Shown in pieces: positions 1 through 64,000 of a DNA stretch of 64,000 nucleotides (positions within the stretch are counted from its first letter, which is position 1; the number at the start of each line of letters is the position of its first letter). A program made the translations under genes and the position numbers. The DNA is taken from NCBI GenBank assembly GCA_009777725.1, contig WRLG01000011.1, positions 6,807-70,806 on the forward strand. The letters are read 5' to 3'. The notes beneath the pieces were generated by a model. It was not told the DNA's origin. It did no database searches and saw nothing but the letters and a program-made list of their open reading frames with translations. The DNA comes from Oscillospiraceae bacterium (GTDB lineage: Bacteria; Bacillota; Clostridia; Oscillospirales; Ruminococcaceae).

Positions 1-294
1 CTGGCGGGCTGTTTTATGTGCTTTTTTCGATATATTAGCTGTAATTACGATTATGTAGGGCAATTTTTTTATATTTGATTTCTTTATTTTATCAAGGAAT
101 AAAATGCCGTCACCATCCGACTGGCTGAATTCTAAATCAAGCAGAATAATATCCGGCTTGAAAGTTTCAAGCATTGAAAGCCCCTTCGCATAGCCGTCAG
201 CTGCCATAAGCTCGGCTTCAAAAGGCATAATTTCAAGGCATTTGATGTATTCCTCGCAATGCTCGCGCTCGTCCTCAATAATTAAAATTTTCAT
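1..294 (-). CDS. response regulator receiver-domain protein, N-terminal part only (gene runs off the window edge)
   Basis: Reverse translation from ATG at 294-292 gives MKILIIEDEREHCEEYIKCLE...FKPDIILLDLEFSQSDGDGILFLDKIK. This is a CheY-like pattern with N-terminal acidic residues and an LLD phospho-acceptor-type motif. It is absent from the ORF track because it is truncated. Confidence 0.7.
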   Translation of the reverse strand, partial: MKILIIEDEREHCEEYIKCLEIMPFEAELMAADGYAKGLSMLETFKPDIILLDLEFSQSDGDGILFLDKIKKSNIKKLPYIIVITANISKKAHKTARQ

Positions 295-317
295 TTAACG
301 ACACCCCCGCCGCTTTT

Positions 318-347
318 ACAATTAACAGTTAACAATTAACTGTTAGC
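318..347. repeat. intergenic heptamer repeat (GTTAAYT family), 4 units
   Basis: ACAATTAACAGTTAACAATTAACTGTTAGC; the complement reads GCTAACA GTTAATT GTTAACT GTTAATT. Confidence 0.6.
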
Positions 348-441
348 ATTTATTGAATCCTCTGATAGGGGTAAATATACGGTAAGAATCCTTTCGCGGC
401 GGTTCTGCGGCGGAATCGCCTATGAAACACGGATTATCAAA

Positions 442-485
442 CTTTCTTATATAGTAAAAAATTCATTTTTTACTATATAAGAAAG
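442..485 (-). terminator. hairpin downstream of miaB (perfect 20-bp AT-rich stem, 4-nt loop)
   Basis: CTTTCTTATATAGTAAAAAA-TTCA-TTTTTTACTATATAAGAAAG, 14 nt after the miaB stop. Confidence 0.5.
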
Positions 486-498
486 AATACCTCAACCA

Positions 499-1872
499 TT
501 AACTGTCAAGTTTTCCTTCTAATGCGGAAATTCCGGCTTTTACAATTTTTACTTTGATTCGCTGCCCGATAAGGCTTTTGTCGCCGCCCGGTATGGTTAC
601 ATTTATAAATTCATCGCTTTTGCCGCTGACGAAGCCGTCTGTCTCGCTCTCACCGTCAACCAAAAGCTCTAAAACTTTTCCTATAAAACGCTTATTGTTT
701 TCAATGGCTATTTCTCGTTGCTTTTCAAGCAATTGCCTAAACCATGCCGATTTATCGGCTTTATCCGTCTTGTCTTTAAGCAAGGCGGCTTTTGTGCCTT
801 TGCGCTTGGAATAGATAAATGAAAATATGTTATCAAACCGAACCTGTTCCAAGACCCTGATTGTTTGGCAAAAATCCTCGTAAGTTTCGTTCGGAAAGCC
901 TACGATAATATCCGTGCTGAATGAAAAGCCCGGCATTATTTTTCTTGCGTAGTTCACCGTTTCCAGATATTGCTCAACGGTATAGCCCCTGTTCATCTCG
1001 CTTAAAATGCGGTTACTCCCCGATTGAATCGGCAAGTGCAGGTGCTTGCAAACCCTTTCGCACTCTGCTATTGCGTCAATAAGCTCGCGCCCCGCGTCCT
1101 TTGGGTGAGAAGACAAGAAGCGTATTTTAAAATCGCCGTCCAACTTGTTCAGCCTGTGCAAAAGCTTGGGAAAGTCAATCTCCCCGCTTAAACCCTTGCC
1201 GTATGAATTTACATTCTGCCCTAAAAGCATGATTTCCTTAAAACCGCAGTCTGCAAGCTCTTTTACCTCGGCTGCAATATCGTCCGCACTTCTGCTTCGT
1301 TCCCGACCTCGGACATACGGCACAATGCAGTAACTGCAAAAGTTATCGCAACCGTACATTACGGGTACATCCGCTTTCATGCCGCTAAGCCGCTTGACAG
1401 GTATATCCTCGCGGATTTCTGCAACGTCGGATACCAAAGCGTCAAGAGCAGGAGTTTCTTTTGCGATGTGCTCATATAAAAGTTTGGGTAGTTCGCCTAT
1501 GGCATTTGTCCCGAAGAACAAGTCTACAAACTTGTATTGGCTTTTAAGCTTGTCTTTAATATGCTCCAAGTCCGCCATGCAACCGCAAAAACCTATGATA
1601 AGGCTCTTGTTTTTTTCTTTAAGGTGCTTCAATTCGCCCAAAAGACCGAAAACCCTCGACTCGGCACTTTCCCTAACAGCGCAGGTATTATATATAATAA
1701 TATCCGCAACAGACAGCTCCTCGGTAAACCCGAAGCCCATACTAAGCAAAAGCCCCGAAATCTTCTCCCCATCGCTGACATTCTGGCGACAGCCAAAAGT
1801 CCTGACAAGACATAAAGGAGGAGATTCCTTTTTTTTAAAGAGTTCTGATACCGCATCGGCGTATGAAATCAT
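499..1872 (-). CDS. miaB: MiaB-family tRNA methylthiotransferase (radical SAM)
   Basis: N-terminal MTTase motifs FGCRQN and YNTCAVRESAE; radical-SAM CDNFCSYCIVPYVRGRERSR; TRAM-like C-terminus. MiaB versus MtaB cannot be distinguished by eye. Confidence 0.8.
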   Translation of the reverse strand: MISYADAVSELFKKKESPPLCLVRTFGCRQNVSDGEKISGLLLSMGFGFTEELSVADIIIYNTCAVRESAESRVFGLLGELKHLKEKNKSLIIGFCGCMADLEHIKDKLKSQYKFVDLFFGTNAIGELPKLLYEHIAKETPALDALVSDVAEIREDIPVKRLSGMKADVPVMYGCDNFCSYCIVPYVRGRERSRSADDIAAEVKELADCGFKEIMLLGQNVNSYGKGLSGEIDFPKLLHRLNKLDGDFKIRFLSSHPKDAGRELIDAIAECERVCKHLHLPIQSGSNRILSEMNRGYTVEQYLETVNYARKIMPGFSFSTDIIVGFPNETYEDFCQTIRVLEQVRFDNIFSFIYSKRKGTKAALLKDKTDKADKSAWFRQLLEKQREIAIENNKRFIGKVLELLVDGESETDGFVSGKSDEFINVTIPGGDKSLIGQRIKVKIVKAGISALEGKLDS

Positions 1873-1984
1873 TTTATACTCCTTTACGGCACAACTGCGG
1901 CAAACCGCAAAGCACGATATGCACCATTAAAATGTCATATATATATTATAAAGGAAAAGTTTTAATATGTCAACTAAAAAAAGC

Positions 1985-2013
1985 TTGACAAAATTAACGA
2001 AATATAGTATGAT
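1985..2013 (+). promoter_or_regulatory. sigma-A-type promoter candidate
   Basis: TTGACA (1985-1990), 17-nt spacer, TATGAT (2008-2013), upstream of the 2067 ORF. Confidence 0.4.
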
Positions 2014-2066
2014 TATATGGTACTTAATACAAAATTACGTAAAAAACCATTTTAAAAATCCAATTA

Positions 2067-4124
2067 ATGGTTAAAATTGGAGGATTTTACTTGTCGGACT
2101 ATATCTTGATTATCATAGGTGCCGCCATCAACCTGCTCACAGTTCCTATATTAATAGCGTTGTGTATTACGCTTGGCGTTCAAAACAAATATTTGAAAAA
2201 AAGAGTAGCCGAGCTTGAAAATATGGTTATAGCCGCCAGAGTAGCGCGAAACCCGAGAGCACGGTCAGCCGCCCATCATGCTGAAACAACCTCCGATGGC
2301 GGGCTATACGATGTGCCTCATAATATGTACAGCGCGGCAAGCGTTGAAAATCCGCCGATGTACATTTGGTTTCACGAAAAAGCGCAAAACCCCGCCCCCG
2401 CGAAAAAGACAAGCGGCGCGATTAATGTTGTACTTACGGTCGGCGCGGTCTTTATGGTTCTGTCCGGGGTGATGCTGTCCTCCGCTTCATGGGGGTTTGT
2501 GAATGATGCGGTTCGCGTTGCGGTTCTACTGGTGTTCTCGGCAATATTTTTCGCCATGTCCTCCGTTTCGGAGCGCAAGCTTGAACTGCCCGTGACGGGA
2601 ATGGCGTTTTATACGGTCGGTTGCTTATTCCCTCTTCTTGCGCCCAAATTCGGCGCGCTTACGGGAGGCGCGGCTACTCCTCTTATGCTGATTCCTCCGG
2701 CTCTTTTAGCATCGAGCACCGCACTCATCATCCACCGTAAAGAAAGAAAAAGCCTGTTAAGCGGCGTTTTAGCCTTACAGCTTATACTTTTAGCGAACAT
2801 ATCCTCCCGCCTTGTAAGCTCAGACAAGGTTTTGTGCGCCTTGATGACCTGCGCCGGAATCTTCTTGATTGCCGTAATCCTCAAGCTGCTCGGAGAGCAC
2901 CATTTCAGAGGGGTATTTTCCGATGCCGTGCTTACAATCGGCATGAGCATATCGGTAATCGTTATATTTTCCGATTTGGGCTCGTTATCATCGGACAAGA
3001 CAATCATGGCATTAGCAGCGTCCTTATTGCTTCTCTTCCTGCTTATCATCCACTCGTTTGACCCGCTCACCGATAGAATTACAGCGTTAATAAGCCGATT
3101 CGCCGCCCCCTTCGTTCTGCTTATAACTTTTTATCCTCTTTTGCGGTATTTTAAGCACTTCACGGATTTAAACTACGCCTTTGTCTCTAAGCTGCTTGCC
3201 GCTTCCTTTATGCTTACTGTTACGGTTTATTGCATTTTAAAGGCGTTTTCCAAGGCTGAAATTAAGAGAAAAAGTTATTATTTTTCAGCCGGCTTAATTT
3301 TTTGCATGGTTTGTGTCTATCTTGCCGCCGAAGGCTTTATGGTTAATCGGCTCACATACGTAAACGCGGAGAAGGTTCTTACCTTGATTATATTTCCGTC
3401 CTTTCCGGCGGCAATCTACTGCCTTATAAGCATTATTCATAAGAGCTTCCGTTTTAATAAGCAAATGTTCTATATCGGCTGTATGTCGCTTTCGCTTTTT
3501 TCGTTCATTTCTGCGGCGGAATATTTGAGAATCCCCGATTTACCCTTGGACTACCTTTCCGCATTTGCGGCAACCTTTATCCTAGCCGCTTTATTTTCTA
3601 AAATAGGAAAGCTTAAATTACCGCCGACTATAGCCGCCCTATCCGCTTTTATAATATTGCCGGAGCAACCTTTTTTCAATATCCCCGTTCAATTTACCTC
3701 CGAAATCAACGCATTGGGGATAATGCTGTTTTTCTTAACGCTTAATTTTATCTGGAAAAGCGCGCCGAATATGAATAAAATGACAAGCTCCCTCGTTTTT
3801 GCCGCCGCCGTTGTAAATCTTTGGATATTATGCTCGGAAGCTGTTACCGGCAGATATATTTTTGATTCCTTGATTGTACTTATAAGTGTGTTTGTTATGC
3901 TTTTATTCTCCCTTAAATATAAGCGAAAAAAATGGTTTCTGCTTTCAACCGCCGCAACCCTCTCCATGACCCTTCTGATGACGGGCGTTCGCAGTTCCGC
4001 CTTTATCTGGTGGGGATACTTTATGCTAACCGGCATACTCCTCGTCGCCTTGGGTACGGCTTCCGAAATAAAACGCCGCAAAGGCGATGGGGAGAATCAG
4101 ATGCTGTCGGGTTGGGAATGGTGA
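2067..4124 (+). CDS. large multi-pass membrane protein, function unknown
   Basis: 685-aa ORF, almost entirely hydrophobic helices after a short charged linker. No recognisable catalytic motif. Confidence 0.65.
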   Translation: MVKIGGFYLSDYILIIIGAAINLLTVPILIALCITLGVQNKYLKKRVAELENMVIAARVARNPRARSAAHHAETTSDGGLYDVPHNMYSAASVENPPMYIWFHEKAQNPAPAKKTSGAINVVLTVGAVFMVLSGVMLSSASWGFVNDAVRVAVLLVFSAIFFAMSSVSERKLELPVTGMAFYTVGCLFPLLAPKFGALTGGAATPLMLIPPALLASSTALIIHRKERKSLLSGVLALQLILLANISSRLVSSDKVLCALMTCAGIFLIAVILKLLGEHHFRGVFSDAVLTIGMSISVIVIFSDLGSLSSDKTIMALAASLLLLFLLIIHSFDPLTDRITALISRFAAPFVLLITFYPLLRYFKHFTDLNYAFVSKLLAASFMLTVTVYCILKAFSKAEIKRKSYYFSAGLIFCMVCVYLAAEGFMVNRLTYVNAEKVLTLIIFPSFPAAIYCLISIIHKSFRFNKQMFYIGCMSLSLFSFISAAEYLRIPDLPLDYLSAFAATFILAALFSKIGKLKLPPTIAALSAFIILPEQPFFNIPVQFTSEINALGIMLFFLTLNFIWKSAPNMNKMTSSLVFAAAVVNLWILCSEAVTGRYIFDSLIVLISVFVMLLFSLKYKRKKWFLLSTAATLSMTLLMTGVRSSAFIWWGYFMLTGILLVALGTASEIKRRKGDGENQMLSGWEW

Positions 4125-4187
4125 TTTTGTCAATGTACAATTTATAATTATTGGAAGCAGGAAGTTTTATACTAAAGGAGCTTTTTT

Positions 4188-6125
4188 ATGGTCGTTCAAA
4201 ATAATTTACTCGGAATAAGTGCCTTGCGGAATCTTAATATTAACAATAATGACATCGTAAAATCACTGGAAAAGCTGTCTTCGGGTTATAAGGTCAACCG
4301 CGCGGGAGATGATGCGGCAGGGTTTGCTATGTCCGAAAAAATGAGAACGCAGATAGCCGGACTTAACCAAGCCGTAAAAAACTCCTGCGATGGGGTTTCA
4401 ATGGTTCAAACCTTTGAGGGCGCGCTTACCGAATCTCACGCTATTCTCGGGCGAATGAGGGAGCTTGCCGTTCAAGCGGCAAACGGAATATACGATGATG
4501 AGATTGACCGCGCGGCTTCAATGCTGGAGTTTCGCAATTTAGCCAAAGAGCTTGACCAGATTGCCGATACGGATTTTAACGGTATCGTAATGCTTAACGG
4601 CGGCAGACTGGCAGATGGCAGTTCCGTTCGGGATTCCGCACTGACCTTCAAAGACACTATGTTATTGCAAACAGGGGGGCGGACAAAGGATTTAGTCGAG
4701 TTTATTATAGCCGGAAAAATCCCCAATATAAACATATCGCAGAACGCAAATGTTTTCAGATATGTTTACGGCACTTGGCTTACCGATTCGCTGAATGTAC
4801 TCAGAGACCGCGCGGGGCTGAATGTAGAGCAAGACTTCAGCATGAATGTAAGGTTCGGATACGAGGATTCAAGCTGGGTAGCTCGGATGTGGTCATACCG
4901 AGGAGCAAGATATGCCTTTTCCCCGACGCTTGAATTTAACCTCAGATACATAGAGCCCGACGGTACCTTCGCAACCCCGGACGGAGCAGAGCTTATGAGC
5001 ACCGCCGGACTTTATATGGACAGGCTTATGGCGCATGAAATTACCCACGCATTAATGTGGCTGAATACAGGAGTTACTTCAATCCCTATGTGGTATTCCG
5101 AAGGACTTGCGGAGGCTGTTCAAGGATTTAACCGCTATACTTGGAATTTTGTAAGTTCGGAAGACGACAGGCTTCGCGTCAGTCATACAAATATTAATAA
5201 TGATATTCAGAATATGAGCCCCGGCATGACGGACAGCACGGTGTATTCCGCCGGATATTTATTTGTCAGCTGGCTTGATAACTATAACGGAACAAGCGGC
5301 AACGGACCGGGACAAATCAAGAACCTATCCGCGGCATTACGCACGGCTTCTTCATTTGACGCGGCTGTAACGGCGGCTTTCGGTAAAAGTCAGCTAACGC
5401 TAATGGACGAATTCAAGGCTGAATCCGCAGCGGCAGCGGCAGGCGGAGCAGCCGCCTTTGAAAGTTGGCTGAACACAAAGCTGAATATTCAAATAGGCGA
5501 TTTTATGCAGGACGCGCTTAATAATACGGACGCGCCAAGGTCCGGCATTGTCCCAAACTCAGGGACAGGGCAGGATATAAGCGCGATTTCAGATACCGTC
5601 ATTCATAACGGGCGCACTATAACCTTAGTTTGGGACTTTAGCGATGCAAGCTCATCCTCCTCGCCGTTCCTAACCTCGTTATATGAAATGACTCCCGAGG
5701 AGAGATACCAAGCCGCCGCCGCCGCGCTTGCTCCGAATTCATTCGGCGGAATCGGAGAGCTTTCGATGAATCTGGACTGCTCCTCATTTGGTCTTGGCAT
5801 TACCAATCATTCAAGGGATATTATAATTTCAATCGCTAAGCAGACCGATGCAAATTATACCATCGACCAGATAAGCTTCGCAATCAACAAGGTTTCACTC
5901 ATAAGGGCTTCCTTCGGCGCGGTGCAAAATCGCTTGGAGCATAAAATAAGTAATTTAAGTATAACTTCTGAAAATCTAACCGCCGCAGAATCCCGCATAA
6001 GAGATACGAACATTGCCGAGGAGATGATGAATTTTACAAAAAATCAAATTCTCATACAATCTTCTCAATCTATGCTTGCACAAGCCTCCAAGCTTCCGCA
6101 AAGCATTTATGAGTTGCTGAAATAG
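4188..6125 (+). CDS. fliC: flagellin with metallopeptidase-like insert in the variable region
   Basis: Conserved flagellin N-terminus (LEKLSSGYKVNRAGDDAAGFAMSEKMRTQIAGLNQA) and C-terminus (VQNRLEHKISNL...AESRIRDTNIAEEM...ILIQSSQSMLAQA). The central ~400 aa contain HEITH (5034-5048) and WYSEGLAEA. AAAGGAG RBS. Confidence 0.9.
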   Translation: MVVQNNLLGISALRNLNINNNDIVKSLEKLSSGYKVNRAGDDAAGFAMSEKMRTQIAGLNQAVKNSCDGVSMVQTFEGALTESHAILGRMRELAVQAANGIYDDEIDRAASMLEFRNLAKELDQIADTDFNGIVMLNGGRLADGSSVRDSALTFKDTMLLQTGGRTKDLVEFIIAGKIPNINISQNANVFRYVYGTWLTDSLNVLRDRAGLNVEQDFSMNVRFGYEDSSWVARMWSYRGARYAFSPTLEFNLRYIEPDGTFATPDGAELMSTAGLYMDRLMAHEITHALMWLNTGVTSIPMWYSEGLAEAVQGFNRYTWNFVSSEDDRLRVSHTNINNDIQNMSPGMTDSTVYSAGYLFVSWLDNYNGTSGNGPGQIKNLSAALRTASSFDAAVTAAFGKSQLTLMDEFKAESAAAAAGGAAAFESWLNTKLNIQIGDFMQDALNNTDAPRSGIVPNSGTGQDISAISDTVIHNGRTITLVWDFSDASSSSSPFLTSLYEMTPEERYQAAAAALAPNSFGGIGELSMNLDCSSFGLGITNHSRDIIISIAKQTDANYTIDQISFAINKVSLIRASFGAVQNRLEHKISNLSITSENLTAAESRIRDTNIAEEMMNFTKNQILIQSSQSMLAQASKLPQSIYELLK

Positions 6126-6156
6126 GGAAAGGTTTAAAAACTTTTCACATATTCAA

Positions 6157-6185
6157 TTGACAATCCGTAAAAAATGGTGTATAAT
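6157..6185 (+). promoter_or_regulatory. consensus sigma-A promoter with extended -10
   Basis: TTGACA (6157-6162), 17-nt spacer, TGtTATAAT (TATAAT at 6180-6185). Confidence 0.5.
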
Positions 6186-6223
6186 ACTATAAAACACAAT
6201 CGGAAATGAAAGGGGTATGCACA

Positions 6224-6877
6224 ATGATTAGGACGCAGACCGTGCAATTGAATTCAATAGAGGGAGTAGCCTACCGCCAAAAACTTACAGCCGGAGGCTC
6301 GGGTATAACCGTAATAACAGCAAATGACAAAGCCGTAGCCACCATAAACAAACGAGACGGCTCTTTCGCGCACTACGGAAAGGTTAACGAAAAAGTGTTT
6401 ACCGATGAAATTTTTAACGAAGCGGTCGCCTTGACTAACGGGCTTCCCTACAGGCTTCTGGGCTCTGTACAGTTAACAGGCTTTGAGAATAAGGAGGCTA
6501 AAACCGTAGAGAATAGCTCAGACGCGCAAGAAGATACCGAAAAAGCGGACGTTACCGTTGTATGCTCAAAGACCTATGATGACTTTATAGCCGCTTATAC
6601 CGATAAGAACGGCAAATTTTCATATCAGCTTATGAATAAAGACCTTATTCAGTTTGCTTCAAAAAGCAAAAAGGTAACCGAATTGATTAACGATAAGCGC
6701 GGCGATGATGAAATCGTTCGTTATATTGTAAATATTAAGGCTTCAAACCTTAATAAGGGGCTCGAAATGGACGATGAGGGCACAAAAGCTTTTGTTGAGC
6801 TCTTAGACAGCATGGAGGCAAGGTCCGCTTTTAAGGAGCTAAAGGTCTGGTTAAGAGAGCAAATGAAAAGGAAATAG
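6224..6877 (+). CDS. hypothetical protein
   Basis: Track ORF 6206..6877. The ATG at 6224 is preferred because AAAGGGG lies 7 nt upstream. No recognisable domain. Confidence 0.55.
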   Translation: MIRTQTVQLNSIEGVAYRQKLTAGGSGITVITANDKAVATINKRDGSFAHYGKVNEKVFTDEIFNEAVALTNGLPYRLLGSVQLTGFENKEAKTVENSSDAQEDTEKADVTVVCSKTYDDFIAAYTDKNGKFSYQLMNKDLIQFASKSKKVTELINDKRGDDEIVRYIVNIKASNLNKGLEMDDEGTKAFVELLDSMEARSAFKELKVWLREQMKRK

Positions 6878-6946
6878 GGCTTTTCGGAGCTCTGAGCAAG
6901 CATATTTGCATATAATACCCTTTATGCCCATAAGGGGGCATACGAA

Positions 6947-6983
6947 AACAGGATGCGGTTAAGGAATATAACCGCATCCTGTT
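6947..6983. terminator. bidirectional hairpin between convergent genes
   Basis: AACAGGATGCGGTT-(9 nt)-AACCGCATCCTGTT flanked by A/T runs. Confidence 0.6.
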
Positions 6984-7000
6984 TAAAATTTATGTTCCGA

Positions 7001-8711
<1,711 letters not shown>

Positions 8712-8816
8712 CTTAATAAATCCTCCCGCTAAAGCGTTTATTTTCTTAATTTTAACACTATAACGCCGCTTTGTCAAGAGATTTTTATTAAACATTATTT
8801 GTTTTTTCAAAAATAC

Positions 8817-8845
8817 TTGATATATTTTCTCTTATATTGTATAAT
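8817..8845 (+). promoter_or_regulatory. sigma-A-type promoter candidate
   Basis: TTGATA (8817-8822), 17-nt spacer, TGtTATAAT (TATAAT at 8840-8845). Confidence 0.45.
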
Positions 8846-8896
8846 ATTATATATACTGTTCAACGATAAGCGCAGAATCTGAAAGGAGTGGTCGCT

Positions 8897-9778
8897 ATGC
8901 CGAAGGGCAAATCAAGGTCTCCCGCCGTTTCAATACTTAATGCAGTCGTTATATTCGCCCTTGCAGTCGTGCTTGTTCTGCTTTGCTTATATTTTCACCT
9001 GCGAAACAGCGGGGAAATCAATATTTCCGATGAACCCCCGCAGGAGATTACCACAGCCGAATACGCTGTAATACCGTCGCCAAACACAGAAACAACGATT
9101 TCCGTTACAGAAACAAGCATTTCCCCGGACGAAACAACCGCTTTACCCGAAGAAACGGAGCTACCGCCGGAGGAAACGCCGCCAAACCCATATGACTATG
9201 ACGTGGAATTTTTTACAGGCAATTTATTTATAGGTGATTCTATCGCTACGGGTCTTACACATTATGAATTGATTCCTCCCGAGTATGTTTTCGCACAGGT
9301 CGGGTTGAGTGCTTCAACCGCCGTGACACATCCCATACCCGATTTGAGTGACCCCGACAAAGCCGAAAAAACTGCCCCCCAAAAAGTTTATGAGCTGCAG
9401 CCCGAATATATATTTATCATGCTGGGAACAAACAGCATCGCCTATCATAATAACGTATATCTGACGGAGCAAATGTCCTTGTTTATAGATGCTTTGCGAG
9501 AAGTCTCTCCTTACTCCTCAATTGCCTTAATATCAATTCCGCCCGTTACAGCCAAATACGAAGCGGCGCATATCCAAAAGCTTGACATCATTATTGATTA
9601 TAACGAAAAACTCGAAGAGCTTGCAGGTCAAAAAAATTGTCAATACATAGACACTTTCAGCATATTAACCGATGAAACAGGCTATTTCTCGTTAAATTAT
9701 GCCGAAAATGACGGTTTGCATTTCAAAAGCAGAGCATATCCTCCCCTTTTAAGCAAGATACAATCAGAGCTCACTTAA
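8897..9778 (+). CDS. membrane-anchored SGNH/GDSL-family hydrolase
   Basis: N-terminal TM helix and a Pro/Glu/Thr-rich linker. Block I is FIGDSIATG and block V is NDGLHF. ATG at 8897 with AAAGGAG upstream. Confidence 0.7.
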   Translation: MPKGKSRSPAVSILNAVVIFALAVVLVLLCLYFHLRNSGEINISDEPPQEITTAEYAVIPSPNTETTISVTETSISPDETTALPEETELPPEETPPNPYDYDVEFFTGNLFIGDSIATGLTHYELIPPEYVFAQVGLSASTAVTHPIPDLSDPDKAEKTAPQKVYELQPEYIFIMLGTNSIAYHNNVYLTEQMSLFIDALREVSPYSSIALISIPPVTAKYEAAHIQKLDIIIDYNEKLEELAGQKNCQYIDTFSILTDETGYFSLNYAENDGLHFKSRAYPPLLSKIQSELT

Positions 9779-9815
9779 TTAAAGTCAAAAAATTGCCACC
9801 TTTGCAGTAGGGTTA

Positions 9816-9897
9816 TGTAGGGGACAGGCTTGCCTGTCCCGCCAATAGCGAAATGATACGTTTTTTGTGTGCGGAACGGGCAAGCCCGTCCCCTACA
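9816..9897. repeat. pair of inverted REP-like palindromic units
   Basis: TGTAGGGGACAGGCTTGCCTGTCCCGCC (9816-9843) and the inverted copy GCGGAACGGGCAAGCCCGTCCCCTACA (9871-9897). Each unit is itself a hairpin, and the stem differences between the copies are compensatory. Confidence 0.7.
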
Positions 9898-9955
9898 GAA
9901 TAAAACTTTTGACCTATTGCACAGGTGGAAAAATTGTGAAAAGAGGTAAAAAAAC

Positions 9956-10507
9956 ATGAAAAAAAGTTTAATTGCTATAGCTATTTCAATTTTCGCTCTG
10001 GCATTTTCAGCCTGTGCAAACGCAGGAAGTGATAACGGAAACGCGGAAATGGGAAGCGCAAACGTCTCCTCCGCCGCAAATACAAATTCGGAAACCGCAA
10101 GCGCTTTGGAAAACAAAACGGAAAAAACGCCAACAGAAATCACCGCCGCAATCATGGCGGAAATCGAAATCCCATCGGCGGTGGAAAAATCCATTTCCTC
10201 CCTTGGTCTTTACTATGACGTTGATGAAAGCTTGTTCGAAGCTATGTCGCTTGTAATATGTGCTTCGGGCGCGTACCCGGATGAGCTTGCGGTATTTGAG
10301 CTCAAAAATGAATCCGACTCGGACACAGTAAAGGAAGCAATCCAAAAACGCCTTGACAGTCAAACCACTCTTTTCAAGGATTACACGCCAAGCGAAATGT
10401 ATAAGCTTGACAACGCCGTCATCGGCGATAAGGGTAAATACGTATATTTTCTGGCATGTGCCGATAATGCCCGCGCAGAAGAGGTCGTTAAGGATATTTT
10501 GGAATAA
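9956..10507 (+). CDS. putative lipoprotein (DUF4358-like, tentative)
   Basis: Signal peptide with lipobox LAFSAC; Ser/Asn/Thr-rich linker. Confidence 0.6.
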   Translation: MKKSLIAIAISIFALAFSACANAGSDNGNAEMGSANVSSAANTNSETASALENKTEKTPTEITAAIMAEIEIPSAVEKSISSLGLYYDVDESLFEAMSLVICASGAYPDELAVFELKNESDSDTVKEAIQKRLDSQTTLFKDYTPSEMYKLDNAVIGDKGKYVYFLACADNARAEEVVKDILE

Positions 10508-10514
10508 AACTAAA

Positions 10515-10534
10515 CAGCCGCCTTACGGCGGCTG
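10515..10534. terminator. bidirectional GC hairpin
   Basis: CAGCCGCC-TTAC-GGCGGCTG between convergent genes. Confidence 0.6.
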
Positions 10535-10543
10535 CCTTGTCAG

Positions 10544-10669
10544 TTAACAGCAAGGATTGCAGGGCTTTTCACAGCAGTTGTCGAAACCATTGTTACCGCA
10601 GCAGAAGAACAACAGAAGAAGGATAATAATAATCCAGCAGCAGTTATTGTTTCCAAAGAATCCCAACAT
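10544..10669 (-). CDS. unannotated 41-aa Cys-rich small membrane protein
   Basis: Hand translation gives MLGFFGNNNCCWIIIILLLLFFCCGNNGFDNCCEKPCNPCC*. AAGGAGA lies 8 nt upstream of the ATG. The ORF is below the track's size cut-off. Confidence 0.55.
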   Translation of the reverse strand: MLGFFGNNNCCWIIIILLLLFFCCGNNGFDNCCEKPCNPCC

Positions 10670-10798
10670 AAGAAAAATCTCCTTATAAATGTATTTGAAA
10701 AAGCCTTTATTTTAAGTAAGCCTTAGCCGCTATGTAAGCGGCGTTATCCGCTTTTTTCGGCTTTTCATAGTTTATATTATGAAAAAAATTATCTTTGG

Positions 10799-11413
10799 TT
10801 ACAAAAATTTACCGCAACCGCAGTAGCTCTGGCGATAAAGCCCGTATTTTTTTGAAAGCTCTATTGAGCGCGCATAACCGCCGCGCTTTTTAAAATCCGC
10901 CGGTAAGCTTGATATACTGTAATGATTTGACAGCTTGCGGCATATCTCGTTAAGAGCGCGGGCATCCTTGTGCGGGCTTACCGAGAGAGTCGTCGTAAAA
11001 TAGTCATAATCACGCTCTTTAGCAAGCCTTGCGGTTTCCGAAAGGCGCAATTCATAACATTTTAAGCAACGCTCGCTGTTCTCCGGCAGATGTTCAAAGC
11101 CCTTCACCGCATTGTAAAACTGCTCGGGCAGGTATTCCGCCTCAATAAGCTCAACCTTATTTTTATAAGATGCTCTGTGAATAAGCTCATTTTGCCAGTA
11201 CAAACGCTTATCATACTCATCCCTTGGCTCTATATTAGGGTTGTAAAAAAAAATCGTAATGTTAAAGCAAGTGGAAAGTTCTTCCAGAACATAGCTTGAA
11301 CACGGCGCGCAACAGCTATGAAGCAAAAGCCGAAGAGGTTCTGCTTCGCGCTTTTCTGAAATATCAGCTATAATGTTCTGCATTTCGCGGTCATAATTCG
11401 TATTTATACTCAT
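10799..11413 (-). CDS. queH: epoxyqueuosine reductase QueH (DUF208)
   Basis: LLLHSCCAPCSSYVLE near the N-terminus and a C-terminal YCGCGKF Cys cluster, typical of DUF208/QueH. Confidence 0.8.
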   Translation of the reverse strand: MSINTNYDREMQNIIADISEKREAEPLRLLLHSCCAPCSSYVLEELSTCFNITIFFYNPNIEPRDEYDKRLYWQNELIHRASYKNKVELIEAEYLPEQFYNAVKGFEHLPENSERCLKCYELRLSETARLAKERDYDYFTTTLSVSPHKDARALNEICRKLSNHYSISSLPADFKKRGGYARSIELSKKYGLYRQSYCGCGKFL

Positions 11414-11463
11414 CGGTTATACTCCTTGACGGCTTAGAAGCCGTACTGACAGCCGTTTAGAGC

Positions 11464-12036
11464 CTATTTAGAATTTCCAAATATCCCCACCAGCTTACGT
11501 AAGGCTTCCGCCCTATGACTAACGGCATTTTTCTCAGCGGAGGGAATCTCAGCAAAGCTTCTTCCTTTATACATAAAAACAGGGTCGTAACCGAAACCGC
11601 CGTTTCCCAGCTCTTCATATCCGATTTTTCCTTTAACCGTTCCTCGTATAAAGTGCCATGCTCCGTTTTCGTCAATATAACAAATAACGCAGACAAATCT
11701 CGCCCCCCGCTTCTCATCGGGCACGCCGCTCAATTCCCCAATCAGCTTGCGGCAATGCTGACCCTCGGGCGCATAGCGCGCAGAATATACCCCCGGCGCG
11801 CCGTTTAAAAAATCTACCTCCAAGCCGCTGTCGTCCGCTATAACGGGGAGCTTTGTTAAATTGTAAACCGCTTTCGCCTTTAAATAAGCGTTTTCCTCAA
11901 AATCCTTACCCGTTTCCTCAACCTCTATGTCCGCGCCCGCTTCTGCCTGTGAAATCACGGTAATCCCCAATGGCTCAAGGATTTGCCGAACCTCCGAAAG
12001 CTTATTTTTATTGTTTGTAGCCAATACTATTTTCAT
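11464..12036 (-). CDS. rdgB: non-canonical purine NTP pyrophosphatase (RdgB/HAM1 family)
   Basis: MKIVLATNNKNKLSEV, ADDSGLEVD, GFGYDPVF. Confidence 0.85.
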   Translation of the reverse strand: MKIVLATNNKNKLSEVRQILEPLGITVISQAEAGADIEVEETGKDFEENAYLKAKAVYNLTKLPVIADDSGLEVDFLNGAPGVYSARYAPEGQHCRKLIGELSGVPDEKRGARFVCVICYIDENGAWHFIRGTVKGKIGYEELGNGGFGYDPVFMYKGRSFAEIPSAEKNAVSHRAEALRKLVGIFGNSK

Positions 12037-12073
12037 AAAATCACCATAACCCTTTAAATTTTAGGAGGAGCAA

Positions 12074-12433
12074 ATGATTAATAAGGAACAAAACCGCTGC
12101 GACTGCGAAACCATCCACAAGGAGGTAGTCGTTAGGGTTCTTGCAACTATGCCTGATGTAAAAAATTTCCGTAAGCTTGCCAATCTTTATAAGATGCTCG
12201 CGGATAATACACGCTTGAAGCTTTTGTGGGCTTTATCGCGCGAAAGTATGTGCGTTTGCGATTTGGCGGTTTTGCTCGGCATGACAAAGTCGGCAATATC
12301 ACACCAGCTTAAATCCTTGCGCCTTATGAACCTTGTAAAAAACGATAAACAAGGCAAAATTGTCTACTATTCGCTTGCGGATAAGCACGTAAAGGACATA
12401 TTTGAAACAGGATTTGAGCATATATCAGAGTGA
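12074..12433 (+). CDS. ArsR/SmtB-family metalloregulator
   Basis: Winged HTH LADNTRLKLLWAL...MCVCDLAVLLGMTKSAISHQLKSLR, with a CVC metal-site motif. Confidence 0.8.
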   Translation: MINKEQNRCDCETIHKEVVVRVLATMPDVKNFRKLANLYKMLADNTRLKLLWALSRESMCVCDLAVLLGMTKSAISHQLKSLRLMNLVKNDKQGKIVYYSLADKHVKDIFETGFEHISE

Positions 12434-12449
12434 CTCCCCTATGAACCCT

Positions 12450-13376
12450 TTATTCGCGGGTGAATAACGCCTCCGCGAAATCAAGCGCGTTAAAATCCTG
12501 CAAATCCTCAATTTTCTCCCCGACCGTCACAAGCTTAACCGGGATTCCAAGCTCTTTATGGATAGATATTATAATTCCGCCCTTAGCAGTTCCGTCCAGC
12601 TTGGTTAAAACGATTCCCGTAATATCCGCGACCTCGCTGAAAAGCCTCGCTTGGTTAACGGCATTCTGCCCCGTGGTTGAATCAAGCACAAGCAGAGTTT
12701 CAAGGGGGCAATCGCCGCCCCGTTCTCTTATGATACGGCTGATTTTTTTCAGCTCGTCCATAAGATTTTTTTTGTTATGAAGCCGCCCGGCGGTATCGCA
12801 GATTAAAACATCGACACCGCGTGACTTAGCCGCCGTTACCGCGTCAAAGACAACGGCGGCGGGGTCTGAGCCCTCGCTGTGCTTTATAAGAGCCGCTCCG
12901 GCGCGCTCCGTCCAAACCTGAAGCTGGTCGATTGCCGCGGCGCGGAAGGTGTCAGCCGCCGCTACAAGAACATTTTTCCCCTCGCCCGTCAGCTTCGCCG
13001 CGAGCTTGCCGATTGTCGTTGTCTTACCCGAGCCGTTAACCCCAATCACCAATATCACCGATGGCGAAGCGGACAGGTTAAGCGGCGTGTCCTCCCCCAG
13101 CATCTCCGATATAATTTCCTTTAAGCTTTCCATTATATCCGGCGGGCTTGTGAGCCGCTTTTCCTTTACCTTTGCCCTCAATTCGGAGCATATATCAAGC
13201 GATGTTTCCACGCCGATGTCGCAGGTAATCAGAATTTCTTCAAGCTCGTCAAAAAAATCCTCGTCTATTTTGGTAAAGGAGCTGAAAAGTGAATCAAACT
13301 TCCCCATCATTGATGAGCGCGTTTTTTTAAACCCCTCCGCTATTTTGTTAAATAATCCCATTTTTACATTGAACAA
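12450..13376 (-). CDS. ftsY: signal recognition particle receptor FtsY
   Basis: GVNGSGKTTTIGKLA, DTAGRLH, TKLDGTAKGG. Confidence 0.9.
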   Translation of the reverse strand: MFNVKMGLFNKIAEGFKKTRSSMMGKFDSLFSSFTKIDEDFFDELEEILITCDIGVETSLDICSELRAKVKEKRLTSPPDIMESLKEIISEMLGEDTPLNLSASPSVILVIGVNGSGKTTTIGKLAAKLTGEGKNVLVAAADTFRAAAIDQLQVWTERAGAALIKHSEGSDPAAVVFDAVTAAKSRGVDVLICDTAGRLHNKKNLMDELKKISRIIRERGGDCPLETLLVLDSTTGQNAVNQARLFSEVADITGIVLTKLDGTAKGGIIISIHKELGIPVKLVTVGEKIEDLQDFNALDFAEALFTRE

Positions 13377-13448
13377 TTAATAATTAACAATGAACAATTA
13401 TAATTATATCATTAACAATTTATTTGTCATTTTTAGTTATTAACTGTT
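13371..13448. repeat. intergenic heptamer repeat (AACAATT/GTTAAYT family)
   Basis: GAACAATTAATAATTAACAATGAACAATTATAATTA...AACTGTT. Shares long strings with the copy at 36466-36533. Confidence 0.6.
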
Positions 13449-13475
13449 TCCCTCCTTTTCATTGATTTTTATAAT

Positions 13476-14258
13476 TTAAAACGCTATAAATCCGCCGGTT
13501 GTTTGGACGGGAGCTATGCTTAATATGTAATCTCTGCCTTGCTTGTATTCACGCAAACTTTTTTCAGCCGTGGCGGCGGCGGCTTGCGGGGTGTTGTTCT
13601 CCAAAGAAAGATGCCCCAGAATAAGCCGCGTTGTGCCGCTTTTTATGAGCCTTGCCGCAAAATCGGAGCAGTCCGCATTTGAAAGATGACCGTTTTTTGA
13701 AAGGATTCTTTTTTTCAAAAACCACGGATAACGCCCGCCTATGAGCAAAGCTTCATCATAGTTAGATTCGAGCAAAACAACATCCGCGCCTAAAAGGAAT
13801 CTCTCTACCGTTTCGCTGACATGCCCCAAATCAGTGCAGACCGCGCAAACCTTGCCCTCACTAAAGGTCAGCTTATAGCCACAGGATTCGCGGGTATCGT
13901 GCGGCGTGTCAAAAGCTTCAACGCTCATTCCGCACACCTCAACCCCGCACCTTAGCTCCTCCGCGTGACTGCGCCGTGAGATATGCCCGTTTTCGTTCAG
14001 CTTTTCAAGCGTATAAGCCTGCGCGAAAACAGCCGCGCCCGTATATTTCGTTAAAATTCGCAAACCCGATATGTGGTCACAATGCTCGTGGGTTATAAAC
14101 ACTGCTTTGATTGCATCGGCGGATAACCCGTTTACGTCAAGCGCGTAACGCAGGCGCGTAAATGTTACCCCGCAATCAATTAAAACGCCCGCTTCTTTCG
14201 TGCCGATATATGTGCAGTTGCCTTTGCTTGATGAGAATAAAGGGTATATTCGCGACAA
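13476..14258 (-). CDS. MBL-fold metallo-hydrolase
   Basis: HEHCDH (HxHxDH) motif and a downstream His/Asp pattern. Confidence 0.75.
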   Translation of the reverse strand: MSRIYPLFSSSKGNCTYIGTKEAGVLIDCGVTFTRLRYALDVNGLSADAIKAVFITHEHCDHISGLRILTKYTGAAVFAQAYTLEKLNENGHISRRSHAEELRCGVEVCGMSVEAFDTPHDTRESCGYKLTFSEGKVCAVCTDLGHVSETVERFLLGADVVLLESNYDEALLIGGRYPWFLKKRILSKNGHLSNADCSDFAARLIKSGTTRLILGHLSLENNTPQAAAATAEKSLREYKQGRDYILSIAPVQTTGGFIAF

Positions 14259-14313
14259 GTTAAACAGACCTCCCTACATGTTTTATGCTAAACAAGTTAT
14301 AATCGTGAACCCG

Positions 14314-15279
14314 TTAAGGAGTATGAATCCGCTTTAATTCCTCATCGGTAAGCCCGGTAATTTCCTTTACATCGTCAAATGCAAAGCCTTTTTTTAACAT
14401 TTTTACGGCAGTTTCAATTATGCTCTTTTGCCTGCCCTCTTGCCTGCCCTCGTTCTTTAGCATATCTACCATTATTTCAAGTGAATGTGTCACAGTGTTC
14501 GCCTCCCCTTTATTTATAATCTGTTTAAACTCATTTTCAAATCCGGCGGGTGCTTTCCCCTTAAAGTGAACGTATTCCGTCCAATTGCGTAGCTCAACCG
14601 CTTCATCGGCACTTAGATTAGCCGCTGATTTTGCCAAAAGCTTTATCGTTTCGTAATATTTTTCTTTACTGCTGATTTCAGAGCTCGGTCGGATTTTATT
14701 GAGCGCGAATATTATGTCAAGAAGTTTTTGTTCCGATTCTATGGTCGCATCGTCAGTCCCGTTCAAATCGAAAAGAAGATAGCTGAAATTTATGATATTG
14801 TCCCCGAAAATGCTATGATTATCTGTGTACTCCCTGTATGACCCAGCCGCCGTCCAACTATCCTCTCCGTTATACAGTATTATTGGAACTACGGCGGGAA
14901 GCTTGAAGCCTTTACGCTCCCGAATCTCCTCTTTGGTATTTTTGAAAACATCGTTTAGCAGCTCGACCATATAGCGCAGCAACCTAAACGGCATTGTGAA
15001 ATCCACGCTTGATTGGAGCTCCATTAAAACGTAAAAGTATGTGTCCTCGCCGTTTAGTTTTAGTTTATATATTAAATCCGAATCCCGTTTGCGATACTCT
15101 TGAGTTATAAAGCTTTTGTCAATCCTCTCCATTTGAGTCGGGTCAATTTGAGCCGTCCATGGTTCGGCTATGTACTTTTTGAGGAAATAAAGGAAATTGG
15201 ACTTCTTTGCCAATATGCCCTTGTACCCTTCATCATGCTTTTGGCTTTGTTCAGCTGTGTTGACTTTCAGTTTTACCAT
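14314..15279 (-). CDS. Rpn-family recombination-promoting nuclease / putative transposase (PD-(D/E)XK)
   Basis: N-terminal KGILAKKSNFLYFLKKYI-type region, core D...ELQ, and a C-terminal EGRQEGRQ repeat with a helical tail. Paralog of 47357..48244. Confidence 0.65.
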   Translation of the reverse strand: MVKLKVNTAEQSQKHDEGYKGILAKKSNFLYFLKKYIAEPWTAQIDPTQMERIDKSFITQEYRKRDSDLIYKLKLNGEDTYFYVLMELQSSVDFTMPFRLLRYMVELLNDVFKNTKEEIRERKGFKLPAVVPIILYNGEDSWTAAGSYREYTDNHSIFGDNIINFSYLLFDLNGTDDATIESEQKLLDIIFALNKIRPSSEISSKEKYYETIKLLAKSAANLSADEAVELRNWTEYVHFKGKAPAGFENEFKQIINKGEANTVTHSLEIMVDMLKNEGRQEGRQKSIIETAVKMLKKGFAFDDVKEITGLTDEELKRIHTP

Positions 15280-15302
15280 CTCCGCTCTTTTTAATTAATC
15301 AA

Positions 15303-15350
15303 TTAAGATTTAGACTTAGACTTAGACTTAGATTTAGCTTTAGATTTTAC
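15303..15350. repeat. short tandem hexamer repeat (TTAGAY)n
   Basis: TTAAGA TTTAGAC TTAGAC TTAGAC TTAGAT TTAGCT TTAGAT in the 5' region of the Rpn-like gene. Confidence 0.7.
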
Positions 15351-15374
15351 AGACCTCCCTGCAATGCAAATTTT

Positions 15375-16007
15375 TCACTTATCGCGCTTTATAACCAGCG
15401 ACTTCTCCAGCGAAATATATAGAGTACATAATGACAAGGCGGTTATTGTATTTCTTAAAATCAGTTCTAACTGCGTAGGGAAAAAGTCAAGAATAATCAA
15501 ATTCTCCATGTCGTAGTTAATCCACTTTAGACTTTGAAAAACAGCTAAACAAGCGGCAATTATGAATGACAACCAAAACAGAATTATGCTGTATACTTTC
15601 TTTCCGTCTGATTTAACATGAATATTTTTTCTATATAGTGCTTTACCAATATAGAAAATTGTCAAATTCATCAAAAATATCACAAAGACATCAGCCGTAA
15701 GTATGAGCATTGACTGGAAAGGAACAATGAACATTAGGTTACTTAACAACTCATTAAGCAAAGCTACCGCAATTCCAAAGCCAACAGACAAGCATATGGT
15801 TTTGGGATAATTAATTGAAATTAATTCTTTTTTCATAAAAAAGACAGGGGCTGAAAAAAAGCAAGCGAATCTGAAAATAGGACTTAAAAAATAATATACA
15901 GTTGTTCCTCTGTATTTTCCGAAAAGCAAAAACGGCAAAAGCAAAACCAACCACAAAATTAAATAATTAATTATTTTTTTCAAACTTAATCTCCCTTTCA
16001 ATTGCAT
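15375..16007 (-). CDS. multi-pass membrane protein, unknown function
   Basis: 210-aa hydrophobic ORF, AT-rich. Confidence 0.5.
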   Translation of the reverse strand: MQLKGRLSLKKIINYLILWLVLLLPFLLFGKYRGTTVYYFLSPIFRFACFFSAPVFFMKKELISINYPKTICLSVGFGIAVALLNELLSNLMFIVPFQSMLILTADVFVIFLMNLTIFYIGKALYRKNIHVKSDGKKVYSIILFWLSFIIAACLAVFQSLKWINYDMENLIILDFFPTQLELILRNTITALSLCTLYISLEKSLVIKRDK

Positions 16008-16015
16008 TGCTGCAG

Positions 16016-18670
16016 TTAATTCTTCCCAATAACCAAAATCGACTGCTCAATTTTAGCAAGCCTTTCCCTAGCCTTGGAAAGCTTTTCCGTTTCCGCTTCA
16101 ATTTGGCTTGCGGGGGCTTTGGCTCTGAAACCTTGGTTATTCAGCTTTCCCTCCGAAAAAGCAACATCTTTAAGAGCGGCTTCTTTTTCCTTGTTAAGCC
16201 TTGCAATTTCCTTTTCCTTGTCAATCAACTCGTCTAAAGGAATGAAAATTCTCGCGCTGTCGGTAACTATGGTAACAGCATCACCCTCCTCAAACTTTTC
16301 GGCAATTTCAACACTTGACGCATATGCAAGCCGCTCCAAAAACATGACCCCCGCACCGAATACATCTTGAAAAGGCGTTTCAATCAAAAGCTTCGCCTTG
16401 ACAGACGGCGGCACATTCATCTCGGCTCTGCGTGCCCTCACAGCCCTTATAGCCGCAATAAGCTTCTCAAACTGCGCCTCCTCCGCTTTGTATTCTTCAA
16501 TTACTTTATCAAATTTAGGATACTCGGAAAGCATTAACGGAAGCCCCATACCTGCGCCCTTAACACGGCTTCCTAAACTCTCATAAATTTCCTCGGTAAT
16601 AAACGGCATAAACGGGTGCAGAAGCTTCAGCATATTGCTCATGACCAAAACCAGAATATTTTGGGCGGTGTTGCAATCCTCTCCTCCCGCCGCAATTCGG
16701 GGCTTGGTTATTTCAATATACCAATCGCAATAAATATCCCAGATAAAATCATATACCTTTCCGGCGGCTACACCTAATTCAAATTTATCCAGATTATAAT
16801 TGACTTCATCGGCTAACGTGTTGAATTTACTTAATAGCCACTTATCCTCAATGCGGAGTTGTTTGCCGGCAAGCCCCGTAAACTCAAAATCGTCCGGGAG
16901 ATTCATCATTATAAAGCGCGAAGCATTCCAAAGCTTATTGGCAAACCCTCTTGCCGCTTTGGTTTTATCCTCAATATAGCGCATATCATTGCCGGGGGCA
17001 TTGCCGGATACAAGCATAAACCTCAGCGCATCCGCGCCGTATTTGTCAATCTCATCAAGCGGGTCAATGCCGTTATCTAGGGATTTTGACATTTTGCGCC
17101 CCAGCGGGTCGCGAACCAAACCGTTAATCAACACCGTATCAAAGGGAACTTCGCCCATAAATTCAATACCCGAAAACATCATTCTTATTACCCAGAAAAA
17201 GATAATATCATATGATGTTACAAGCGTGTTTGTAGGATAAAAGAAGTCTAAATCATCGGTTTTTTCGGGAAACCCAAGTGTTGAAAAGGGCCAGAGCGCG
17301 GAGGAAAACCATGTGTCTAACGTGTCGGGGTCTTGCCGCATGTCCGCCCCGCAAGCGCATACTGCACTTTCTTCGGCGGTAACAACAATTTCGCCGCAAT
17401 CATCACAATAAAACGCGGGAATCCTATGCCCCCACCAAAGCTGGCGGGATATGCACCAATCTCTGATATTGTCAAGCCAATGATGATAGAGCTTTTCAAA
17501 CCGTTCCGGCACGAATTTCATCTTGCCGGATTTTACCGCTTGGGCGGCGGGCTTTGCCAATTGCTCCATTTTAACAAACCATTGCTTTGAAACGCGAGGT
17601 TCAATTGTCACACTGCACCTGTAGCAAGCCCCGACATTATGCGTATGCTCTTGGGTTTTTATTAAAAATCCGCCGTCTTCAAGGTCTTTTACGATTGCTT
17701 TCCGCGCATCATAGCGGTCAAGCCCTACATATTTCGGATAATCGTCCGTGATTTTAGCATCGTCTGTCATGGCGTTGACAATGGGCAGATTATGCCGCAA
17801 TCCCACCTCGAAATCATTAGGGTCGTGAGCGGGCGTAATTTTTACAACGCCCGTGCCAAACTCCATATCAACATAATCATCGGCAACAACGGGGATTTCT
17901 CTGCCTACAAGCGGCAGGGTTACGGTTTTGCCGATATATTTTTTGTAGCGTTCATCTTTAGGGTTCACTGCAACGGCGGTATCACCCAAAAGCGTTTCGG
18001 GGCGGGTTGTGGCAAGCTCTAAACTGCCGCTCCCATCTGTCAGCGGGTAGCGGATATGCCAAAAATGCCCTGCCTTTTCTTCATGGTTAACCTCCGCATC
18101 CGAAATAGAGGTTAGGCATACAGGGCACCAATTTATAATCCGCTCCGCCCTGTAAATCAGCCCTTTTTCGTAATATTTGACAAAAACTTCCCTAACGGCT
18201 TTGTTGCAGCCCTCATCCATCGTGAAGCGTTCCCGCGACCAATCGCAGGACGAGCCCAGCTTTTTAAGCTGTGAAACTATAGTTCCACCGCATTGCTCCT
18301 TCCAATCCCAAGCGCGTTTCAAAAAGCCCTCGCGCCCTATGTCGTCCTTCGTTATACCCTCCGCGCGCATAGCCGCGACAATCCGCGCCTCTGTTGCAAT
18401 AGAGGCGTGGTCCGTCCCCGGCAACCAAAGTGTTGCAAAGCCGGACATTCTTTTCCATCGTATAAGAATATCCTGCAAGGTATTGTTAAGCGCGTGCCCC
18501 ATATGAAGCTGCCCCGTTATATTCGGCGGCGGGATGACTATAGTGTACGGCTTCTTGCTCCTGTCAACAACCGCCTTAAAGCAATCGTTGTCAAGCCAGT
18601 ATTTGTAGATTTTCTCCTCAACCGTTTTCGGGTCGTATAACTTCGGTAATTCTCTTTTCATGGTTTTCAT
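16016..18670 (-). CDS. valS: valine--tRNA ligase
   Basis: Class I HIGH (PPPNITGQLHMGHAL) and KMSKS motifs; 884 aa with a C-terminal coiled coil. Confidence 0.95.
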   Translation of the reverse strand: MKTMKRELPKLYDPKTVEEKIYKYWLDNDCFKAVVDRSKKPYTIVIPPPNITGQLHMGHALNNTLQDILIRWKRMSGFATLWLPGTDHASIATEARIVAAMRAEGITKDDIGREGFLKRAWDWKEQCGGTIVSQLKKLGSSCDWSRERFTMDEGCNKAVREVFVKYYEKGLIYRAERIINWCPVCLTSISDAEVNHEEKAGHFWHIRYPLTDGSGSLELATTRPETLLGDTAVAVNPKDERYKKYIGKTVTLPLVGREIPVVADDYVDMEFGTGVVKITPAHDPNDFEVGLRHNLPIVNAMTDDAKITDDYPKYVGLDRYDARKAIVKDLEDGGFLIKTQEHTHNVGACYRCSVTIEPRVSKQWFVKMEQLAKPAAQAVKSGKMKFVPERFEKLYHHWLDNIRDWCISRQLWWGHRIPAFYCDDCGEIVVTAEESAVCACGADMRQDPDTLDTWFSSALWPFSTLGFPEKTDDLDFFYPTNTLVTSYDIIFFWVIRMMFSGIEFMGEVPFDTVLINGLVRDPLGRKMSKSLDNGIDPLDEIDKYGADALRFMLVSGNAPGNDMRYIEDKTKAARGFANKLWNASRFIMMNLPDDFEFTGLAGKQLRIEDKWLLSKFNTLADEVNYNLDKFELGVAAGKVYDFIWDIYCDWYIEITKPRIAAGGEDCNTAQNILVLVMSNMLKLLHPFMPFITEEIYESLGSRVKGAGMGLPLMLSEYPKFDKVIEEYKAEEAQFEKLIAAIRAVRARRAEMNVPPSVKAKLLIETPFQDVFGAGVMFLERLAYASSVEIAEKFEEGDAVTIVTDSARIFIPLDELIDKEKEIARLNKEKEAALKDVAFSEGKLNNQGFRAKAPASQIEAETEKLSKARERLAKIEQSILVIGKN

Positions 18671-18772
18671 TCCTTTTTAAAATATTTATTTCAGAGTTGA
18701 TTTATACTGCAATTCCATTCTTCAACTCCTTTATGAAGAGCGTTTATTGCACGTGTTATTACTTCTTCGCCG

Positions 18773-19165
18773 TTAATCTCGAAATTTAATATCCCGCTCA
18801 TATTGCAAATCCTCGCCTTCAAATTTAATCCAGTAGCAATCATCAACCATCCGCCCGTGAGTTATTCTGACAATGTGCAAAGGCTCAAAATAATCCAACC
18901 CCAAAACCCGCAAAATCAGCTTTTTATCATATCTCTCCTCGGGGAAGCAACGCTCTTTCAAAAACTCCTCAAAATCCGTAAGGTCGGGAGCAATATTCAC
19001 ACCAAACGGCTTGCCGATTATATCATCGGTATAATTTATAACTTGAACTTTGCCCTCTTTATAATCAACAAAAAGAACAGCCATAACCTCATCTTGTTTC
19101 ATATAGCTTAAACTAAATCTGCTGTTATTTTGCAAACCGCCACTCCCCTGTTCAAAATCAGACAT
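18773..19165 (-). CDS. hypothetical protein resembling the N-terminal module of the HipA-like protein at 20753..21904
   Basis: By-eye alignment of ...APDLTDFEEFLKERCFPEER...LGL...DDCYWIKF against ...RPDLDDLDEWWSGRSIPASR...LGI...SDQYWINP. Confidence 0.45.
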   Translation of the reverse strand: MSDFEQGSGGLQNNSRFSLSYMKQDEVMAVLFVDYKEGKVQVINYTDDIIGKPFGVNIAPDLTDFEEFLKERCFPEERYDKKLILRVLGLDYFEPLHIVRITHGRMVDDCYWIKFEGEDLQYERDIKFRD

Positions 19166-19205
19166 TTTAAATCCCCCTCTTAGCGCAATTTTTCACTGCC
19201 CGTGC

Positions 19206-19913
19206 TTATTTTCCCCCGATTCCAACCACAAATTTTATCCCTTCATCATCTGAAATCAAGATTTCATTTATGTCGGTTTCATTTGCAAAGTAATCTGTGA
19301 CTTCATCTAAAAGCCTATGCTTTTCCAAAATATCATAGACATATTTGTGCATTTCAAATGTGCTTGAATTTCGCTTGAACAACATACGATTATTCTGGTC
19401 AGTCATAGAGGGGACTTTTCCGTTCTTTATCATACCGGGTAATTGAATCGTCTCAAATATCAAGGTCATATCCGGCAGTTTATCCTCCGGCAACGCAGTA
19501 GTTTGCTTCAGAAACATCTTAAATTCATCTGTGCAAAAGTATTTAATCGATGAAATTTTTACTGTGCGAAGCACTGCAGAGGGCGTTGCAAAGGTAAGCT
19601 TTACGCTATCCTTTATGTACTCTGTTTTTATGAGATTCTCCCAGCTGTATTTAACCATCAAGCTTGGTATTATGATTACTTTGTCGTTATATTGTATGCT
19701 CATCTTCATAGTAAAAATAAAGGTAAAAATCCAAGCAACGAAAGCTATGACAGGGAATACAGCAAGCGGATTGCTATATTGCCTTGCTATTGTTATTATG
19801 CCGCCTAAAGCTAATCCGATAAAAAAGCCGCGTAAAAGGCAGGGCATAATTTTTGGCTTCATAATGTTGAATTCTTCTTGTTGCATTTGCTTAAAATCAG
19901 CCACTTCTATCAC
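19206..19913 (-). CDS. hypothetical membrane-associated protein
   Basis: 235-aa ORF with two TM helices near the N-terminus; no known motif. Confidence 0.5.
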   Translation of the reverse strand: MIEVADFKQMQQEEFNIMKPKIMPCLLRGFFIGLALGGIITIARQYSNPLAVFPVIAFVAWIFTFIFTMKMSIQYNDKVIIIPSLMVKYSWENLIKTEYIKDSVKLTFATPSAVLRTVKISSIKYFCTDEFKMFLKQTTALPEDKLPDMTLIFETIQLPGMIKNGKVPSMTDQNNRMLFKRNSSTFEMHKYVYDILEKHRLLDEVTDYFANETDINEILISDDEGIKFVVGIGGK

Positions 19914-19971
19914 CCCAAAATATTAAGTTAAACGCCCCGCCTGTGAATTGCAAGACATATAGCAAAGACAG

Positions 19972-20727
19972 CTAACACTTAAACCAATATTGCTTCTTAG
20001 GTTTCGCCTTTAAAAACACCGAAACAGCATGCCTCGGGCATTTGTTTGTACAGCGGTAACAAAGCATACAATTCCCATTCGCCTTAATCAAATCCCCGCT
20101 TACACTCAAATTATTAACAGGGCAGGATTTTACACACAAACCGCATAAATTGCAATCCTCCCGATTTATGCGAACTCTATCGGCATATTTCCTCTCAATC
20201 AGAGGAACAAACACTCCCTGCAAAAGTCCGAGCCATTTTGAAATAGTGCAAAAACCCCTTTTAACCCTTTTCCCGCTCTTTATATTCTTGCAAACCTTTT
20301 CCATTTTCGCTTTTGATTTAATATAATATCTCTTATTGCGTTCCTCGCCCGTAATCGGTATTAGGGGGAAATTGTTTACATTAGTCGGCATAAAAAAGTG
20401 TTCCGCATAGATAACGTCATAACTAATATTTGACAGCGAATCCGTTAAACTTCTTGCCCCATCACCCGACCATAAAACCTGTGTGCAAAATATAATCAAG
20501 CGTTTTCCGTTTAACAAATTCTTATGTTCAATTGCAAATTCACGGATATTACGCGGCGGTCTTGAACCATAAACAGGATAACAAAAACCAACAGTTGCGG
20601 CAGAATTTATAAGTTCCTCAAAATCAACTTTATCTTCAATAGAATAACAAAAAGCGTTCATTTTCTTAGCAAACAATTCAGCAATATACTTTGAATTGCC
20701 CGTACCCGAAAAATAAAACATAACCAT
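19972..20727 (-). CDS. flavodoxin-like / 2x[4Fe-4S] ferredoxin fusion (EFR1-type)
   Basis: N-terminal FSGTGNSKYIAE flavodoxin-like motif. C-terminal CNLCGLCVKSCP and CMLCYRCTNKCP. Confidence 0.7.
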   Translation of the reverse strand: MVMFYFSGTGNSKYIAELFAKKMNAFCYSIEDKVDFEELINSAATVGFCYPVYGSRPPRNIREFAIEHKNLLNGKRLIIFCTQVLWSGDGARSLTDSLSNISYDVIYAEHFFMPTNVNNFPLIPITGEERNKRYYIKSKAKMEKVCKNIKSGKRVKRGFCTISKWLGLLQGVFVPLIERKYADRVRINREDCNLCGLCVKSCPVNNLSVSGDLIKANGNCMLCYRCTNKCPRHAVSVFLKAKPKKQYWFKC

Positions 20728-20752
20728 AGGATTCCACCCCCCAAATATAAAT

Positions 20753-21904
20753 TTATTTCCCTAAACTCATATGTTTACAAAGCATCTCCACACGTTTTTT
20801 CAGCCCAAAACATAAAGCATCACGTCTTTGAACGTCAATAAACGGAGAGCCACGGAATATTTCATCTAATTCTTCATCAATATTCATTAAATCAGCGGCT
20901 TCAAGCCACGAAAAGTCTTTGACAAGTTTAATTTGCTCTTCATGTGTATTGCAAAATGGTTTACTTGCGGCGGTTTCCGCTTTAATGTTCATCGGGAGTT
21001 GATTATGCCATAGTGATGTTCCGCTGTCAAAAATTGGGGCGGTGCTAATCCATTTAAGCGTTTGGGCATTTCTCACCGCCCCGAAATTGCTCAAATGCCT
21101 GTCATTATTTGCAATAATATAATCCAAAACAAGCATTTTATCAAGGTTGAACCGAGCATCGGGGATTCCTAATTCCTCACAGCAAGCCAGATAATGTTCA
21201 TAAAGTAAATCCGCATTTTCTATTTTTTTTATGTTGTGAATAGAAAACGCACTGACTAACTCCGTTTCGGAGGTTATAAAATCCTCACATACGCTATGCG
21301 GAAAGTTTTCTTCCCATATTACAGAATATGAAACATGAGGAATTTTAAGGCGTTTCATGATTGCACAAGCCGCCGCTTCGTTAAACGGCTCTTGTTGAAA
21401 TGGGTCACTGCCGCCTTTTATTAAACATCTCTTGCCGTCAATAATTTTCCATTTCTTTTTCAGCAAACCGTCAGATGTATTGTCGGGTGAGATTAAGTTA
21501 AGCTTTTTGTTGGGCTTTGTTTTTCCGAATAAAGCGTTGCCTACATCTTCGGAAAAAGGGTTGTCAAAAAAGTTTATTTTTTCCCATTCAAGCGGGCTTT
21601 CAATAGGGTTTATCCAATATTGGTCCGATAGCGAAAGCCCAAAGCATTTTGCTATTAATTCTTTAGAAGAAGAAATGCCTAACGCACCCATAGCCTCGCT
21701 GAAATTATGCCTGCTTGCGGGGATTGAACGCCCGCTCCACCATTCATCTAAGTCATCCAAATCAGGGCGTTCATCTTTCACGGTTATTCCGACGGGCAAC
21801 CGGCTAAAATCAAAAACTTCACCGATATTTGATATTTTAGCGTTTTTGCCCCTAAGAACTATTTGAGCAACAGCTGTTTTTCTGTGCATTAAAATATAAT
21901 TCAC
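20753..21904 (-). CDS. HipA-like serine/threonine kinase domain protein
   Basis: HipA_C-type catalytic loop LDYIIANNDRHLSNFG; no HipB-like HTH gene adjacent. Confidence 0.65.
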   Translation of the reverse strand: MNYILMHRKTAVAQIVLRGKNAKISNIGEVFDFSRLPVGITVKDERPDLDDLDEWWSGRSIPASRHNFSEAMGALGISSSKELIAKCFGLSLSDQYWINPIESPLEWEKINFFDNPFSEDVGNALFGKTKPNKKLNLISPDNTSDGLLKKKWKIIDGKRCLIKGGSDPFQQEPFNEAAACAIMKRLKIPHVSYSVIWEENFPHSVCEDFITSETELVSAFSIHNIKKIENADLLYEHYLACCEELGIPDARFNLDKMLVLDYIIANNDRHLSNFGAVRNAQTLKWISTAPIFDSGTSLWHNQLPMNIKAETAASKPFCNTHEEQIKLVKDFSWLEAADLMNIDEELDEIFRGSPFIDVQRRDALCFGLKKRVEMLCKHMSLGK

Positions 21905-21953
21905 AATCTCCCGCCTTTCGTTATTCTAATTATACTCCAAATCTCGCTAAATG

Positions 21954-22757
21954 TCAACACTTCGGCAGGGCGAGTTTTTCAACCCTCAAAACCCAAGTCA
22001 CACCAATAAGACTGTTATCAATATCATCATATTCATTTTGCTGACTGCGGATATATCCCTCAAATAATGCTTTTTTGCCGGGGAATTTTTCAATCAGTTC
22101 ATTGGCTCTTGCGGTTATCGCCGCCATGCCGGAATCGCTGTCGGGGTTGTCGGAATTATCGCCGGAAGCCGCAATTAATTTTAAGCCCGATTGCTCAAAT
22201 AAGCTCTGCCATTGCTTTTCGGTCAGATAATCATAGTTGTTATACTTGATTTCCTGATTGCATCCGTCGTCGGGCAGGTAACATTCGTCAATCAGTATAA
22301 AACCGCCTTTTTTAACTGTTGATTTCAGCTTATTGACAGTTTCGCAAGGGTTGCCAAGCACGTTGCCGACAGCCCCCAAAATAACAACGTCATAACCCCT
22401 TTCGATTTTAACCGCCTCGTTAATATCGCCGACCGCAAAATCGCATAACTCTCCAACGCCATGCTCCGCCGCCTTTTGAACGGCAACATCAATAAAATCA
22501 GAAAGCAAATCTATGCCCCTAACTCTCGTCCCAAGCTCTCGTGCAATCGCAACCGATACCGCCCCCTTGCCACAAGCCAAGTCTAAAATTCTTGCACCCT
22601 CAGATAATTCAATATGTCTTTTAATCAGCTCGACTATAGCATTAGGACTGCTTCCGAGTTCCCAAAAGTCTTGGAGCAGATACGGCAAAAACGGCAATAA
22701 TTCAGTAGTTTCGGCAGTAAGCGACCCCGCCAATTTCTCTTCAACTTCCTTTGTCAA
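21954..22757 (-). CDS. class I SAM-dependent methyltransferase
   Basis: Motif I ILDLACGKGAVS, with acidic motif II GIDL. Confidence 0.75.
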   Translation of the reverse strand: MTKEVEEKLAGSLTAETTELLPFLPYLLQDFWELGSSPNAIVELIKRHIELSEGARILDLACGKGAVSVAIARELGTRVRGIDLLSDFIDVAVQKAAEHGVGELCDFAVGDINEAVKIERGYDVVILGAVGNVLGNPCETVNKLKSTVKKGGFILIDECYLPDDGCNQEIKYNNYDYLTEKQWQSLFEQSGLKLIAASGDNSDNPDSDSGMAAITARANELIEKFPGKKALFEGYIRSQQNEYDDIDNSLIGVTWVLRVEKLALPKC

Positions 22758-22801
22758 TTTTGCACCTCCTAATATAAATTTATTATGCTTATCTTCAGCA
22801 T

Positions 22802-23164
22802 TTAACCCTCATACAAATCACCGCTGTTTTCCTTGTTGAGTGTCCCGTCAAGTTCGACCATTAAAAATTTTGCCAATTCTTTTACAACGGGTCTGTGCCT
22901 CACACCTTTGGGGACAATTATAAACTCTCCCTCATCAATTTTTATTAGTCCCTCGTCTGTTTCGAGGTGAAAAGTCCCCTCAATAACATAGAAAAGTTCA
23001 TCAGATTGCTCATGAATATGAAAATCCAATGTGCGGTTTTCAACATTTACAACACTTAATATATGACCGTTCAAACTCCCGACCTTATCGTAAACATACA
23101 ACCTTTCTACAGCATTAACAGCTTCTTTAAGATTCACTTTTTCCAACATAATTTTTCTCCTCAC
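22802..23164 (-). CDS. cupin-domain protein
   Basis: HIHEQSDELFYVIEG...VPKGVRHRP two-motif cupin signature. Confidence 0.7.
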   Translation of the reverse strand: MRRKIMLEKVNLKEAVNAVERLYVYDKVGSLNGHILSVVNVENRTLDFHIHEQSDELFYVIEGTFHLETDEGLIKIDEGEFIIVPKGVRHRPVVKELAKFLMVELDGTLNKENSGDLYEG

Positions 23165-23228
23165 TTAATGTAAAATGTTCGCATCCCTGCAAAAATCAGT
23201 TAATGTATTTAATGCTTATAATGTAGTG

Positions 23229-23540
23229 TTAATCTAAATACGCCTTACCACTTTCATCATACTTTACAATTAACTCTTCTCTTTGAAAAATATCTGCCAT
23301 TGTTTTAGTACAATCATAATATAACTTATATACCAGCACTTTATATAATTCTTCACCCTCTGTATGGTCATTCCAAGTGCCGTAAGAGTCAAACTCCTCT
23401 TTGGTTATCTGCCAAAATATTGCTTGATTAAGCCTTCCGCCAAGTGCTTCAAAGGCATATATTTCATCATCGAATTTGCCCACCGATTCCCATTGTCCAA
23501 TTTTTATTCTTTTGTAAAACCTCATATCTTTAACTCCCAT
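23229..23540 (-). CDS. hypothetical protein
   Basis: 103-aa ORF in the AT-rich accessory stretch; no motif. Confidence 0.4.
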   Translation of the reverse strand: MGVKDMRFYKRIKIGQWESVGKFDDEIYAFEALGGRLNQAIFWQITKEEFDSYGTWNDHTEGEELYKVLVYKLYYDCTKTMADIFQREELIVKYDESGKAYLD

Positions 23541-23646
23541 TATATAAATAATATTCGCACCCCTGCAAAAATCGGTTGCTTATCAACCTGTCACATCATA
23601 ACAAAGTTCAACAAATTGATTAAAGCGATTTATGCTTTTTAAAGCC

Positions 23647-24126
23647 TTATTCTTTGAGCTTTTCCAATATTCTCTCTGCTCTTTCCCTATCCTTTGAAAA
23701 TTGCCCGATAAATGCGTCAAATGCTAGTAAAAACAATATGCTGTAGTTATTTGAAAAAACAAAATCAACAAGATTATCACCTATTAATTCAGGGTTAATA
23801 TCAATTATTTGTGAGGCAATTAAAATAAAAAGATAAAGCAAATATATTAATGTTTTAAACGAAACAAATCCGCCCGATATTATAAGACGGGCTTTTTCCG
23901 CGCCGTACTTTTCCTTTAACCTCATAATCATTTCGTCCGATTGCAAAAGCTTAACTGCATATTGGTCAAATAATACAGCTAAAATAATCAAGGCAAAATT
24001 CCACAAATAAGCATACAAAACAGAAAACCCGGCTAACCATGTAAACCCCAAATATAAAACCAACCCATATGCAATCATTCCTAAAATATCATGGAGCAGA
24101 TATTTGTTAATTTTCAGCTTATTCAT
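23647..24126 (-). CDS. hypothetical membrane protein
   Basis: 159 aa, 4 TM helices. Confidence 0.45.
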   Translation of the reverse strand: MNKLKINKYLLHDILGMIAYGLVLYLGFTWLAGFSVLYAYLWNFALIILAVLFDQYAVKLLQSDEMIMRLKEKYGAEKARLIISGGFVSFKTLIYLLYLFILIASQIIDINPELIGDNLVDFVFSNNYSILFLLAFDAFIGQFSKDRERAERILEKLKE

Positions 24127-24204
24127 ATGAAACCGAACCTTTCAAATATTTTGCGGCGGTATTATTGTTAAGTGTGCTTATAGTGCTTATTCCTGAACAG
24201 TCTC

Positions 24205-24840
24205 TTAAATAATTTTCGCATTTTTCGGAATAAGTTCGGGGTGATTTCGCATAAATTCTGTTGCTTTTTTATTAATTTCTTCAATAGTCATATCCTCAAA
24301 AAGATTTTCCCGCCATTTGGTATAATCAAAGCGGTCTTGCTTTATAGTACTTATAAACATTTCAATTCCGTTTTTCATAATAGATTTTATCAGTTTAATT
24401 TGCTTTTTGTCCCATATTGGTATATAATCTTCCTCGTCACTCGGTTTTAATATATTGTTTCCGTAAAACAGTTTGTCGTAAATTATGTTGATTGATGCGT
24501 TTTTATTATCGCCTTTAAAATTAACTCCCGTTGAATATGCTATGTCTGTAAAAATATTCCAAAAATTTAAAATATCATTGCATATGACATTTACATCATC
24601 GCTTTTAATCCAAGCGTTCAGCCAATCGAAATCATATAACATAATCTCATATTCATCATTTTGATATAACTGCAAATTTTTTTCAGCCAAGAATTGCAAA
24701 GCCGAGTTCTTTGCCCCGAAACATAATATTTTCTTATCTTCATTGCAAAAAAGACCGTCTTTATCATCTGAATAATCTGAATACCATATGGAATAATTCT
24801 TGAGTCCGTCATATAAAAATTGAATTAAAAATATATCCAT
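24205..24840 (-). CDS. hypothetical protein
   Basis: 211-aa acidic, Asn/Asp/Tyr-rich ORF; no motif. Confidence 0.45.
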   Translation of the reverse strand: MDIFLIQFLYDGLKNYSIWYSDYSDDKDGLFCNEDKKILCFGAKNSALQFLAEKNLQLYQNDEYEIMLYDFDWLNAWIKSDDVNVICNDILNFWNIFTDIAYSTGVNFKGDNKNASINIIYDKLFYGNNILKPSDEEDYIPIWDKKQIKLIKSIMKNGIEMFISTIKQDRFDYTKWRENLFEDMTIEEINKKATEFMRNHPELIPKNAKII

Positions 24841-24867
24841 AATTGAGTGACACCTGCTTTCTTATTC

Positions 24868-25569
24868 TCACCAATCCTGCGAAGATTTTTTAAAATCGCT
24901 CGTATCTTTTGACGTTCCCAACGCCCCTCTATGTTGATTAAGTGTGGTTTTACTAATTAAATCAGGGTTTATTTTGGCAAGTTCGACCAGCGTATCTAAA
25001 GAACCTGCCTCTTTTTTTCGCCTTGAACGCATACTCCGCATTGCTATAAACCCCGGCACAAAAAATAACATTCCGAAAAAAATTAAGCGAATCTCTTCAT
25101 TATTATCGCTTGAATAAAGCCTTGACGGTTTACCCGGTATATTATATACGGTGATACTGTCGCCTACAGCTTGCTTTGGTTTCAAACCCCAATAAAGGTT
25201 ACGAGTATGCTCTTCACCATCAATTTGGACGCTAACCTTATAGCTTCCGTTCATGTTGCCGTCAGTAATGTAGTTTTTGTTGTTGTGATAGATCTTAGTG
25301 ATTTCACCGATGTTTTTTTCTGCACCGATTTTAATTAAATTAAAGTCTATCAAAAAGATAATACCTCCGATGATTAATAAAGCACCGATGATTTGAAAAA
25401 CCAAAGCAATGTTTCTGACATCCTCCTGCCGAACATTATATAATTTTAAAAAATCTGCAATTAAAATAACGCCTCCGACAATTAAAAAAGCTGAAGTGAA
25501 GATCCTTAAAGCCGGATGACCCAAAAATTCAGCTGCAAGCGCGTAAAAAAACATAAAAAATTTCGGCAT
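24868..25569 (-). CDS. hypothetical membrane protein (DUF3592-like layout, tentative)
   Basis: TM pairs flank a soluble beta-rich segment. Confidence 0.45.
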   Translation of the reverse strand: MPKFFMFFYALAAEFLGHPALRIFTSAFLIVGGVILIADFLKLYNVRQEDVRNIALVFQIIGALLIIGGIIFLIDFNLIKIGAEKNIGEITKIYHNNKNYITDGNMNGSYKVSVQIDGEEHTRNLYWGLKPKQAVGDSITVYNIPGKPSRLYSSDNNEEIRLIFFGMLFFVPGFIAMRSMRSRRKKEAGSLDTLVELAKINPDLISKTTLNQHRGALGTSKDTSDFKKSSQDW

Positions 25570-25699
25570 AATAAATCTCCCCTATTATACTATCGATTAT
25601 TCTCAAATATCTCCCCCGTATCAACGTCCATGAACCACCTGTCAGTTGTCTCATCGTTTGTTTCGCTTCTGTTGATAAACAGATAAGAACGTCCGACAG

Positions 25700-26200
25700 T
25701 TACGCCTTTTTCTGCTCCAATTCCGCCGCCCTATCTAAATCATAAACGGTAATATCAATCTGCGGCGGCTCTTTGAAGCTCTTCGGGCTTATCTCCCCTG
25801 TCGGCAAAGGCACGCTGAACCGCACGGATACAGTTTCATCTGCAAGATAACGCTCAAGTAAATCATAAAAATAATCATTAACCTCATCTGCATAGCGGAC
25901 GTTATTGTAATAGTCTTGAATCATTCCGTTGCCCTTATTATACCATATGTTAAACACCATTTCGGGGTTGGCTTTCGGATATGCCCGAATTCGGTGAGGG
26001 CGGGCAAATTCCTCAAAGTAAAATTCAACCTCGCAGGTAAATTCTTCGTTATATTTGTCCAACAAATACGCTTCCATCAAAGCCTGCGTTTCCGCCGCAT
26101 ATTTCGCCTCTGACTTTTCGTCAATTTTCGGCATACGATGTGTATCGCCGCAAGCCGCCAAAAATATGCAAATGAGGGGGAGAATAAATATTTTTTTCAC
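25700..26200 (-). CDS. putative lipoprotein
   Basis: GTG start; signal peptide with lipobox FLAACG. Confidence 0.55.
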   Translation of the reverse strand: MKKIFILPLICIFLAACGDTHRMPKIDEKSEAKYAAETQALMEAYLLDKYNEEFTCEVEFYFEEFARPHRIRAYPKANPEMVFNIWYNKGNGMIQDYYNNVRYADEVNDYFYDLLERYLADETVSVRFSVPLPTGEISPKSFKEPPQIDITVYDLDRAAELEQKKA

Positions 26201-26262
26201 ATAAACCCGAGCCTTTCAAATATTTTGCGGCGTTATTATTGCCGATTATTCTTATTTTGCCG

Positions 26263-26682
26263 CTAATCGAAAAACTTAATAAAAAAATATTTAGTAAGCT
26301 TAGGTGCATTTATGTTTTTCCGAATAAACTCAACTTGAAAGCCGCACTTTTTATAAAAATCGGGAGCTTGAAATTCATAAGTGCTTAAATTTATATTTTC
26401 AAAGCCTTTGCCTTTAAAGTAATCCTCAACCGCTTGGATAAGCCTGCTTCCGATATGTTTACCTCTGTATTGTTCAAGTATGATAAGGTCGATTATTTTC
26501 ACTTCTTTATAGTATGAATGACCCGTTATTATCCCCGCGAATTCCTCATCCTTTTTTGCAATAAAACAAAACGGAACATAATTACATTCAATGTTGTTTT
26601 TATCAGCAAATTTAGTGAATTCAACACCTATCATTTTTTCTGTTTCCTCATCGGCGTATTCTCTATAATCAATCTTTAACAC
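26263..26682 (-). CDS. GNAT-family N-acetyltransferase
   Basis: Acetyl-CoA motif QYRGKHIGSRLIQ. GTG start at 26682 with GGGGGGA upstream; the longer track ORF start looks spurious. Confidence 0.75.
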   Translation of the reverse strand: MLKIDYREYADEETEKMIGVEFTKFADKNNIECNYVPFCFIAKKDEEFAGIITGHSYYKEVKIIDLIILEQYRGKHIGSRLIQAVEDYFKGKGFENINLSTYEFQAPDFYKKCGFQVEFIRKNINAPKLTKYFFIKFFD

Positions 26683-26851
26683 TATATCCCCCCAAAAATA
26701 TAAATTTATCACGCTAAAACCGCCGAACCATGCAGAGAGAAATATTCTTAACACTTTAAGGAGTATATTTCCCTTTATGCTTATTATAAAACTCTTTCAA
26801 TGACTTTTTTGTATCATCATCAAGGTCATGCCAACGTACCCCTTTATATTA

Positions 26852-27535
26852 TCACAAAATAAACATCAACGCAAGCACAATATATGTATACTTTACATTC
26901 TTTTGAAGCAGCAAGTATACAAATCCGTAAACTAACGAAAATGCCGCAAGATAAATCCCCGTAAGTAAATCCTTTGTAAATATATGTAATAACCCCCATA
27001 ATAATCCGCAAAGTATTCCGCCCCAAGGGATATTTTCTTTTCTAAAGACAATTTCGCCGAATTTCTGCCCGTAAACAATAACGGATAAAAACAAAGAAAC
27101 TTCAAAAGCATAGTAAATATACTGAATGATAAACGCCAATATAGCATAACTGCTAAACAACTCTCTCATACGCAAAAATTCCACCAACGGTTTAAACTGC
27201 ATATTATACATTAAAAGCTGACCAATAACAGCGGCTATAAGCAACGCAAAAACAATAATCCAATTTTTAAGCGGAGCGCGCGCAGAATTATTCTCCAAGA
27301 CATTATAGCCTTTCTTTTTCGCAAGAGAATACAAAGAGAATACGCCCGCCGCCCACATAACGCTGGTAAGCCCCCACTGTAACAGCATAACTGAAAATCC
27401 ATGGGCTTCAATCCTCGCCGAAAAATCCATAGTGCCGTAAAATAAGAATGTAACTAATAAAACTACAACATCCATCCCCAAAAACAAAAATGCAAGGATT
27501 CCCATCCCAAGATATGAAATTGGTTTTTCTTTCAT
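26852..27535 (-). CDS. multi-pass membrane protein (possibly CPBP-like, weak)
   Basis: 227 aa, ~7 TM helices. The LLWGLLH motif is reminiscent of CPBP proteases, but the EExxxR motif is not seen. Confidence 0.45.
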   Translation of the reverse strand: MKEKPISYLGMGILAFLFLGMDVVVLLVTFLFYGTMDFSARIEAHGFSVMLLQWGLTSVMWAAGVFSLYSLAKKKGYNVLENNSARAPLKNWIIVFALLIAAVIGQLLMYNMQFKPLVEFLRMRELFSSYAILAFIIQYIYYAFEVSLFLSVIVYGQKFGEIVFRKENIPWGGILCGLLWGLLHIFTKDLLTGIYLAAFSLVYGFVYLLLQKNVKYTYIVLALMFIL

Positions 27536-27665
27536 TTTAAAATACTCCTATCATATTTTTTGTTTGTATTAAATGTAGCTTACCCAACTACTGAAAACCA
27601 AGTGGATAATAAAATGGGCGAATTGAGTAAACTGCCGAATATATCAAAAAAGTTAGAAACGTAAC

Positions 27666-28049
27666 TCACCAAATCCAATCCACCTCATATTTTTGGATAT
27701 TTTCATCTATTGTAATAATCGTCAACCCCTCAACAAGAGCGGTCGCAACAATCAGGCGGTCAAAGGGGTCTTTGTGTATAAAGGGTAAATTGCCTAAATT
27801 GCTTAAATATTTATCTTTAATTTGCAATATGGTAAAATCTCTGTCATTAATGTTGTCCAACAATTCGTCAAGAGGAAGCTTTAGATTTAATTTGCCTAAA
27901 TTCATTTTCAAAGCAATCTCCCATAAAGAAATTGCACAAATATATATGCTGTTTGCGGGGTTATCAATTAGTTTCACTATCTTGTCCGGGAGTTCAGGTG
28001 AATTTTCATAATACCAAATAACGGCGTGCGTGTCAATCAAATATTTCAT
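27666..28049 (-). CDS. vapC: PIN-domain toxin (VapC-like)
   Basis: MKYLIDTHAVIW start and conserved acidic residues. 4-nt overlap with the upstream small gene. Confidence 0.8.
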   Translation of the reverse strand: MKYLIDTHAVIWYYENSPELPDKIVKLIDNPANSIYICAISLWEIALKMNLGKLNLKLPLDELLDNINDRDFTILQIKDKYLSNLGNLPFIHKDPFDRLIVATALVEGLTIITIDENIQKYEVDWIW

Positions 28050-28282
28050 TCCATATACTCCTTTAATTCCTCAAGCGGTTCATTAAAATCATCAGACATC
28101 CAAACTTTACCTGTTAAAAGCCCTCTGGCTGTTGAGCGCGGCAATTTCCCGCTTTTAATTGTGTTTGCCGCTTCCTCAATAACCGGCAATATTATTACCT
28201 CGACCTTTGTATTTTTGAGATTATGCGGGATAACAATTTGACTTAATAAGTCGCTGTTTATTACCTGCCTTACAAATTCCAT
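28046..28282 (-). CDS. cognate antitoxin (small, with C-terminal DDFNEPLEE tail)
   Basis: 78 aa, translationally coupled to the PIN gene. The acidic C-terminal motif is typical of PIN-partner antitoxins. Confidence 0.65.
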   Translation of the reverse strand: MEFVRQVINSDLLSQIVIPHNLKNTKVEVIILPVIEEAANTIKSGKLPRSTARGLLTGKVWMSDDFNEPLEELKEYME

Positions 28283-28305
28283 GTTTCATGCTCCTTCCAA
28301 AAATT

Positions 28306-28743
28306 TCAATCCTCCAAAACAACAGTAAACGGTCCCTCATTTACGAGTTCGACTTTCATAGACGCACCAAAAACTCCATGTTCGACTTTAACAAATTTAT
28401 CCCTTGCATATTCGACAAAATATTCGTATAACTCTTCTGCCAAAGCGGGGGCGGCGGCGTTTATGAAACTGGGGCGGTTTCCTTTTCTGCAATCGGCACA
28501 TAGCGTAAACTGCGAAACAACCAAAATCCCGCCGCCGACATCGCCTATAGAGAGGTTGGTTTTCCCGTTCTCATCGGAAAAAATCCGTAATCTTTGAATT
28601 TTCTCAACCATCTTCTCAATCTTAGCCCGGTCGTCGCCCTCGTTAATCCCCAGTAATACCAAATACCCGTGACCAATCTCCCCGCACACCACCCCGTCAA
28701 CACGAACCGACGACGACGAAACCCTCTGCAATACAACTTTCAT
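28306..28743 (-). CDS. dtd: D-aminoacyl-tRNA deacylase
   Basis: MKVVLQRVSSSSV...SQFTL...GNRPSF. Confidence 0.9.
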   Translation of the reverse strand: MKVVLQRVSSSSVRVDGVVCGEIGHGYLVLLGINEGDDRAKIEKMVEKIQRLRIFSDENGKTNLSIGDVGGGILVVSQFTLCADCRKGNRPSFINAAAPALAEELYEYFVEYARDKFVKVEHGVFGASMKVELVNEGPFTVVLED

Positions 28744-28759
28744 ACTTACACACCCATTC

Positions 28760-29404
28760 CTATAAAAATAATAACACTCCCAAAAAGTGACAAATCGCGC
28801 CGAGATTCACAAAGAAATGCCAGACCATATGGTAAAACTTCCGTTCCTTTTTAGCGTAAAAATATGTTCCGGCAGAGTAGAACAAGCCGCCGCCGAGGAT
28901 TAACAGCTGCAACCCTATATTTGCATTGCGGATAATCAAAGGGGCAACAAGCACTGCCGACCAGCCCATTACAAGGTAAATGGTAAGCGATATTTTCGGG
29001 ATTTTTTTCTTCGCAAGCGATTTATACAAAACTCCGAAAATAACCATAGCCCATTGAAGCGAGGCAATAGCAATCCCAACCGAGCCGCCGATTACAACCA
29101 GCGCAACAGGCGTATACGTGCCCGCAATAGCGACATAGATGAATATATGGTCAAGAATTTGCATTACCTGCTTTTGGCGCGTATCGGCAGTCATGCTGTG
29201 ATAAAGTGATGAGGATAAAAACATAAGAAAGAGCGAGCACATGAAAACAGACGTGCAAAAAGCGGCAAGCGAGCCGTTCCTCAAATAAGCATGAATTGCC
29301 GTAGGCGCGATTCCGCATAATACAGCAAGAGCCATAACCCCATGGCTGACGGAATTGCCTATTTCCTCCCCCAAAGTATAAGTGTAAAGACGAATTTTTT
29401 TCAT
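28760..29404 (-). CDS. hemolysin III / PAQR-family membrane protein
   Basis: EEIGNSVSHG motif and 7 TM helices. ATG at 29404 with AAGAGGGG RBS; the track start at 29443 lies inside a repeat. Confidence 0.8.
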   Translation of the reverse strand: MKKIRLYTYTLGEEIGNSVSHGVMALAVLCGIAPTAIHAYLRNGSLAAFCTSVFMCSLFLMFLSSSLYHSMTADTRQKQVMQILDHIFIYVAIAGTYTPVALVVIGGSVGIAIASLQWAMVIFGVLYKSLAKKKIPKISLTIYLVMGWSAVLVAPLIIRNANIGLQLLILGGGLFYSAGTYFYAKKERKFYHMVWHFFVNLGAICHFLGVLLFL

Positions 29405-29420
29405 ATGAAACCCCTCTTTA

Positions 29421-29505
29421 AATGAATAATGAACAATTGACAATCAGCAATTAAATTGTTAATTGGCTAATTGTAATTATTCATTGTTCATGTTCATTGT
29501 TCATT
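29421..29505. repeat. intergenic heptamer-family repeat arranged as a long imperfect AT-rich palindrome
   Basis: AATGAATAATGAACAATTGACAAT...ATTGTAATTATTCATTGTTCATGTTCATTGTTCATT. Confidence 0.6.
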
Positions 29506-29509
29506 TTTA

Positions 29510-31246
29510 TCAGAAACCCAAAATTTTCTGAAAATCAGCCGATATTTTTTCCTCCAAAGCGGCGGCTTCATCTCTTGTTTTACCCGTTGTACTGTAGTAG
29601 GCTTTGATTTTAGGCTCTGTACCCGAAGGGCGGAGCACCACCGAAGCATTGTCGGTAAGGGTAAACTTCAATACGTCCGATTTGGGAAGTGTGAGCATTG
29701 TCTTTTCGCCGGAAGCCATGTCAATGGTAACGCTCTCCAGATAATCGTCAAGGCTGTTCGTTTGAAGCCCGCCGATTGACTTAGGCGGCTCTTCCCTCAG
29801 CATGGTCATAAGCTCGTTCATCTTCTGCATACCCTCCTTACCCTCGCAGGTAAAGGATTTTTGGGTATGATAGTAAACGCCGTATTTTTCATACATATTC
29901 TCTCTTGCTTGGCAAAGAGATATGCCCTTTGTTTTATAATAAGCCGCCATTTCGCAAATTAACATAGAGCCGACAACTGCGTCTTTATCGCGGACATAAG
30001 TACCCGCCAGATAACCGTAGCTCTCTTCAAAGCCGAAAATATATCTGTCTTGCTGACCTTCGCCCTCCAAAAAGCCGATTTGCTCCCCTATAAACTTAAA
30101 GCCCGTCAGAACATCGACAACCTTAACGCCGTACTCCTTGGCAATAGCATCGATAATACCGGTGGTTACTATCGTTTTAACCGTTACGGGCTCTTCCGGC
30201 ATACTGCCCGCCTTTGTCCGCTCGGAGCAGATATACTCCAAAAGCATAGCCCCAACCTCGTTGCCCGAAAAGAGCACATAACTGCCATCTTTAGACGGAG
30301 CGGCGATTCCCACCCTGTCCGCGTCCGGGTCCGTTGCTAAAAGCAGGTCCGGCTTTACCGTTTCGCAAAGCTTTAATCCTAAATCCAAAGCTTCCTTGAT
30401 TTCCGGGTTAGGGAAAGGACAGGTTGTAAAATGCCCGTTGGGATATTCCTGCTCGGGCACTACCGTAACCTCGGTTACGCCTATCTTCGCCAGAATTGAA
30501 CGGACAGGCTTGTTCCCCGCGCCGTTAAGCGGCGTGTAAACAACCTTGACCCCGCTTGCCGGCACTAAATCGGAATGTAAGCCTTGCTTGGCAACCTCGT
30601 CAAGGTAGGAGTCAACCACCTCTTGACCGATATATTTAATCCTGCCGTCCCTCACGCCCTCGTCAAAGGGTATCACCTTAGCTCCGTCAAACATAGATAC
30701 TTTGGATACATTTTTTATTACAATCTCACTGGCGGTAAGCGAAAGCTGACAGCCGTCCGACCCGTAAGCCTTATAGCCGTTATATTTAGACGGGTTATGG
30801 CTCGCGGTAACGACAACGCCCCCGCTGCACTTCAAAGCCCTTACGGCGTAAGAAAGCATAGGCGTAGGCATAAGCTCGCTGTATATATGGACAGTTATGC
30901 CGTTAGCGGCAAAGACACAAGCGGCTTCTTTAGCAAAAACATCCGATTTGATTCTGCTGTCATAAGCTATCGCTACAGAGGGTGAAGCCGGAAACAGAGC
31001 GTTAATATAATCGGCAAAGCCCTGCGTTGCGCGGCGCACCGTATATACGTTCATCCTGTTAGAACCCGCTCCGATTACCCCGCGCAAGCCCCCCGTACCA
31101 AATTCAAGCTCACGATAGAACCTGTCGGTGATAGCATCGTCATCGCCTTTAACACTCTCCAGCTCCGCCTTTAAATCGGGGTCGTCAACAGCTTTTTCAA
31201 GCCAAAGACCGTACAGCTCCATTTTATCCATAACCCAAAACCTCAT
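29510..31246 (-). CDS. phosphoglucomutase / phosphomannomutase family protein
   Basis: Active-site TASHNPSKYNGYK and Mg loop DPDADR. Confidence 0.85.
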   Translation of the reverse strand: MRFWVMDKMELYGLWLEKAVDDPDLKAELESVKGDDDAITDRFYRELEFGTGGLRGVIGAGSNRMNVYTVRRATQGFADYINALFPASPSVAIAYDSRIKSDVFAKEAACVFAANGITVHIYSELMPTPMLSYAVRALKCSGGVVVTASHNPSKYNGYKAYGSDGCQLSLTASEIVIKNVSKVSMFDGAKVIPFDEGVRDGRIKYIGQEVVDSYLDEVAKQGLHSDLVPASGVKVVYTPLNGAGNKPVRSILAKIGVTEVTVVPEQEYPNGHFTTCPFPNPEIKEALDLGLKLCETVKPDLLLATDPDADRVGIAAPSKDGSYVLFSGNEVGAMLLEYICSERTKAGSMPEEPVTVKTIVTTGIIDAIAKEYGVKVVDVLTGFKFIGEQIGFLEGEGQQDRYIFGFEESYGYLAGTYVRDKDAVVGSMLICEMAAYYKTKGISLCQARENMYEKYGVYYHTQKSFTCEGKEGMQKMNELMTMLREEPPKSIGGLQTNSLDDYLESVTIDMASGEKTMLTLPKSDVLKFTLTDNASVVLRPSGTEPKIKAYYSTTGKTRDEAAALEEKISADFQKILGF

Positions 31247-31257
31247 TTCACGTAATA

Positions 31258-32331
31258 TTATTTATTGAATATATTAAATAAATCCGAATAGTCGTTCTCC
31301 TGCTGTTTAACCGCTCCCACTTCGGCAACAAGCTCATCCGCTTTAATGACATTGCCGCTCACGCCATCGGCGAACCCGGTTGCTATAACCGTAACTCTCA
31401 TCTCATCCTTCATGTCAGGGTCAAAGGACGTACCGAATATCACGTTTACGCTTGGGTCGGCGGCACTCGAAATCAAATCGGTGAAATCCCCGACATCCGT
31501 AGCAAGAACATCTTCCGACATCAATATGTTAACCAAAAGCCTTGTAGCTCCCTTAATCGATGTTTCAAGAAGCGGGCTGGATATAACCATATCAACGGCT
31601 TCCTTAGCCTTATCCTTGCCCGAGCCGTATCCAATCGCCATATGGGCGTAGCCCGCGCCTTTCATGGTGGTTTCAACATCGGCAAAGTCAAGGTTGATTT
31701 TACCTTCATGAATGACAAGGTCGGCTATTGATTTTACGCCGGTCATAAGAATCTCGTCCGAGCGGGCGAAAGATTCTATCATGGTCAGCGGCTTGTCAAG
31801 CCCCGTGAGCAGACGCTCGTTGGGAATCACCACCAGCGAATCAACGTGCTTAATCAGCTCCTCTATCCCCTTTTCCGCCTGTCTCATCTTCGCTGACTGT
31901 TCAAAATGAAAAGGCTTGGTGACAACGGCAACGGTAAGTATGTCAAGCTCCTGCGCCACCTCGGCTACAATCGGAGCTGCCCCGGTGCCTGTTCCTCCCC
32001 CCATTCCCGCAGCGATAAACACCATCTGCGCCCCTTTGAGCGCGGTGGTAATCTCATCTCGGTTTTCCTGCGCGGAACGCTCGCCTATATCGGGTCTGTT
32101 CCCCGCGCCGCGCCCCCTTGTCAGTTTTTCACCGATTTGCACCTTATGAGCCGCCCTGCTGGAACGCAAAGCCGCCGCATCGGTGTTAATAGCAATATAT
32201 TCCACATCGTTAAACCCGGAGTTGACCATACAATTAAGCGCGTTTCCCCCTCCGCCGCCAACGCCTGCTACCTTAATTACCACCTCGGGGATAAAATTAT
32301 CGTAAGCCTCGTTATCAACTTGAAATCCCAT
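31258..32331 (-). CDS. ftsZ: cell division protein FtsZ
   Basis: GVGGGGGNA and GGGTGTGAAPIVA tubulin signature. ATG at 32331 (MGFQVDNE...) is preferred over the track start. Confidence 0.95.
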   Translation of the reverse strand: MGFQVDNEAYDNFIPEVVIKVAGVGGGGGNALNCMVNSGFNDVEYIAINTDAAALRSSRAAHKVQIGEKLTRGRGAGNRPDIGERSAQENRDEITTALKGAQMVFIAAGMGGGTGTGAAPIVAEVAQELDILTVAVVTKPFHFEQSAKMRQAEKGIEELIKHVDSLVVIPNERLLTGLDKPLTMIESFARSDEILMTGVKSIADLVIHEGKINLDFADVETTMKGAGYAHMAIGYGSGKDKAKEAVDMVISSPLLETSIKGATRLLVNILMSEDVLATDVGDFTDLISSAADPSVNVIFGTSFDPDMKDEMRVTVIATGFADGVSGNVIKADELVAEVGAVKQQENDYSDLFNIFNK

Positions 32332-32438
32332 TTTTTCCCATTCCTTTCGCACACACCCAAGATTTCGCAAAAGCGCACAGATATATTTTACCATACCGCT
32401 TTTAATTTTTCAAGTGGTTTTTGAAATTATTTTAAACT

Positions 32439-33311
32439 TTATTCAAAATTTTCCGAATCATTACCATTTTCTGCCGCAATTATGCTTGAAGAAAGCACTT
32501 CTTCCCTCTTTAGCCTGTCTAAATTTTGGAGATACGTTTCTTGATTGCGTATAATCCCGTCCCTGCTGATGAAAGACGCGCTTTCGGAATGAAAGGTAAG
32601 CGTCCCCTCCTCGTCCGCGCCGATGTTCAGCCTTATAATCCTGTCGGCATACCTAAGCTTATAGTCGATTTCGGCAACCGAGCCTAAAACTATCGAAATC
32701 CTGTCTTCAAAATTGCAGATTACCTTAAGCCTGTCGGTCACGTCAATGCTCTTTATACTGTCTGCAAGGACACTTTCCTTGGTTTTTTCGAGAAGCTCAA
32801 AGATATTCTCGGTTTTCCTCTCGTCCTCCGACTCAAACAGAACCCCTCTTTTGAGCCAAGGAGCAGCATCCGTTCCGTAAAATGTAATTAAAGAATTGTT
32901 AAAGCCCTCGTTTGATATGTCCAGAATTTTCCCTTCGGCACTTGTCAGATACCAAACTCCGTCATGCTCCATATTAGCCTTTTCCTCAGCGGGAGCAACG
33001 GTTATCCTTACCGTGGAGGGAAAAACCCTGCGAACCTCTGCGGTTTCTATATAAACAAGCTCTCCTGTTATCATCTCCGAGCATTTTTTCATATTTTTCC
33101 TTACAAGGTTGTCCCCGCTTTTCAAGCCGCTTGCGGCTACAATTTCGTCAGCCGTATATATTGACGTCCCGCGTATGGAAACAGAGTTGATTTTAAAAAA
33201 TACGGTTACCGATAAAATACCGAATATAGTAAAAGCGATAAACGCGATAACCGAATATTGAAGCGAATAGCTCCCGCCCCGCCGTCTTTTCTTTCTTTTT
33301 TCGGCAGCCAT
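32439..33311 (-). CDS. ftsQ: cell division protein FtsQ/DivIB (POTRA)
   Basis: Basic N-terminus, single TM helix and a POTRA-like VSIRGTSIYTADEIVAASGLKSGDNL. Position is upstream of ftsZ. Confidence 0.75.
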   Translation of the reverse strand: MAAEKRKKRRRGGSYSLQYSVIAFIAFTIFGILSVTVFFKINSVSIRGTSIYTADEIVAASGLKSGDNLVRKNMKKCSEMITGELVYIETAEVRRVFPSTVRITVAPAEEKANMEHDGVWYLTSAEGKILDISNEGFNNSLITFYGTDAAPWLKRGVLFESEDERKTENIFELLEKTKESVLADSIKSIDVTDRLKVICNFEDRISIVLGSVAEIDYKLRYADRIIRLNIGADEEGTLTFHSESASFISRDGIIRNQETYLQNLDRLKREEVLSSSIIAAENGNDSENFE

Positions 33312-33698
33312 TTTTAATTCCCCTTTCCTCCTTTATGTCTTAATATAATTATTGCATATTTTAAACAAAATTTCAAGGGTATTTTTGTCGTTTGTTTCCA
33401 CTTTGTTTATTTTACACAATAATAGTTCCGATTGATTTGCATTTCTTTGATATATTTACTTAACTTTTCAATTTATTAAACCTCCCTAAAGCTATTTATT
33501 GGCAAATTTTTGAAAAGAGCGGGCTTGCCTAATGCCGGGCGTTAAAAAAACGCAAAAGGCATAATAACCGAGTTAAAATCAAGTGAGCAGAACATTATTG
33601 TGCAACATGCACAATAAACCCTGCGATAATTTTCCATTTAAACATACTAGAAAAAGGCAGTAAAATCTGCTATAATTAATAAGAGTAAGGGATTTGGA

Positions 33699-33785
33699 TA
33701 ATGAACAATGAACAATGAAATTGTTCATTAGCTAATTACAATTGTTAACTGTTAACTGTTAATTGTTAATTGTTAATTGTTAAAA
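33699..33785. repeat. intergenic heptamer repeat, best-developed locus
   Basis: Hairpin TGAACAATGAAATTGTTCA (33709-33727), followed by six head-to-tail units GTTAACT GTTAACT GTTAATT GTTAATT GTTAATT GTTAAAA (33744-33785). Confidence 0.75.
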
Positions 33786-33824
33786 ACTCCCTTGACTACT
33801 ATTTTGAAAGGGTTGGTAAGAACT

Positions 33825-36464
33825 ATGGCAAAAAAATTCGTCTATTTGTTTTCAGAGGGCGACGGAAAAAACAAGGAGCTTTTCGGCGGAAAGGGAGCAA
33901 ACCTTTCCGAGATGACAAAGCTGGGTCTCCCCGTACCCCAAGGCTTCATTATTTCTACCGAGGCTTGCACGCAGTATTACGAGGACGGCGAGAAAATCAA
34001 CGACTCGATTATGGCTGAAATCATGGAAAACATTACAAAGATGGAAGGAATTACAGGCAAGAAATTCGGCGATTTGGACAATCCCCTGCTTGTTTCCGTC
34101 CGCTCCGGCTCGCGCGCTTCAATGCCGGGCATGATGGACACCATCCTTAATCTGGGGTTAAACGATGAAGTAGTTGAGGCTTTCGCTAAGAAAACCAATA
34201 ACCCGAGGTTCGCCTATGACTCTTACCGCCGCTTTATCCAAATGTATTCCGACGTTGTTATGGAAGTGGGCAAAAAATACTTTGAAGAATTGATTGACAA
34301 GATGAAGGAAGAAAAAGGCGTTAAGCTTGATACTGAGCTTACGGCGGACAACCTAAAGGAGCTTGCCAACCAATTTAAAGCCGAATATAAGGCTAAAATC
34401 GGAAGCGATTTCCCTGCTGACGCTAAAGAACAGCTTATGGGCGCGGTTAAAGCCGTATTCCGTTCATGGAATAACGAGCGCGCGATTATCTACCGCCGTA
34501 TGAATGACATACCCGGCTCTTGGGGAACTGCCGTAAACGTGCAGGCTATGGTATTCGGCAATATGGGCGATACTTCCGGCACGGGCGTAGCATTCTCACG
34601 TAACCCATCTACAGGCGAGAAGAAGCTTTACGGCGAATTCTTGCTCAACGCGCAAGGCGAGGACGTTGTTGCCGGAATCAGAACGCCCCGCCCCATCAGC
34701 GAGCTTCAGGACGCCATGCCGGAGGTCTACAACAGGTTTGTAGAAATAGTAAACCAGCTTGAAAAGCATTATAAAGATATGCAGGATATGGAGTTTACAA
34801 TTGAAGATAAAACTCTGTATATGCTTCAAACCAGAAACGGTAAAAGAACGGCAGCCGCCGCTCTTAAAATCGCCTGCGATTTAGTAGACGAAGGCATGAT
34901 TGACGAAAAACAAGCCGTTTGCATGATTGACCCGAAACAGCTTGACGCGCTGTTGCACCCGCAATTCGATGCGGCGGCTCTGAAAGCGGCTAAGCCTGTC
35001 GGAGCGGGTCTGGCGGCTTCGCCCGGTGCGGCTTGCGGTAAGGCTGTATTTAGCTCTGAAGATGCTGTTGCTATGGGCGAAAAGGGCGAAAGCGTAATAT
35101 TAGTCCGCCTTGAAACCTCGCCTGAAGATATTGAGGGTATGCACTACTCCAAGGGTATTCTTACCGTTCGCGGCGGTATGACCTCCCACGCGGCAGTTGT
35201 TGCGCGCGGAATGGGTACTTGCTGTGTTGCAGGTTGCGGAGATGTAAAAATCAACGAAGCCGCTAAAACCTTTGAGCTGGGCGGCAAGACCTTTAAAGAG
35301 GGCGATTATATCTCACTTGACGGCTCTACAGGTAAGGTTTACGGCGAAACAATCGCAACCGTTGAAGCTACAATCGGCGGCGAATTCGGCAGGATTATGG
35401 CTTGGGCTGATAAACACAGAAAATTAAAGGTAAGAACTAACGCAGACGCTCCCGCCGATGCTAAAAAAGCACGCGAATTCGGCGCGGAGGGTATTGGTCT
35501 TTGCCGCACCGAGCATATGTTCTTCGAGCCGGACAGGATTTCCGCATTCAGAGAAATGATATGCGCCGACACGGTTGCCGAGAGAGAAAAGGCTCTTGCA
35601 AAACTCGAACCCATGCAGCAAGCAGACTTTGAGGGGCTTTACGAAGCAATGGAAAGCTACGGCGTTACCATTCGTTTCTTAGACCCGCCGCTTCATGAAT
35701 TTGTTCCTACAGAGAGCAAGGATATTGAAGCACTCGCTAAGAGCGTAGGCAAAACAGCGGCTGATATTAAAGCTATTATCACTTCACTCCACGAGTTTAA
35801 CCCAATGATGGGTCATCGCGGATGCCGCCTTGCCGTAACTTACCCCGAAATAGCGGCTATGCAGACCAGAGCGGTTATTAAGGCAGCTATAGCTGTATCA
35901 AAACGCCGCCCCGACTTGAATATCGTTCCCGAAATTATGATTCCGCTTGTAGGCGAGGTTAAAGAGCTTCTATTTGTTAAGAAAACTGTTGTTGAAGCCG
36001 CTGACAAAGTAATTGCCGATGCGGGCGTTAACCTCAAATACATGGTAGGAACTATGATTGAGATTCCCAGAGCCGCTCTTACGGCTGACGCTGTTGCGAA
36101 AGAAGCTGACTTCTTCTCATTCGGAACAAATGACTTAACCCAAATGACCTTCGGCTTCTCACGCGATGACGCGGGCAAATTCTTAGATGCTTACTACAAA
36201 GAGCAAATCTATGAATCCGACCCGTTTGCGCGCCTTGACCAAACAGGCGTAGGCAAGCTTGTTAAGATGGCTGTAGAACTGGGCAGACAAGGCAACCCGA
36301 ACCTCAAACTCGGAATATGCGGCGAACACGGCGGCGACCCATCGTCCGTAGCATTCTGCCATAATGTAGGGCTTGATTATGTTTCATGCTCACCTTTCAG
36401 AGTACCGATTGCAAGGCTTGCGGCGGCGCAGGCGGCAATTATGGGCGCGGGCAGTTTTGGGTAA
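33825..36464 (+). CDS. ppdK: pyruvate, phosphate dikinase
   Basis: MAKKFVYLFSEGDGKNKELFGGKGANL; phospho-His loop GGMTSHAAVVARGMG; ICGEHGGDP. ATG at 33825. Confidence 0.95.
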   Translation: MAKKFVYLFSEGDGKNKELFGGKGANLSEMTKLGLPVPQGFIISTEACTQYYEDGEKINDSIMAEIMENITKMEGITGKKFGDLDNPLLVSVRSGSRASMPGMMDTILNLGLNDEVVEAFAKKTNNPRFAYDSYRRFIQMYSDVVMEVGKKYFEELIDKMKEEKGVKLDTELTADNLKELANQFKAEYKAKIGSDFPADAKEQLMGAVKAVFRSWNNERAIIYRRMNDIPGSWGTAVNVQAMVFGNMGDTSGTGVAFSRNPSTGEKKLYGEFLLNAQGEDVVAGIRTPRPISELQDAMPEVYNRFVEIVNQLEKHYKDMQDMEFTIEDKTLYMLQTRNGKRTAAAALKIACDLVDEGMIDEKQAVCMIDPKQLDALLHPQFDAAALKAAKPVGAGLAASPGAACGKAVFSSEDAVAMGEKGESVILVRLETSPEDIEGMHYSKGILTVRGGMTSHAAVVARGMGTCCVAGCGDVKINEAAKTFELGGKTFKEGDYISLDGSTGKVYGETIATVEATIGGEFGRIMAWADKHRKLKVRTNADAPADAKKAREFGAEGIGLCRTEHMFFEPDRISAFREMICADTVAEREKALAKLEPMQQADFEGLYEAMESYGVTIRFLDPPLHEFVPTESKDIEALAKSVGKTAADIKAIITSLHEFNPMMGHRGCRLAVTYPEIAAMQTRAVIKAAIAVSKRRPDLNIVPEIMIPLVGEVKELLFVKKTVVEAADKVIADAGVNLKYMVGTMIEIPRAALTADAVAKEADFFSFGTNDLTQMTFGFSRDDAGKFLDAYYKEQIYESDPFARLDQTGVGKLVKMAVELGRQGNPNLKLGICGEHGGDPSSVAFCHNVGLDYVSCSPFRVPIARLAAAQAAIMGAGSFG

Positions 36465-36465
36465 T

Positions 36466-36533
36466 CAACAATTAATAATTAACAGTTAACAATGAACAAT
36501 TATAATTAACTAATTAATAATTTAATTGTTAAC
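36466..36533. repeat. intergenic heptamer repeat (AACAATT family)
   Basis: CAACAATTAATAATTAACAGTTAACAATGAACAATTATAATTAACTAATTAATAATTTAATTGTTAACC. Confidence 0.65.
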
Positions 36534-36541
36534 CTTAAATT

Positions 36542-36585
36542 AAAGCTGAACGGCGGTAATTTTATTTACCGCCGTTCAGCTTTTT
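36542..36585 (+). terminator. rho-independent terminator of ppdK
   Basis: Perfect 18-bp stem AAAGCTGAACGGCGGTAA / TTACCGCCGTTCAGCTTT, followed by T-rich sequence (TTAATTGTTG). Confidence 0.8.
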
Positions 36586-36753
36586 AATTGTTGTATGCCG
36601 ACATATTTCGACATGTATTTTTTTTAAAAAGTAGTAAAATATATATGTAGATAAATACAGTATAAATCATTTTTAATCGACAATAATAAATAAAACAATG
36701 CTGTCAACCTATGATAGTTTAAAATATTTATTCAAAAAAAAGGATGCGGACGA

Positions 36754-38013
36754 ATGAGGAAGTATATCAAAGCGGGGGCAATTTTAATAAATGCTCTGAT
36801 TATAGGGCTGCTGCTGCTAATCCTTTATTATAATCATACCCTTCCTAACAATTATTATGTCACCGCCGGCTCGGAGCTACGCTTAACCGGCGTTTTTGAA
36901 GCCGTTCGATGTGTAGGGGACGTTTCCGCGGCAAAGCAAGCGGCGGCTTATTCAAGCTCCGCCGACGGCATATCATCGCATAAGGCAGAGCTTAGGTTGT
37001 TGGGCATTATTCCCATAAAAACCATAAACATACGCGAGGTAAAAGAACCCGTTTTAATCCCCTGCGGCGAACCCTTCGGAATTAAACTGCTTACAGACGG
37101 GGTAGTGGTCGTTGAGGTAAGCGGATTTTATTCGGACGGCGGCTTCGTCTCCCCTGCGGCTACGGCGGGGATAAGGGTAGGCGATATAATCAAATACGCG
37201 GGCGGGCAGCGGGTATCCTCAAACGAGGAAATTGAAGCTATCATGTCCCAAAGCGGAGGACAAGCCGTCTCCGTTAATCTGGAGCGCGAGGAAAAAGCCT
37301 TTGAAGCGACTGTTTACCCCGCCCTTTGCAAGCCGGACGACAGCTACCGCGCCGGCATGTGGGTTCGCGACAGTTCCGCCGGAATCGGCACAATTACGTT
37401 TTACAACCCCAATACAGGTATGTTCGCCGGGCTGGGGCATCCCGTCTGCGATGTTGATACGGGAAAAATTATGCCGCTCCGCTCGGGTGAGGTGATTAAA
37501 GTTATGATAAACGGGGTAAAAAAAGGAAAATCCGGCGCGCCGGGTGAGCTTGCAGGTATGTTCATTTCGGATAACCCCATCGGAATACTGGGGCGCAACA
37601 GCAAAGGCGGTCTGTTCGGGCATATGAACAACGGCTTCAACCCGTCCAATCAAGGCTTGCCTTTAGGGATGAGGCAAGAGATTGAAACGGGCGAAGCGTA
37701 TATATATTCAACCGTCAAGGGTACAGCCCCGTCTATGTATAAAATCATAATAGAAAAAATTGATTTCAGTGACTCGGATAACGGCAAAAATATGATTATC
37801 CGCGTAATAGATGAGGAGCTTTTAGCAATTTCCGGCGGTATCGTTCAAGGCATGAGCGGAAGCCCCATCGTGCAGAACGGAAAGCTGGTCGGCGCGGTTA
37901 CGCACGTTTTTATCAACAATCCCGCCAAGGGCTACGCTATTTTCGCCGATTATATGTACGATGAATCGCTTAAAGCCCAAGCTGATTTGTTTGCACTTGA
38001 TGATGCGGCATAG
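36754..38013 (+). CDS. spoIVB: SpoIVB peptidase (S55)
   Basis: N-terminal TM helix, PDZ segment (GIRVGDII) and serine-protease motif GMSGSPIVQNGKLVGAVTHVF. Confidence 0.85.
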   Translation: MRKYIKAGAILINALIIGLLLLILYYNHTLPNNYYVTAGSELRLTGVFEAVRCVGDVSAAKQAAAYSSSADGISSHKAELRLLGIIPIKTINIREVKEPVLIPCGEPFGIKLLTDGVVVVEVSGFYSDGGFVSPAATAGIRVGDIIKYAGGQRVSSNEEIEAIMSQSGGQAVSVNLEREEKAFEATVYPALCKPDDSYRAGMWVRDSSAGIGTITFYNPNTGMFAGLGHPVCDVDTGKIMPLRSGEVIKVMINGVKKGKSGAPGELAGMFISDNPIGILGRNSKGGLFGHMNNGFNPSNQGLPLGMRQEIETGEAYIYSTVKGTAPSMYKIIIEKIDFSDSDNGKNMIIRVIDEELLAISGGIVQGMSGSPIVQNGKLVGAVTHVFINNPAKGYAIFADYMYDESLKAQADLFALDDAA

Positions 38014-38024
38014 ATTTTCGTAGG

Positions 38025-40709
38025 TTACCTATATTTATTCCGCAATCTATCAAGCTCCTGCCCGGCAGAATTAAAATCATAATCTTCAAGCAACCCAGCC
38101 AGTTCCTCAGCACCCGGCACAGCGCGCACCTCGTCAAGCAGGCTTATACATTCGGGGCTTATATTTTCAATCATAAGGGCAAGCCTTTCAAAAAGCTCCG
38201 ATATTTGCTCGGATTTAAGCGGAGATGCCGCCGTGGCTTCAAGCTCGTCCGCAAACGGCTTCAGTTCCTCCAAAACAGAATTTAATTCCGCTTCAAGAGC
38301 ATCCATTTTATCAGCCGGAATTGGCAATTTCTTAATTTTAAGCAAGTCCTCCGTCTCGGCGGCTATGCTTTGCAGGCTTGTTTTACCGATTAACCCCGCA
38401 CTGCCCTTTAAAGTATGTACAATTCTGTGAGCCGATTCTATATCATCGGATTCCAAGGCTTCCTTAATTTCAACAAGCACGGCTTGGTTATTTTTAACAA
38501 AGCTCCGTCTCAGCTTATTTTGAAGCTCCTCATCGCCGCGCTCGTTTTCGCCCTCTTTCGAAGAACTTACGGGCGTTAGGTATTTCAGCAGGACACGCCA
38601 AAGTTCCTGAGAGGTAAAAGGCTTGCCGAGGCAGTCGGACATACCGTTTCGCCTGTATTTTTCCAATTCGCTTGCCATTATATTGGCAGTCGTTGCAATT
38701 ACAGGGGTTTTAACGCCAAGGGAATTTATCTCCTGCGCGGCGGCAACTCCGTCCATGACCGGCATAAATATATCCATTAAAATCAAATCAAAAGGCTCTT
38801 CCCCCGCCTGCAACCGCTCCTTTACAATATCCGCGCCGATTTTACCGTTCTCAGCCTCAATTGCCCTAAGTCCTACGCGTGAGAGATGCTCGCAGATTAC
38901 TTCCCTATTCATCGGGTTATCATCGCATATGAGAACCAAGCCGTTAAAGCGCGGCTTTTCAAGGGTGTTTAACAGGTTATTGTCGGGCTCATCGTACTGC
39001 TCATCAATGGTTTCAAACACGATTTCAAAACTAAACGTACTCCCGTTGCCCTGAGAGCTTTCAGCCTTCAACTTTCCGCCCATAAGCTCCACGATACTTT
39101 TGGTGATGGAAAGCCCCAGCCCTGTGCCGCCGTAGTTTCGCGTTGTGCTGGAATCGGCTTGGATAAACGGCTCGAAGATTTTATCAATCTGCTCCGGGCT
39201 CATGCCGATTCCTTGGTCCTTGACCTCAAAATATACGGTTGCTTTTCCGTTTTCGATGCTCCTTACAGCCGACGAAAGATGTATTGTTCCGAATTCCGTA
39301 AATTTTACCGCGTTTGAAAGAAGGTTCGTAAGAGCTTGATAAATCCTTACTTGGTCGCCGATTAGCCTTTTTCCGTTTAACGATTCCGCATAGAGCATTA
39401 ATTCAAGCTTCTTATCCCTAATGTCCGGCATAATCGCCGACTGGCAGCGTGAAAAAACGTCCTGTAATTTAAAGGCGGCATGTTCCAGCTCCATTTTGCC
39501 GGATTCTACCTTTGAAATATCCAGTATATCGTTAATAATGTTCAAAAGCCATCTTGTGCTATCCTTAATTTTACTTAAATATTCCTTGACCTGCGATAAG
39601 GCATCGTTATCCAAAGCAAGCTCGGCAAAGCCCATTATGCTGTTAATAGGCGTTCTGATTTCGTGGCTCATCACCGCCAGAAATTCGGACTTGGCGCGGT
39701 TCGCGCTTTCAGCCTCCGTCATTGACTTATGCAGGGGCTTTAAAAGCTTTGAGATAAAAATATTGAATATTATGAATATTACAAACATTATAAAAAGCAT
39801 CACAACAAAAAGCACGGTCAGCGAGGTTGCGTAATCCTCGGGGCTGTCGGGCATTACCGCTACGGAATACCACCCCAGAAGGGGGATTGTTCCCAAGGCG
39901 ATTCTTCCGAGCGGGGTGTCTAAAGTCTGCGTTTCACCTGCATTTATGCTTTTTGCTAACTTAACAATACCTCTGCCTGCGCCCAGTTGCTCCTCTATAT
40001 TTACCTTCCCCGCTACAAGGGAAATATCGCGCGCGCCGGTAATTTCGCCCGCCGCGTTGAAAAAGAATACATCCAGTCTGCCGTCGTAATCCTTATTGAC
40101 CATGCTAAGGTAGGTTGAAATATCTATCCCCGTTCCAACCATACCGACAGGCTCGCGCTCGCTCCCGAAAACGGGGGCGTTAATCCATAGATTCGTCACG
40201 CTCAAATCGGGGTTATAATTAATATTAAAATTATATGTTTCCGTATCATAAAGCGTCATTTCATACCAATAATTATCGGGGCTTTTCGTATTAAGCTTAT
40301 ACGGCTCTCTATCCGTGTAATAGAACATCTTATCCGTATCGTTTATCCAAAAGGCGATGTTGGAGGCGAAGGCATTGCTGTAAGCATCAAGCTCCGATAC
40401 GGCAATGCTCCCCAGTTCGCTGTCATGAGGTGAGGCAAAGTACCGCGATATTAGCGGAGAATCCGCCATTTTAAGCGCGATTACAATCTCATTGTTAACA
40501 GAGGTTTCCAGCTTAATCCGTTCCATCTCCAATAGCTGAGATAATGTATTCCCCTTATTCGTCCTGATAATCTGCCTCATGGATAATACAAAGGCAGTAA
40601 TTCCCAGTGCAAGAATAATCAGAAAAAATACAGCAGAAAAGGTTATAAACCTGCTCATCAAGGGAAGCTTATTACCTTGCATGGAACGAGGTTTAAGCTT
40701 AATATCCAT
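38025..40709 (-). CDS. hybrid sensor histidine kinase (extracytoplasmic Cache-like sensor, HisKA, HATPase, REC, Hpt)
   Basis: ~250-aa periplasmic segment between two TM helices; H-box SHEIRTP; GGTGLGLSI; REC DLILMDIFMPVMDG; Hpt HTLKGSAG. ATG at 40709 with AGGGGGG RBS. Confidence 0.85.
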   Translation of the reverse strand: MDIKLKPRSMQGNKLPLMSRFITFSAVFFLIILALGITAFVLSMRQIIRTNKGNTLSQLLEMERIKLETSVNNEIVIALKMADSPLISRYFASPHDSELGSIAVSELDAYSNAFASNIAFWINDTDKMFYYTDREPYKLNTKSPDNYWYEMTLYDTETYNFNINYNPDLSVTNLWINAPVFGSEREPVGMVGTGIDISTYLSMVNKDYDGRLDVFFFNAAGEITGARDISLVAGKVNIEEQLGAGRGIVKLAKSINAGETQTLDTPLGRIALGTIPLLGWYSVAVMPDSPEDYATSLTVLFVVMLFIMFVIFIIFNIFISKLLKPLHKSMTEAESANRAKSEFLAVMSHEIRTPINSIMGFAELALDNDALSQVKEYLSKIKDSTRWLLNIINDILDISKVESGKMELEHAAFKLQDVFSRCQSAIMPDIRDKKLELMLYAESLNGKRLIGDQVRIYQALTNLLSNAVKFTEFGTIHLSSAVRSIENGKATVYFEVKDQGIGMSPEQIDKIFEPFIQADSSTTRNYGGTGLGLSITKSIVELMGGKLKAESSQGNGSTFSFEIVFETIDEQYDEPDNNLLNTLEKPRFNGLVLICDDNPMNREVICEHLSRVGLRAIEAENGKIGADIVKERLQAGEEPFDLILMDIFMPVMDGVAAAQEINSLGVKTPVIATTANIMASELEKYRRNGMSDCLGKPFTSQELWRVLLKYLTPVSSSKEGENERGDEELQNKLRRSFVKNNQAVLVEIKEALESDDIESAHRIVHTLKGSAGLIGKTSLQSIAAETEDLLKIKKLPIPADKMDALEAELNSVLEELKPFADELEATAASPLKSEQISELFERLALMIENISPECISLLDEVRAVPGAEELAGLLEDYDFNSAGQELDRLRNKYR

Positions 40710-40730
40710 AAATATAACCCCCCTTTTTTT

Positions 40731-40780
40731 CAATTAACAATTAATAATTAACAATTAACAATTGTCAATTATCAATTGTT
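40731..40780. repeat. intergenic heptamer repeat overlapping the 3' end of the upstream kinase gene
   Basis: CAATTAACAATTAATAATTAACAATTAACAATTGTCAATTATCAATTG. The last codons QLIIDNC* of the 40755.. ORF are encoded by it. Confidence 0.6.
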
Positions 40781-43700
40781 TTTTAAGTTCTTTAAGAGCG
40801 GAGGCGGCTAATTTAAAGTTGTAATTTTCTATGTGTCCGGCAAGCTCTTCGGATTTGGGTATGGCGCGAATTTCATCAAGAAAGCCTGCACAGCCGGGGT
40901 TTAGGTTTGCAAGCATAGGCTCAAGCTTTTCAAGCAATGCAAGTGCCTGCTCCCCGTCTAAGGTAAGTACCTGCTCCGCCGACTCCTCCAGTAGCGGCTT
41001 TAGCTCCTCAATCGCAGTATTAAGCTCGGCTTCAAGCTGATTGAGCTTATCTTTCAGCACTGAATCCTTCTCATTTCTAAGCAGGATTTCAACCTCCTCG
41101 GCGGCATTTTTAAGCTCCGTTTTGCCTATCATCCCCGCACTGCCCTTTAAGGTATGGGCAAGCCTGTGGGCGCGCTTTATATCTCCGGCGGCAATCGCCT
41201 CGGTGATTTCGGTATGTACGGTCTGATTATTCTTAACGAAATTGATTTTCAGCTTTTTGAGCAATTCGCCGTCTCCGATATACTCATATATCGGGTCACT
41301 GCTTACGGGGGTAAGATATTTCAGCAGGACACGCCAAAGCTCCCGCGAGGTAAAGGGTTTTCCCAAGCAGTCTAACATTCCGTGCTTTTTGTATTTTTCC
41401 AATTCACTGACCATTACGTTAGCGGTCATCGCGACAATGGGAGAGCCGGAATTAAGCTCCGCTATTTTAACGGCGGCTTCAAGCCCGTCCATAACCGGCA
41501 TAAACATATCCATGAAAATCAAATCAAAGGGCTCTTCTCCGCTTTCCATGCGCTCACGAACGATGTCAACCCCTATCTTCCCATTCTCCGCCGTAACCGC
41601 GTCCAGCCCCACGCGCGCCAAATGCTCGCAGATTACCTCGCGGTTCATTTGGTTATCATCGCAAATCAAGGTTATTCCCTCAAAGTTAGGCTTTTCAAGC
41701 GTGTCAAAGATTGCGTCCTCAACCGCACTGTCCTGCGCGTCTATCGTGCCGAATAAAATTTCAAAGCTGAATGTACTGCCCTCGCCCGGCGCGCTATCCA
41801 CCTTAAAAGCCCCATCCATAAGCTCCACTATATTTTTTACAATGGCAAGCCCCAGCCCCGTGCCTCCGTAGTTACGGGTCGTGCTTGAATCAGCCTGCGT
41901 AAACGGGTCAAAAATTTTGCTGACCTGCTCGGAGCTCATACCAATCCCGGAATCCTTAACCTCAAAATAAACAAGCGCGGTGCTTTCATCCTGCCGCTTA
42001 ACCGTTGATGAAAAAGAAATTGTCCCCGAATCGGTAAACTTAACCGCGTTAGATAAAAGATTTACAAGAACCTGATAAAGCCTTACCGGGTCGCCCAACA
42101 GCTTTTTGTCCTTCAATGCCTCGGCGTAAATTTTAAGTTCAAGCCCCTTATCCTTTGAAGCCGGAAGAATCACCGATTGACAGCGCGAGAAAACGCTGTG
42201 CAAATCAAAGGGTATATTCTCCAGTTCCATTTTGCCGGATTCTATCTTTGAAATATCCAAAATATCGTTGACAATCCGCAACAGCCACTTTGTACTGTCG
42301 GTAATTTTCTTCAAATAATCCTTGACCTGCGGGCTTATCGCGCTATCCATCGCAAGCTCCGCAAAGCCCATGATGCTGTTCATAGGCGTGCGTATTTCAT
42401 GGCTCATTACGGCTAGGAATTCGGATTTTGCGCGGCTGGCAAACTCAGCGATTTCCAGTTGTTTCCTATCGGTTACATCGCACATGTAGCCCTCTGTCAA
42501 ATCCGGCTCGCCGTCCACCCCCTCAACAACTACGCCGCGCTCCCATATCCATTTAATTGAGCCATCGGGAAGCACCAGCCGATAATTTTGCTCATAGGGG
42601 ACACCCTTGGCAGCGGCTTCATCCGCCCGCCTTTCGATTTCATCCAAATCATCGGGATGAACCATTGCCATAAATTTGTTCTTTCCGCCGATAAGCTCCT
42701 CGGGCGCATAGCCTACAAGCCCCTTACTCCCCTCGCTGACATAGCGAATCGTGTATTCCGGAAAATTATTGCAGGTTTGGAAAACCATTCCGGGTAAATT
42801 CCCCATAATGGTTTCCATCCTTGATTCCATCAGCCTTTGCTTGATTTCGGCTTCCTCTAATTTTCTCCGCTCGGTAATGTCGGCATGATAACCCTCGATA
42901 AGTCTGGGCGTTCCGTCCGGGTTTTTCTCAATCACGCGGCTTCGTTCCCAAATCCATTTTTCCTCTCCGTCCCTCGTTGTAATCCTGTAAGCTGTTTCAA
43001 AGGGCAAGCCCTTTAGAAGCGTTTTATCAATCAGTTTTTCTATATGGTCGCTGTCGTCCGGGTGCATCATGCTCAACATTTTAATAGCACTTTGACCAAT
43101 CAGCTCCTCCTTAGAGTATCCCGTAAGCTCCTTACAGCCATCGCTGACAAAGGTGTATGTATAATCGGGGCGGTTATGCAGGTGCTGAAAAACCATTCCG
43201 GGCAGGTTCTTTAAAATAGCCTCTACCCTTTCATTTGAACGGACTGCCGCTTCCTCGGCTTTTTTCCTTTCGGTTACATCAAGCGTTATACACAAAAGCC
43301 CCGCTGTTTTACCGTCCTGTATCAACGGCGTTTTGATGATACAATATGCCCGCTTCGTTTTATCGGGGTGTTCGAGCCATTCCTCCTTAATTATGGTTTC
43401 GTTACCTTTCATTACCTTTTCGTTATCACTTATGAAGCTATCTATCATGCCCTCCGCGCGCATCTCGGTTTTATAATAGCTTCTGCCTATTACATCCGTT
43501 CTGTCAGCCTGCAAGGTTTCTAAAAACTTACTGTTACAGCTTGTATATACATCGTTAAGGTCTTTTGTAAACAGCACAGCCGGAATCGAATTATATATAG
43601 CGTCCAGCATAGCCGCCTGCTTTGCTATGACGTTTTTTTCGCGGGCGTTTATAACGCGGAATATGACCAGCATGATAATAACAACCAAAAACAAAACGAC

Positions 43701-43823
43701 TGCGCCCGTTAACAAAGGGTTAGCCCCCGCGCGTTCAACGCCAACCTCCGAGCACCCCGAAAATATACACGGCAGTAACGCCGCAAAAATGAATGAGCAT
43801 ATCATTTTACTTGTCTTTTTCAT
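40755..43823 (-). CDS. hybrid sensor histidine kinase (2 TM, 3x PAS, HisKA, HATPase, REC, Hpt)
   Basis: Three PAS-like repeats (LPGMVFQ...ELIG), SHEIRTP, GGTGLGLAI, DLIFMDMFMPVMDG, HTLKGSAG. The start is probably the ATG at 43823. Confidence 0.85.
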   Translation of the reverse strand: MKKTSKMICSFIFAALLPCIFSGCSEVGVERAGANPLLTGAVVLFLVVIIMLVIFRVINAREKNVIAKQAAMLDAIYNSIPAVLFTKDLNDVYTSCNSKFLETLQADRTDVIGRSYYKTEMRAEGMIDSFISDNEKVMKGNETIIKEEWLEHPDKTKRAYCIIKTPLIQDGKTAGLLCITLDVTERKKAEEAAVRSNERVEAILKNLPGMVFQHLHNRPDYTYTFVSDGCKELTGYSKEELIGQSAIKMLSMMHPDDSDHIEKLIDKTLLKGLPFETAYRITTRDGEEKWIWERSRVIEKNPDGTPRLIEGYHADITERRKLEEAEIKQRLMESRMETIMGNLPGMVFQTCNNFPEYTIRYVSEGSKGLVGYAPEELIGGKNKFMAMVHPDDLDEIERRADEAAAKGVPYEQNYRLVLPDGSIKWIWERGVVVEGVDGEPDLTEGYMCDVTDRKQLEIAEFASRAKSEFLAVMSHEIRTPMNSIMGFAELAMDSAISPQVKDYLKKITDSTKWLLRIVNDILDISKIESGKMELENIPFDLHSVFSRCQSVILPASKDKGLELKIYAEALKDKKLLGDPVRLYQVLVNLLSNAVKFTDSGTISFSSTVKRQDESTALVYFEVKDSGIGMSSEQVSKIFDPFTQADSSTTRNYGGTGLGLAIVKNIVELMDGAFKVDSAPGEGSTFSFEILFGTIDAQDSAVEDAIFDTLEKPNFEGITLICDDNQMNREVICEHLARVGLDAVTAENGKIGVDIVRERMESGEEPFDLIFMDMFMPVMDGLEAAVKIAELNSGSPIVAMTANVMVSELEKYKKHGMLDCLGKPFTSRELWRVLLKYLTPVSSDPIYEYIGDGELLKKLKINFVKNNQTVHTEITEAIAAGDIKRAHRLAHTLKGSAGMIGKTELKNAAEEVEILLRNEKDSVLKDKLNQLEAELNTAIEELKPLLEESAEQVLTLDGEQALALLEKLEPMLANLNPGCAGFLDEIRAIPKSEELAGHIENYNFKLAASALKELKKQLIIDNC

Positions 43824-43959
43824 TCGTTTAATACCCCTTACTATAACTCTCATCACATACTTACCTCTAAACCTTATACAATATAAGTATACAATATTTT
43901 AAAAAATATTGCAAGTGCATAAACACAAAAAAACTAATTTGTAATATTTTAAAAAGCTA

Positions 43960-43988
43960 TAGACAAATAAAAAAAAATATGGTATAAT
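43960..43988 (+). promoter_or_regulatory. sigma-A-type promoter candidate
   Basis: TAGACA (43960-43965), 17-nt spacer, TATAAT (43983-43988). Confidence 0.4.
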
Positions 43989-44011
43989 ATCAATGAACTA
44001 CTTAGAAAGGA

Positions 44012-44269
44012 ATGATAAATGTGAGATTACTAGGCGCGGCTTTTTTAATGTTTATTTCGGCAGCTGCGGGCGCGGCAGCGGCAGTTTACGCCATAAGGAA
44101 GCAAGAGGAGCTGGAGCAGTATGATTATGACTTCGATGAGGATGATATTTTCTTCGACGAAGACCTCGATGAAATCTGCACCTGCGGCTGTATGGATGAA
44201 AAGCCCTCGGAAAGCGAAGCCGCTTCCCCTAATAAGCCTCCCGTAGAGGAAGCTTCATTTGAGGAATAA
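44012..44269 (+). CDS. small membrane-anchored acidic protein
   Basis: One TM helix followed by an Asp/Glu-rich tail with CTCGC. Confidence 0.45.
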   Translation: MINVRLLGAAFLMFISAAAGAAAAVYAIRKQEELEQYDYDFDEDDIFFDEDLDEICTCGCMDEKPSESEAASPNKPPVEEASFEE

Positions 44270-44286
44270 AATCGTGTAACCATAAA

Positions 44287-44320
44287 AAAACAGCAGGCTG
44301 TTTTAGCAAGCTGTTTTTTT
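44287..44320. terminator. bidirectional terminator hairpin
   Basis: AAACAGC...GCTGTTTTTTTT between convergent genes. Confidence 0.55.
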
Positions 44321-44354
44321 TATTATATACTATTTTATTCCTCATTGACGAAGA

Positions 44355-44567
44355 TTAATCTTCGTCAAAATTCCCCGGAATATGTAGCTGCTTAACGGGA
44401 ATTCTCTTTAGAGGCGAATAGACATACTTAGGGCAAGAAAAATCGCCGCTTACAAGACCGCGCTTTTCGCACAGCACCTTATTACCGTCCTTTGCCCTTA
44501 CACCGAAATGACAATATTCGCACTGGGGGGGAATGTCGTTCCCAAAAAACTTTTTCTTTGGTGGCAT
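44355..44567 (-). CDS. small Cys-containing (zinc-ribbon-like) protein
   Basis: CEYC...C...C pattern. The start overlaps the upstream stop (TAATG), implying translational coupling to the ylbJ-like gene. Confidence 0.5.
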   Translation of the reverse strand: MPPKKKFFGNDIPPQCEYCHFGVRAKDGNKVLCEKRGLVSGDFSCPKYVYSPLKRIPVKQLHIPGNFDED

Positions 44568-45643
44568 TATTCACGACCATCCTTTCTATTTGATAACAGC
44601 ATGACTGTCATTATCAATAAAAATACAGCAGGCAACGGCGATACATAACGGCTTCCCGCCGAGACGCCGGATGCAGTATTAAGCGTCTGAACCGCTTCTT
44701 GCTTCAATACTATGTTCATTACTATTTTACTACATAAGTATGAACTCAATATTGACGCAAAACGGCTAAAATAAAAATTTTTCATAGACAAGGATTTATG
44801 CAAAAAGCTCTTTATCTGGGTAATCACACAAATTCCCCCAAAAGAAAGCAAAGAGGCGGCAATCGGCAAAAGCTTCAGATTACCCGCCGTCAATTCCTTT
44901 ATATTGCTTATCTCTATCATTGACTTAGCAATCGCTCGGCTGTCCGCCGATAAAAAGGAAAATACCCCCAACCCCTCCAAGATTGCCGTAACGGAGGAAA
45001 AAAATACTATCATCGCGCATATCGCAAACACGCTCCGAGCACCTAATATTACAGACGATGTAAAAACGGAGAACATATCCTCTGAGCCGATTTCCTCCTT
45101 TAAAGCGGCATTATCCAATTTTCTTTTATGCGGTACTTTTCTGCCCAGCCCCAAAGCAAACCCTATTATAATATTGGAGAGGAATATGCTGAAAAAAATA
45201 ATAAGCCCATAAATAATCCCGCCGAATAAATTCGCCCCCGCAACGCCGCATATAAACGCGGGACCGCCCAAATAGCAATAGCAGAGCATATCCTCGGCTG
45301 TTTTTTTATCAATGCTCTTTTTACGGTAAAGCTTATCGAGCAGCTTCGCTCCTATAGGATAGCCCGCTACCGAGCTAAGTAAAAATACAGGGAAAAGCTC
45401 CGGCTCAATTCGGAAAACATACCGCGAAAAGCCCGCAAATGGTCGGCGCAGAGCTTTATAAAGCCCCGATGAAATCAAAAATTCGCACAGCACCATAAAC
45501 GCAAACAACGCCGGAATCACCGTTGTAAGGCATAGGGCTACCGCGTTTCTTACGCTATCCCCCACTATTTCGGTAAACATTATCAGCAATACGGAGTATG
45601 TAACGGCTGCGATGGTAATTATTGCGGCTTTTGTGCTTTTCAT
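44567..45643 (-). CDS. ylbJ: sporulation integral membrane protein YlbJ-like (nucleoside-recognition/Gate domains)
   Basis: 358-aa polytopic protein in a sporulation-gene neighbourhood. The family call is from overall layout only. Confidence 0.5.
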   Translation of the reverse strand: MKSTKAAIITIAAVTYSVLLIMFTEIVGDSVRNAVALCLTTVIPALFAFMVLCEFLISSGLYKALRRPFAGFSRYVFRIEPELFPVFLLSSVAGYPIGAKLLDKLYRKKSIDKKTAEDMLCYCYLGGPAFICGVAGANLFGGIIYGLIIFFSIFLSNIIIGFALGLGRKVPHKRKLDNAALKEEIGSEDMFSVFTSSVILGARSVFAICAMIVFFSSVTAILEGLGVFSFLSADSRAIAKSMIEISNIKELTAGNLKLLPIAASLLSFGGICVITQIKSFLHKSLSMKNFYFSRFASILSSYLCSKIVMNIVLKQEAVQTLNTASGVSAGSRYVSPLPAVFLLIMTVMLLSNRKDGRE

Positions 45644-45747
45644 ATAATCCGATTCCCCTCAATAAATCTCTGCAATAATAAGTATATGTCTGTCCGATTA
45701 TTAATATAATTATTTTAAAGATAAAACAGACGAAACGGAGAAGGCTT

Positions 45748-46023
45748 ATGTATAAAGAAACGCGGGGCGATTATCGGCGCGTGTTATCAAAATTTATAAA
45801 AAAAAAGCTATACCTGAACACCCACATGAATCTGACCGACAATACATTTCTTGAAATAGAAAATGTAAAGCGGATAACGGATTATAACGATGTCTGCATA
45901 CAGCTTCAGACCTCTACGCTCAGCTTAAGAATCTGGGGCAGTAATTTACAAATTTCCGATTATAATACAGATGGAATTGTTGTCAGAGGAGCATTTTCAT
46001 CGATTGAGTTTTTTCCCATTTGA
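45748..46023 (+). CDS. yqfC: sporulation protein YqfC (YabP family)
   Basis: YabP-like beta pattern FLEIENVKRITDYNDVCIQLQT...LRIWGSNLQISDYN...IVVRGAFSSIEF. Immediately precedes yqfD. Confidence 0.7.
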   Translation: MYKETRGDYRRVLSKFIKKKLYLNTHMNLTDNTFLEIENVKRITDYNDVCIQLQTSTLSLRIWGSNLQISDYNTDGIVVRGAFSSIEFFPI

Positions 46024-46052
46024 AACTGTAAATTATCTAAAGGAGAGCAAAT

Positions 46053-47225
46053 ATGTTTGATAATTTAAGGGGCGTTATTACGTTCAGCATTTTTACGGCT
46101 GAGCCCGATAAGCTTATTAACGAACTTAAAGAGAGCTCATTAGCGGTTCGTAATATGACTGTTAACAAAAGCGAGGTCAGAGGGCAGATTTATCGTAACG
46201 GCTTTGAGGAACTAAAGGAAATAGCGCGGTTAAACGGCGGGCAGGCGGTTGCCTTGAATAAAAAGGGGCTGATTTTTACCGTAAAAAGATATGAGCGGCG
46301 ATACGGCATCGCGGCAGGAGCGGCTCTTTCCTTGGGGCTGATTTTTTTCCTTTCCAATATCGTTTTGACTATTGAGGTTTACGGAAACGACACCCTTTCC
46401 GAAAATCAGATTATATCTCTTCTGTCCGATTACAATTTAAAGATAGGGAGCTTTATCCCGGGCTTAAATATGCGTGAAATAGAGCGCGAGGTTTTGGTTG
46501 CGACGGATGAGCTTGCATGGGTCGGAATCCGCAATACGGGGTGTAGGGTTAGCGTTGAGGTCAGCGAAATCGGTGATTACCCCGAGATGTCGCAGTCACA
46601 TTCCCCGCGCAATATAATCTCCGCAAGGGACGCGCAAATCGTAGATGTTCGCAACCTGCACGCGGGAATGTTGACCCATATGCTGGGGGACGGCGTAAAA
46701 AAAGGCGAGGTTATTATAAGCGGGGTTATTGAAACCACCTACGGCGAATCATATTTTGTACATGCTACGGGCGATGTAATCGGCAGGTATTCCGAAAAAA
46801 CAGTGTTCACTCAAAGCTATGAGGATGAAAGCATAGCGTATCTTGAAAAAGCTTACAGGAAATCCTTTTATTTTTTCGGCGCGAAAATCCCGCTTTACGT
46901 GTTCCGCGTTCAAGGTGATTACGAATATGATGAAAGCCTCTCTCTTTTCAGTGTTTTTAACTTGAAAATACCTGCGGGTATTGTTTATTCGGAATATAAG
47001 CTCTACGAAATAGAGTCAAAAAAATACACCCCCGATGAGGCAAGGGAGCTTTTAGCCGAAAAAGTACGTACTTACGAAAAAAATTTTCTCGATGGGGAGG
47101 ATTTGTTAATCGTTGATAAAGAAATACATATCTCTGAAAATCAAAGCGATGTCACCGCTGTTGTAAAATATACGCTGGAGGGGAATATCAGCGTTCCGCA
47201 GGGGATAATGGCGAAGAGGTATTGA
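46053..47225 (+). CDS. yqfD: sporulation protein YqfD
   Basis: 390 aa, with a central TM helix followed by TIEVYGN...; gene order is yqfC-yqfD. Confidence 0.8.
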   Translation: MFDNLRGVITFSIFTAEPDKLINELKESSLAVRNMTVNKSEVRGQIYRNGFEELKEIARLNGGQAVALNKKGLIFTVKRYERRYGIAAGAALSLGLIFFLSNIVLTIEVYGNDTLSENQIISLLSDYNLKIGSFIPGLNMREIEREVLVATDELAWVGIRNTGCRVSVEVSEIGDYPEMSQSHSPRNIISARDAQIVDVRNLHAGMLTHMLGDGVKKGEVIISGVIETTYGESYFVHATGDVIGRYSEKTVFTQSYEDESIAYLEKAYRKSFYFFGAKIPLYVFRVQGDYEYDESLSLFSVFNLKIPAGIVYSEYKLYEIESKKYTPDEARELLAEKVRTYEKNFLDGEDLLIVDKEIHISENQSDVTAVVKYTLEGNISVPQGIMAKRY

Positions 47226-47292
47226 CAATATCGGTTAACAGTTAACGCGGTAGCCAAATTCATGACCTAATTATTACAATTCAGCACAATCA

Positions 47293-47321
47293 TTGACACC
47301 CCCGCCAAAATATGCTATAAT
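47293..47321 (+). promoter_or_regulatory. consensus sigma-A promoter
   Basis: TTGACA (47293-47298), 17-nt spacer, TATAAT (47316-47321). Confidence 0.5.
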
Positions 47322-47356
47322 AAACAAATACAAAACAAAACCAAGGAGCGTTAAAA

Positions 47357-48244
47357 ATGGTAACTGAAACATTCCTCATATCAGTAAAAAACGACATCGG
47401 ATTTAGGCTTTTCTTCGCTGACGAACGGAACATTGAGTTTTTACAAGGGTTGTTAAAATCAATTCTGAAACTGGACGAGGGCGAATATGAGGTCATCGAA
47501 ATCCTCGACCCGCACTTGCTCCGCGAATTTCACGGGGATAAACTAGGCATTGTCGATGTAAAGGTAAAAACTAAAACAGGGAAAATTATCCATATAGAAA
47601 TCCAACTCAGAGTCCGCCCCGGCATGGAGGAGCGTATTATTTATTATGATGCTAAGCTAATCACAGAGCAAATCGGAAGCAGTGATAAATATAAAGACCT
47701 AAAACGAGTAATCAGCATTATAATCACCGAAGAAACCCTAATAAAAGCAAGCCCGCTTTACCATCATCGTTTCACCTTTTTCGACCCGAACGCAAACATC
47801 GAGCTATCCGACCTAATCGAAATCCACACTCTGGAACTGAACAAACTGCCGGATAATTTTGACGGCACGGAATTATGCGACTGGGCGAAATTTATCGCCG
47901 CAGGGAGCGAGGAGGAATTGGAAATGGTAGCAAACAGGAATACGCAAATTAGTAAGGCTGTAGTCAAGCTCCGCGAACTGTCGGCAGACGAAAAAGCGCG
48001 TGATATGTATGAACGCCAAGAAAAAGCAAGGCGGGACCATGAGTGGGCTATGGATTATGCTCGGGAAGTGGGTATTGAGGAGGGTAGGCAGGAAGGTCGG
48101 CAGGAGGGTATCAGGGAGGGTATCAAAGAGGGTATCAAGGAGGGTACGCAAAAACGCGAGCAGGAGCTTATTGAAAGCATGAAATTATCCGGCATGTCGG
48201 AAGCCGAAATTGATAGAATCCTTAACTTTAAACGCAAACATTGA
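47357..48244 (+). CDS. Rpn-family / PD-(D/E)XK putative transposase-nuclease
   Basis: GIVDVKVKTKTGKIIHIEIQL core and a C-terminal EGRQEGRQEGIREGIKEGIKEG repeat. Confidence 0.7.
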   Translation: MVTETFLISVKNDIGFRLFFADERNIEFLQGLLKSILKLDEGEYEVIEILDPHLLREFHGDKLGIVDVKVKTKTGKIIHIEIQLRVRPGMEERIIYYDAKLITEQIGSSDKYKDLKRVISIIITEETLIKASPLYHHRFTFFDPNANIELSDLIEIHTLELNKLPDNFDGTELCDWAKFIAAGSEEELEMVANRNTQISKAVVKLRELSADEKARDMYERQEKARRDHEWAMDYAREVGIEEGRQEGRQEGIREGIKEGIKEGTQKREQELIESMKLSGMSEAEIDRILNFKRKH

Positions 48245-48366
48245 ACTAACCGACTTAATTGTAATTCATAATTTAACCGCTCATGTCATGCGGTTGTCTC
48301 CCTTTTGTGCAAACTACACAACCCCATATATATATAATGCCGATTTTATGTTATGATTAAAATAGA

Positions 48367-48400
48367 AAAAACCTGCGTTCATAAGCGAACACAGGTTTTT
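48367..48400. terminator. hairpin terminator downstream of the spoVT 3' fragment
   Basis: AAAAACCTGCGTTC-(6 nt)-GAACACAGGTTTTT. Confidence 0.65.
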
Positions 48401-48408
48401 AAAATTGG

Positions 48409-48864
48409 CTATTCCTCCATCTGTTTCCCCAAAAACTGCGCCGCCGCCTGAATCAGATTTTGCTGAACTTCATTTGCGACTGCATCGTTATTGTTAGCCA
48501 GAAACGCAACCGCGCCCGTAACATCTCCCGACGAAAGAATCGGCGAACAGGCTATAGCGGGTCGGTCAATGCCCTCTACGGGGTAAACCTTAGCATCTGA
48601 GGAAGATGTTTTGAGGTAGTTTTTGCGGTTATCGAGATATTCCTCCAGTGCTTGTGAAATACGCCTTTCGCTGAACTCCTTCTTCTGCACCCCCGCAACG
48701 GCGACTACATGGTCGCGGTCAAAGACAACCGTGGGGCAGTTGGCAAGCTTAGTCATAACCTCGGCAACCTGCGCCGCCGAGCCTGCAAGCTCATTGATTG
48801 CGGAGTATTTTTTAAAAATTACCTCGCCATCGTTGCTTGTGTATATTTCTAAGGGGTCGCCCTC
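48409..48864 (-). pseudogene. spoVT: spoVT, 3' fragment (codons from ...EGDPLEIY to the natural stop), separated from its 5' part by the insertion
   Basis: EGDPLEIYTSNDGEVIFKKYSAINEL...VAVAG...GDVTGAVAFL...AAQFLGKQMEE is collinear with the SpoVT C-terminal 5/6. The upstream 32 codons of track ORF 48409..48960 are element/CRISPR sequence. Confidence 0.85.
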
Positions 48865-48937
48865 ATTGATAACATTGGAAGATAGATTTTGTTTAGGAAT
48901 ATCAGGGTTTGGGGAGAGGATATGTTGTACATAAATT

Positions 48938-49978
48938 ATTTCAACCCACACGCCCCACATAGGGGGCGACGTTGAGGCGTTGGAATATCCGAGTTTGTTA
49001 TGTTATTTCAATCCACGCCCCCCGCATAGGGGGCGACTTTGCGGAGAGAATGAGCCTTATTCATAATTTGGATTTCAATCCACGCCCCCCGCATAGGGGG
49101 CGACTGTTAATTTCGGGCACACTTTCATCTCACAGGCGATTTCAATCCACGCCCCCCGCATAGGGGGCGACATAAGTGATAACCGTTTCGCCTCTATCCA
49201 AGAAATTTCAATCCACGCCCCCCGCATAGGGGGCGACCTATGTTGGTTGACGAATTGAGAGCGTGGGGCATTTCAATCCACGCCCCCCGCATAGGGGGCG
49301 ACTTTTACTGGTGTATAACTGTTGCTCTGTGTTGTTTATTTCAATCCACGCCCCCCGCATAGGGGGCGACCCAAGACAAAATTGCGTGTGCGGGTTTACG
49401 AGGGAGCATTTCAATCCACGCCCCCCGCATAGGGGGCGACATTAAAGAGTTTGCGAGAGGGGGAAGCTTCGTTTTATTTCAATCCACGCCCCCCGCATAG
49501 GGGGCGACAAAAGCGGGTGATGATATGCAAATTGTAATAACTATTTCAATCCACGCCCCCCGCATAGGGGGCGACCTCTGCAAAAAGGATTAAAGGAACA
49601 CGGACTTGTTATTTCAATCCACGCCCCCCGCATAGGGGGCGACACAAGCCAAAACGCAAGCTGAAAAGGCACTACTCATTTCAATCCACGCCCCCCGCAT
49701 AGGGGGCGACGAGAGGGGCGACATATTATGGCAAAGTATGGTATATTTCAATCCACGCCCCCCGCATAGGGGGCGACGGGCTCGATATAGGTACGGGGTA
49801 GGTTTTGAACTTATTTCAATCCACGCCCCCCGCATAGGGGGCGACATAAAGCTGTTGAAAATCAACGGCTTTTATTTTATTTCAATCCACGCCCCCCGCA
49901 TAGGGGGCGACATTAGCCCGTCAAATACGGCAACGGTTGTGTTTCATTTCAATCCACGCCCCCCGCATAGGGGGCGAC
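48938..49978 (-). CRISPR. CRISPR array, 16 repeats (33 nt) and 15 spacers (32-37 nt), type I-C repeat
   Basis: The plus-strand repeat is ATTTCAATCCACGCCCCCCGCATAGGGGGCGAC, which is GTCGCCCCCTATGCGGGGGGCGTGGATTGAAAT in the transcribed sense. Repeat starts: 48938 (degenerate), 49005, 49072, 49139, 49205, 49270, 49338, 49408, 49476, 49543, 49611, 49678, 49745, 49813, 49879, 49946. Confidence 0.97.
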
Positions 49979-50169
49979 TACAAAATGTTACAAAAATTTA
50001 TTAAAATTACAGTATAAATTTGTCAAAAGTTATAAATTCACAGCAATTCTTTAATAAATAATCGGATTATTTTGCAAAAATAATTTGTTTTCGGCAAATT
50101 ATTTGGTGCGAATACTCAGGTGTTTTTATGTTTGCTAATGATTCGCACTCGTTATGCAATAAATTCTGT
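49979..50169 (-). promoter_or_regulatory. AT-rich CRISPR leader between cas2 and the first repeat
   Basis: 191-nt AT-rich non-coding stretch next to the non-degenerate end of the array. Contains hairpin GTGCGAAT...ATTCGCAC (about 50106-50148) after cas2. Confidence 0.55.
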
Positions 50170-50481
50170 TTATATTATTAGCGGCTCTGTTACATCGAAT
50201 GAGGCTTTTGCTCCGTAGTGTTCAACATTGTTTTTGTAATTATTTCCAAGTGAGTAAAATCTAAGGCTATCCTCATTCTTATCCATAATTTTGAGCAATG
50301 TTGCCTTAACCTTAACAAGCAATGCGGCATCGAGGTTACATTCAAATACGGAGTTTTGAACTCGTTGACCGTAATTTACGCAGGTTTTGGCTATTTGCCG
50401 CAGACGTTTACGCCCTGCGGCAGTTTCCGTGCTAACATCGTATGTGATTAACACAAGCAAACAAATGCACCTCATTTCCAT
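50170..50481 (-). CDS. cas2: CRISPR-associated endoribonuclease Cas2
   Basis: LVLITYDVS...RKRLRQIAKTCVNYGQRVQNSVFEC. Confidence 0.9.
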   Translation of the reverse strand: MEMRCICLLVLITYDVSTETAAGRKRLRQIAKTCVNYGQRVQNSVFECNLDAALLVKVKATLLKIMDKNEDSLRFYSLGNNYKNNVEHYGAKASFDVTEPLII

Positions 50482-51503
50482 AAAAACGGCGGATATTCGT
50501 CAAGGTCGCCCCGCAAAAATCTTGCAAGCAGTAAGGCTTGAACATAAGTCGCCAATCCCCATTCTATCTTTTCCTGCAAAAACGGGTGCGTTATTTGTTC
50601 CTGTTTCCGCTTTTGCCAAGCATTTAAAAATATTCGCCTTGCTTCATCTTTTATAAGGACAGAGCCGTTTTCCTTTGTTTGAAAGCCTTTTGAGTCTATT
50701 TGCCGCTTGTTAATCAGCGACAATACAAATCTGTCGGCAATAACCGCTCGAAATTCCTCCATTAAATCGAGAGCTAAAGATTTCCTCCCGGGTCTGTCAC
50801 GGTGGAGAAACCCCACAAATGGGTCAAGCCCTACCGAGCGAACCGCCGCCGCAACATCGTTGGCTAAAAGGGAGTACGCAAAAGACAGCAATGAATTCAC
50901 ATTGTCAAGCGGCGGGCGGCGGCTTCGTGTTTTAAAGAAGAAATCCTCTTTAGACTGCAAAATCAACTCATCAAATACGGAGAAATATCTTGTCGCCGCT
51001 TCACCCTCAATGCCTCGTATCGTTTCCAAGTTGCTTGCTTTCCGTAATGGTTTTACGGCATTTGCAATGCCGAGTGCCGCTGATTTAATTCGCTCGGAAT
51101 CAACTCTCATCTCATGGTCACGTAACGCTCGTTCGAGAATCCAACGGCTGTTATGAAGCTTTGCGGTTATTATATTTTTTGCGATTGCCGTGCTTTGGGT
51201 TAAATCATCTGCCATTCTGTACTGCGTTCTGCGAAGAACGACATTCCCCTTTTCTATCCCCGATACATCCGCCAAAAACCGCCCGTTTACTGTAAAAAAT
51301 GACAACGCAATATTTCGGTCGGCACACGCTCCCATCAAAGCGGGAGAAGCCCCCGTGTAACCGAAAGTGATAATTCCCTCTAAGTTATGAAGCGGAACAC
51401 GGAGCAAGGTTTCTTTATCTCGTAATACAACGACGTTTTCGCCGTCCAACGAAAGGTAAGCATCGGGCGTTGTTACATAAAGAGTATTCAGAAGTTTTCT
51501 CAG
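50472..51503 (-). CDS. cas1: CRISPR-associated endonuclease Cas1 (type I-C)
   Basis: The track ORF starts at 51449, but the conserved N-terminus (R)KLLNTLYVTTPDAYLSLDGENVVV continues upstream in frame. The only plausible initiator is CTG at 51503-51501, with GAGGAGGG upstream. Confidence 0.85.
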   Translation of the reverse strand: MRKLLNTLYVTTPDAYLSLDGENVVVLRDKETLLRVPLHNLEGIITFGYTGASPALMGACADRNIALSFFTVNGRFLADVSGIEKGNVVLRRTQYRMADDLTQSTAIAKNIITAKLHNSRWILERALRDHEMRVDSERIKSAALGIANAVKPLRKASNLETIRGIEGEAATRYFSVFDELILQSKEDFFFKTRSRRPPLDNVNSLLSFAYSLLANDVAAAVRSVGLDPFVGFLHRDRPGRKSLALDLMEEFRAVIADRFVLSLINKRQIDSKGFQTKENGSVLIKDEARRIFLNAWQKRKQEQITHPFLQEKIEWGLATYVQALLLARFLRGDLDEYPPFLWK

Positions 51504-52171
51504 AAAACACCCTCCTCTCGTAATGCGTGAGCAATATAATTTGCAACATTTTTAGTGTCCGTTACCTTAGGCAGGCATAACTCATACAGCGAACATTTCA
51601 AACAGTATTTTGATGATTTTACTTTCGGAGTATATCGGCGATTATAGTAATCGTGCATTTCGCAAACCATTTTTCGGGCTTTTTCACGCATTTCATCGGT
51701 TATATCAACATATTCCCGCCGCTTTGTTTCTCCGTAGTAAATACAACTTTTCTCAATTTTGCCGCAGTTCAGCATTTCTTCAAGACACATAGCTTGAAGA
51801 GTAAGCTGAAACCTGTCGCAATCATTGATTTTCGATTTACCTCGCTTATACTCTACTATCAGCGGAAACCACTTACCCGAACGTCCATGCAAACTAACTC
51901 CGCAAACATCATCTTGATGAAACTCAATAATATCGCATTGTCCCGAAACACCGAGTTCACTTGAATGAATCGGCATTTCTCGTGTTATAATCACATCTCC
52001 CCGCTTTTCGGCAAAAAACGGATCATGTGCTTTCTCGTGGATTACCCGCCCTTCGGCTGTCAGGACATTTTCCGCCCACAATTGCTCAATATGTATTAAC
52101 GCCCATTGTCGGCGGCAAAATGCAAAGTGTTGTATTCCCGATAGCTGCAAAAAATCATCTTCTGTATACAT
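51500..52171 (-). CDS. cas4: CRISPR-associated exonuclease Cas4
   Basis: RecB-like motifs, an N-terminal Cys (FCRRQWAL) and a C-terminal CLKCSLYELC cluster. Confidence 0.9.
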   Translation of the reverse strand: MYTEDDFLQLSGIQHFAFCRRQWALIHIEQLWAENVLTAEGRVIHEKAHDPFFAEKRGDVIITREMPIHSSELGVSGQCDIIEFHQDDVCGVSLHGRSGKWFPLIVEYKRGKSKINDCDRFQLTLQAMCLEEMLNCGKIEKSCIYYGETKRREYVDITDEMREKARKMVCEMHDYYNRRYTPKVKSSKYCLKCSLYELCLPKVTDTKNVANYIAHALREEGVF

Positions 52172-52173
52172 AC

Positions 52174-53004
52174 TTATTCACCATCGATTTCTTCCGTCTT
52201 AATTCCAATATCGTCAAGCGTATAAGTTCCGTCTGCATTGACATGAAGACTGCGGTGAACCTTTGCAGACGAGAGAGTTTTTTCTGTATGTGTCCACCAA
52301 ATTAGTTTTATAACTTCCATGCTCCCTGCAGGTCGAGCGGCAGATTCGTCATTCTCGAACATTTTAAGCATTGCCTCTTTCAGCGTTTTGGCATCATCAT
52401 CGGAGAACCCGGTCTTTTCGGAAAGCTGTTTGTTTATGCTACCGTATATAACGTAAATGCCTTTATCAACCCTGTGCTTATCTCCCATTGTATCCGACCC
52501 TTTAATTTCACCTCCTATATCGCCGGATGTACTTTTGGTTATTTTCAGATGAGTTATATCAATAGGTTCTTTTGAAAATGCACTCTGTATAGAAACCGGT
52601 CCGCGAACCGGAATAGATACGGATACTTGGTTTGGGCTTTTCCCGTCTTTCCAAGCAAGAACTGCACCAAAAGCTCGAACATCAAACCATTTTTCACAAG
52701 CAATTTTTGCTTTTTCGCTTGTCTTATCATCTTTGTTTGGTTTCCCCATTTCAGCTTCATAGCGTGTTTTTATGTCAGGATATTCATCTTTTTTATAATC
52801 GTCAGACTGAATGAGAATACTCTCTCCCATATCAAGAAGCCTGTTTCTGATTTTGCGTTTTAGGCATACGTCCGTCATTTCTCCATAACCATCGTAGTCT
52901 GTTCGGGGTCTGTTGCCGTTTAGCGGGTCGCCGTTGGGGTTAGCATTTCTTACCCCGATTATAATTGCGAAGTCAATTTTCTTAGTCAGCATCTTCTTGT
53001 TCAT
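52174..53004 (-). CDS. cas7: Cas7 (Csd2), type I-C
   Basis: IIGVRNANPNGDPLNGNRPR signature. ATG at 53004 is preceded by AAGGAGG. Confidence 0.85.
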   Translation of the reverse strand: MNKKMLTKKIDFAIIIGVRNANPNGDPLNGNRPRTDYDGYGEMTDVCLKRKIRNRLLDMGESILIQSDDYKKDEYPDIKTRYEAEMGKPNKDDKTSEKAKIACEKWFDVRAFGAVLAWKDGKSPNQVSVSIPVRGPVSIQSAFSKEPIDITHLKITKSTSGDIGGEIKGSDTMGDKHRVDKGIYVIYGSINKQLSEKTGFSDDDAKTLKEAMLKMFENDESAARPAGSMEVIKLIWWTHTEKTLSSAKVHRSLHVNADGTYTLDDIGIKTEEIDGE

Positions 53005-54898
53005 TTCCTTGTTCCTCCTTGATTCTTTTTTTGTTTTCCTCATATTCTTTATCCTTATCCGCATAATACTTGCGTTGTAAAGAATAACCAAATAGATATT
53101 TTACGGTTAATGGTTTGTCATACTCTTTGTCAGAAATATTGGGGTCAAACAGTAACTCTGTGATACTGTCTATTTCTTGCTGATACCATTCACGACCGCC
53201 GCTTTTCAAACTTACGAGAGCATAGTTTATCTTCTCTCGAATAATTCCCCAGGTGCGATAAGGATTATTTTTAAAAGCGGACATATACCTTATTGCATTT
53301 GTGGGACGGTCGTCTTTTTTCTTTTGCAAGTGCTTCCTTTCAATAGTATCAGCAACCGCAAGTAACCTCCCGAAAAGATAATCCTTATCCTTATTATTTC
53401 TGTCTAATCCCAATGCAAAAACCTCCTCTTTATAATAATATTTACGCCCCATAGCACAAACAACGCCGATATGATTCTCCCAATCGTCTTTATCACTCTC
53501 CCATTTTTTAATAAATGAAAACGGATTTGAAACCCTGTTTACTGCGGCGTTTAGCCAAGACTTGTCAAATTTCTCACTGTTTAAAATAAAACTCAAAATT
53601 CGCTCTCTCGCCTGTTTTTTGATTTTGTAATAGCTCTTTGCTTCACCCGGTGGTTTTTCACCGTATACCGCCGCAATAATCTTATCTGTACTCGGCGCGG
53701 AAATATGATAAATTGGGTTCCCGTTTTTATCATATATAAATTTTCCTTTCTTGCCCCTACTTCTAAAATTCCAACAACAAGTTTCATGCCAGTTTATAAT
53801 GCGTTCGATGTATTCGTTTTCGTCTAAATCACAGTAAAAAGTAATGGCAAGAGGGGCATCCCCCTCACTATCTGTTGCTAGTACAACAATTTTTCTGTCG
53901 GTTTGCGATTTTTTTACAGAACCGCATCCATTGAGCAACTCTCGAAGTTTATGGGCATAATCCCTATTTAATACCCCCTTTGTCTCAATAAGCTTGTCGC
54001 TATCTGTTTGCGGCTCCTCATTTCCAAAAAATTCACACGAATCTTTTTGAAAACTAATCGCTTCCTCGCCATTATCAATTGCCCACGCTACTATTGCTTG
54101 TGAACCACATTTAGATAAGTTTTGTGCCGATATTAAATACTTCAACATAGACATTGCGGCATGACTTGATTCCTTGCCAATTATGCGAGATTCAGTGGGA
54201 TTATTCGCAATTGGAAAAAATCGCCCCGAGTAGACAAAATTAGGGTCTTCTTTGTCAGACGGAAAGCAAATGAGCTTGCTATTTCCTGATATTTTTTGAC
54301 TATACTTAGAGATAGTTTTCACTTCTCCGGTTGCATAGCAAAGCCCCTTATTCTTATCCTCGCCCTCGTTTTCTTTACAGTATTTTATCCAAGCATCAAC
54401 AATGGTTTCATCTTTCCATAAATCCGATTCCAAGCCCAACCACACCGAAAACATAACAAAGGTTTTGGGTGATAAATTTTTAAACTTATATCCTTCCAAA
54501 TCGTCCAAAATAGTCTTCTTTGAAAGATACTGATATACAATTTTTACTTTATCATGAAAGTTACACCATTTTCTTAATTGTTCCATATAGGCATCGTAGT
54601 ATTTGTCATAATAAGCCAGATATTTCATTTGTTCGTGTAAGGGATATGGTGCAGAAGTTGAAGATGTGCGTGCTTCGGCTTCCGGAGTATACGGAATGAT
54701 AACTGAACCGGAAAATGGCTCTGCGTGTTTTAAATTGCCGCTTTTATCAAGCGTTATGCGTATACCATTACTATCTTTTGATTTTCCTATATTTTTAAAC
54801 AAAAAATATGGTGGCGGCAGTATGTTTTCATTATCATTAATCCCCCAAATATTTTCACAATTATAGTAAGTCTCAGCCAAATTACCAAACCAACTCAA
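52982..54898 (-). CDS. cas8c: Cas8c (Csd1), type I-C large subunit
   Basis: 638 aa, positioned between cas5 and cas7, with 4-nt overlap with cas5. The call rests on size and position; the sequence itself is only weakly recognisable. Confidence 0.8.
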
Positions 54899-55608
54899 TC
54901 AAAATCACCATCCCTTTCAGCTTGCTCTACAGTTTTGAAATTATCGCCCTCAACGAATCTCTTAAAATCATATTTGTCACCGTATTCTCTGACAGTACGG
55001 TACATAGGGTCAACAAATTCAATAATGCCGTTGTTCATTGACTGCTTGCAAAGTCTGACACCAAGTTCTTTTTTGCCTGTTTCATCAGGATAATCAAAGC
55101 TGTGAAACATAACTCCGAAATCAATAACGCCGTAATCATTGTAAGGGCTTGAATCTTCACCAAATATGCAGGGTTCGACATAGCCTTGACACTCTCTTGT
55201 GCCGAGGAAAATATCTCGCCGCCCGCCCTGTTCTACACAGCGTTTGGCAATATTATGATGTTTATGCTCGTTGCGGTCATTTAATAAATCCGGGCGTTGC
55301 TCGTTCCACTCGAAATGTGCCGTTACTTGATACTCAACATCTTTGAGATAAGTGTAATAAGCAAGGTCGTTTCCTCCGTTCATTTTAATAGGGCGAACGC
55401 CCTTGCTTTCTGTCTGAATTTTTTTCATAACCCGAATTTTATCAACATACCAAATAAAAGTCGGCTTCCAATATATGCCTTCGCAAATCCCCTTTAACGC
55501 TTGATATGTAGGAGTTTGGTAGCTGAATTTTTCGCCGCCCGGTCGGGTAATCGGGTCGGAAAAAAGTGCGTATCTGCCGTAAACCTTAAATTCTATTGAG
55601 TTTCGCAT
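54895..55608 (-). CDS. cas5: Cas5c (Cas5d), type I-C pre-crRNA-processing subunit
   Basis: [37 protein letters not shown]-terminus typical of Cas5d. Confidence 0.85.
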
Positions 55609-55620
55609 ATAATTCCCCTT

Positions 55621-57936
55621 TCACGCATTTAACAATTCGTGTTTTCCGTTAATATCTATCCCGAAATCACCACTATAAAAGCCCTTTGATAAAACCGTCA
55701 GTCCGTTATAGTTTATATTGTCAATTGCACCGTGTTTTTTAAATTTTTTAAGTTGTTCTTCATATAATGAAACGCTGTATTTACCAAGCTTTTTCAGTAA
55801 CTGTCGCTTTTCTTTTAAGCAATCGGTTGAGTTATATTGGTTTAGTAACGCTTCGCTGTCACCATAAGGAACAATAACGTTAATCCGCCCTTTTTCAATC
55901 ACATAAAACTCATCAGCGGCTGAACGCATTGCAAACGGCAACGCAATTTTTGTTTTATTCCCCCTGTTTTTATATGCACCAACGCCTTGTTTATTGCACG
56001 ACAGCAAATCGTAAATTGAGCCGTTATTTACGGGGTAATCCATTTTATTTTTTATATCCGTCTGACCGTAATAATATTCATAATATTGCTCTATCGTTAC
56101 GTTCTCTTCATCAAATAATCGCCTTGTAATATTTGCCCCCGCCTTTATATCGGGCAATCTGCTCAAATTTTCACCCTTGATATTTATCACATAAACGCTT
56201 TTAGCATCGTCATATTCACCATGACGGTTGCAACGCCCAGCCGCTTGAAAAATGCTGTCAAGCCCTGCAATGTCACGGATAACACATTCAAACGAAATAT
56301 CAACTCCGGCTTCTATAAGCTGCGTAGATACGCAAATTACAGACTCTTTGTTTTTCAATCGTTGCCTTAACTTTGCGATTACATCATCTCGATGAGCAGA
56401 ACACATATTTGTACTTAAATGCAAAACGGAGTTGATTTCTTTCAATTCCTCATAAACAGCTTTTGCGGCGGCTTTGGTGTTCACTATTACAAGAGTTGAA
56501 TTGTTATGCTTGTCCAAGATAAATTCCGATAATTCGGGGTATGTATAGCCTGCTCCGCTAAGCGAATTAATAATGTTATAACGCTTTGGCGGTTCAATAT
56601 AAGTGGTAAGCGATGGACTGTCCGAAAATAATATTTTCCTGAAAACTCTTTCAAATGGGGGTTGAGTGGCAGTGCAAAGTAAAATAGTGCTTTTGCAGAT
56701 TTTATTAATAAAATTCATAGCCGAATTAAAAATATGAGTGCATTTGAGCGGGATGCTTTGTGCTTCATCAAATATAATCACGCTTTTAGCCATGTTATGA
56801 AGCTTTCTCAAATCGGAGCCTTTTGCCGAAAATATGCTTTCCAAAAGTTGAACTTGCGTAGTAAGAATAATGGGTGCATCCCAGCGACCCATTTGCAATT
56901 TATAATGCTCCTCCTTGTCATCGTCTGGAAAGAAATCGGAATGATGTTCAAAGACCATGTCTTCATGGCATCCGAGCGTTCTGCGAATTTCAATTGCCGT
57001 TTGGCTTAAAATAGAAAGATACGGGATAACGTAAATGACCCTGTCTAAACCATGATGTTTAGCGTGTTCAAGTGCAAAACGCAAGCTCGATAAAGTCTTG
57101 CCGCCGCCCGTCGGCACTTCGAGTTTGTAAATGCCAACGCCTCGCAACCCGGCAATTTTGCAGTCTTCCGATACCTTTCGCCGCAGTTTACTCATAGCGG
57201 AATTTGAATCTGTTTCTGAAAACTCTGCAAGCCTTTTTTCAAGAGCATTTATTAATTCGCCCCAATTCGGCGTAGCAGGATGAGAATAGGGAACGCCGAT
57301 TTCAAATAAGTAAGCCCCTAATCTGTCAGCATCAACAAGGCATGAAAAAGCAAGCTTAGTTAGCATGGAAACAAAGAAAAACCTATCTAAGCTTAAATTT
57401 TCAGCTGTTTGTGTAATATTCAACAACTCATTTTTCAGAGCATTTATATCAACAGGCTCACCATTAAAATCAACATTCTCAGTTCTTGCTATTTTATCAT
57501 TAAGCGACGTTTCACCATCGGGAGAGATATTATCGTATAATCTGCCGTGATGAGAAGCGATAATATTAGCGAGTATTTCAGCGAACGGCGGGATTAAGAG
57601 AGTTTTGTCATATGCGTATTTCGCACCATATTCACTATGCGGCAAACGCTCCTTTTGCGGATTACTACTATGTAAATTTCTATGCAAATATTCTTGCCAT
57701 TCTTCAGACGACTTGCCTAAATCGTGCCAGAACCCTGCCAATCGCATAGTTTCGCCGATACCGCATTTATTACCGAATGAACATGCAATTTCAGATGTTT
57801 CCATCAAGTGATTTTTTAGTGACTGATTTCTACGTACCGATTTATCTAAATCGTACAAACTACGTGCCAAATAATCGTCCAACAATGTGTATTTTTGTTT
57901 TTGTTCAATATTTTTTGGCATTATGTTCATCCCCAA
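55621..57936 (-). CDS. cas3: Cas3 helicase-nuclease (HD + DEAD/DEAH helicase)
   Basis: HD motif FWHDLGK, Walker A PTGGGKT, DEAQ box IIFDEAQ. Confidence 0.9.
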   Translation of the reverse strand: MGMNIMPKNIEQKQKYTLLDDYLARSLYDLDKSVRRNQSLKNHLMETSEIACSFGNKCGIGETMRLAGFWHDLGKSSEEWQEYLHRNLHSSNPQKERLPHSEYGAKYAYDKTLLIPPFAEILANIIASHHGRLYDNISPDGETSLNDKIARTENVDFNGEPVDINALKNELLNITQTAENLSLDRFFFVSMLTKLAFSCLVDADRLGAYLFEIGVPYSHPATPNWGELINALEKRLAEFSETDSNSAMSKLRRKVSEDCKIAGLRGVGIYKLEVPTGGGKTLSSLRFALEHAKHHGLDRVIYVIPYLSILSQTAIEIRRTLGCHEDMVFEHHSDFFPDDDKEEHYKLQMGRWDAPIILTTQVQLLESIFSAKGSDLRKLHNMAKSVIIFDEAQSIPLKCTHIFNSAMNFINKICKSTILLCTATQPPFERVFRKILFSDSPSLTTYIEPPKRYNIINSLSGAGYTYPELSEFILDKHNNSTLVIVNTKAAAKAVYEELKEINSVLHLSTNMCSAHRDDVIAKLRQRLKNKESVICVSTQLIEAGVDISFECVIRDIAGLDSIFQAAGRCNRHGEYDDAKSVYVINIKGENLSRLPDIKAGANITRRLFDEENVTIEQYYEYYYGQTDIKNKMDYPVNNGSIYDLLSCNKQGVGAYKNRGNKTKIALPFAMRSAADEFYVIEKGRINVIVPYGDSEALLNQYNSTDCLKEKRQLLKKLGKYSVSLYEEQLKKFKKHGAIDNINYNGLTVLSKGFYSGDFGIDINGKHELLNA

Positions 57937-58111
57937 CTTTAAGTTCTTATAGATAATTATACTATATAAAGTTATATAATGTCAATACTTTTGCCGAAAA
58001 TTTACAGGACTTAGAAATTGCAGAAGAAGAAGTCGCACAGTCGGTGACAATAAGAATAAATCTCACAAAAAATGGTAAAACTAAACTTCAGAGGGGGAAT
58101 TGCTTATAAAA

Positions 58112-58321
58112 ATGAATATCAAAGATTCTGACCATATAGCAGAAATATGGCTGACAAACGAAGAACAGCAAAATGAAGAGTTACGACAATCGCTGGAACT
58201 GCTTTATGAGAAGTATAAAGCCCAAAAATATAAAATCTGCATATTCTGCTCCGGCAAAAGCGACTTGACAGAAAACACCGCAAGGCTTTTGTTTTGCAAT
58301 AAGGCTTTAAACACAGTATAA
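58112..58321 (+). CDS. small hypothetical protein (69 aa) on the element
   Basis: MNIKDSDHIAEIWLTNEEQQNEELRQSLELLYEKYKAQKYKICIFCSG... From memory it resembles small proteins seen on Firmicute mobile elements. Function unknown. Confidence 0.4.
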   Translation: MNIKDSDHIAEIWLTNEEQQNEELRQSLELLYEKYKAQKYKICIFCSGKSDLTENTARLLFCNKALNTV

Positions 58322-59539
58322 TCCTATAGTCAAAATTATCCTGTCTTTTTCAATTTTTTCCGTAAAAACAGGTTCTGCCCAGCCTTGCTCCTCGCAAACA
58401 CGCTGAATAAGCGGTATCCCGCTTCCCAATCGTTCCCCAATATCGAGGAGACTAAACATTTTCATAATAACGGAATTGCGAGGAGATGACACACCGCCGC
58501 TCAAGGCCTCATCAATACTGACACGGAAATTACCCGGGTTTTCAAATATAATTCCATCAAGATTATTTCGTATAACAAGACCACGCTCACCATAAAAATC
58601 AGCGTTAATAAGGCAATTCGCCAACGCTTCCCGCAACGCCTTGTGAACAGGCGTATCATCAATACGAGTCAAACCGTCCGCCATTTTAAAAGGCGTTTTT
58701 ATTTTTGGGTTTTGAATGAGCTTATTATATGCCTTAAAAAAGAAGTCGTTAAGATTACCGCTCCACTCGCCCGAGGAGGAGGTAATTCTATCGGTAAAGC
58801 GAATATCAGGGTCAAAATGTTCCTGATAATCAAGAAAGTAATACGGATATTCACGCAATATCTCATTCTCAAAGCCAAACATCAGCAAACCGGCGGCAGT
58901 AGGATACCTCTTACCGTCTTCGCCGATGCCTACTGCCCCAAGCTTTTGCAAAAATTCAACGTCCTCCAACACTTCCCAAACATGACCGGGGCGGGTCACT
59001 TTCATACGGTTGCGATAACGCCGCAAGCTGTCATAATCAAACACGTCAAGCAACATTTTGTCAAGTACGAGCATATCCTGCGTTTTAACTCCGTTATCCC
59101 GAATCATAGCTGATACCATTTCCTTAGAGCAACGATAATCGCCCTCGCCGTTTCTGCGATAAGTTCCTGTAAACGGATTGTCATTCAGATAAATGGGTTT
59201 AAAGTTTCTATCCGCCCGGGGAATGTCTATGACTATAACGCTTTTGCCGGCAACACGTTCAACCCTAACCCGCTTGTCTGTCAGAATGTTGATATTGACT
59301 TTTTTAGTGTTATTGACGGTATTCCAAAAGTCGGCAATCAGCCTATCGGGGTTTTCAAGCCCGGCAATTTTCAGCGATTTATCGGAAAGTTCTTCAACGC
59401 CGAGCAGAATAACGCCGCCGTTTGTATTGGCGAACGAAGAATAGGTTTCCCATATGCTGTTCGGAAGTCCTCCCTCCGCTTTCTTTGCTTCAAGTCGGTT
59501 GCCCTCGCAATATTTATCAAGTTCATTTAATTTCAACAT
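58307..59539 (-). CDS. AlbA_2/Schlafen-type divergent AAA domain plus HATPase_c_4-like protein (putative regulator; COG2865-like)
   Basis: N-terminal EGNRLEAKKAEGGLPNSIWETYSSFANTNGGVILLGV... and C-terminal ALREALANCLINADF...GSGIPLI. The usual C-terminal HTH appears to be absent. Confidence 0.65.
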   Translation of the reverse strand: MLKLNELDKYCEGNRLEAKKAEGGLPNSIWETYSSFANTNGGVILLGVEELSDKSLKIAGLENPDRLIADFWNTVNNTKKVNINILTDKRVRVERVAGKSVIVIDIPRADRNFKPIYLNDNPFTGTYRRNGEGDYRCSKEMVSAMIRDNGVKTQDMLVLDKMLLDVFDYDSLRRYRNRMKVTRPGHVWEVLEDVEFLQKLGAVGIGEDGKRYPTAAGLLMFGFENEILREYPYYFLDYQEHFDPDIRFTDRITSSSGEWSGNLNDFFFKAYNKLIQNPKIKTPFKMADGLTRIDDTPVHKALREALANCLINADFYGERGLVIRNNLDGIIFENPGNFRVSIDEALSGGVSSPRNSVIMKMFSLLDIGERLGSGIPLIQRVCEEQGWAEPVFTEKIEKDRIILTIGLYCV

Positions 59540-59651
59540 AATACCCTCCCGCTACTTTAAACATATTATCATTATACTATACTATGGATATATTTTCAAT
59601 AGATAAGTAGGATTATTTCCTAATTGAGCAAAAATTTAATGAAATAACCCC

Positions 59652-59680
59652 TTGACAAAACATCAAAGATATGTTACAAT
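59652..59680 (+). promoter_or_regulatory. consensus sigma-A promoter of the recombinase gene
   Basis: TTGACA (59652-59657), 17-nt spacer, TACAAT (59675-59680); AAGGAG RBS 8 nt before the ATG at 59714. Confidence 0.55.
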
Positions 59681-59713
59681 ATTACCAACATATACATAAA
59701 AGGAGAAAACAAT

Positions 59714-61645
59714 ATGGAAACAGAACAACCCACCCGCATTGCCGCCTACTGCCGCATATCCGTAGACGAGGAAATAGATAGGGAAAACACAAGTATTGAG
59801 AACCAAAAATCTATTATTACCGACTTTGTCGCCCACAAATTTCCAAATTCCCAACTTGATTTTTGTGAGGACAGGGACAGGAGCGGTTATACATTTGAGC
59901 AAAGAGAAGGCTATATGAAAATCCGCCCCCTGCTGATGAGAGGCGATTATGACATACTTATAGTCAAGGATTTCTCAAGGTTTTCACGGCGTAACAGCAA
60001 AGGGCTTGTCGAGCTTGAGGACTTGCGAGATGCCGGCGTTCGCATTATAGCAATCGGTGATAATATTGACTACCCGACTTATGACGACTGGACGGCGATT
60101 CAGTTTCGTTTTCTTATTAATGAAATGCCTGTTACTGATACGAGCAAAAAAGTCAAGTCCGTTATCAAACGCCGCCAGAGCGAGGGCAAATGGATTTGTG
60201 CCGTGCCGTATGGGTATGTGATTACCAACAGTAAAACTATGGCTTTTCAAATTGATGAGCCTGCTGCCGAAGTTGTCCGCGAGATATTTAAGCTGTATAA
60301 CGACGGCTGGGGCTACAAGAAAATTGCGAATCACCTGACAGATAAGCATATCCCAACGCCGAGAATGGCAGAGAAGATGCGTAAAGAAGCGGCAGGTGAG
60401 GACTGTAATATCAAAACAAAAGAAATATGGAGTATAATTACAATATCAACAATTTTGCAGAATGATTTTTATATCGGAACTTTGCGGCAGGGCAAATACC
60501 GCCGCAAAAAAATCAACGGCGGCGATGTTAAAGAGGATTGCGAAAACCATATCGTCTTTGAAAATAATCACGAGCCGATTATTGATTACCGCACTTTTGC
60601 TATAACCAAAGAGCAACTTAAAAAACGAACAAGCACCAACTATCGGGGTGTGAAAAAATTTGAGAATGTTTACTCCGGTTATCTGTTCTGCGGGGATTGC
60701 GGCTCGCCGTTGTTCTCAATGAGTCGCCGTGATTTAGCCCCCGCCTACACCTGCGGTACGTATCATAACAGAGGAACAAAAGGCTGCACTTCTCATCATA
60801 CACGGGTTGATACCCTTGATAAACTACTGAAATCCTATGTGAAAACAGTCAAGGAAAACTCCGCCGAGATGCTTAACAAGCTTAACGAAGCACTCAAAGA
60901 CGAAACAGCCCATACAAAAGAAACCACCGACACAATAAAAATCATAGAGGAGCAAATTGATAATGCAAAGACCGAAATGAAAATGCTTGCCAAGCAAAAG
61001 CTGAAAGACATTATGAGAAACCCGAACAAAGAGGAAATGCTTGAAGAAACCTATGACGAAATGCTTGATGAACTGACCAACAGAATAGACGGCTTGCAAA
61101 ATCAACTGACTCTGACCGCAAACCGCCGCAACACAGTAATCCGAGTAAACCGAACAGCCAAAACCGCACTTGATATTTTCGATACTATACTGAACAAAGA
61201 AAAACTCGACAAATGCGATATTGAGCTAATCATAGATAAAATCATCATCTATGAAGACCACTTGGAAATCCACCTCAAATCCGACATAGACCATCTGCTG
61301 AAATGCGGTACGCTTGCTCATAGCGAAGAAACTGCCCCGCTTTTAAGCATTGATGAGATTGATAAGGAGGAAATCGTAAATTTTGAGCAAGGCACTATAA
61401 ATATCTCACCCTATGTAAACCGCATTGTCCAGTCTGCCCCTAATCGGAAAGACAAGGTTTATAGTGTCAATGTTATCAGCAATGGGTCACCCTCCCTAAT
61501 CCTCATAGTGCGCCTTATTTCCTTAGGGATAACAACCCTTCCTAAATCGTCAATTCTCCTGACAATTCCGGTAGCTTTCATGCTTATATTCCTCCATATC
61601 AGAGCTAAGCGGTATTTAAAACGAGGATTTAGGTTTGAGGCTTGA
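59714..61645 (+). CDS. large serine recombinase
   Basis: Resolvase catalytic domain (AAYCRISVDEE...RDRSGYT...VKDFSRFSRR), recombinase domain (PYGY), zinc ribbon (CGDCGSP...CGTYH...CTSH) and a long coiled coil. The ORF reads through the right junction at 61484-61494. Confidence 0.9.
   Translation: METEQPTRIAAYCRISVDEEIDRENTSIENQKSIITDFVAHKFPNSQLDFCEDRDRSGYTFEQREGYMKIRPLLMRGDYDILIVKDFSRFSRRNSKGLVELEDLRDAGVRIIAIGDNIDYPTYDDWTAIQFRFLINEMPVTDTSKKVKSVIKRRQSEGKWICAVPYGYVITNSKTMAFQIDEPAAEVVREIFKLYNDGWGYKKIANHLTDKHIPTPRMAEKMRKEAAGEDCNIKTKEIWSIITISTILQNDFYIGTLRQGKYRRKKINGGDVKEDCENHIVFENNHEPIIDYRTFAITKEQLKKRTSTNYRGVKKFENVYSGYLFCGDCGSPLFSMSRRDLAPAYTCGTYHNRGTKGCTSHHTRVDTLDKLLKSYVKTVKENSAEMLNKLNEALKDETAHTKETTDTIKIIEEQIDNAKTEMKMLAKQKLKDIMRNPNKEEMLEETYDEMLDELTNRIDGLQNQLTLTANRRNTVIRVNRTAKTALDIFDTILNKEKLDKCDIELIIDKIIIYEDHLEIHLKSDIDHLLKCGTLAHSEETAPLLSIDEIDKEEIVNFEQGTINISPYVNRIVQSAPNRKDKVYSVNVISNGSPSLILIVRLISLGITTLPKSSILLTIPVAFMLIFLHIRAKRYLKRGFRFEA
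61483..61581 (-). pseudogene. spoVT: spoVT, 5' fragment (Met1 to ...REGDP) with its RBS
   Basis: ATG at 61581 with GGAGG upstream. MKATGIVRRIDDLGRVVIPKEIRRTMRIREGDP is then followed by 7 element-encoded codons (LLITLTL) and a stop at 61459. Confidence 0.85.
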
Positions 61646-61715
61646 GGAATGGAAGAATTAACGTAAGGATACAATTAACCTCTGAATCCCCTCAAGCCTT
61701 AAACCTAAATCCTCG
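61622..61715. repeat. long inverted repeat (26-bp arms, 42-nt loop)
   Basis: CGAGGATTTAGGTTTGAGGCTTGAGG (61622-61647) and CCTCAAGCCTTAAACCTAAATCCTCG (61690-61715), with 25/26 positions complementary. Confidence 0.7.
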
Positions 61716-61963
61716 CGTAACTGCCTTGCTCCATAATTTTATTAAAAATGTAATAATAGTGTTTGTACGGCAGGCAGGAATATACATTCATAATTATTTT
61801 TATTATTTGCTGACAATATTGATAAATTATGACATAATTTTCGCTTGACTTTGTCGGTTTTTCGTGGTATAATAGGGGTTAGCCGCTTCGGTAGGGGTTT
61901 CGTCTTTAGGCGGGTTAAATCGCCTGTCGGCGAAATTGAGCATATAGTATGGAGAGATTTATT

Positions 61964-62728
61964 ATGACTGTTTGGGAAATGGTAAAAAAGGCTGTTGAGG
62001 ATGTTACTTGTCAATCCGAAAATCCTGTTGTTGCCGAAAAGCAAATTAAAGAATATATACTGAATCATTATCCCGGAACTAACCCGGCGACAATAATCAA
62101 TCAAATAATGTTTTGTTCTGTCAATCGACAATCTCGTGTAAACGACCCTAAAAACCAAAGGCAAATAATTTGTAACAGAGAATTTGACTTTTTGTACAGA
62201 CCGAATATTAATACTCCTGAAGTTGTCATGTACAACCCTAATGAACACGGACAATGGGAAATTGCTCTTTCAAATGATGCAAAATTCATTGTTCGCAGAA
62301 CAGATGATGAAACAATCATTACCGACCATGGCATAGCTGAAAATAATGATTTAGCTTTTGCACTTGAAGCTCATTTAAGAGATTTTATCTCTAAGAATTT
62401 ATCAACAATAGGGAATTTGACGTTGTTTGAAAACGGAGTTGAATATTCTACTGATGTTGGCAATATTGACATTCTAACTAAAAACGAAAATGATGAATTT
62501 GTTGTCATAGAATTGAAGTTGCATAGGGGAGAAGATGCCGCTTTGGGACAAGTTCAACGATATATGGGGTGGATTAAGGAAAATCTTGCGGATAATGGCA
62601 ACGTATATGGGATGATAATTGGTAAGTCTATAACCAAAAAATTAAAGTATGCTGTATCTGTAGCACAAAACATTACATTATTTGAATATTCTATGACCTT
62701 TTCTGTTGCTGAAGCAATGTTAAGTTAA
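61964..62728 (+). CDS. PD-(D/E)XK nuclease-like protein (NucS/DUF91-type C-domain with an Mrr_N-like N-domain), tentative
   Basis: C-terminal GNIDILTKNENDEFVVIELKLHRGEDAALGQVQRYMGW (D...ExK). ATG at 61964 with GGAGAG 7 nt upstream. Confidence 0.55.
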   Translation: MTVWEMVKKAVEDVTCQSENPVVAEKQIKEYILNHYPGTNPATIINQIMFCSVNRQSRVNDPKNQRQIICNREFDFLYRPNINTPEVVMYNPNEHGQWEIALSNDAKFIVRRTDDETIITDHGIAENNDLAFALEAHLRDFISKNLSTIGNLTLFENGVEYSTDVGNIDILTKNENDEFVVIELKLHRGEDAALGQVQRYMGWIKENLADNGNVYGMIIGKSITKKLKYAVSVAQNITLFEYSMTFSVAEAMLS

Positions 62729-62732
62729 AATA

Positions 62733-62765
62733 AAAACGGACACCGTTTAAAGTGTCTGTTTTTCA
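62733..62765 (+). terminator. rho-independent terminator
   Basis: ACGGACAC-(8 nt)-GTGTCTGT followed by TTTTT. Confidence 0.6.
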
Positions 62766-62870
62766 TTTATTTAACCACCGACAACGGCGAAGAGCTTCCT
62801 AAGCTCAATTGGTATACCAATCACTTCTATTAGTTGCATGTTCACAGAGATTAGGTATTCGGGTGAGCAT

Positions 62871-63953
62871 CTAAATAATCATCATCCCTTTATGAGCTTT
62901 CGTCAGATTTTCATGCCCCTCGGCAGTAACGTAAGCCATATCCTCAATCCTTACCCCGAATTTTCCCGGAATGTAAATCCCCGGCTCGCAGGTTATGACA
63001 TTTCCGGCTGAAAATTTAGATTTATCCCTCTGGTTGGCGTTCGGCTTTTCGTGAACCTCCAGCCCGACCCCGTGCCCCAAGCCATGCCCGAAGCACTTGC
63101 CGTAACCCCCGTCGGTAATAACGCGCCTCGCAGATGAATCAAACTCCCTGCATTTAACCCCCGCCTTGATTTTTTCAAGCGCGGCTTTTTGCGCCATTAA
63201 TACCAGCTCATACACCTGTGACATCTCGCCGTCCGGCGCGCCTAAAGCGACAGTCCGCGTCATATCGCTGTGGTAGCCCTCAAAGACCGCGCCGAAATCC
63301 AGCATTATAAACTCGCCCTTTTTTACCTCTTTATCGGTAGGCTCGCCGTGGGGGAGCGAGGTGTTCGCGCCGCTTATAACAATCGTATTAAACGAAAGAG
63401 CCTCCGCATTTTTGAGGATATAATCATTCAAAAGATAGGCAAGCCGCTTTTCGGTAACGCCCGGTTTTATAAGCCCCAGCAAAAAGTCAAACGCGCGCTC
63501 AGCAATTGCCTGCGCGGCTTTTATTTTTTCAAGCTCTTCGGCGGACTTGACGGCTCTCATCGCATTTATTTGCTCGCTCAAAACGGACGATGTGTTTATT
63601 TCAAGACCTTTAAACGCCTTTTGCATTAAGTTAAGCCCTGCAATCGTCAGCTTCTGCGCTTCAATGCCTATAGTTTTGACCCCATGCTTTTCAAAAAGCT
63701 TCGCAAGCTGTTTGTACTGCGTTTCCGATTTTATAACGGAGCAATCGGTGACGGTCGATTTCGCTTTTTCATAGTAACGAAAATCAATCAGCAAATAGGA
63801 GGTATTGCGAAAAACGGCTAACATCCCCGCCGAAGATTTAAAACCCGTAAAATATCGGCGGTTTATGTCGGACGTTATAAGAAAACAATCAATTTCCGGC
63901 GGCATAGCCCCCGCCAAAGCTTGCAAACGAGTCATTTTTGTTCTTCCTTTCAT
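62871..63953 (-). CDS. pepP: M24-family Xaa-Pro aminopeptidase/dipeptidase
   Basis: Creatinase-like N-domain. Metal ligands in DFGAVFEGYHSDMTRT, HGLGHGVGLEVHE and EPGIY...GVRIED. Confidence 0.85.
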   Translation of the reverse strand: MKGRTKMTRLQALAGAMPPEIDCFLITSDINRRYFTGFKSSAGMLAVFRNTSYLLIDFRYYEKAKSTVTDCSVIKSETQYKQLAKLFEKHGVKTIGIEAQKLTIAGLNLMQKAFKGLEINTSSVLSEQINAMRAVKSAEELEKIKAAQAIAERAFDFLLGLIKPGVTEKRLAYLLNDYILKNAEALSFNTIVISGANTSLPHGEPTDKEVKKGEFIMLDFGAVFEGYHSDMTRTVALGAPDGEMSQVYELVLMAQKAALEKIKAGVKCREFDSSARRVITDGGYGKCFGHGLGHGVGLEVHEKPNANQRDKSKFSAGNVITCEPGIYIPGKFGVRIEDMAYVTAEGHENLTKAHKGMMII

Positions 63954-64000
63954 ATGTAGCTACTGCAGCTGCTAACAATGCAGGGGCGACAACCTGCCGC

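Follow-up and report, generated by a model that had tools for sequence, protein, structure and literature searches.

A type I-C CRISPR-Cas-bearing serine recombinase element inserted in spoVT of an Oscillospiraceae bacterium, and related elements at the same site

In the window (the whole stretch of 64,000 nucleotides of Oscillospiraceae DNA that was analyzed), the sporulation gene spoVT lies in two parts separated by several kilobases (table 1). A preliminary description made from the sequence alone had reported the complementary halves in two minus-strand ORFs, and both were located as claimed: the ORF at 61581..61459 encodes MKATGIVRRIDDLGRVVIPKEIRRTMRIREGDP followed by LLITLTL and a stop, and in the 183-aa ORF at 48960..48409 the segment EGDPLEIYTS...GKQMEE begins at residue 33. 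That everything between them is a single insertion was borne out when positions 48859–61488 (12,630 bp) were removed in silico, which restored an exact, full-length SpoVT ORF of 180 aa. The claim that the joined protein is SpoVT along its whole length also held. It matched NCBIfam TIGR02851 (spore_V_T) end to end (2–179 of 180) with 202.9 bits, short of the curated cut-off of 235.9, as well as the Pfam families MazE/AbrB and SpoVT_C, and it is 89% identical, with 100% length coverage, to uninterrupted 180-aa proteins. The 33 codons of the 5' part are identical at the protein level to those of intact orthologues. Other sporulation genes of the host within the window (spoIVB, yabP/yqfC, and yqfD) are intact.

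The contents of the insert agree with those first listed (NCBIfam, Pfam): a type I-C cas operon, a CRISPR array, a small ORF, an AlbA_2-type gene and a large serine recombinase (LSR). All seven cas genes (cas2, cas1, cas4, cas7, cas8c, cas5, and cas3) were typed as I-C by NCBIfam, and operon and array are complete; the start codon of cas7 is probably internal to the ORF, the metagenome gene call being 289 aa. The insert had been called clearly more AT-rich than its surroundings, which overstated a G+C difference of merely ~2 points (41.1% vs. 43.1%).

Table 1. Features of the inserted element and the flanking spoVT parts (window positions)
Feature	Position	Strand	Evidence or remark
spoVT 3' part	48409..48858	-	Codons 32-180, SpoVT_C/GAF-like domain; includes crossover GA at 48858-48857
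attR	48838..48879	.	Host B' arm, crossover (+ strand TC, 48857-48858), element P' arm (+ strand GCCCTCATTGATAACATTGGA, 48859-48879)
CRISPR array	48938..49978	-	16 repeats of 33 nt, 15 spacers of 32-37 nt; repeat most distant from cas2 degenerate
Leader	49979..50169	-	AT-rich, between array and cas2; sequence
cas2	50170..50481	-	Pfam CRISPR_Cas2, 2e-25
cas1 (type I-C)	50472..51449	-	TIGR03640 cas1_DVULG, 473.9 bits, exceeds cut-off
cas4	51500..52171	-	TIGR00372, 114.8 bits
cas7 (Csd2)	52174..53091	-	TIGR02589, 291.5 bits
cas8c (Csd1)	52982..54898	-	TIGR01863 full length, 210 bits, slightly below cut-off 218.65; Pfam Cas_Csd1 on identical contig
cas5c	54895..55608	-	TIGR01876, 252.4 bits
cas3 (HD nuclease + helicase)	55621..57936	-	TIGR01587 and TIGR01596, both exceed cut-off
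cas operon promoter match	57956..57985	-	Housekeeping-type, TTGACA-18-TATAAT, 12/12; consensus match only
GAATA-N15-GGTAAAACTA motif	58054..58083	+	Upstream of small ORF; resembles forespore sigmaF-type consensus
69-aa ORF (73 aa from TTG at 58100)	58112..58321	+	Family kept immediately upstream of recombinase in most relatives (synteny)
AlbA_2 (Schlafen-type) + HATPase_c_4 protein	58307..59539	-	Pfam; phrog_12156
LSR promoter match	59652..59680	+	Housekeeping-type, TTGACA-17-TACAAT with TG; consensus match only
LSR, integrated form, 643 aa	59714..61645	+	Resolvase, Recombinase and Zn_ribbon_recom domains
spoVT 5' part	61459..61581	-	33 native codons (61581 to 61483, via GA at 61488-61487), then 7 element-encoded codons and stop
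attL	61466..61508	.	Element P arm (GTCAATGTTATCAGCAATGGG, 61466-61486, within recombinase ORF), crossover (+ strand TC, 61487-61488), host B arm

The catalytic motifs YCRISVDE, DRSGYT and KDFSRFSRR can be read directly in the LSR. It had been described as abutting the right junction, which is correct as to location, but its ORF continues across: recombinase sequence extends to residue ~591, and the last ~50 residues are the spoVT 5' part translated antisense. The best PDB match was SprA (E = 4e-17), and matches to NCBIfam CcrB and XisF were far under the cut-offs; judged by these comparisons, the window LSR is only distantly related to known LSRs. The AlbA_2 gene, whose product had no match in PADLOC, separates the recombinase from the small ORF; in relatives the latter two adjoin each other. 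This synteny makes the 69-aa ORF a candidate recombination directionality factor. Searches of Pfam, PHROGs, PADLOC and PDB gave no match for it, and neither a recognizable family nor a usable structure model was obtained.

Housekeeping-type promoter matches precede the LSR gene and the cas operon; ahead of the small ORF none is strong. There, the window has a motif resembling what we take to be the sigmaF-type consensus, from which the sigma-factor assignment would follow. Of 36 distinct loci, 9 (0.6 expected), or only about one-quarter, have the pattern G[ACT]AT[AG]-N15-GG..A at 48–62 nt upstream of the small ORF. Of three distinct loci retrieved later, two also carried the motif (L104, with a 14-nt spacer, and L105, of which L106 is an identical copy; L102/L103 are without it). 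As a positive control we used the promoter of spoVT itself, for which the pattern had no match in the window and L095; L104 and L105 carry GAATA-N15-CAGACAATA before spoVT.

The att sites locate the crossover. The P' arm at attR is similar to those of the free attP sites of two relatives (L010 and L018), and these sites, together with that of L031, are symmetric (15+6+GA+6+15). The reconstructed window attP is likewise symmetric around TC. The dyad centre is the GA dinucleotide, the shared GAGGGYGACCC not being the crossover core as such, and the Y and R of the preliminary description become T in the empty site and G in the circle junction (in its orientation). Read in the LSR sense, the central dinucleotide is TC in the window and GA in the usual orientation, which means that the window element was inserted in the opposite orientation, its LSR convergent on the spoVT 5' part. 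The same reversal was found for six other LSRs (P0156, P0170, P0182, P0190, P0204, and P0235), whose C-termini are antisense translations of the spoVT 5' part; in the reversed loci L104 and L105 this part is intact. Positions 48859–61488 are therefore almost certainly a 12,630-bp integrative element placed by its own LSR at the GA spanning spoVT codons Gly31/Asp32; this confidence applies jointly to the insertion, the family sharing one attB, and the reversed orientation in the window. As the preliminary description had supposed, att sites are recognizable, and recombination of attL with attR should restore spoVT exactly.

The window element belongs to a large LSR family of gut Clostridia, in Oscillospirales and Lachnospirales, all members of which use the same spoVT attB. 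The LSR gene, with one attP arm within its 3' end, is usually oriented so that it adjoins the spoVT 3' part. It reads through in frame into an LSR-SpoVT_C chimera (...VNVISN|GDPLEIY...) at 67 of the 80 related genome loci, across LSR identities of 56–79%, and PF15714 was detected in ~95 among the best 120 homologues of the LSR. In L023, a complete 11.6-kb element sits between both spoVT parts. Free-form LSRs also exist (e.g., P0161, with 217 member sequences) and end in a different, conserved native tail (..LL..L.L..RLYIK). A survey for recombinase-plus-cas islands in spoVT of other Clostridia, as had been suggested, yielded many recombinase elements at the same dinucleotide but no cas genes, which were absent from all 80 genome relatives and five further related loci checked. 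The relatives are mostly mobilizable elements rather than prophage remnants, with variable and often defensive cargo including restriction systems, relaxases, MobC/NikA, AAA_25 and metabolic genes. No published description of spoVT as such a target, or of a spoVT-targeting element family, was found in the literature, in line with the suggestion that the target is new.

Members of this family have moved recently. Filled and empty alleles with identical SpoVT coexist in two species. The intact SpoVT sequence obtained by rebuilding the L019 (Anaerotruncus) locus is found exactly on 296 contigs, and that rebuilt for the L030 species on 623; together with the free-form LSRs, such exact sequences point to recent mobility of the family. 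For the window element, the proposed search for its empty site and circle junction found neither in protein, metagenome and viral collections. Its rebuilt SpoVT was absent from a collection of 15 billion proteins, and a degenerate att pattern matched only junctions of other elements in the metagenome and viral collections. Excision of the window copy is nevertheless what we infer, and the element should still be excisable, as it has an intact LSR, an intact att site at either end and the conserved small ORF.

Selection on the split gene is consistent with continued use. For the filled pairs in which dS could be measured, dN/dS of SpoVT_C was always within 0.00–0.08. It was 0.00–0.06 in the pairs whose LSR and host part have diverged about equally (L048/L051, L037/38/41, L043/49, L078/80, and L066/70), of which L048/L051 has dS ~1 and dN/dS ~0.02. 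These values indicate that the 3' parts of split spoVT genes are under strong purifying selection and that the gene remains functional; the same signal could also arise if lineages often pass through the empty state, or if the LSR-SpoVT_C chimera itself has a function.

SpoVT of Bacillus subtilis is transcribed and acts in the forespore. In Clostridioides difficile it is likewise made there under sigmaF/sigmaG and needed there for heat-resistant spores (PMC3789822; PMC3738446). This matters for the comparison with the sporulation intervening elements skin and SPbeta, to which the window element had been likened. The likeness holds for the architecture. In skin of B. subtilis and C. difficile (skinCd, with recombinase CD1231 and directionality factor CD1234), the coding sequence of a sporulation regulator, sigK, is split, an LSR lies at the element edge, and the gene is made whole again when the element is excised precisely; SPbeta in spsM (SprA/SprB) shares a highly symmetric attP inside a coding sequence and an LSR, SprA being the closest solved structure to the window LSR. 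The excision logic does not carry over. Skin and SPbeta excise in the terminally differentiated mother cell (PMC4191935; PMC5025042), which leaves no descendants, and are for that reason not lost from the germ line, whereas spoVT encodes a forespore factor, so that their mechanism is not simply transferable. The cargo also differs: skin has remnants of a prophage and no more than an orphan array (that of skinCd; PMC4556805), and SPbeta is an active 134-kb phage with the central dinucleotide AA, in contrast to a 12.6-kb element with a full cas operon and no phage genes. Complete CRISPR-Cas modules do ride on other integrative elements, such as type I-C systems on Pseudomonas aeruginosa ICEs (PMC4669384) and systems on Vibrio elements (PMC6360697); unlike here, a location inside a developmental gene rebuilt by excision is not reported for them.

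For spoVT to function, the element must depart precisely. A possible course is that the LSR is made constitutively from its housekeeping-type promoter, and that the 69-aa ORF acts as directionality factor, turned on by a forespore sigma factor through the sigmaF-like promoter. Excision would then take place in the forespore shortly before SpoVT is needed, and the nonreplicating circle would be retained in the nondividing spore and reintegrate at germination once the directionality factor has disappeared. Some copies may be lost along the way, which would account for the empty alleles; against this course, the window element has neither a relaxase nor a replication gene, so that a copy lost from the spore would not easily be regained. 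Reversible excision from a regulatory gene in a surviving cell, followed by reintegration, is the behavior of phage phi10403S in Listeria comK (active lysogeny), and it is what such a forespore cycle needs, although phi10403S is a functional prophage responding to the mammalian phagosome and unrelated to sporulation. A constitutive recombinase timed by a small, sigma-controlled directionality factor is known for skinCd (PMC5025042), and in SPbeta, where this factor is also under sporulation sigma control, withdrawal of SprB leads to reintegration (PMC5499854). The whole chain, from insertion to forespore excision and reintegration, is offered as a tentative model, favored over the alternatives that follow.

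It is also possible, if somewhat doubtful, that spoVT is a mere conserved landing site for ordinary integrative (mobilizable) elements. Integration would then switch spoVT off and leave sporulation incomplete, excision would be sporadic or linked to transfer rather than developmental, and the gene would stay intact through frequent passage via the empty state. The transfer genes and varied cargo of the relatives, the filled and empty alleles within the same species, the common free attP forms and the failure to find the excision product of the window copy in the collections searched all fit this explanation. So does the filled site (L019) of Anaerotruncus massiliensis AT3, a strain described as non-spore-forming, although the same table lists its relatives as such too (PMC6403417). 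However, the codivergence of LSR and host part in L048/L051 indicates that an element can reside for long while the gene is retained, a conserved forespore-type motif before the conserved small ORF would be unexpected for a transfer-linked switch, and the other sporulation genes of the window host are intact.

The change of the LSR C-terminus on integration might itself be the functional point, with the GAF-like SpoVT_C regulating the integrated LSR and thereby explaining the conservation of the 3' part. In mycobacteriophages BPs and Brujita, attP lies inside a phage gene and integration alters the C-terminus and properties of its protein (integration-dependent immunity). The present family similarly has attP in the 3' end of the LSR gene and exchanges the native tail for SpoVT_C or an antisense-encoded tail, an exchange seen here in sequence, whereas the phage gene affected is a repressor and the integrase a tyrosine enzyme. 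In-frame fusion persists over a wide range of LSR identity, dN/dS of SpoVT_C is as low as that of the LSR, and the native tail of free forms is itself conserved. Yet the crossover position in both genes fixes the frame, so that fusion is expected by descent and needs no selection; the reversed members, the window included, lack the fusion and still have both spoVT parts intact, and the 5' part is conserved as well. We consider this explanation unlikely.

Still less probable is excision of the skin/SPbeta type, as first proposed, in which the gene is rebuilt within the mother cell, with the forespore keeping the integrated copy. Nonprophage intervening elements are known: gin in gerE of Bacillus cereus ATCC 10987 carries serine recombinases and excises during sporulation (PMC5595907), although gerE is a mother-cell regulator and gin, at 28.6 kb, has three recombinases and no reported defence cargo. 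Given where spoVT is transcribed and active in C. difficile, rebuilding it in the mother-cell chromosome alone would give the forespore no SpoVT. It is very improbable, too, that the element is an immobilized fossil and spoVT permanently dead in the window organism. Its empty site and attP were not found in the collections searched, transfer genes are absent, and LSR 3' ends beside spoVT have decayed in three relatives (L053, L058, and L077), but in the window the LSR ORF, catalytic motifs, att arms and both spoVT parts are free of frameshifts and stops, the 5' part encodes the same residues as intact orthologues, and nothing is missing from the cas operon or the array. A contig chimeric at a junction, conceivable in a metagenome-assembled genome, is practically out of the question, because separate metagenome contigs cross attR (L001) and attL (L093 and L094; two of the three are 100% identical to the window, the third probably being from the same strain), the junctions complement each other exactly as halves of one gene and one palindromic attP, and dozens of genomes show this design again.

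We therefore return to an element that can leave the gene it divides: the CRISPR-Cas-bearing element of the window is probably still excisable and spoVT still used.

The spoVT gene of this Oscillospiraceae genome is interrupted between codons 31 and 32 by a 12,630-bp insert. The 5' ORF encodes MKATGIVRRIDDLGRVVIPKEIRRTMRIREGDP followed by LLITLTL and a stop codon, and the 3' ORF switches at residue 33 to EGDPLEIYTS...GKQMEE. A preliminary description had regarded these two minus-strand ORFs as pieces of one gene that precise removal of the insert would rebuild, and their coordinates and junction residues were confirmed in the sequence. In silico, deletion of the insert yielded exactly the 180-aa SpoVT ORF. 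The joined protein matched NCBIfam TIGR02851 (spore_V_T) end to end with 202.9 bits, which is below the curated cut-off of 235.9, and Pfam MazE/AbrB and SpoVT_C each above cut-off. Along its entire length (100%), it shares 89% identity with intact Oscillospiraceae proteins of 180 aa that their sources name SpoVT. Judged from these matches, the two pieces together are a full-length SpoVT with an AbrB-type N-domain and SpoVT_C, as had been claimed. No second spoVT-like sequence was found elsewhere within the 64-kb window, and several other sporulation genes of this host (spoIVB, yabP/yqfC, and yqfD) are intact in it.

An assembly artefact or chimeric contig was ruled out, since each of the junctions is bridged by separate metagenome contigs. 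L001 covers the cas genes, the array, and the spoVT 3' part with its flank, whereas L093 and L094 cover cas3, the large serine recombinase (LSR) gene, and the spoVT 5' part with its flank. Both L001 and L093 match the window at 100% identity; the third contig, L094, comes from another assembly and equals the window from 56693 to 64000, differing solely within a patch of cas3. This 600-nt patch at the contig end contains 87 differing positions and represents either a population variant of cas3 or an assembly collapse.

Several features were observed around the split gene. A 26-nt inverted repeat (96% complementary, arms 42 nt apart) occupies the expected position of the spoVT promoter, 40–130 nt upstream of the start codon, and the extended LSR ORF terminates within it. 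Nuclease-type genes lie on both sides of spoVT; the one beside the promoter, outside the element, matches the PADLOC candidate defence family PDC-S02 (E = 3e-27). In L095, the nearest relative with an intact spoVT, dpaA-dpaB precede the gene instead. Two adjacent large hybrid histidine kinases are also encoded in the window, with spoIVB and, further on, yabP/yqfC-yqfD downstream on the other strand.

Features of the window and of related loci (L, loci or contigs; P, homologous proteins; plain coordinates refer to the window)
Feature	Position	Strand	Details
spoIVB	36754-38013	+	
Two hybrid histidine kinases	38025-43856	-	HisKA-HATPase_c-Response_reg-Hpt; second with several PAS domains
yabP/yqfC-yqfD	45748-47225	+	
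PD-(D/E)XK_2 "transposase" (Rpn-like) gene	47357-48244	+	Immediately beside spoVT 3' end
spoVT 3' part	48858..48409 (within ORF 48960..48409)	-	
attR	48838..48879		
Insert	48859-61488		
CRISPR array	48938-49978 (left end of insert)	-	16 repeats, 15 spacers; degenerate repeat nearest junction
Leader	After array in + strand order		AT-rich
cas2, cas1, cas4, cas7, cas8c, cas5, cas3	After leader in + strand order		Type I-C by NCBIfam
cas operon promoter match			TTGACA-18-TATAAT, perfect consensus match
Overlap of longest cas7 and cas8c ORFs	52982-53091		110 nt
cas3 patch differing in L094	L094:9-610 (~56089-56692)		C-terminal half of cas3
69-aa ORF	58112..58321	+	
AlbA_2 + HATPase_c_4 gene		-	
LSR	59714..61645	+	643 aa; right end, reads across attL; preceded by TTGACA-17-TACAAT
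attL	61466..61508		
spoVT 5' part	61581..61459	-	
Inverted repeat	61622-61647/61690-61715		
DUF7669 + NucS_C/PD-(D/E)XK gene	61949-62728	+	
Predicted empty site (attB) of window element			GCGCACTATGAGGATTAGGGAGGGTGACCCCTTAGAAATATACACAAGCA
Predicted circle junction (attP) of window element			GTGTCAATGTTATCAGCAATGGGTCGCCCTCATTGATAACATTGGAAGATAG
LSR-SpoVT_C chimeras	L011-L089, e.g. L019:10001-12136, L022:10001-12175; P0122-P0240		Resolvase-Recombinase-Zn_ribbon-SpoVT_C, ~720 aa
Native LSR tail	L010:~4061-4200; L018:~6817-6960; P0161, P0217; window circle junction (61466-61488 joined to 48859-48940)		
Frameshifted or truncated LSR 3' end	L053:3443-3470; L058:2899-2989; L077:5600-5605		Still adjoining spoVT 3' part

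The array, the seven cas genes, the 69-aa ORF, the AlbA_2-type gene, and the LSR are all present as first listed. The insert had also been called clearly more AT-rich, which was not borne out: its G+C content is 41.1% versus 43.1% outside, a contrast of only about 2 points. The I-C-specific NCBIfam models for Cas5c, Cas7/Csd2, and Cas1c matched above their cut-offs, and Cas8c/Csd1 matched over its full length with 210 bits, just under the cut-off of 218.65. The predicted system has the features of type I-C: its seven cas genes form a single operon next to the array, and cas6 is absent. In a metagenome gene call, the start of cas7 (289 aa), whose longest ORF overlaps that of cas8c, is placed 48 nt further downstream. 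The spacers gave no match beyond 13–14 nt in the window or about 90 related loci, which leaves the idea of an array aimed at rival spoVT elements unsupported; two spacers searched in IMG/VR had no exact match. The LSR matches PF00239, PF07508, and PF13408, all above cut-offs, and contains the motifs YCRISVDE, DRSGYT, and FSRFSRR; its nearest solved relative is SprA of SPbeta, with which it can be aligned. No relaxase or mobilization genes were detected in the element (NCBIfam, Pfam, and PADLOC), and an Rfam search of the whole window returned no matches.

Comparative analysis revealed related elements at the same site. Truncated SpoVT proteins in the database (P0079/P0080 in L002 and P0116 in L004) have an unrelated start and become native from the same GDP onward, and the DNA upstream of them is unlike that of the window. 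About 95 of the 120 best LSR homologues (56–79% identical) are proteins of ~720 aa that also contain SpoVT_C. In 67 of 80 species-representative genomes with a related LSR, the LSR ORF runs in frame into the spoVT 3' part, joining ...VNVISN to GDPLEIY...; these chimeras carry public names such as "stage V sporulation protein T", "SpoVT C-terminal domain-containing protein", and "recombinase family protein". The entire element is visible in the related locus L023, where the spoVT 5' part is found 11.6 kb further upstream. Among the hosts are Ruminococcus, Anaerotruncus, Oscillospiraceae, Acutalibacteraceae, Lachnospiraceae, Acetatifactor, and Borkfalkia. On this sequence evidence, the spoVT insertion site is common to a whole family of LSR elements. 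Three relatives (L053, L058, and L077) in which the LSR 3' end is damaged are probably immobilised copies, where spoVT would stay permanently split.

Only two genes recur beside the LSR in relatives, a homologue of the 69-aa ORF and, less often, an AAA_25 ATPase. The remaining cargo is diverse. L023 encodes GH16, a hydrolase, a transporter, and an AraC regulator; L092, with an LSR that shares 79% identity with that of the window, encodes a DpnII restriction-modification pair; L105 encodes dUTPase and Lar; and type I HsdR, a DpdF-like helicase, or AAA_14/DUF4143 ATPases occur in others. Mobilization genes were found as well (MobA/VirD2 relaxase in L081, NikA/MobC in L065). Using tblastn with all seven Cas proteins, we found no cas genes within 10 kb upstream of the LSR in the 80 genome loci, nor in L092, L102, L104, L105, and L106. 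A phage origin was rejected, as the best matches among 50,697 phage records were short unannotated faecal fragments. Because cargo varies, no characterised phage with a related LSR was found in these records, and IMG/VR holds only three relatives, the family looks like a group of integrative, partly mobilizable elements in which defence cargo is frequent.

Un-integrated attP sites are present in three relatives (L010, L018, and L031), e.g., GTCAATAACATCAGT GAAGGT GA CCGCCC GCTGATAACATTGAC, and have a 15+6+2+6+15 symmetry about GA, whose G belongs to GGN (Gly31) and whose A belongs to GAC (Asp32). The reconstructed attP of the window element, GTCAATGTTATCAGC AATGGG TC GCCCTC ATTGATAACATTGGA, has the same symmetry with a TC centre in the LSR sense. 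With the cleavage position placed by this dyad symmetry, the sites of the element and its relatives appear to be of the LSR type, short and dyad with a 2-bp crossover that sets polarity. In serine integrases, polarity is set by the central dinucleotide alone, as established for Bxb1 and phiC31. The TC centre thus explains why the window element is reversed, with its LSR converging on the spoVT 5' part. The LSR thereby gains a tail of 50 residues translated from the antisense strand of this part. P0156, P0170, P0182, P0190, P0204, and P0235 show the same orientation and end in ...GSPSRIRIVRRISLGITILPKSSILRTIPVAF...; in the reversed loci L104 and L105, the opposite spoVT 5' part is intact. The T/C mismatch between the window junctions arises because GA is the crossover, T coming from the host arm and C from the element arm.

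One attP arm of the relatives, GTCAATGTTATCAG (encoding VNVIS), sits within the LSR's own 3' coding end, and therefore integration always swaps the LSR C-terminus. Un-integrated LSRs have a native tail of ~25 aa that is conserved in protein sequence (..LL..L.L..RLYIK or ..[ED]RFC.G...F.ER..), and in L023 this tail ends up on a 33-aa SpoVT N-fragment after integration. LSR function may differ between the free and integrated states.

In the species of P0002, an intact SpoVT (L095–L098), the target codons are GAA GGA GAT CCT (GGAGATCC) in place of GGTGACCC, so that the GA centre is retained and both flanking arms are altered. This site might be a poor attB, i.e., a resistant allele. With such a site and different neighbours (dpaA-dpaB-spoVT), the P0002 locus was dropped as an empty-site reference.

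Exact-sequence look-up of rebuilt intact SpoVT proteins found the version of L019 on 296 contigs and that of the L030 species on 623. L019 is the type strain AT3 of Anaerotruncus massiliensis (NZ_LT962687.1), whose spoVT site is filled, and the identical intact protein on the 296 other contigs is WP_121586895.1. Thus, filled and empty alleles for an identical protein coexist within species. Free-form LSRs are frequent (e.g., P0161, with 217 member sequences). For the window element, the exact rebuilt SpoVT is absent from the protein collection, and the empty site and circle junction first predicted for it were found in none of the protein, metagenome, and viral collections searched. A 29-nt degenerate pattern covering attB, attP, attL, and attR recovered only the attR sites of two other elements from metagenome contigs and nothing from viral contigs.

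In some pairs of filled loci, the LSR and the host fragment are similarly diverged, which is consistent with joint descent. The dN/dS of SpoVT_C is 0.00–0.06 in such pairs (including L048/L051 at dS ~1) and 0.00–0.08 when every filled pair with a measurable dS is included, which is not the pattern of a permanently dead gene. These low values fit excision-based reconstitution, frequent turnover through the empty state, or a functional chimera and do not choose among them. Between the window spoVT and P0002, dS is saturated and gives no information on the time since insertion. We consider it likely that the element still excises and that spoVT is still in use.

The B. subtilis spoVT is a forespore gene. 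In C. difficile, spoVT is likewise transcribed in the forespore by sigmaF/sigmaG, and a mutant lacks heat-resistant spores (PMC3789822, PMC3738446, PMC7438776). The known intervening elements skin, SPbeta, vfbin, vrin, gin, and yin share an interrupted sporulation gene and their own LSR at the edge, and all reside in mother-cell genes (sigK, spsM, spoVFB, spoVR, gerE, and yabG). The spoVT element differs in this respect, as judged from the orthologue literature. The analogy with skin and SPbeta drawn in the preliminary description therefore holds for the split sporulation gene, the LSR at the edge, and the in silico restoration of the frame, but not for the mother-cell target. If spoVT is also a forespore gene here, useful excision must happen in the germ line, namely the chromosome of the forespore. 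With regard to cargo, gin is a known non-prophage intervening element, as is the one described here, and whole CRISPR-Cas loci are known on ICEs and plasmids. The C. difficile skin carries CRISPR arrays (PMC4556805), whereas the window element has a complete cas operon together with its array.

A possible timing signal was observed at the 69-aa ORF, whose family is conserved in synteny beside the LSR. Its homologues (~70–90 aa) share the motif WLTN.E...KY...VF.SG..DL...T..LL.HN. The protein had no match in Pfam, PHROGs, PADLOC, a PDB profile search, or a word-indexed protein search, and its single-sequence structure model had a pLDDT of 57. No housekeeping-type promoter match above 9/12 precedes this ORF, in contrast to the strong matches for the LSR and the cas operon. 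At -58, we found GAATA-N15-GGTAAAACTA, which resembles the sigmaF forespore consensus (-35 G[C/T]ATA, 15-bp spacer, -10 GGnnAnAHT). According to Saujet et al. (PMC3789822), the C. difficile consensus closely resembles the B. subtilis one and has a conserved G upstream of the -10 element. In 9 of 36 distinct loci, the pattern G[ACT]AT[AG]-N15-GG..A lies 48–62 nt ahead of the small-ORF homologue; by comparison, 0.6 loci are expected from shuffles, and 1.4% of random 110-nt windows contain it. Among loci added later, L104 has GAATA-N14-GGTTAGACTT and L105 has GAATA-N15-GGCTAAACTT; L102 lacks the motif. We infer that the motif may be a sigmaF promoter. When the promoter of spoVT itself was used as a positive control, the sigmaF/sigmaG pattern had no match in the window or L095–L098; in L104 and L105, GAATA-N15-CAGACAATA precedes spoVT.

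The LSR inserted the element at the family-wide attB in reversed polarity with a TC centre; the parts are intact, and the cargo is CRISPR-Cas. We tentatively propose, as a possible course of events, that the LSR would be constitutive and the small ORF would encode a directionality factor under forespore control. Excision would occur in the forespore, the circle would persist in the non-dividing spore, and re-integration would follow at germination, when the factor has disappeared. There are precedents for each regulatory component: skinCd, the C. difficile skin, combines a constitutive recombinase with a sigma-controlled directionality factor, and SPbeta re-integrates once SprB is withdrawn. 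The main rival explanation, which we regard as somewhat more doubtful, is that the element uses spoVT simply as a landing site and blocks sporulation for as long as it resides there. A. massiliensis AT3, with its filled site, is reported to be non-spore-forming, which fits this explanation weakly; however, element-free relatives are equally reported to be non-spore-forming (PMC6403417).

Extending the proposed germ-line excision to the whole family gives a wider reading that we consider unlikely in its entirety. In gut and rumen Clostridia, a widespread family of serine-recombinase elements would have made the forespore regulator gene spoVT dependent on programmed germ-line excision by a sigmaF-driven factor, with the circle waiting in the spore and re-integrating at germination. 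The LSR would end in its native tail in the free state and in SpoVT_C or an antisense-encoded tail after integration, and the protected spoVT niche would be used for defence systems, such as the complete CRISPR-Cas locus of the window.

Gene-intervening elements with an LSR are already known from sporulation genes, including non-prophage examples such as gin. Within the literature searched, there was no earlier description of spoVT as a target or of a complete cas operon as cargo of a gene-intervening element, in agreement with the initial impression. As far as these searches reach, any forespore gene as target, the breadth of the family with in-frame LSR-SpoVT_C chimeras, and the natural GA/TC polarity variants also appear to be new. 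The family provides a set of related LSRs for which the attB and several attP sites are known and for which GA and TC polarity variants exist in nature, and defence systems travel on its elements (CRISPR-Cas, type I and II restriction, and DpdF-like helicases). With the 720-aa chimeras currently annotated as "stage V sporulation protein T" or "recombinase", surveys of sporulation genes can be distorted, as spoVT could be counted as missing or be mis-annotated.

The interest of the family lies mainly in the forespore problem and its testability in cultured carriers. All published sporulation gene rearrangements that we considered take place in the mother cell, which dies, and this is the accepted reason why excision entails no loss. 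A split forespore gene breaks this logic. Genomes of Ruminococcus, Anaerotruncus, Oscillospiraceae, and Lachnospiraceae commonly contain members of the family, and several carriers are in culture (A. massiliensis AT3, Ruminococcus sp. Marseille-P6503, Hominimerdicola aceti, Eubacterium sp. MSJ-21, and Ruminococcus sp. YRD2003), so that the question is directly testable. Either carriers forgo sporulation while the element is resident, which would make it a switch on a trait central to the transmission of gut anaerobes, or they go through a germ-line cycle of excision and re-integration of a kind undescribed for spores.

What the first reader, a model, noticed from the sequence alone, without database searches (positions are those of the whole stretch)
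48851..48880. Junction anatomy: shared GGGTC-N-CCCTC core, 11-bp terminal inverted repeats, in-frame attB and a palindromic attP
On the plus strand the left junction reads AAGGGGTCGCCCTCATTGATAACATTGG (48851-48878). The right junction reads CAATGTTATCAGCAATGGGTCACCCTCCCTAAT (61468-61500). Both contain GGGTC-N-CCCTC in direct orientation (48854-48864 and 61484-61494). The element-internal flanks carry a perfect 11-bp inverted repeat, TGATAACATTG (48867-48877) and CAATGTTATCA (61468-61478). Joining the outer halves gives AAGGGGTC[R]CCCTCCCTAAT. On the coding strand this reads ATT AGG GAG GGY GAC CCC TTA = I R E G D P L, in frame and synonymous whichever side of the central base the cut falls. 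Joining the inner halves gives a ~40-bp imperfect palindrome, CAATGTTATCAGCAATGGGTC[R]CCCTCATTGATAACATTG. That is what an attP for a large serine recombinase is expected to look like.
Basis: seen in the sequence. Interest (0 to 1): 0.7.

Follow-up and report, generated by a model that had tools for sequence, protein, structure and literature searches.

The report
Flipped CRISPR island splitting sporulation gene spoVT
The two short sequences are the genuine ends of a 12.6-kb mobile element, carrying a complete CRISPR-Cas system, that a serine recombinase inserted into the forespore gene spoVT; it belongs to a large, apparently undescribed family but sits backwards because the centre of its attachment site is inverted.

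Summary
The split minus-strand gene is spoVT. The 12,630-bp insert carries a type I-C CRISPR-Cas locus, an AlbA_2 gene, a conserved 69-aa ORF and a large serine recombinase (LSR) at its right edge.

The att-site interpretation is supported and refined:
- By attP symmetry and comparison with relatives, the crossover is most likely TC (48857-58 / 61487-88), the GA of the Asp codon in SpoVT "GDPL". It is not the central N.
- More than 100 LSR homologues (56-83% identity, Oscillospiraceae, Ruminococcus, Lachnospiraceae) target the same codon and have the same arms. Free attP forms also exist.
- All 68 relatives with a readable junction have GA in the recombinase direction, and the LSR runs in frame into SpoVT-C. 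This element has TC. Its 8-bp core GGGTCGCC is the reverse complement of the family's GGCGACCC, so it is inserted backwards. Two strains share this junction.

A further inference is unproven. The 69-aa ORF, a candidate directionality factor, has a sigma-F-type promoter that is enriched across the family, and spoVT is a forespore gene. This suggests excision in the forespore, unlike all known sporulation intervening elements. No recombination was observed.

The parts
48409..48858 (-). spoVT 3' part: from the Asp32 codon (GAC, + strand GTC 48856-48858) to the stop codon (48411-48409). Encodes the GAF-like SpoVT_C domain.
   Evidence: Translation. The joined protein hits PF15714 SpoVT_C at 1.6e-36 and TIGR02851. 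tblastn coordinates.
48838..48856 (+). Host-side half-site of attL (B arm, spoVT-C side).
   Evidence: Half-site table. Consensus over 68 relatives: GTgTAtATTTC.AggGGG|TC.
48857..48858 (+). Predicted crossover dinucleotide TC at attL (GA of the Asp codon on the coding strand).
   Evidence: Symmetry centre of the predicted attP: 16-nt arm + 3 + TC + 3 + 16-nt arm. The same geometry is seen in L014, L001, L008, L022 and L170. Inferred, not mapped experimentally.
48854..48864 (+). Core shared with attR (GGGTC-G-CCCTC).
48859..48877 (+). Element-side distal half-site of attL, containing inverted-repeat arm TGATAACATTG (48867-48877).
   Evidence: The motif is conserved in the distal arms of L001, L008, L014, L022, L082 and L170.
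48859..48934 (+). Coding sequence for the recombinase C-terminal tail that is used only after excision (...GSPSLITLEDRFCLGISGFGERICCT*).
   Evidence: Virtual circularisation gives a 616-aa ORF. Its tail is homologous to the tail of L001 read across a real attP.
48938..49978 (-). CRISPR array: 16 repeats of 33 nt (ATTTCAATCCACGCCCCCCGCATAGGGGGCGAC on the + strand) and 15 spacers of 32-37 nt. The repeat at the attL end is degenerate.
50170..57936 (-). Type I-C cas operon: cas3 (55621-57936), cas5c (54895-55608), cas8c (about 52982-54898), cas7 (52174-53091 as the longest ORF), cas4 (51500-52171), cas1 (50472-51449), cas2 (50170-50481).
   Evidence: Pfam and NCBIfam hits.
58054..58083 (+). Sigma-F-type promoter-like site upstream of the 69-aa ORF: -35 GAATA (58054-58058), 15-nt spacer, -10 GGTAAAACTA (58074-58083).
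   Evidence: Sequence. The -10 matches GGnnAnAHTR perfectly and the -35 is one mismatch from GYATA (consensus quoted in bioRxiv 10.1101/2023.12.01.569620). Family-wide enrichment.
58112..58321 (+). Conserved 69-aa ORF (MNIKDSDHIAEIWLTNEEQQ...), the candidate recombination directionality factor.
   Evidence: Homologue found upstream of the LSR in 61 loci, and in 32 of the 44 loci with at least 2.5 kb of upstream sequence. 399 cluster representatives. No Pfam or PHROG family.
58307..59539 (-). AlbA_2 (Schlafen-like) / HATPase_c_4 protein, inserted between the 69-aa ORF and the recombinase gene.
   Evidence: Relatives normally have the small ORF 360-515 nt upstream of the LSR.
59652..59680 (+). 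Housekeeping-type promoter of the recombinase gene (TTGACA, 17 nt, extended -10 TGtTACAAT).
   Evidence: 11 of 12 matches plus TG.
59714..61645 (+). Large serine recombinase gene, 643 aa in the integrated state. The ORF crosses attR at 61487 and ends in host DNA, antisense to the spoVT 5' end.
   Evidence: The identical 643-aa product is called in two assemblies.
61468..61486 (+). Element-side, recombinase-proximal half-site of attR, with inverted-repeat arm CAATGTTATCA (61468-61478). It encodes the LSR motif VNVIS.
   Evidence: Consensus of 68 relatives: TGTCAATGTTATCAGTaACGGC|GA.
61487..61488 (+). Predicted crossover dinucleotide TC at attR.
   Evidence: As for attL. All 68 relatives have GA here in the recombinase direction, whereas this element has TC.
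61484..61494 (+). Core shared with attL (GGGTC-A-CCCTC).
61486..61581 (-). spoVT 5' part (Met1 to Asp32), the AbrB-type DNA-binding N-terminus.
   Evidence: 100% identical to the N-terminus in L014 and L163.

Best explanation
The two sequences are attL and attR of a 12,630-bp integrative element in an Oscillospiraceae genome.

Shown directly:
- The element interrupts spoVT, and joining the host halves restores an intact gene.
- It carries a complete type I-C CRISPR-Cas system, an AlbA_2 gene, a conserved 69-aa ORF, and a large serine recombinase (LSR) gene at its right edge.
- The LSR ORF reads across attR.
- The ends carry the half-site motif that is conserved in a large family of spoVT-targeting LSR elements.

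Inferred mechanism:
- LSR dimers bind the quasi-palindromic attP (CAATGTTATCAGCAAT GGG TC GCC CTCATTGATAACATTG) and the weakly symmetric attB in spoVT (...AGGGAGGGT GA CCCCTTAGAA...).
- They cut with a 2-nt stagger at TC/GA, in the Asp32 codon, rotate and religate.
- Only the non-palindromic central dinucleotide sets polarity. This element's core, GGGTCGCC, is the reverse complement of the family core, GGCGACCC. It therefore integrates at the same codon in the opposite orientation.
- The flip most plausibly arose by inversion of the spacer between the inverted-repeat arms.
- Excision should need the LSR, which has a sigma-A-type promoter, plus a directionality factor. The best candidate is the 69-aa ORF.
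- That ORF has a sigma-F-type promoter and spoVT is a forespore gene. This suggests excision in the forespore, followed by re-integration by the constitutively expressed LSR after germination.

My probabilities:
- True LSR att sites of an integrated element: about 0.9.
- Crossover at TC: about 0.75.
- Flipped core explains the reversed orientation: about 0.85.
- The 69-aa ORF is the directionality factor: about 0.5.
- Forespore-specific excision: about 0.35-0.4.
For: Junction strings.

Identity of the parts:
- spoVT identity and gap-free reconstitution.
- LSR domains.
- The 11-mer is unique to the two junctions, and the chance of such an inverted repeat is 2e-4.

Family:
- 80 genome loci plus 120 proteins have LSRs 56-83% identical. 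Of the top 120 proteins, 108 are LSR-SpoVT_C in-frame fusions.
- The conserved junction is GTCAATGTTATCAG-NNNC-GGCGACCC-CTT-GAAAT.
- All 68 relatives with a readable junction have GA in the LSR direction.
- L014 shows both junctions with the geometry 16 + 3 + GA + 3 + 16.
- Free attP forms are L001, L008, L022 and L170/L171. The L170/L171 cluster has 217 member sequences. L001 has a 29-bp terminal overlap suggesting a circle.

Flip:
- The core is the exact reverse complement of the family core, and the LSR tail read across the predicted attP is homologous to the L001 tail.
- The closest relatives (83% and 80% identity) are in the normal orientation.
- The flipped junction is identical in a second strain that is 98.9% identical overall.

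Regulation:
- Sigma-A-type LSR promoter.
- Conserved 69-aa ORF.
- Sigma-F motif within one mismatch in 11 of 57 upstream regions against 0.7 +/- 0.8 in shuffles, and within two mismatches in 31 of 57 against 7.3-7.6 +/- 2.4-2.6 (two shuffle runs). Sigma-E and sigma-A are not enriched.
- spoVT depends on sigma-F/sigma-G in the forespore and is required for heat-resistant spores in C. difficile (PMC3789822).
- Precedent in the C. difficile skin element: a sigma-A-driven LSR plus a 72-aa sigma-controlled directionality factor (PMC5025042).
- The host keeps spoIVB, yqfC and yqfD.
Against: - No attP circle or empty attB of this strain was found in the single metagenome scan. Activity of this copy is unproven.
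- The crossover position rests on symmetry and on the identity blocks, not on mapped products.
- The 69-aa ORF has no similarity to any known directionality factor, and it was not found in 12 of 44 loci that have enough upstream sequence.
- The promoter evidence is consensus matching on related, non-independent sequences.
- The host's own spoVT upstream region shows no clean sigma-F or sigma-G match, so the internal control failed.
- Relatives carry relaxases and R-M systems, which suits ordinary mobilizable islands that merely use spoVT as a landing site.
- How four central bases came to be inverted is unexplained.
- The flipped integrated state gives the LSR a hydrophobic 53-aa tail whose effect is unknown.
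Confidence: 0.8

Rival explanations
1. This is an ordinary integrative or mobilizable genomic island that uses the highly conserved spoVT sequence only as a safe, widely available landing site. Excision serves horizontal transfer only and has no developmental role. spoVT is simply inactivated while the island is present, and the host sporulates poorly or not at all.
For: - The LSR has a housekeeping-type promoter.
- Relatives carry relaxases, R-M systems and ABC transporters, and no phage or sporulation genes.
- The cargo varies between close relatives: DpnII R-M in L169, CRISPR-Cas here.
- attP forms are common in metagenomes.
- Many gut Clostridia have reduced sporulation (general knowledge).
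Against: - The sigma-F-type motif is enriched upstream of the conserved LSR-linked small ORF.
- Both spoVT halves are intact here, and the C-terminal part is intact in all 68 relatives.
- The host retains spoIVB, yqfC and yqfD.
- Loss of spoVT abolishes heat-resistant spores in C. difficile (PMC3789822), so permanent inactivation should be costly in a spore former.
Confidence: 0.35
2. This is a skin-like element that is excised in the mother cell, like all known sporulation intervening elements.
For: The general architecture matches skin, SP-beta and gin: an LSR at the element edge, in-frame reconstitution, and a small accessory ORF (PMC5025042, PMC4191935, PMC5595907).
Against: - spoVT is transcribed and acts in the forespore (PMC3789822). 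Repairing it only in the mother cell would not help.
- Sigma-E-type motifs are absent upstream of the small ORF (0 of 57).
Confidence: 0.05
3. The reversed orientation, or the junctions themselves, are an assembly artefact. Alternatively, the shared core is only a chance or duplicated stretch of coding sequence, or a transposon target-site duplication.
For: The source is a metagenome assembly. The core is short (5 + 5 bp).
Against: - The same 100-nt right junction occurs in two assemblies from different records. One of them is a distinct strain with 62 mismatches over 7.9 kb.
- The 11-bp inverted repeats are too short to mislead an assembler.
- The conserved family-wide half-site geometry and real attP forms show that the core is the attP/attB overlap.
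- No transposase lies inside the element.
Confidence: 0.03

Closest known systems
skin element of Clostridioides difficile (LSR CD1231 plus directionality factor CD1234) and B. subtilis skin (SpoIVCA)
   Same: - A large serine recombinase at the edge of an element that splits a sporulation gene.
- Precise in-frame reconstitution of that gene.
- The recombinase is driven by a sigma-A promoter, and a roughly 70-aa orphan protein under a sporulation sigma factor supplies directionality (PMC5025042).
- Orientation varies between species (bioRxiv 2022.02.25.481979).
   Different: - The target here is spoVT, a forespore gene, rather than mother-cell sigK.
- The candidate factor has a sigma-F-type promoter motif, not sigma-E/SpoIIID.
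- The cargo is CRISPR-Cas rather than prophage remnants.
- The recombinase ORF itself spans the att site.
SP-beta prophage in spsM (SprA/SprB) and the gin element in gerE of B. cereus
   Same: - LSR-mediated, developmentally timed excision that reconstitutes a sporulation gene.
- gin is likewise non-phage (PMC5595907).
- The SP-beta attB is a symmetric sequence inside the coding region (PMC4191935, PMC5499854).
   Different: Both lie in mother-cell genes, and their excision is confined to the mother cell so that the element stays in the spore genome (PMC4191935). That logic cannot apply to spoVT.
Listeria A118-like prophages in comK ('active lysogeny')
   Same: A serine integrase targets a coding sequence (PMC3556126). 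From my own knowledge of the literature, reversible excision and re-integration switch the host gene on and off without loss of the element.
   Different: A118-like elements are functional phages, and the trigger is intracellular growth, not sporulation. Reversibility in the present element is only hypothesised.
Central-dinucleotide polarity rule of serine integrases (Bxb1, phiC31)
   Same: The half-sites are quasi-symmetric, and only the non-palindromic central dinucleotide fixes orientation. This is general knowledge, and the sources seen here use the half-site alignment method (PMC12286644, PMC3783163). The flipped core behaves as a natural counterpart of the laboratory dinucleotide-swap experiments.
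   Different: Here at least the four central bases are inverted (CGAC to GTCG), not only the dinucleotide. This arose naturally within a family that otherwise has a single polarity.
Type I-C CRISPR-Cas loci on mobile elements
   Same: The gene order is canonical: cas3-cas5-cas8c-cas7-cas4-cas1-cas2-array.
   Different: The whole system is the sole substantial cargo of a 12.6-kb LSR-mobilised island. None of the 80 relatives examined carries it.

Membership tests
Large serine recombinase integrative element (attL/attR) | The recombinase has Resolvase, Recombinase and zinc-ribbon domains, with the N-terminal catalytic Ser motif. | tested here: met
   PF00239, PF07508 and PF13408 all score above the gathering cut-offs. 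The N-terminus reads AAYCRISVDEE.
Large serine recombinase integrative element (attL/attR) | attP of about 40-50 bp, made of imperfect inverted half-sites around a non-palindromic central dinucleotide. | tested here: met
   The predicted attP has 14 of 20 symmetric pairs and 11-bp perfect arms, centred on TC. Real family attP sites have the same geometry.
Large serine recombinase integrative element (attL/attR) | attL and attR share only a short core, and joining the outer halves restores the target exactly. | tested here: met
   The core is 5 + 5 bp. The reconstituted SpoVT aligns with 2W1T without a gap.
Large serine recombinase integrative element (attL/attR) | Demonstrated recombination, with the crossover mapped to the central dinucleotide. 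| not testable with these tools
   No attP or empty attB of this strain was found in the metagenome scan. Relatives do occur in both attP and integrated forms.
Large serine recombinase integrative element (attL/attR) | A cognate recombination directionality factor. | tested here: inconclusive
   A conserved, LSR-linked 69-aa ORF is present. It has no homology to known factors, and no interaction test was possible.
Sporulation gene-intervening elements (skin, SP-beta, vfbin, vrin, gin) | Interrupts the coding sequence of a sporulation gene, which is restored in frame by excision. | tested here: met
   spoVT.
Sporulation gene-intervening elements (skin, SP-beta, vfbin, vrin, gin) | The target is a mother-cell gene and excision is confined to the terminally differentiated mother cell. 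| tested here: not met
   spoVT is a forespore gene dependent on sigma-F/sigma-G (PMC3789822). No sigma-E motif is present and a sigma-F-type motif is enriched. The compartment in which excision occurs is itself untested.
Sporulation gene-intervening elements (skin, SP-beta, vfbin, vrin, gin) | Excision is timed by a sporulation-sigma-controlled accessory factor. | tested here: inconclusive
   GAATA-N15-GGTAAAACTA lies upstream of the 69-aa ORF. The motif is enriched across the family: 11 of 57 against 0.7 in shuffles. There are no expression data.
Type I-C CRISPR-Cas | cas3, cas5c, cas8c, cas7, cas4, cas1 and cas2 together with a CRISPR array. | tested here: met
   TIGR01876, TIGR01863, TIGR02589, PF01867, PF09827 and PF01930. 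The array has 16 repeats.
Prophage | Phage structural, packaging or lysis genes. | tested here: not met
   The whole 12.6 kb is accounted for by the cas genes, the array, AlbA_2, the small ORF and the LSR. Relatives show no structural-protein families among the top PHROG or Pfam hits. Only 3 weak relatives were found in IMG/VR.
Integrative mobilizable or conjugative element | A relaxase or oriT, or conjugation genes. | tested here: not met
   None is present in this element. MobA/VirD2 and Mob_Pre relaxases occur in some relatives.

The most novel reading that the evidence does not exclude
The spoVT-targeting LSR elements form a previously undescribed class of developmental switch that excises in the forespore, that is, in the germ line. 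Excision would be driven by a sigma-F-controlled 69-aa directionality factor and would restore spoVT for spore maturation. The circle would then be carried in the spore and re-integrated by the sigma-A-driven recombinase at germination.

In addition, the recombinase changes its own C-terminus with each reaction: a SpoVT GAF-domain fusion when integrated and a short tail when free. This could be a built-in sensor of its state. The flipped element in this window would be a natural experiment showing that the fusion is dispensable. It would also show that a complete CRISPR-Cas system can ride on such a switch.
Probability: 0.33. Interest if true: 0.85.

Novelty: new variant of a known kind. Interest (0 to 1): 0.62.

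Why it matters
- It defines, at base resolution, the attachment sites of an LSR that targets a sequence conserved across spore-forming Clostridia. It also provides a natural pair of attP cores with opposite polarity for the same enzyme family, which is useful for understanding and engineering integrase directionality.
- It reveals a large family of elements that split spoVT. More than 100 species-level genomes are involved. The fusions are annotated in databases only as 'stage V sporulation protein T' or 'recombinase', and I found no description of this family in the literature searched.
- Every characterised sporulation intervening element sits in a mother-cell gene, so that excision does not cost the element its place in the spore genome. 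An element in a forespore gene, with a forespore-type promoter on its putative directionality factor, challenges that rule. It also makes a reversible excise-and-reintegrate cycle directly testable.
- It shows a complete type I-C CRISPR-Cas system moving as the cargo of a small serine-recombinase island.

Tried and rejected
- **Metagenome scan for att sites.** I used one degenerate pattern covering attP, attB, attL and attR. It gave 86 hits, almost all chance matches from soil. After flank filtering, only normal-orientation junctions of relatives and intact spoVT genes of other species remained. No attP or empty attB of this strain was found.
- **A false second flipped case.** L082 and L163 first looked like another flipped junction. 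They are ordinary spoVT-N | distal-arm junctions of a normally oriented element, and the symmetric arms had misled my classifier.
- **Search with the flipped-specific tail.** I searched for other flipped insertions using the recombinase tail that is antisense to the spoVT 5' end. Only short spurious ORFs were returned, and the positive control P0001 was not recovered. This test is inconclusive.
- **Host spoVT promoter as an internal control.** The host's own spoVT promoter gave no good sigma-F or sigma-G match. The region is occupied by a strong hairpin.
- **Family assignment of the 69-aa ORF.** Pfam and PHROGs gave nothing. The word-indexed homology search found only the ORF itself.
- **CRISPR-Cas in relatives.** None was found.
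- **Spacer matches.** No spacer matched any fetched locus or the rest of the window.
- **Rfam scan of the element.** No hits.
- **Literature.** Searches for spoVT as an integration target or for forespore-specific excision found nothing relevant.
Full report
**1. The observation**

Both junction strings are present exactly as described.
- Left junction: AAGGGGTCGCCCTCATTGATAACATTGG at 48851-48878.
- Right junction: CAATGTTATCAGCAATGGGTCACCCTCCCTAAT at 61468-61500.
- Core: GGGTC-N-CCCTC at 48854-48864 and 61484-61494.
- Inverted repeat: 11 bp, perfect, at 48867-48877 and 61468-61478.

The exact 11-mer occurs nowhere else in the 64-kb window. A perfect inverted repeat of at least 11 nt between two random 25-mers of the window has a probability of 2e-4. 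An 11-bp inverted repeat somewhere within 14 kb is not remarkable by itself, since there are 182 such pairs. The signal is its position at the two points where a gene is split.

**2. What is interrupted, and by what**

The minus-strand gene is spoVT.
- Its 5' part (Met1 to Asp32, 61581-61486) encodes the AbrB-type N-terminus.
- Its 3' part (48858-48409) encodes the SpoVT_C domain.
- The joined 180-aa protein hits TIGR02851 (3.6e-60) and PF15714.
- It aligns over residues 1-180 with B. subtilis SpoVT (PDB 2W1T) with no gap at REGDPLEI.

From left to right, the 12,630-bp insert contains the following.
- 76 nt of recombinase-tail coding sequence.
- A CRISPR array of 16 repeats (48938-49978), whose degenerate terminal repeat faces attL.
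- cas2, cas1, cas4, cas7, cas8c, cas5c and cas3, a complete type I-C system (50170-57936).
- A 69-aa ORF (58112-58321).
- An AlbA_2/HATPase_c_4 gene (58307-59539).
- A large serine recombinase (LSR) gene (59714-61645) with Resolvase, Recombinase and Zn_ribbon_recom domains.

There are no phage genes and no relaxase. The host retains other sporulation genes in the window: yqfC and yqfD at 45748-47225, and spoIVB at 36754-38013. A database record for the small ORF names the source as an Oscillospiraceae MAG.

**3. A large family with the same target**

A scan of one genome per species found 124 loci encoding relatives of the LSR, and the best 80 (56-74% identity) were kept. They come from Oscillospiraceae, Ruminococcus, Lachnospiraceae and other Clostridia. 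In 68 of them the LSR gene is followed directly, on the same strand and in the same frame, by the C-terminal part of spoVT. The junction consensus is GTCAATGTTATCAG-NNNC-GGCGACCC-CTT-GAAAT, which reads VNVIS-x-GDPLEIYT.

Of the 120 best protein homologues, 108 are LSR-SpoVT_C fusions of 700-750 aa. Several are annotated as "stage V sporulation protein T".

L014 contains both junctions. L001, L008, L022 and L170/L171 contain unintegrated attP sites.
- The L170/L171 protein cluster has 217 member sequences.
- L001 has a 29-bp terminal overlap, consistent with a circle of about 5 kb.

All these sites share one geometry: a 16-nt arm, 3 nt, GA, 3 nt, and a 16-nt arm. The arms carry the motif (T/C)C(A/C)(A/G)NGT(T/C)(A/G)TC(A/T)G.

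The recombinase-proximal one doubles as coding sequence for the recombinase's own VNVIS motif.

They do not: they have a related core.

**4. Where the crossover is**

The arms are not symmetric about the central N of GGGTC-N-CCCTC. They are symmetric about TC of GGGTC (48857-58 and 61487-88). This is the GA of the Asp32 codon. The same dinucleotide lies at the symmetry centre of every family site, and it lies inside an identity block between attL and attR.

I therefore predict the following.
- attB: ...TTTCTAAGGGG TC ACCCTCCCTAAT... (coding strand GAG GGT GAC CCC).
- attP: CAATGTTATCAGCAAT GGG TC GCC CTCATTGATAACATTG.

This is inference from symmetry and has not been mapped.

**5. The element is backwards**

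In all relatives the LSR reads towards spoVT-C. Here it reads towards spoVT-N, on the opposite strand. The architecture of the element is otherwise unchanged.

Read across the predicted attP, the LSR ends in ...GSPSLITLEDRFCLGISGFGERICCT*. This is homologous to the tail of L001 across its real attP...GDPALMTLMVLERFCYGLLKFWGRVST*.

What differs is the core. GGGTCGCC is the exact reverse complement of the family's GGCGACCC. The minimal difference is the central four bases, CGAC to GTCG.

In serine integrases the quasi-symmetric half-sites do not define polarity; only the central dinucleotide does. This is established knowledge, and PMC12286644 and PMC3783163 use the half-site alignment method. 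A flipped core therefore predicts exactly what is seen: integration at the same codon in the opposite orientation.

The closest relatives (83% and 80% identity, L082 and L169) have the normal orientation, so the flip is derived.

It is not an assembly artefact. The same 100-nt junction and the same 643-aa product occur in a JGI contig that is identical to the window. They also occur in an ENA contig from a distinct strain that is 98.9% identical, with 62 mismatches.

How the flip arose is not known. Inversion of the spacer between the inverted-repeat arms is attractive, whether by template switching or by recombination at the quasi-palindrome. The reverse-complemented 18-nt spacer would give an LSR C-terminus VNVINEGDPLLITL, which fits the family pattern and resembles L005, L024 and L069.

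Orientation is also known to vary between species for skin elements (bioRxiv 2022.02.25.481979).

**6. Consequences of the att site lying inside the recombinase ORF**

The recombinase changes its C-terminus with each reaction.
- Relatives, integrated: a SpoVT GAF-domain fusion.
- Free form: a tail of about 25 aa.
- This element, integrated: a 53-aa hydrophobic tail encoded antisense to the spoVT 5' end (643 aa).
- This element, free: 616 aa.

Whether this has any regulatory meaning is unknown.

**7. Regulation, and the most interesting inference**

The LSR has a near-consensus sigma-A promoter: TTGACA, 17 nt, TGtTACAAT, at 59652-59680.

A 69-aa ORF is conserved next to the LSR in 61 loci.
- Among the 44 loci with at least 2.5 kb of upstream sequence, 32 have it.
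- It usually lies 360-515 nt upstream of the LSR on the same strand. Here it is displaced by the AlbA_2 gene.
- It belongs to an unannotated family of 399 cluster representatives.
- It has no Pfam or PHROG match.

This mirrors the C. difficile skin element. There a sigma-A-driven LSR needs a 72-aa orphan directionality factor whose sigma-E/SpoIIID promoter confines excision to the mother cell (PMC5025042).

Upstream of the 69-aa ORF the window has GAATA (58054-58058), a 15-nt spacer, and GGTAAAACTA (58074-58083).
- The published sigma-F consensus is GYATA / GGnnAnAHTR.
- GAATA is used in genuine sigma-F promoters (bioRxiv 10.1101/2023.12.01.569620).

I tested 57 non-redundant upstream regions from the family.

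| Motif | Threshold | Observed | Shuffles (mean +/- SD) | Reverse complement |
|---|---|---|---|---|
| sigma-F | within 1 mismatch | 11 | 0.7 +/- 0.8 (max 4) | 1 |
| sigma-F | within 2 mismatches | 31 | 7.3-7.6 +/- 2.4-2.6, two runs | 9 |

Spacing is almost always 15 nt. Sigma-E and sigma-A motifs are not enriched. Sigma-G and sigma-K show only a weak excess.

spoVT is a sigma-F/sigma-G-dependent forespore gene, and it is needed for heat-resistant spores in C. difficile (PMC3789822). The characterised intervening elements covered in the papers I read (skin, SP-beta, vfbin, vrin, gin) lie in mother-cell genes. Their excision is confined to the mother cell, so the element remains in the spore genome (PMC4191935).

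A spoVT element cannot follow that logic. The data suggest excision in the forespore, with the sigma-A-driven LSR re-integrating the circle after germination. An LSR without its directionality factor favours integration.

This is a hypothesis with several weaknesses.
- The promoter evidence is consensus matching on related sequences.
- The role of the small ORF is unproven.
- The host's own spoVT promoter region gave no clean control.

**8. Cargo**

None of the 80 relatives carries the CRISPR-Cas locus. Their cargo is variable: type I and type II R-M systems, helicases, AAA_14/DUF4143 proteins, MobA and Mob_Pre relaxases, and ABC transporters. There are no phage structural genes. Only three relatives occur in IMG/VR. 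The family therefore looks like integrative, sometimes mobilizable, islands with exchangeable and often defence-related cargo.

**9. Verdict**

The thing is a new variant of a known kind, an LSR-mediated gene-intervening element. It has three unusual features:
- a forespore gene as target;
- a naturally inverted attP core that reverses insertion polarity;
- a complete CRISPR-Cas system as cargo.

I found no description of spoVT-targeting elements in the literature searched. That library is incomplete, so prior description cannot be excluded.

Noticed in passing
window 61622-61715 (minus strand, just upstream of the spoVT ATG at 61581): A 26-bp, 96% complementary inverted repeat forms a very stable hairpin (MFE -56.9 kcal/mol, z = -6.25). 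On the spoVT strand it is followed by UUUU, only about 40 nt before the start codon. It looks like a terminator or attenuator, and it leaves no room for a recognisable sigma-F or sigma-G promoter. It has no Rfam match. In the integrated state the recombinase ORF also ends inside it (stop at 61645).
   Followed up: partly
window 59714-61645, and L014 9941-12187: The recombinase ORF always spans the att site, so its C-terminus depends on the state of the element. In 108 of the 120 closest homologues the integrated form is an in-frame LSR-SpoVT_C fusion of 700-750 aa. Public annotation often names these 'stage V sporulation protein T'.
   Followed up: partly
L001 (CAYWBF010000223.1, 4981 bp): This contig has a 29-bp terminal direct overlap. 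It carries only a PD-(D/E)XK (PDDEXK_2-like) gene, the 69-aa ORF, the LSR (74% identical) and an intact attP. It may be a complete minimal circular form of the family, about 4.95 kb long.
   Followed up: partly
window 47357-48244, with a 12-bp tandem repeat at 48078-48146: A PDDEXK_2 'transposase-like' nuclease gene lies immediately outside attL, next to the spoVT 3' end. It is 49% identical to the only cargo gene of the L001 mini-element. This may be coincidence or a remnant of an earlier element.
   Followed up: partly
window 58307-59539: An AlbA_2 (Schlafen-like) / HATPase_c_4 gene is inserted between the conserved 69-aa ORF and the recombinase. Its 3' end overlaps the end of the small ORF by 15 nt. 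Most relatives lack a gene at this position. Its function is unknown; it could be a regulator or a defence gene.
   Followed up: no
window 48938-48970: The CRISPR repeat nearest attL is degenerate (ATTTCAACCCACACGCCCCACATAGGGGGCGAC). This marks the trailer end of the array. The array therefore ends only 3 nt after the stop codon of the free-form recombinase tail (48932-48934). None of the 15 spacers matches the window or any fetched locus.
   Followed up: partly
L169 2651-4432: The closest full-length relative (LSR 80% identical, normal orientation) carries a DpnII-type restriction enzyme and a D12 methyltransferase where this element carries CRISPR-Cas. Cargo appears to be exchanged between near-identical recombination modules.
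   Followed up: no
window 38025-43856, 36754-38013 and 4188-6125: Host context: two tandem hybrid histidine kinases with PAS, HisKA, receiver and Hpt domains; SpoIVB peptidase; and a 645-aa flagellin. No tRNA genes occur in the 64 kb.
   Followed up: no
(tool behaviour): A word-indexed protein search with the last 67 aa of the 643-aa recombinase did not return that protein itself (P0001). Negative results from that search type with short queries should not be trusted.
   Followed up: no

Follow-up and report, generated by a model that had tools for sequence, protein, structure and literature searches.

A CRISPR-Cas-bearing integrative element splits spoVT, a gene with a forespore-type promoter motif, in an Oscillospiraceae bacterium

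Organization of the locus

The window (the whole 64,000-nt stretch of Oscillospiraceae DNA that was analyzed, contig WRLG01000011.1) carries spoVT as two halves, 12,630 bp apart, with an insertion bounded by a GA crossover dinucleotide between them. The features are as follows.

48409..48856, − strand: spoVT 3' part, the AbrB remainder and the SpoVT_C domain, intact through the stop codon
48851..48878: attL junction; spoVT, crossover TC (48857-48858), then the P' arm GCCCTCATTGATAACATTG
48938..49981, − strand: CRISPR array, 16 repeats (15 identical and 1 degenerate terminal), 15 spacers
50170..57936, − strand: type I-C cas operon (cas3, cas5d, cas8c/csd1, cas7, cas4, cas1, cas2)
58054..58083, + strand: forespore-type promoter-like motif of the partner gene, GAATA-N18-AAAACTA, ending 28 nt before the ATG
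58112..58321, + strand: conserved 69-aa partner gene of the recombinase, candidate directionality factor
58307..59539, − strand: Schlafen AlbA_2/HATPase_c_4 cargo gene, 410 aa, between the small gene and the recombinase gene
59652..59680, + strand: sigma-A-type promoter of the recombinase gene, TTGACA-17-TACAAT, with TG extension
59714..61645, + strand: large serine recombinase (LSR) gene, 643 aa as integrated; Resolvase, Recombinase and Zn_ribbon_recom domains
61459..61581, − strand: spoVT 5' fragment, codons 1-33 = 61581-61483
61466..61502: attR junction; recombinase-proximal P arm GTCAATGTTATCAGCAATGGG, crossover TC (61487-61488), then spoVT
61622..61715, − strand: near-perfect long hairpin inserted into the leader of spoVT, downstream of the promoter and upstream of the ribosome-binding site
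61757..61785, − strand: forespore-type (sigma-G-like) promoter motif of spoVT, GTATA-N17-AACACTA

The two halves were located by tblastn with a B. subtilis SpoVT query. Residues 1-33 matched 61581-61483 at 97% identity and residues 18-178 matched 48900-48412 on the same (−) strand; no further credible spoVT copy was returned from the 64-kb window. After codon 33 the 5' fragment runs into seven element-encoded codons and a stop, giving a 40-codon ORF that reads MKATGIVRRIDDLGRVVIPKEIRRTMRIREGDP followed by LLITLTL*. This ORF, at 61581-61459, is the 40-aa AbrB-half peptide of an earlier, sequence-only reading, and it matched positions 1-35 of TIGR02851 at 69.5 bits. Joining the halves at the GA crossover yielded an uninterrupted 180-aa protein, 93% identical to an intact orthologue (L009), in which an AbrB N-domain (TIGR01439, 1.3e-13) is followed by the GAF-like SpoVT_C domain (PF15714, 1.2e-36). 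This architecture bears out the spoVT-like identity given to the interrupted gene in that reading. Against TIGR02851 (spore_V_T) the rejoined protein scored 202.9 bits over model positions 1-180 of 180, under the curated equivalog cut-off of 235.9 bits; the model may be tuned to bacilli and clostridia, and no family was found that fitted better than TIGR02851. The dN/dS ratio was 0.036 between the split gene and an intact orthologue and 0.044 between two intact genes, which is only weak evidence on decay because dS was saturated and the divergence may predate the insertion. The neighboring sporulation genes spoIVB, yqfC and yqfD are intact.

Matches to SpoVT were listed at about 58% identity or more from species-representative genomes, a set that excludes the source genome. 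The first 40 residues were identical across nearly all relatives. The gene was split in 1 of the 80 closest representatives listed, and among the matches listed at or above that identity none of the 80 related assemblies had two spoVT loci.

Recombination sites and element genes

The crossover dinucleotide, which reads GA on the strand of spoVT and TC on the + strand, lies at 48857-48858 and 61487-61488, and both junctions have GAGGG[T/C]GACCC in common. In the reconstructed attP, inverted arms, CAATGTTATCA...TGATAACATTG, flank a central GA. An intact attP is present in one relative (L007), and in two secondary-site insertions (L149, L120) homology to the integrated copies ends exactly after ...GGCGA. 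At codon 32/33, spoVT is thus interrupted by an integrative element of 12,630 bp, inserted by an LSR crossing over at GA. This confirms the insertion described in the sequence-only reading; that account lacked the CRISPR-Cas cargo, the relation to a wider family and the majority orientation opposite to the window's.

The recombinase gave matches to PF00239 (2.4e-15), PF07508 (3.2e-21) and PF13408 (2.6e-10), and its N-terminus has a YCRIS motif with the serine. Its ORF crosses attR into spoVT antisense and ends within the leader hairpin on the opposite strand; the excised form is predicted to be 616 aa with another tail. Because attP lies within the LSR gene, the extreme C-terminus would swap between the integrated and the excised state, a swap that could help set the direction of recombination. 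The sigma-A-type promoter pattern of the LSR gene was found in 23 of 31 dereplicated relatives.

All seven cas genes are present in order together with the 16-repeat array, and by gene content the element carries a complete type I-C CRISPR-Cas system. The array stops 80 bp short of the left end of the element. None of the spacers matched the phage collection searched. The element in the window carries neither a replication gene nor a relaxase.

spoVT promoter and leader

With a matrix built from orthologous spoVT promoters, no site on either strand of the window scored as high as the motif upstream of spoVT (20.2; next site 12.0). A sigma-G-type motif was found in 44 of 70 dereplicated orthologous spoVT upstream regions, against 2.3 expected; in the same 70 regions sigma-E and sigma-A patterns were each found in none and a sigma-K pattern in one. 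In C. difficile, expression of spoVT requires sigma-F/G but not sigma-E/K (PMC3738446). By analogy with these orthologues, the window's spoVT appears to be forespore-expressed, in support of what the sequence-only reading had proposed. That reading also suggested looking for a forespore-type promoter in the ~60 nt upstream of 61581. The sigma-G-type motif was found, at 175 nt and not at ~60 nt upstream, because a hairpin of ~100 nt sits in the leader.

The hairpin has a folding energy of -64.8 kcal/mol (z -7.2). It reached the threshold for no Rfam family and is unique to this strain, with no other copies, so that neither a riboswitch nor a repeated MITE is indicated; the only matches, to microRNA precursors, were sub-threshold and were read as the chance result expected for any long hairpin. 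The possibility that the host spoVT promoter drives element genes was rejected. A relative in which both junctions of an 8.4-kb member are visible (L004) has a terminator-like hairpin directly after its N-fragment, and in the window transcription from the spoVT promoter would run into the LSR gene in antisense.

The partner gene

Of 83 related loci, 78 have the 69-aa partner gene along with the LSR, and the protein family of the partner comprised 399 representatives. The protein is predicted to fold with a pLDDT of 92 (AlphaFold). It had no Pfam or NCBIfam match, no match to known directionality factors and, in a Foldseek search of PDB and BFVD, nothing below E 0.2; a word-indexed search returned only the protein itself.

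Scored with the spoVT-promoter matrix, 14 of 26 upstream regions of partner genes lay at or above the 95th percentile of shuffles, as compared with 1 of 28 upstream regions of LSR genes used as controls. These partner-gene regions are not independent because they are partly homologous. The best site nearly always ends 19-35 nt ahead of the start codon, and no sigma-E, sigma-K or sigma-A pattern was matched upstream of the partner genes. The enrichment holds at the level of the family: the window's own motif is weak alone (score 7.3, p 0.011, versus 20.2 for spoVT), comparable sites occur elsewhere, and a convincing forespore-type motif is missing in about half of the family members.

Related elements

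Among the best 120 LSR homologues, 101 were in-frame LSR::SpoVT_C fusions (Pfam SpoVT_C). In these the same spoVT codon is struck in the orientation opposite to the window's. Of 83 fetched loci, 72 had SpoVT_C directly after the LSR. At least 9 further homologues have the window's orientation, and such reverse-oriented members occur in at least 4 clades. Most members are sense-oriented and so form the LSR::SpoVT_C fusion ORF; the window's member is reversed because the central dinucleotide of attP is flipped relative to the LSR gene. Reverse-oriented and attP forms carry unrelated tails, and the fusion was therefore regarded as a by-product of site geometry and rejected as a selected fusion. 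The N-fragment of L004 continues into a tail of 24 aa encoded by the element. Cultured carriers include Anaerotruncus massiliensis (WP_276872494.1) and Ruminococcus flavefaciens strains that have the fusion ORF.

Relatives carry mostly type I restriction-modification genes as cargo, and some encode a relaxase with a NikA-like protein. Near-identical elements were found in hosts with quite different SpoVT sequences. LSR proteins of the attP form are present in public assemblies (e.g., the P0041 cluster, 217 member sequences), and one identical integrated fusion protein was found in 157 collection blocks. A record with the same insertion (P0136/L175) was rejected as an independent strain, being from the same JGI sample. 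No close recombinase was found in characterized phages or plasmids, the best matches being unannotated faecal virome contigs (59% identity), and none of the papers in the library searched connected spoVT to intervening elements or serine recombinases. This is a large, widespread and apparently undescribed family of elements whose recombinases are dedicated to this exact spoVT site. The sequence-only reading had allowed for a recent, deleterious accident; as a one-off event this is disfavored, because many genomes carry recombinases of a family dedicated to this codon.

Comparison with known systems

The locus was compared with the intervening elements skin, SPbeta, vfbin, vrin, gin and yin. 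As in that class, the coding sequence of spoVT is split into two ORFs on one strand, the element has its own recombinase beside one junction, and the att sites allow rejoining in frame. The described elements occupy genes of the mother cell and are excised in that cell alone (PMC4191935, PMC5595907), as the sequence-only reading had said; judged by promoter analogy, spoVT is probably not such a target. One close resemblance is to gin, a non-phage element in gerE of Bacillus cereus, likewise a small sporulation regulator gene, with an LSR (GirC) and a tiny partner (GirX) that has no recognizable motif; there the integrase alone integrates and the partner is needed for excision (PMC5595907). However, gerE is a mother-cell gene, so that excision is confined to the discarded chromosome (PMC5595907), while the target in the window has a forespore-type promoter motif. 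The window also differs from gin in its CRISPR-Cas cargo and in a candidate partner unrelated in sequence (69 versus 42 aa).

In B. subtilis, SPbeta in spsM (SprA/SprB) and skin in sigK (SpoIVCA), and in C. difficile its skin element, split a sporulation gene as here (PMC4191935, PMC5499854, PMC5025042). SPbeta and skin share with the window an LSR at one end of the element, and their combination of a constitutive integrase with a factor under a sporulation promoter is the logic proposed here. Both are prophages or remnants in mother-cell genes, with factor promoters of the sigma-E/K type, in contrast to the sigma-G/F-type motifs of the window. Since no excision occurs in the forespore, they are retained in the genome of the spore, whereas spoVT would be needed in the inherited cell. 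The fdxN element of Anabaena heterocysts (XisF) is also excised from a gene developmentally by an LSR, but in a terminally differentiated cell, like the mother cell; the window's LSR matched NCBIfam recomb_XisF weakly (85 bits versus a cut-off of 375).

Clostridial transposons of the Tn4451/Tn5397 type (TnpX, TndX) have an LSR, a GA crossover, a circular intermediate and occasional secondary targets, and some GA-using serine recombinases such as these excise without a partner. The window's family resembles them in its LSR, GA crossover, proposed circular intermediate and secondary sites and in the relaxase of some relatives. It differs in strongly preferring a single site within a single gene. 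The LSR of the window is at most 33% identical to DUF4368/TnpX-like proteins and has no DUF4368 domain, and the element lacks a relaxase. The Listeria phage phi10403S in comK excises reversibly, restores its host gene in a surviving cell and then re-integrates. Such active lysogeny is the behavior proposed here for the forespore, where reversibility is inferred; phi10403S is a functional phage that responds to the mammalian phagosome and not to a sporulation program.

Proposed excision in the forespore and alternative explanations

The likeliest mechanism, put forward tentatively and at somewhat under an even chance, comprises a constitutive LSR, excision triggered in the forespore by the partner, and a circle that re-integrates after germination. 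The LSR would be made constitutively from its conserved sigma-A promoter and alone would favor integration. The 69-aa partner would be its directionality factor, switched on in the forespore via the sigma-F/G-like promoter, so that excision would take place in the inherited chromosome of a non-dividing cell. Precise excision would rebuild spoVT, and the circle would persist in the spore and re-integrate after germination, the partner protein being gone by then. For a constitutive integrase with a sporulation-timed directionality factor there is precedent in SPbeta and gin (PMC4191935, PMC5595907). A spore circle with re-integration was among the options listed in the sequence-only reading, and it is supported indirectly by the promoter logic and the attP forms in metagenomes. 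In the protein database this strain is represented by the integrated state only; neither an intact SpoVT with more than 89% identity nor a 616-aa LSR was found. A circle that missed re-integration would be lost because the window's element has no replication gene. Near-identical elements in differing hosts suggest frequent horizontal spread, which could sustain the family despite costly insertions. That the whole forms a programmed, reversible rearrangement of germ-line DNA, with a sigma-F/G-controlled factor, excision in the forespore that lets spoVT be transcribed, a non-replicating spore circle and re-insertion at germination, is possible but doubtful.

The main rival is plain disruption, which we regard as quite possible though not probable. 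A selfish element would use the conserved AbrB codons of spoVT as a landing site and sporulation would go unfinished unless sporadic excision occurred, possibly independent of the partner; the cost would be tolerated in gut niches and offset by the defense cargo and horizontal spread. The near-invariant first 40 residues of SpoVT would make an ideal conserved attB for such an element, and the single split gene among the 80 closest representatives would make carriage a minority polymorphism. Secondary-site insertions, the relaxase and NikA-like protein of some members, similar elements in different host species, a cargo of defense genes that can pay for carriage and the detection of this strain in the integrated state only all fit this explanation. 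It is harder to reconcile with the intactness of both spoVT halves and of spoIVB, yqfC and yqfD, with forespore-type motifs enriched upstream of the partner gene and not of the LSR gene, with the lack of a sigma-A-type pattern at the partner gene, or with the fusion protein identical in 157 blocks, which suggests stable inheritance. It is unlikely that the interrupted copy is dispensable owing to a second functional spoVT or an equivalent regulator in the genome. AbrB-family paralogues are common in Firmicutes; against this, the 64-kb window held no second spoVT, none of the 80 related assemblies had a double spoVT among the matches listed at about 58% identity or more, and the purifying signal of the split gene is as strong as in intact orthologues.

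Timed excision before or outside the forespore, for example in a predivisional cell, would give both compartments an intact spoVT and a circle. The intact spoVT halves, LSR and att arms and the existing attP forms fit it, with nothing direct in its favor, and it is rated quite improbable, as the partner gene has no sigma-A, sigma-E or sigma-K pattern and its sole enriched motif is of the forespore type. Least probable by far is that the split products work without excision, either as the 40-aa N-fragment with a separate C-domain or as the LSR::SpoVT_C fusion of relatives. About 100 homologues have an in-frame fusion ORF, and the L004 N-fragment is still recognized as an AbrB/MazE domain. However, the AbrB fold is cut internally, at residue 33 of about 50, and not at a domain boundary, the window's C-part has neither a ribosome-binding site nor a conserved start and would have the end of the CRISPR array as its leader, and the reverse-oriented and attP forms bear unrelated tails. 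Sporulation with a split spoVT, another option of the sequence-only reading, is unlikely because the break falls inside this DNA-binding fold.

Implications

In all sporulation-gene interruptions studied so far, excision takes place only in the mother cell, whose genome is discarded, and a family dedicated to a forespore gene would break this rule. If the proposed mechanism is true, no intervening element of a forespore gene would precede this one, and defense islands (CRISPR-Cas and restriction-modification) would be inherited via spores; excision from and re-entry into the inherited chromosome would amount to a new type of developmental DNA switch. Alternatively, spore maturation may be conditionally blocked in many Oscillospiraceae of the gut and rumen, a point relevant to the rarity of spores in Ruminococcus-like bacteria whose sporulation gene sets are complete. 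As a vehicle of CRISPR-Cas and restriction systems, the family had gone unrecognized. It supplies serine integrases that have a defined 40-50 bp target and come in both orientations, as well as a candidate for a new class of directionality factor. Its fusion ORFs are misleadingly labeled "stage V sporulation protein T" in databases.

The interrupted spoVT gene

The interrupted gene is spoVT-like. Its two parts were identified by comparison with SpoVT (that of B. subtilis for the 5' part):

61581-61483, minus strand: 5' part of spoVT, encoding MKATGIVRRIDDLGRVVIPKEIRRTMRIREGDP
48856-48412, minus strand, as the 5' part: rest of spoVT, …GDPLEIYTSNDGEV…QMEE

Over residues 1-33, MKATGIVRRIDDLGRVVIPKEIRRTMRIREGDP matched SpoVT of B. 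subtilis at 97% identity. With 7 unrelated codons and a stop the 5' part forms a 40-aa ORF, which confirms the spoVT fragment and 40-aa peptide of the sequence-only reading. The rejoined halves gave a 180-aa protein of AbrB-N plus SpoVT_C architecture, 93% identical to an intact orthologue from an Oscillospiraceae MAG. It aligned over its full length to NCBIfam TIGR02851 (spore_V_T) with 202.9 bits, below the curated cut-off of 235.9, and so missed the equivalog threshold. Both halves were intact; dN/dS against an intact orthologue was 0.036 (0.044 between two intact genes), which, since dS was saturated, shows just the absence of long decay.

The host DNA of the window also contains homologues of spoIVB, yqfC and yqfD (36754-38013 and 45748-47225), all intact, and a motif GTATA-N17-AATAATA ends 64 nt upstream of the spoIVB start codon; the genome resembles that of a true spore-former. 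Outside the element, spoVT is neighboured on its promoter side by a NucS_C/DUF7669 PD-(D/E)XK nuclease gene and on its 3' side by an Rpn-family PDDEXK_2 'transposase' gene (flanks 61949-62728 and 47357-48244). The SpoVT homologue P0121 (312 aa, from an ENA contig) has the C-terminal domain twice in tandem (…AEIK|LEIYTATDGEV… repeated), which may reflect faulty assembly or a true duplication at the same LEIY boundary.

Element boundaries and gene content

GAGGG[T/C]GACCC was common to both element-host junctions. Joining the element ends gave an attP with inverted arms CAATGTTATCA…TGATAACATTG and the centre GA. The crossover dinucleotides were placed at 48857-48858 and 61487-61488, for an element of 12,630 bp. 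In two related loci inserted elsewhere, L149 (site ~4216) and L120 (site ~3973), homology to the spoVT-integrated copies stops right after …GGCGA; this end directly past GA indicates that secondary targets are usable by the family. An unrecombined attP is present in locus L007. Judged from these alignments, GA is the crossover dinucleotide, independently backed by all three loci. From right to left, the element contains:

59714-61645, plus strand: large serine recombinase gene at the right end, with Resolvase, Recombinase and Zn_ribbon_recom domains
next leftward: Schlafen AlbA_2/HATPase_c_4 gene
58112-58321, plus strand: 69-aa ORF (partner gene), left of the Schlafen gene
left of the 69-aa ORF: complete type I-C operon (cas3, cas5d, cas8c, cas7, cas4, cas1, cas2)
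leftmost: CRISPR array of 16 repeats and 15 spacers, its degenerate terminal repeat 80 bp from attL

The entire CRISPR-Cas system (7 cas genes and array, 48938-57936) lies within the recombinase-bounded element and is thus mobile cargo. Its spacers had no match in the phage collection.

A recombinase family dedicated to one codon

Of the top 120 homologues of the recombinase, at 61-79% identity, 101 carried Pfam SpoVT_C. These read …SVNVISxGDPLEIYT…QMEE, an in-frame junction at the identical codon with the element in sense orientation. SpoVT_C stood directly behind the recombinase in 72 of 83 loci taken from viral contigs and metagenomes. Both ends of an 8.4-kb member are visible in L004 and L005 (Anaerotruncus massiliensis-like), in the order spoVT N-fragment, HsdM, GmrSD, NikA-like protein, relaxase, small ORF, RhuM and recombinase::SpoVT_C fusion; in L004 a terminator-like hairpin stands immediately 3' of the N-fragment. 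This fusion protein, named 'stage V sporulation T C-terminal domain-containing protein' by NCBI, had identical copies in 157 collection blocks.

The window element belongs to the minority orientation. Its recombinase ORF has no stop ahead of attR, continues into spoVT antisense (…GSPS[LR]I[LR]IVR…) and stops within the spoVT-leader hairpin; antisense tails also occur in homologues P0036, P0050, P0062, P0084, P0070/72/74 and P0115, from at least four clades. The central dinucleotide determines insertion orientation in serine integrases. Read on the recombinase-sense strand, it is GA in most members and TC in the window element, which accounts for the difference.

The finding is considered real and goes beyond the sequence-only reading: a widespread family of serine-recombinase elements inserts at a single codon of a sporulation regulator of forespore type, and no published description was found in the literature searched. 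The window element is classified as a variant of the sporulation gene-intervening elements, with which it shares machinery, but it lacks their defining mother-cell target.

Promoter and compartment of spoVT

The sigma-G-type pattern G[ACT]AT[AG]-N17-18-[CA]A[ACT]N[ACT]TA was found in 44 of 70 dereplicated upstream regions of intact orthologues (shuffled regions: mean 2.3, maximum 6). The sigma-E and sigma-A patterns matched none of these regions and sigma-K matched one. Scored with an orthologue-derived matrix, the window motif GTATA-N17-AACACTA (61785-61757) was the top site of the whole window (score 20.2; next 12.0). The sequence-only reading had suggested checking the ~60 nt upstream of 61581 for a sigma-F/G-type promoter; the sigma-G-type motif lies farther out, a leader hairpin placing it 175 nt from the start codon. 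This nearly perfect hairpin (61622-61715, ~94 nt, -64.8 kcal/mol, z -7.2) lies between promoter and ribosome-binding site. On the spoVT strand UUUUAAAU comes after it; on the opposite strand it contains the stop codon of the recombinase. It was absent from relatives, and could attenuate spoVT transcription or terminate that of the recombinase.

In C. difficile, spoVT is sigma-F and sigma-G dependent and sigma-E and sigma-K independent (PMC3738446). Described intervening elements all lie in mother-cell genes and are excised in the mother cell only (PMC4191935, PMC5595907). By promoter analogy, the earlier view of spoVT as a forespore-type gene, unlike those targets, stands. A literature search for spoVT with intervening elements, serine recombinases or prophages gave nothing relevant.

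Recombinase and partner gene

The recombinase has a sigma-A-type promoter with TG extension (TTGACA-17-TACAAT, 59652-59680), a pattern found upstream of 23 of 31 dereplicated relatives. In the window (59668-59700) and upstream of the recombinase in L094-L101, L172 and L173, the conserved extended -10 (…TGATACAATATTATCAG…) looks like the att arm on the recombinase side (GTCAATGTTATCAGCAA), which hints that the recombinase may bind and repress its own promoter. With attP placed within the 3' part of its gene (61480-61645), the recombinase changes its extreme C-terminus with integration state; the predicted excised form would have 616 aa and a different tail. The attP-form proteins P0003, P0016, P0041, P0069 and P0097 have a conserved tail in common, …L[IM]TL…F…ML.L.ERLYI[K], whose codons lie far beyond the att site. 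For SprA, a directionality role of the extreme C-terminus has been proposed, to go by a title cited in PMC12286644.

The partner gene accompanies the recombinase in 78/83 loci. Its product (…IVEIWLTNxE…YKVAVFxSGxxDL…LLxHN; 399 representatives among 1.84 billion proteins) was confidently modelled as β-β-α-α-β-α and matched no known family or fold. Upstream, sigma-A, sigma-E and sigma-K patterns were never matched; the sigma-G pattern occurred in 7/22 regions (expected 0.37) and its strict form CAT[AT][ACT]TA in 5/22 (expected 0.02). The spoVT-derived matrix exceeded the 95th percentile of shuffles in 14/26 partner-gene regions and 1/28 recombinase controls. The best site nearly always ended 19-35 nt ahead of the start codon. 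That of the window (GAATA-N18-AAAACTA, 58054-58083) is modest (score 7.3, p 0.011), comparable to the site upstream of spoIVB.

Proposed excision and its alternatives

The layout mirrors that of SPbeta and gin, in which a constitutive integrase is paired with a sporulation-timed directionality factor; unlike theirs, the window motif is of forespore type. A constitutive recombinase with a sporulation-timed partner is tentatively proposed here too, at somewhat less than even probability. A forespore-specific, reversible form, with the partner as forespore-timed directionality factor, is given a somewhat lower probability. It would be mechanistically possible, because in a non-dividing cell such as the forespore a circle would not be lost by segregation after excision, and the integrase without its partner would favour integration, allowing re-integration at germination.

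Plain disruption with sporadic excision is a possible if doubtful explanation. The 40 N-terminal residues of SpoVT are invariant and so make a perfect conserved target site, similar elements occur in different hosts, and spoVT was split in 1 of 80 related species representatives among the matches listed; database records for this strain hold neither intact SpoVT nor excised-form recombinase. A second spoVT copy in the genome is improbable; the 64-kb window contained no further credible SpoVT match. That the split products function as such is very improbable, because the break falls within the AbrB fold and reverse-oriented members lack the fusion. At stake is a new germ-line DNA switch versus a mobile conditional block of sporulation; carrier isolates exist.

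Cargo of related elements

In 21 dereplicated relatives, type I restriction-modification genes dominated the cargo and many carried an AAA_25/DnaB_C gene; the family looks like a mobilisable carrier of defence islands. The 10 kb upstream of the recombinase in L003-L006, L099, L143, L153 and others held type I restriction-modification, GmrSD, RhuM and AAA_25/DnaB_C genes, and some relatives had a relaxase and NikA-like protein. No close recombinase relative was found in characterised phages or plasmids. The nearest in the phage collection, MT839487.1 (59% identity) and MT836658.1 (53%), are short contigs that carry no annotation and stem from virome preparations of human faeces; such elements may reach virus-like particle fractions, as circles after excision or in packaged form.
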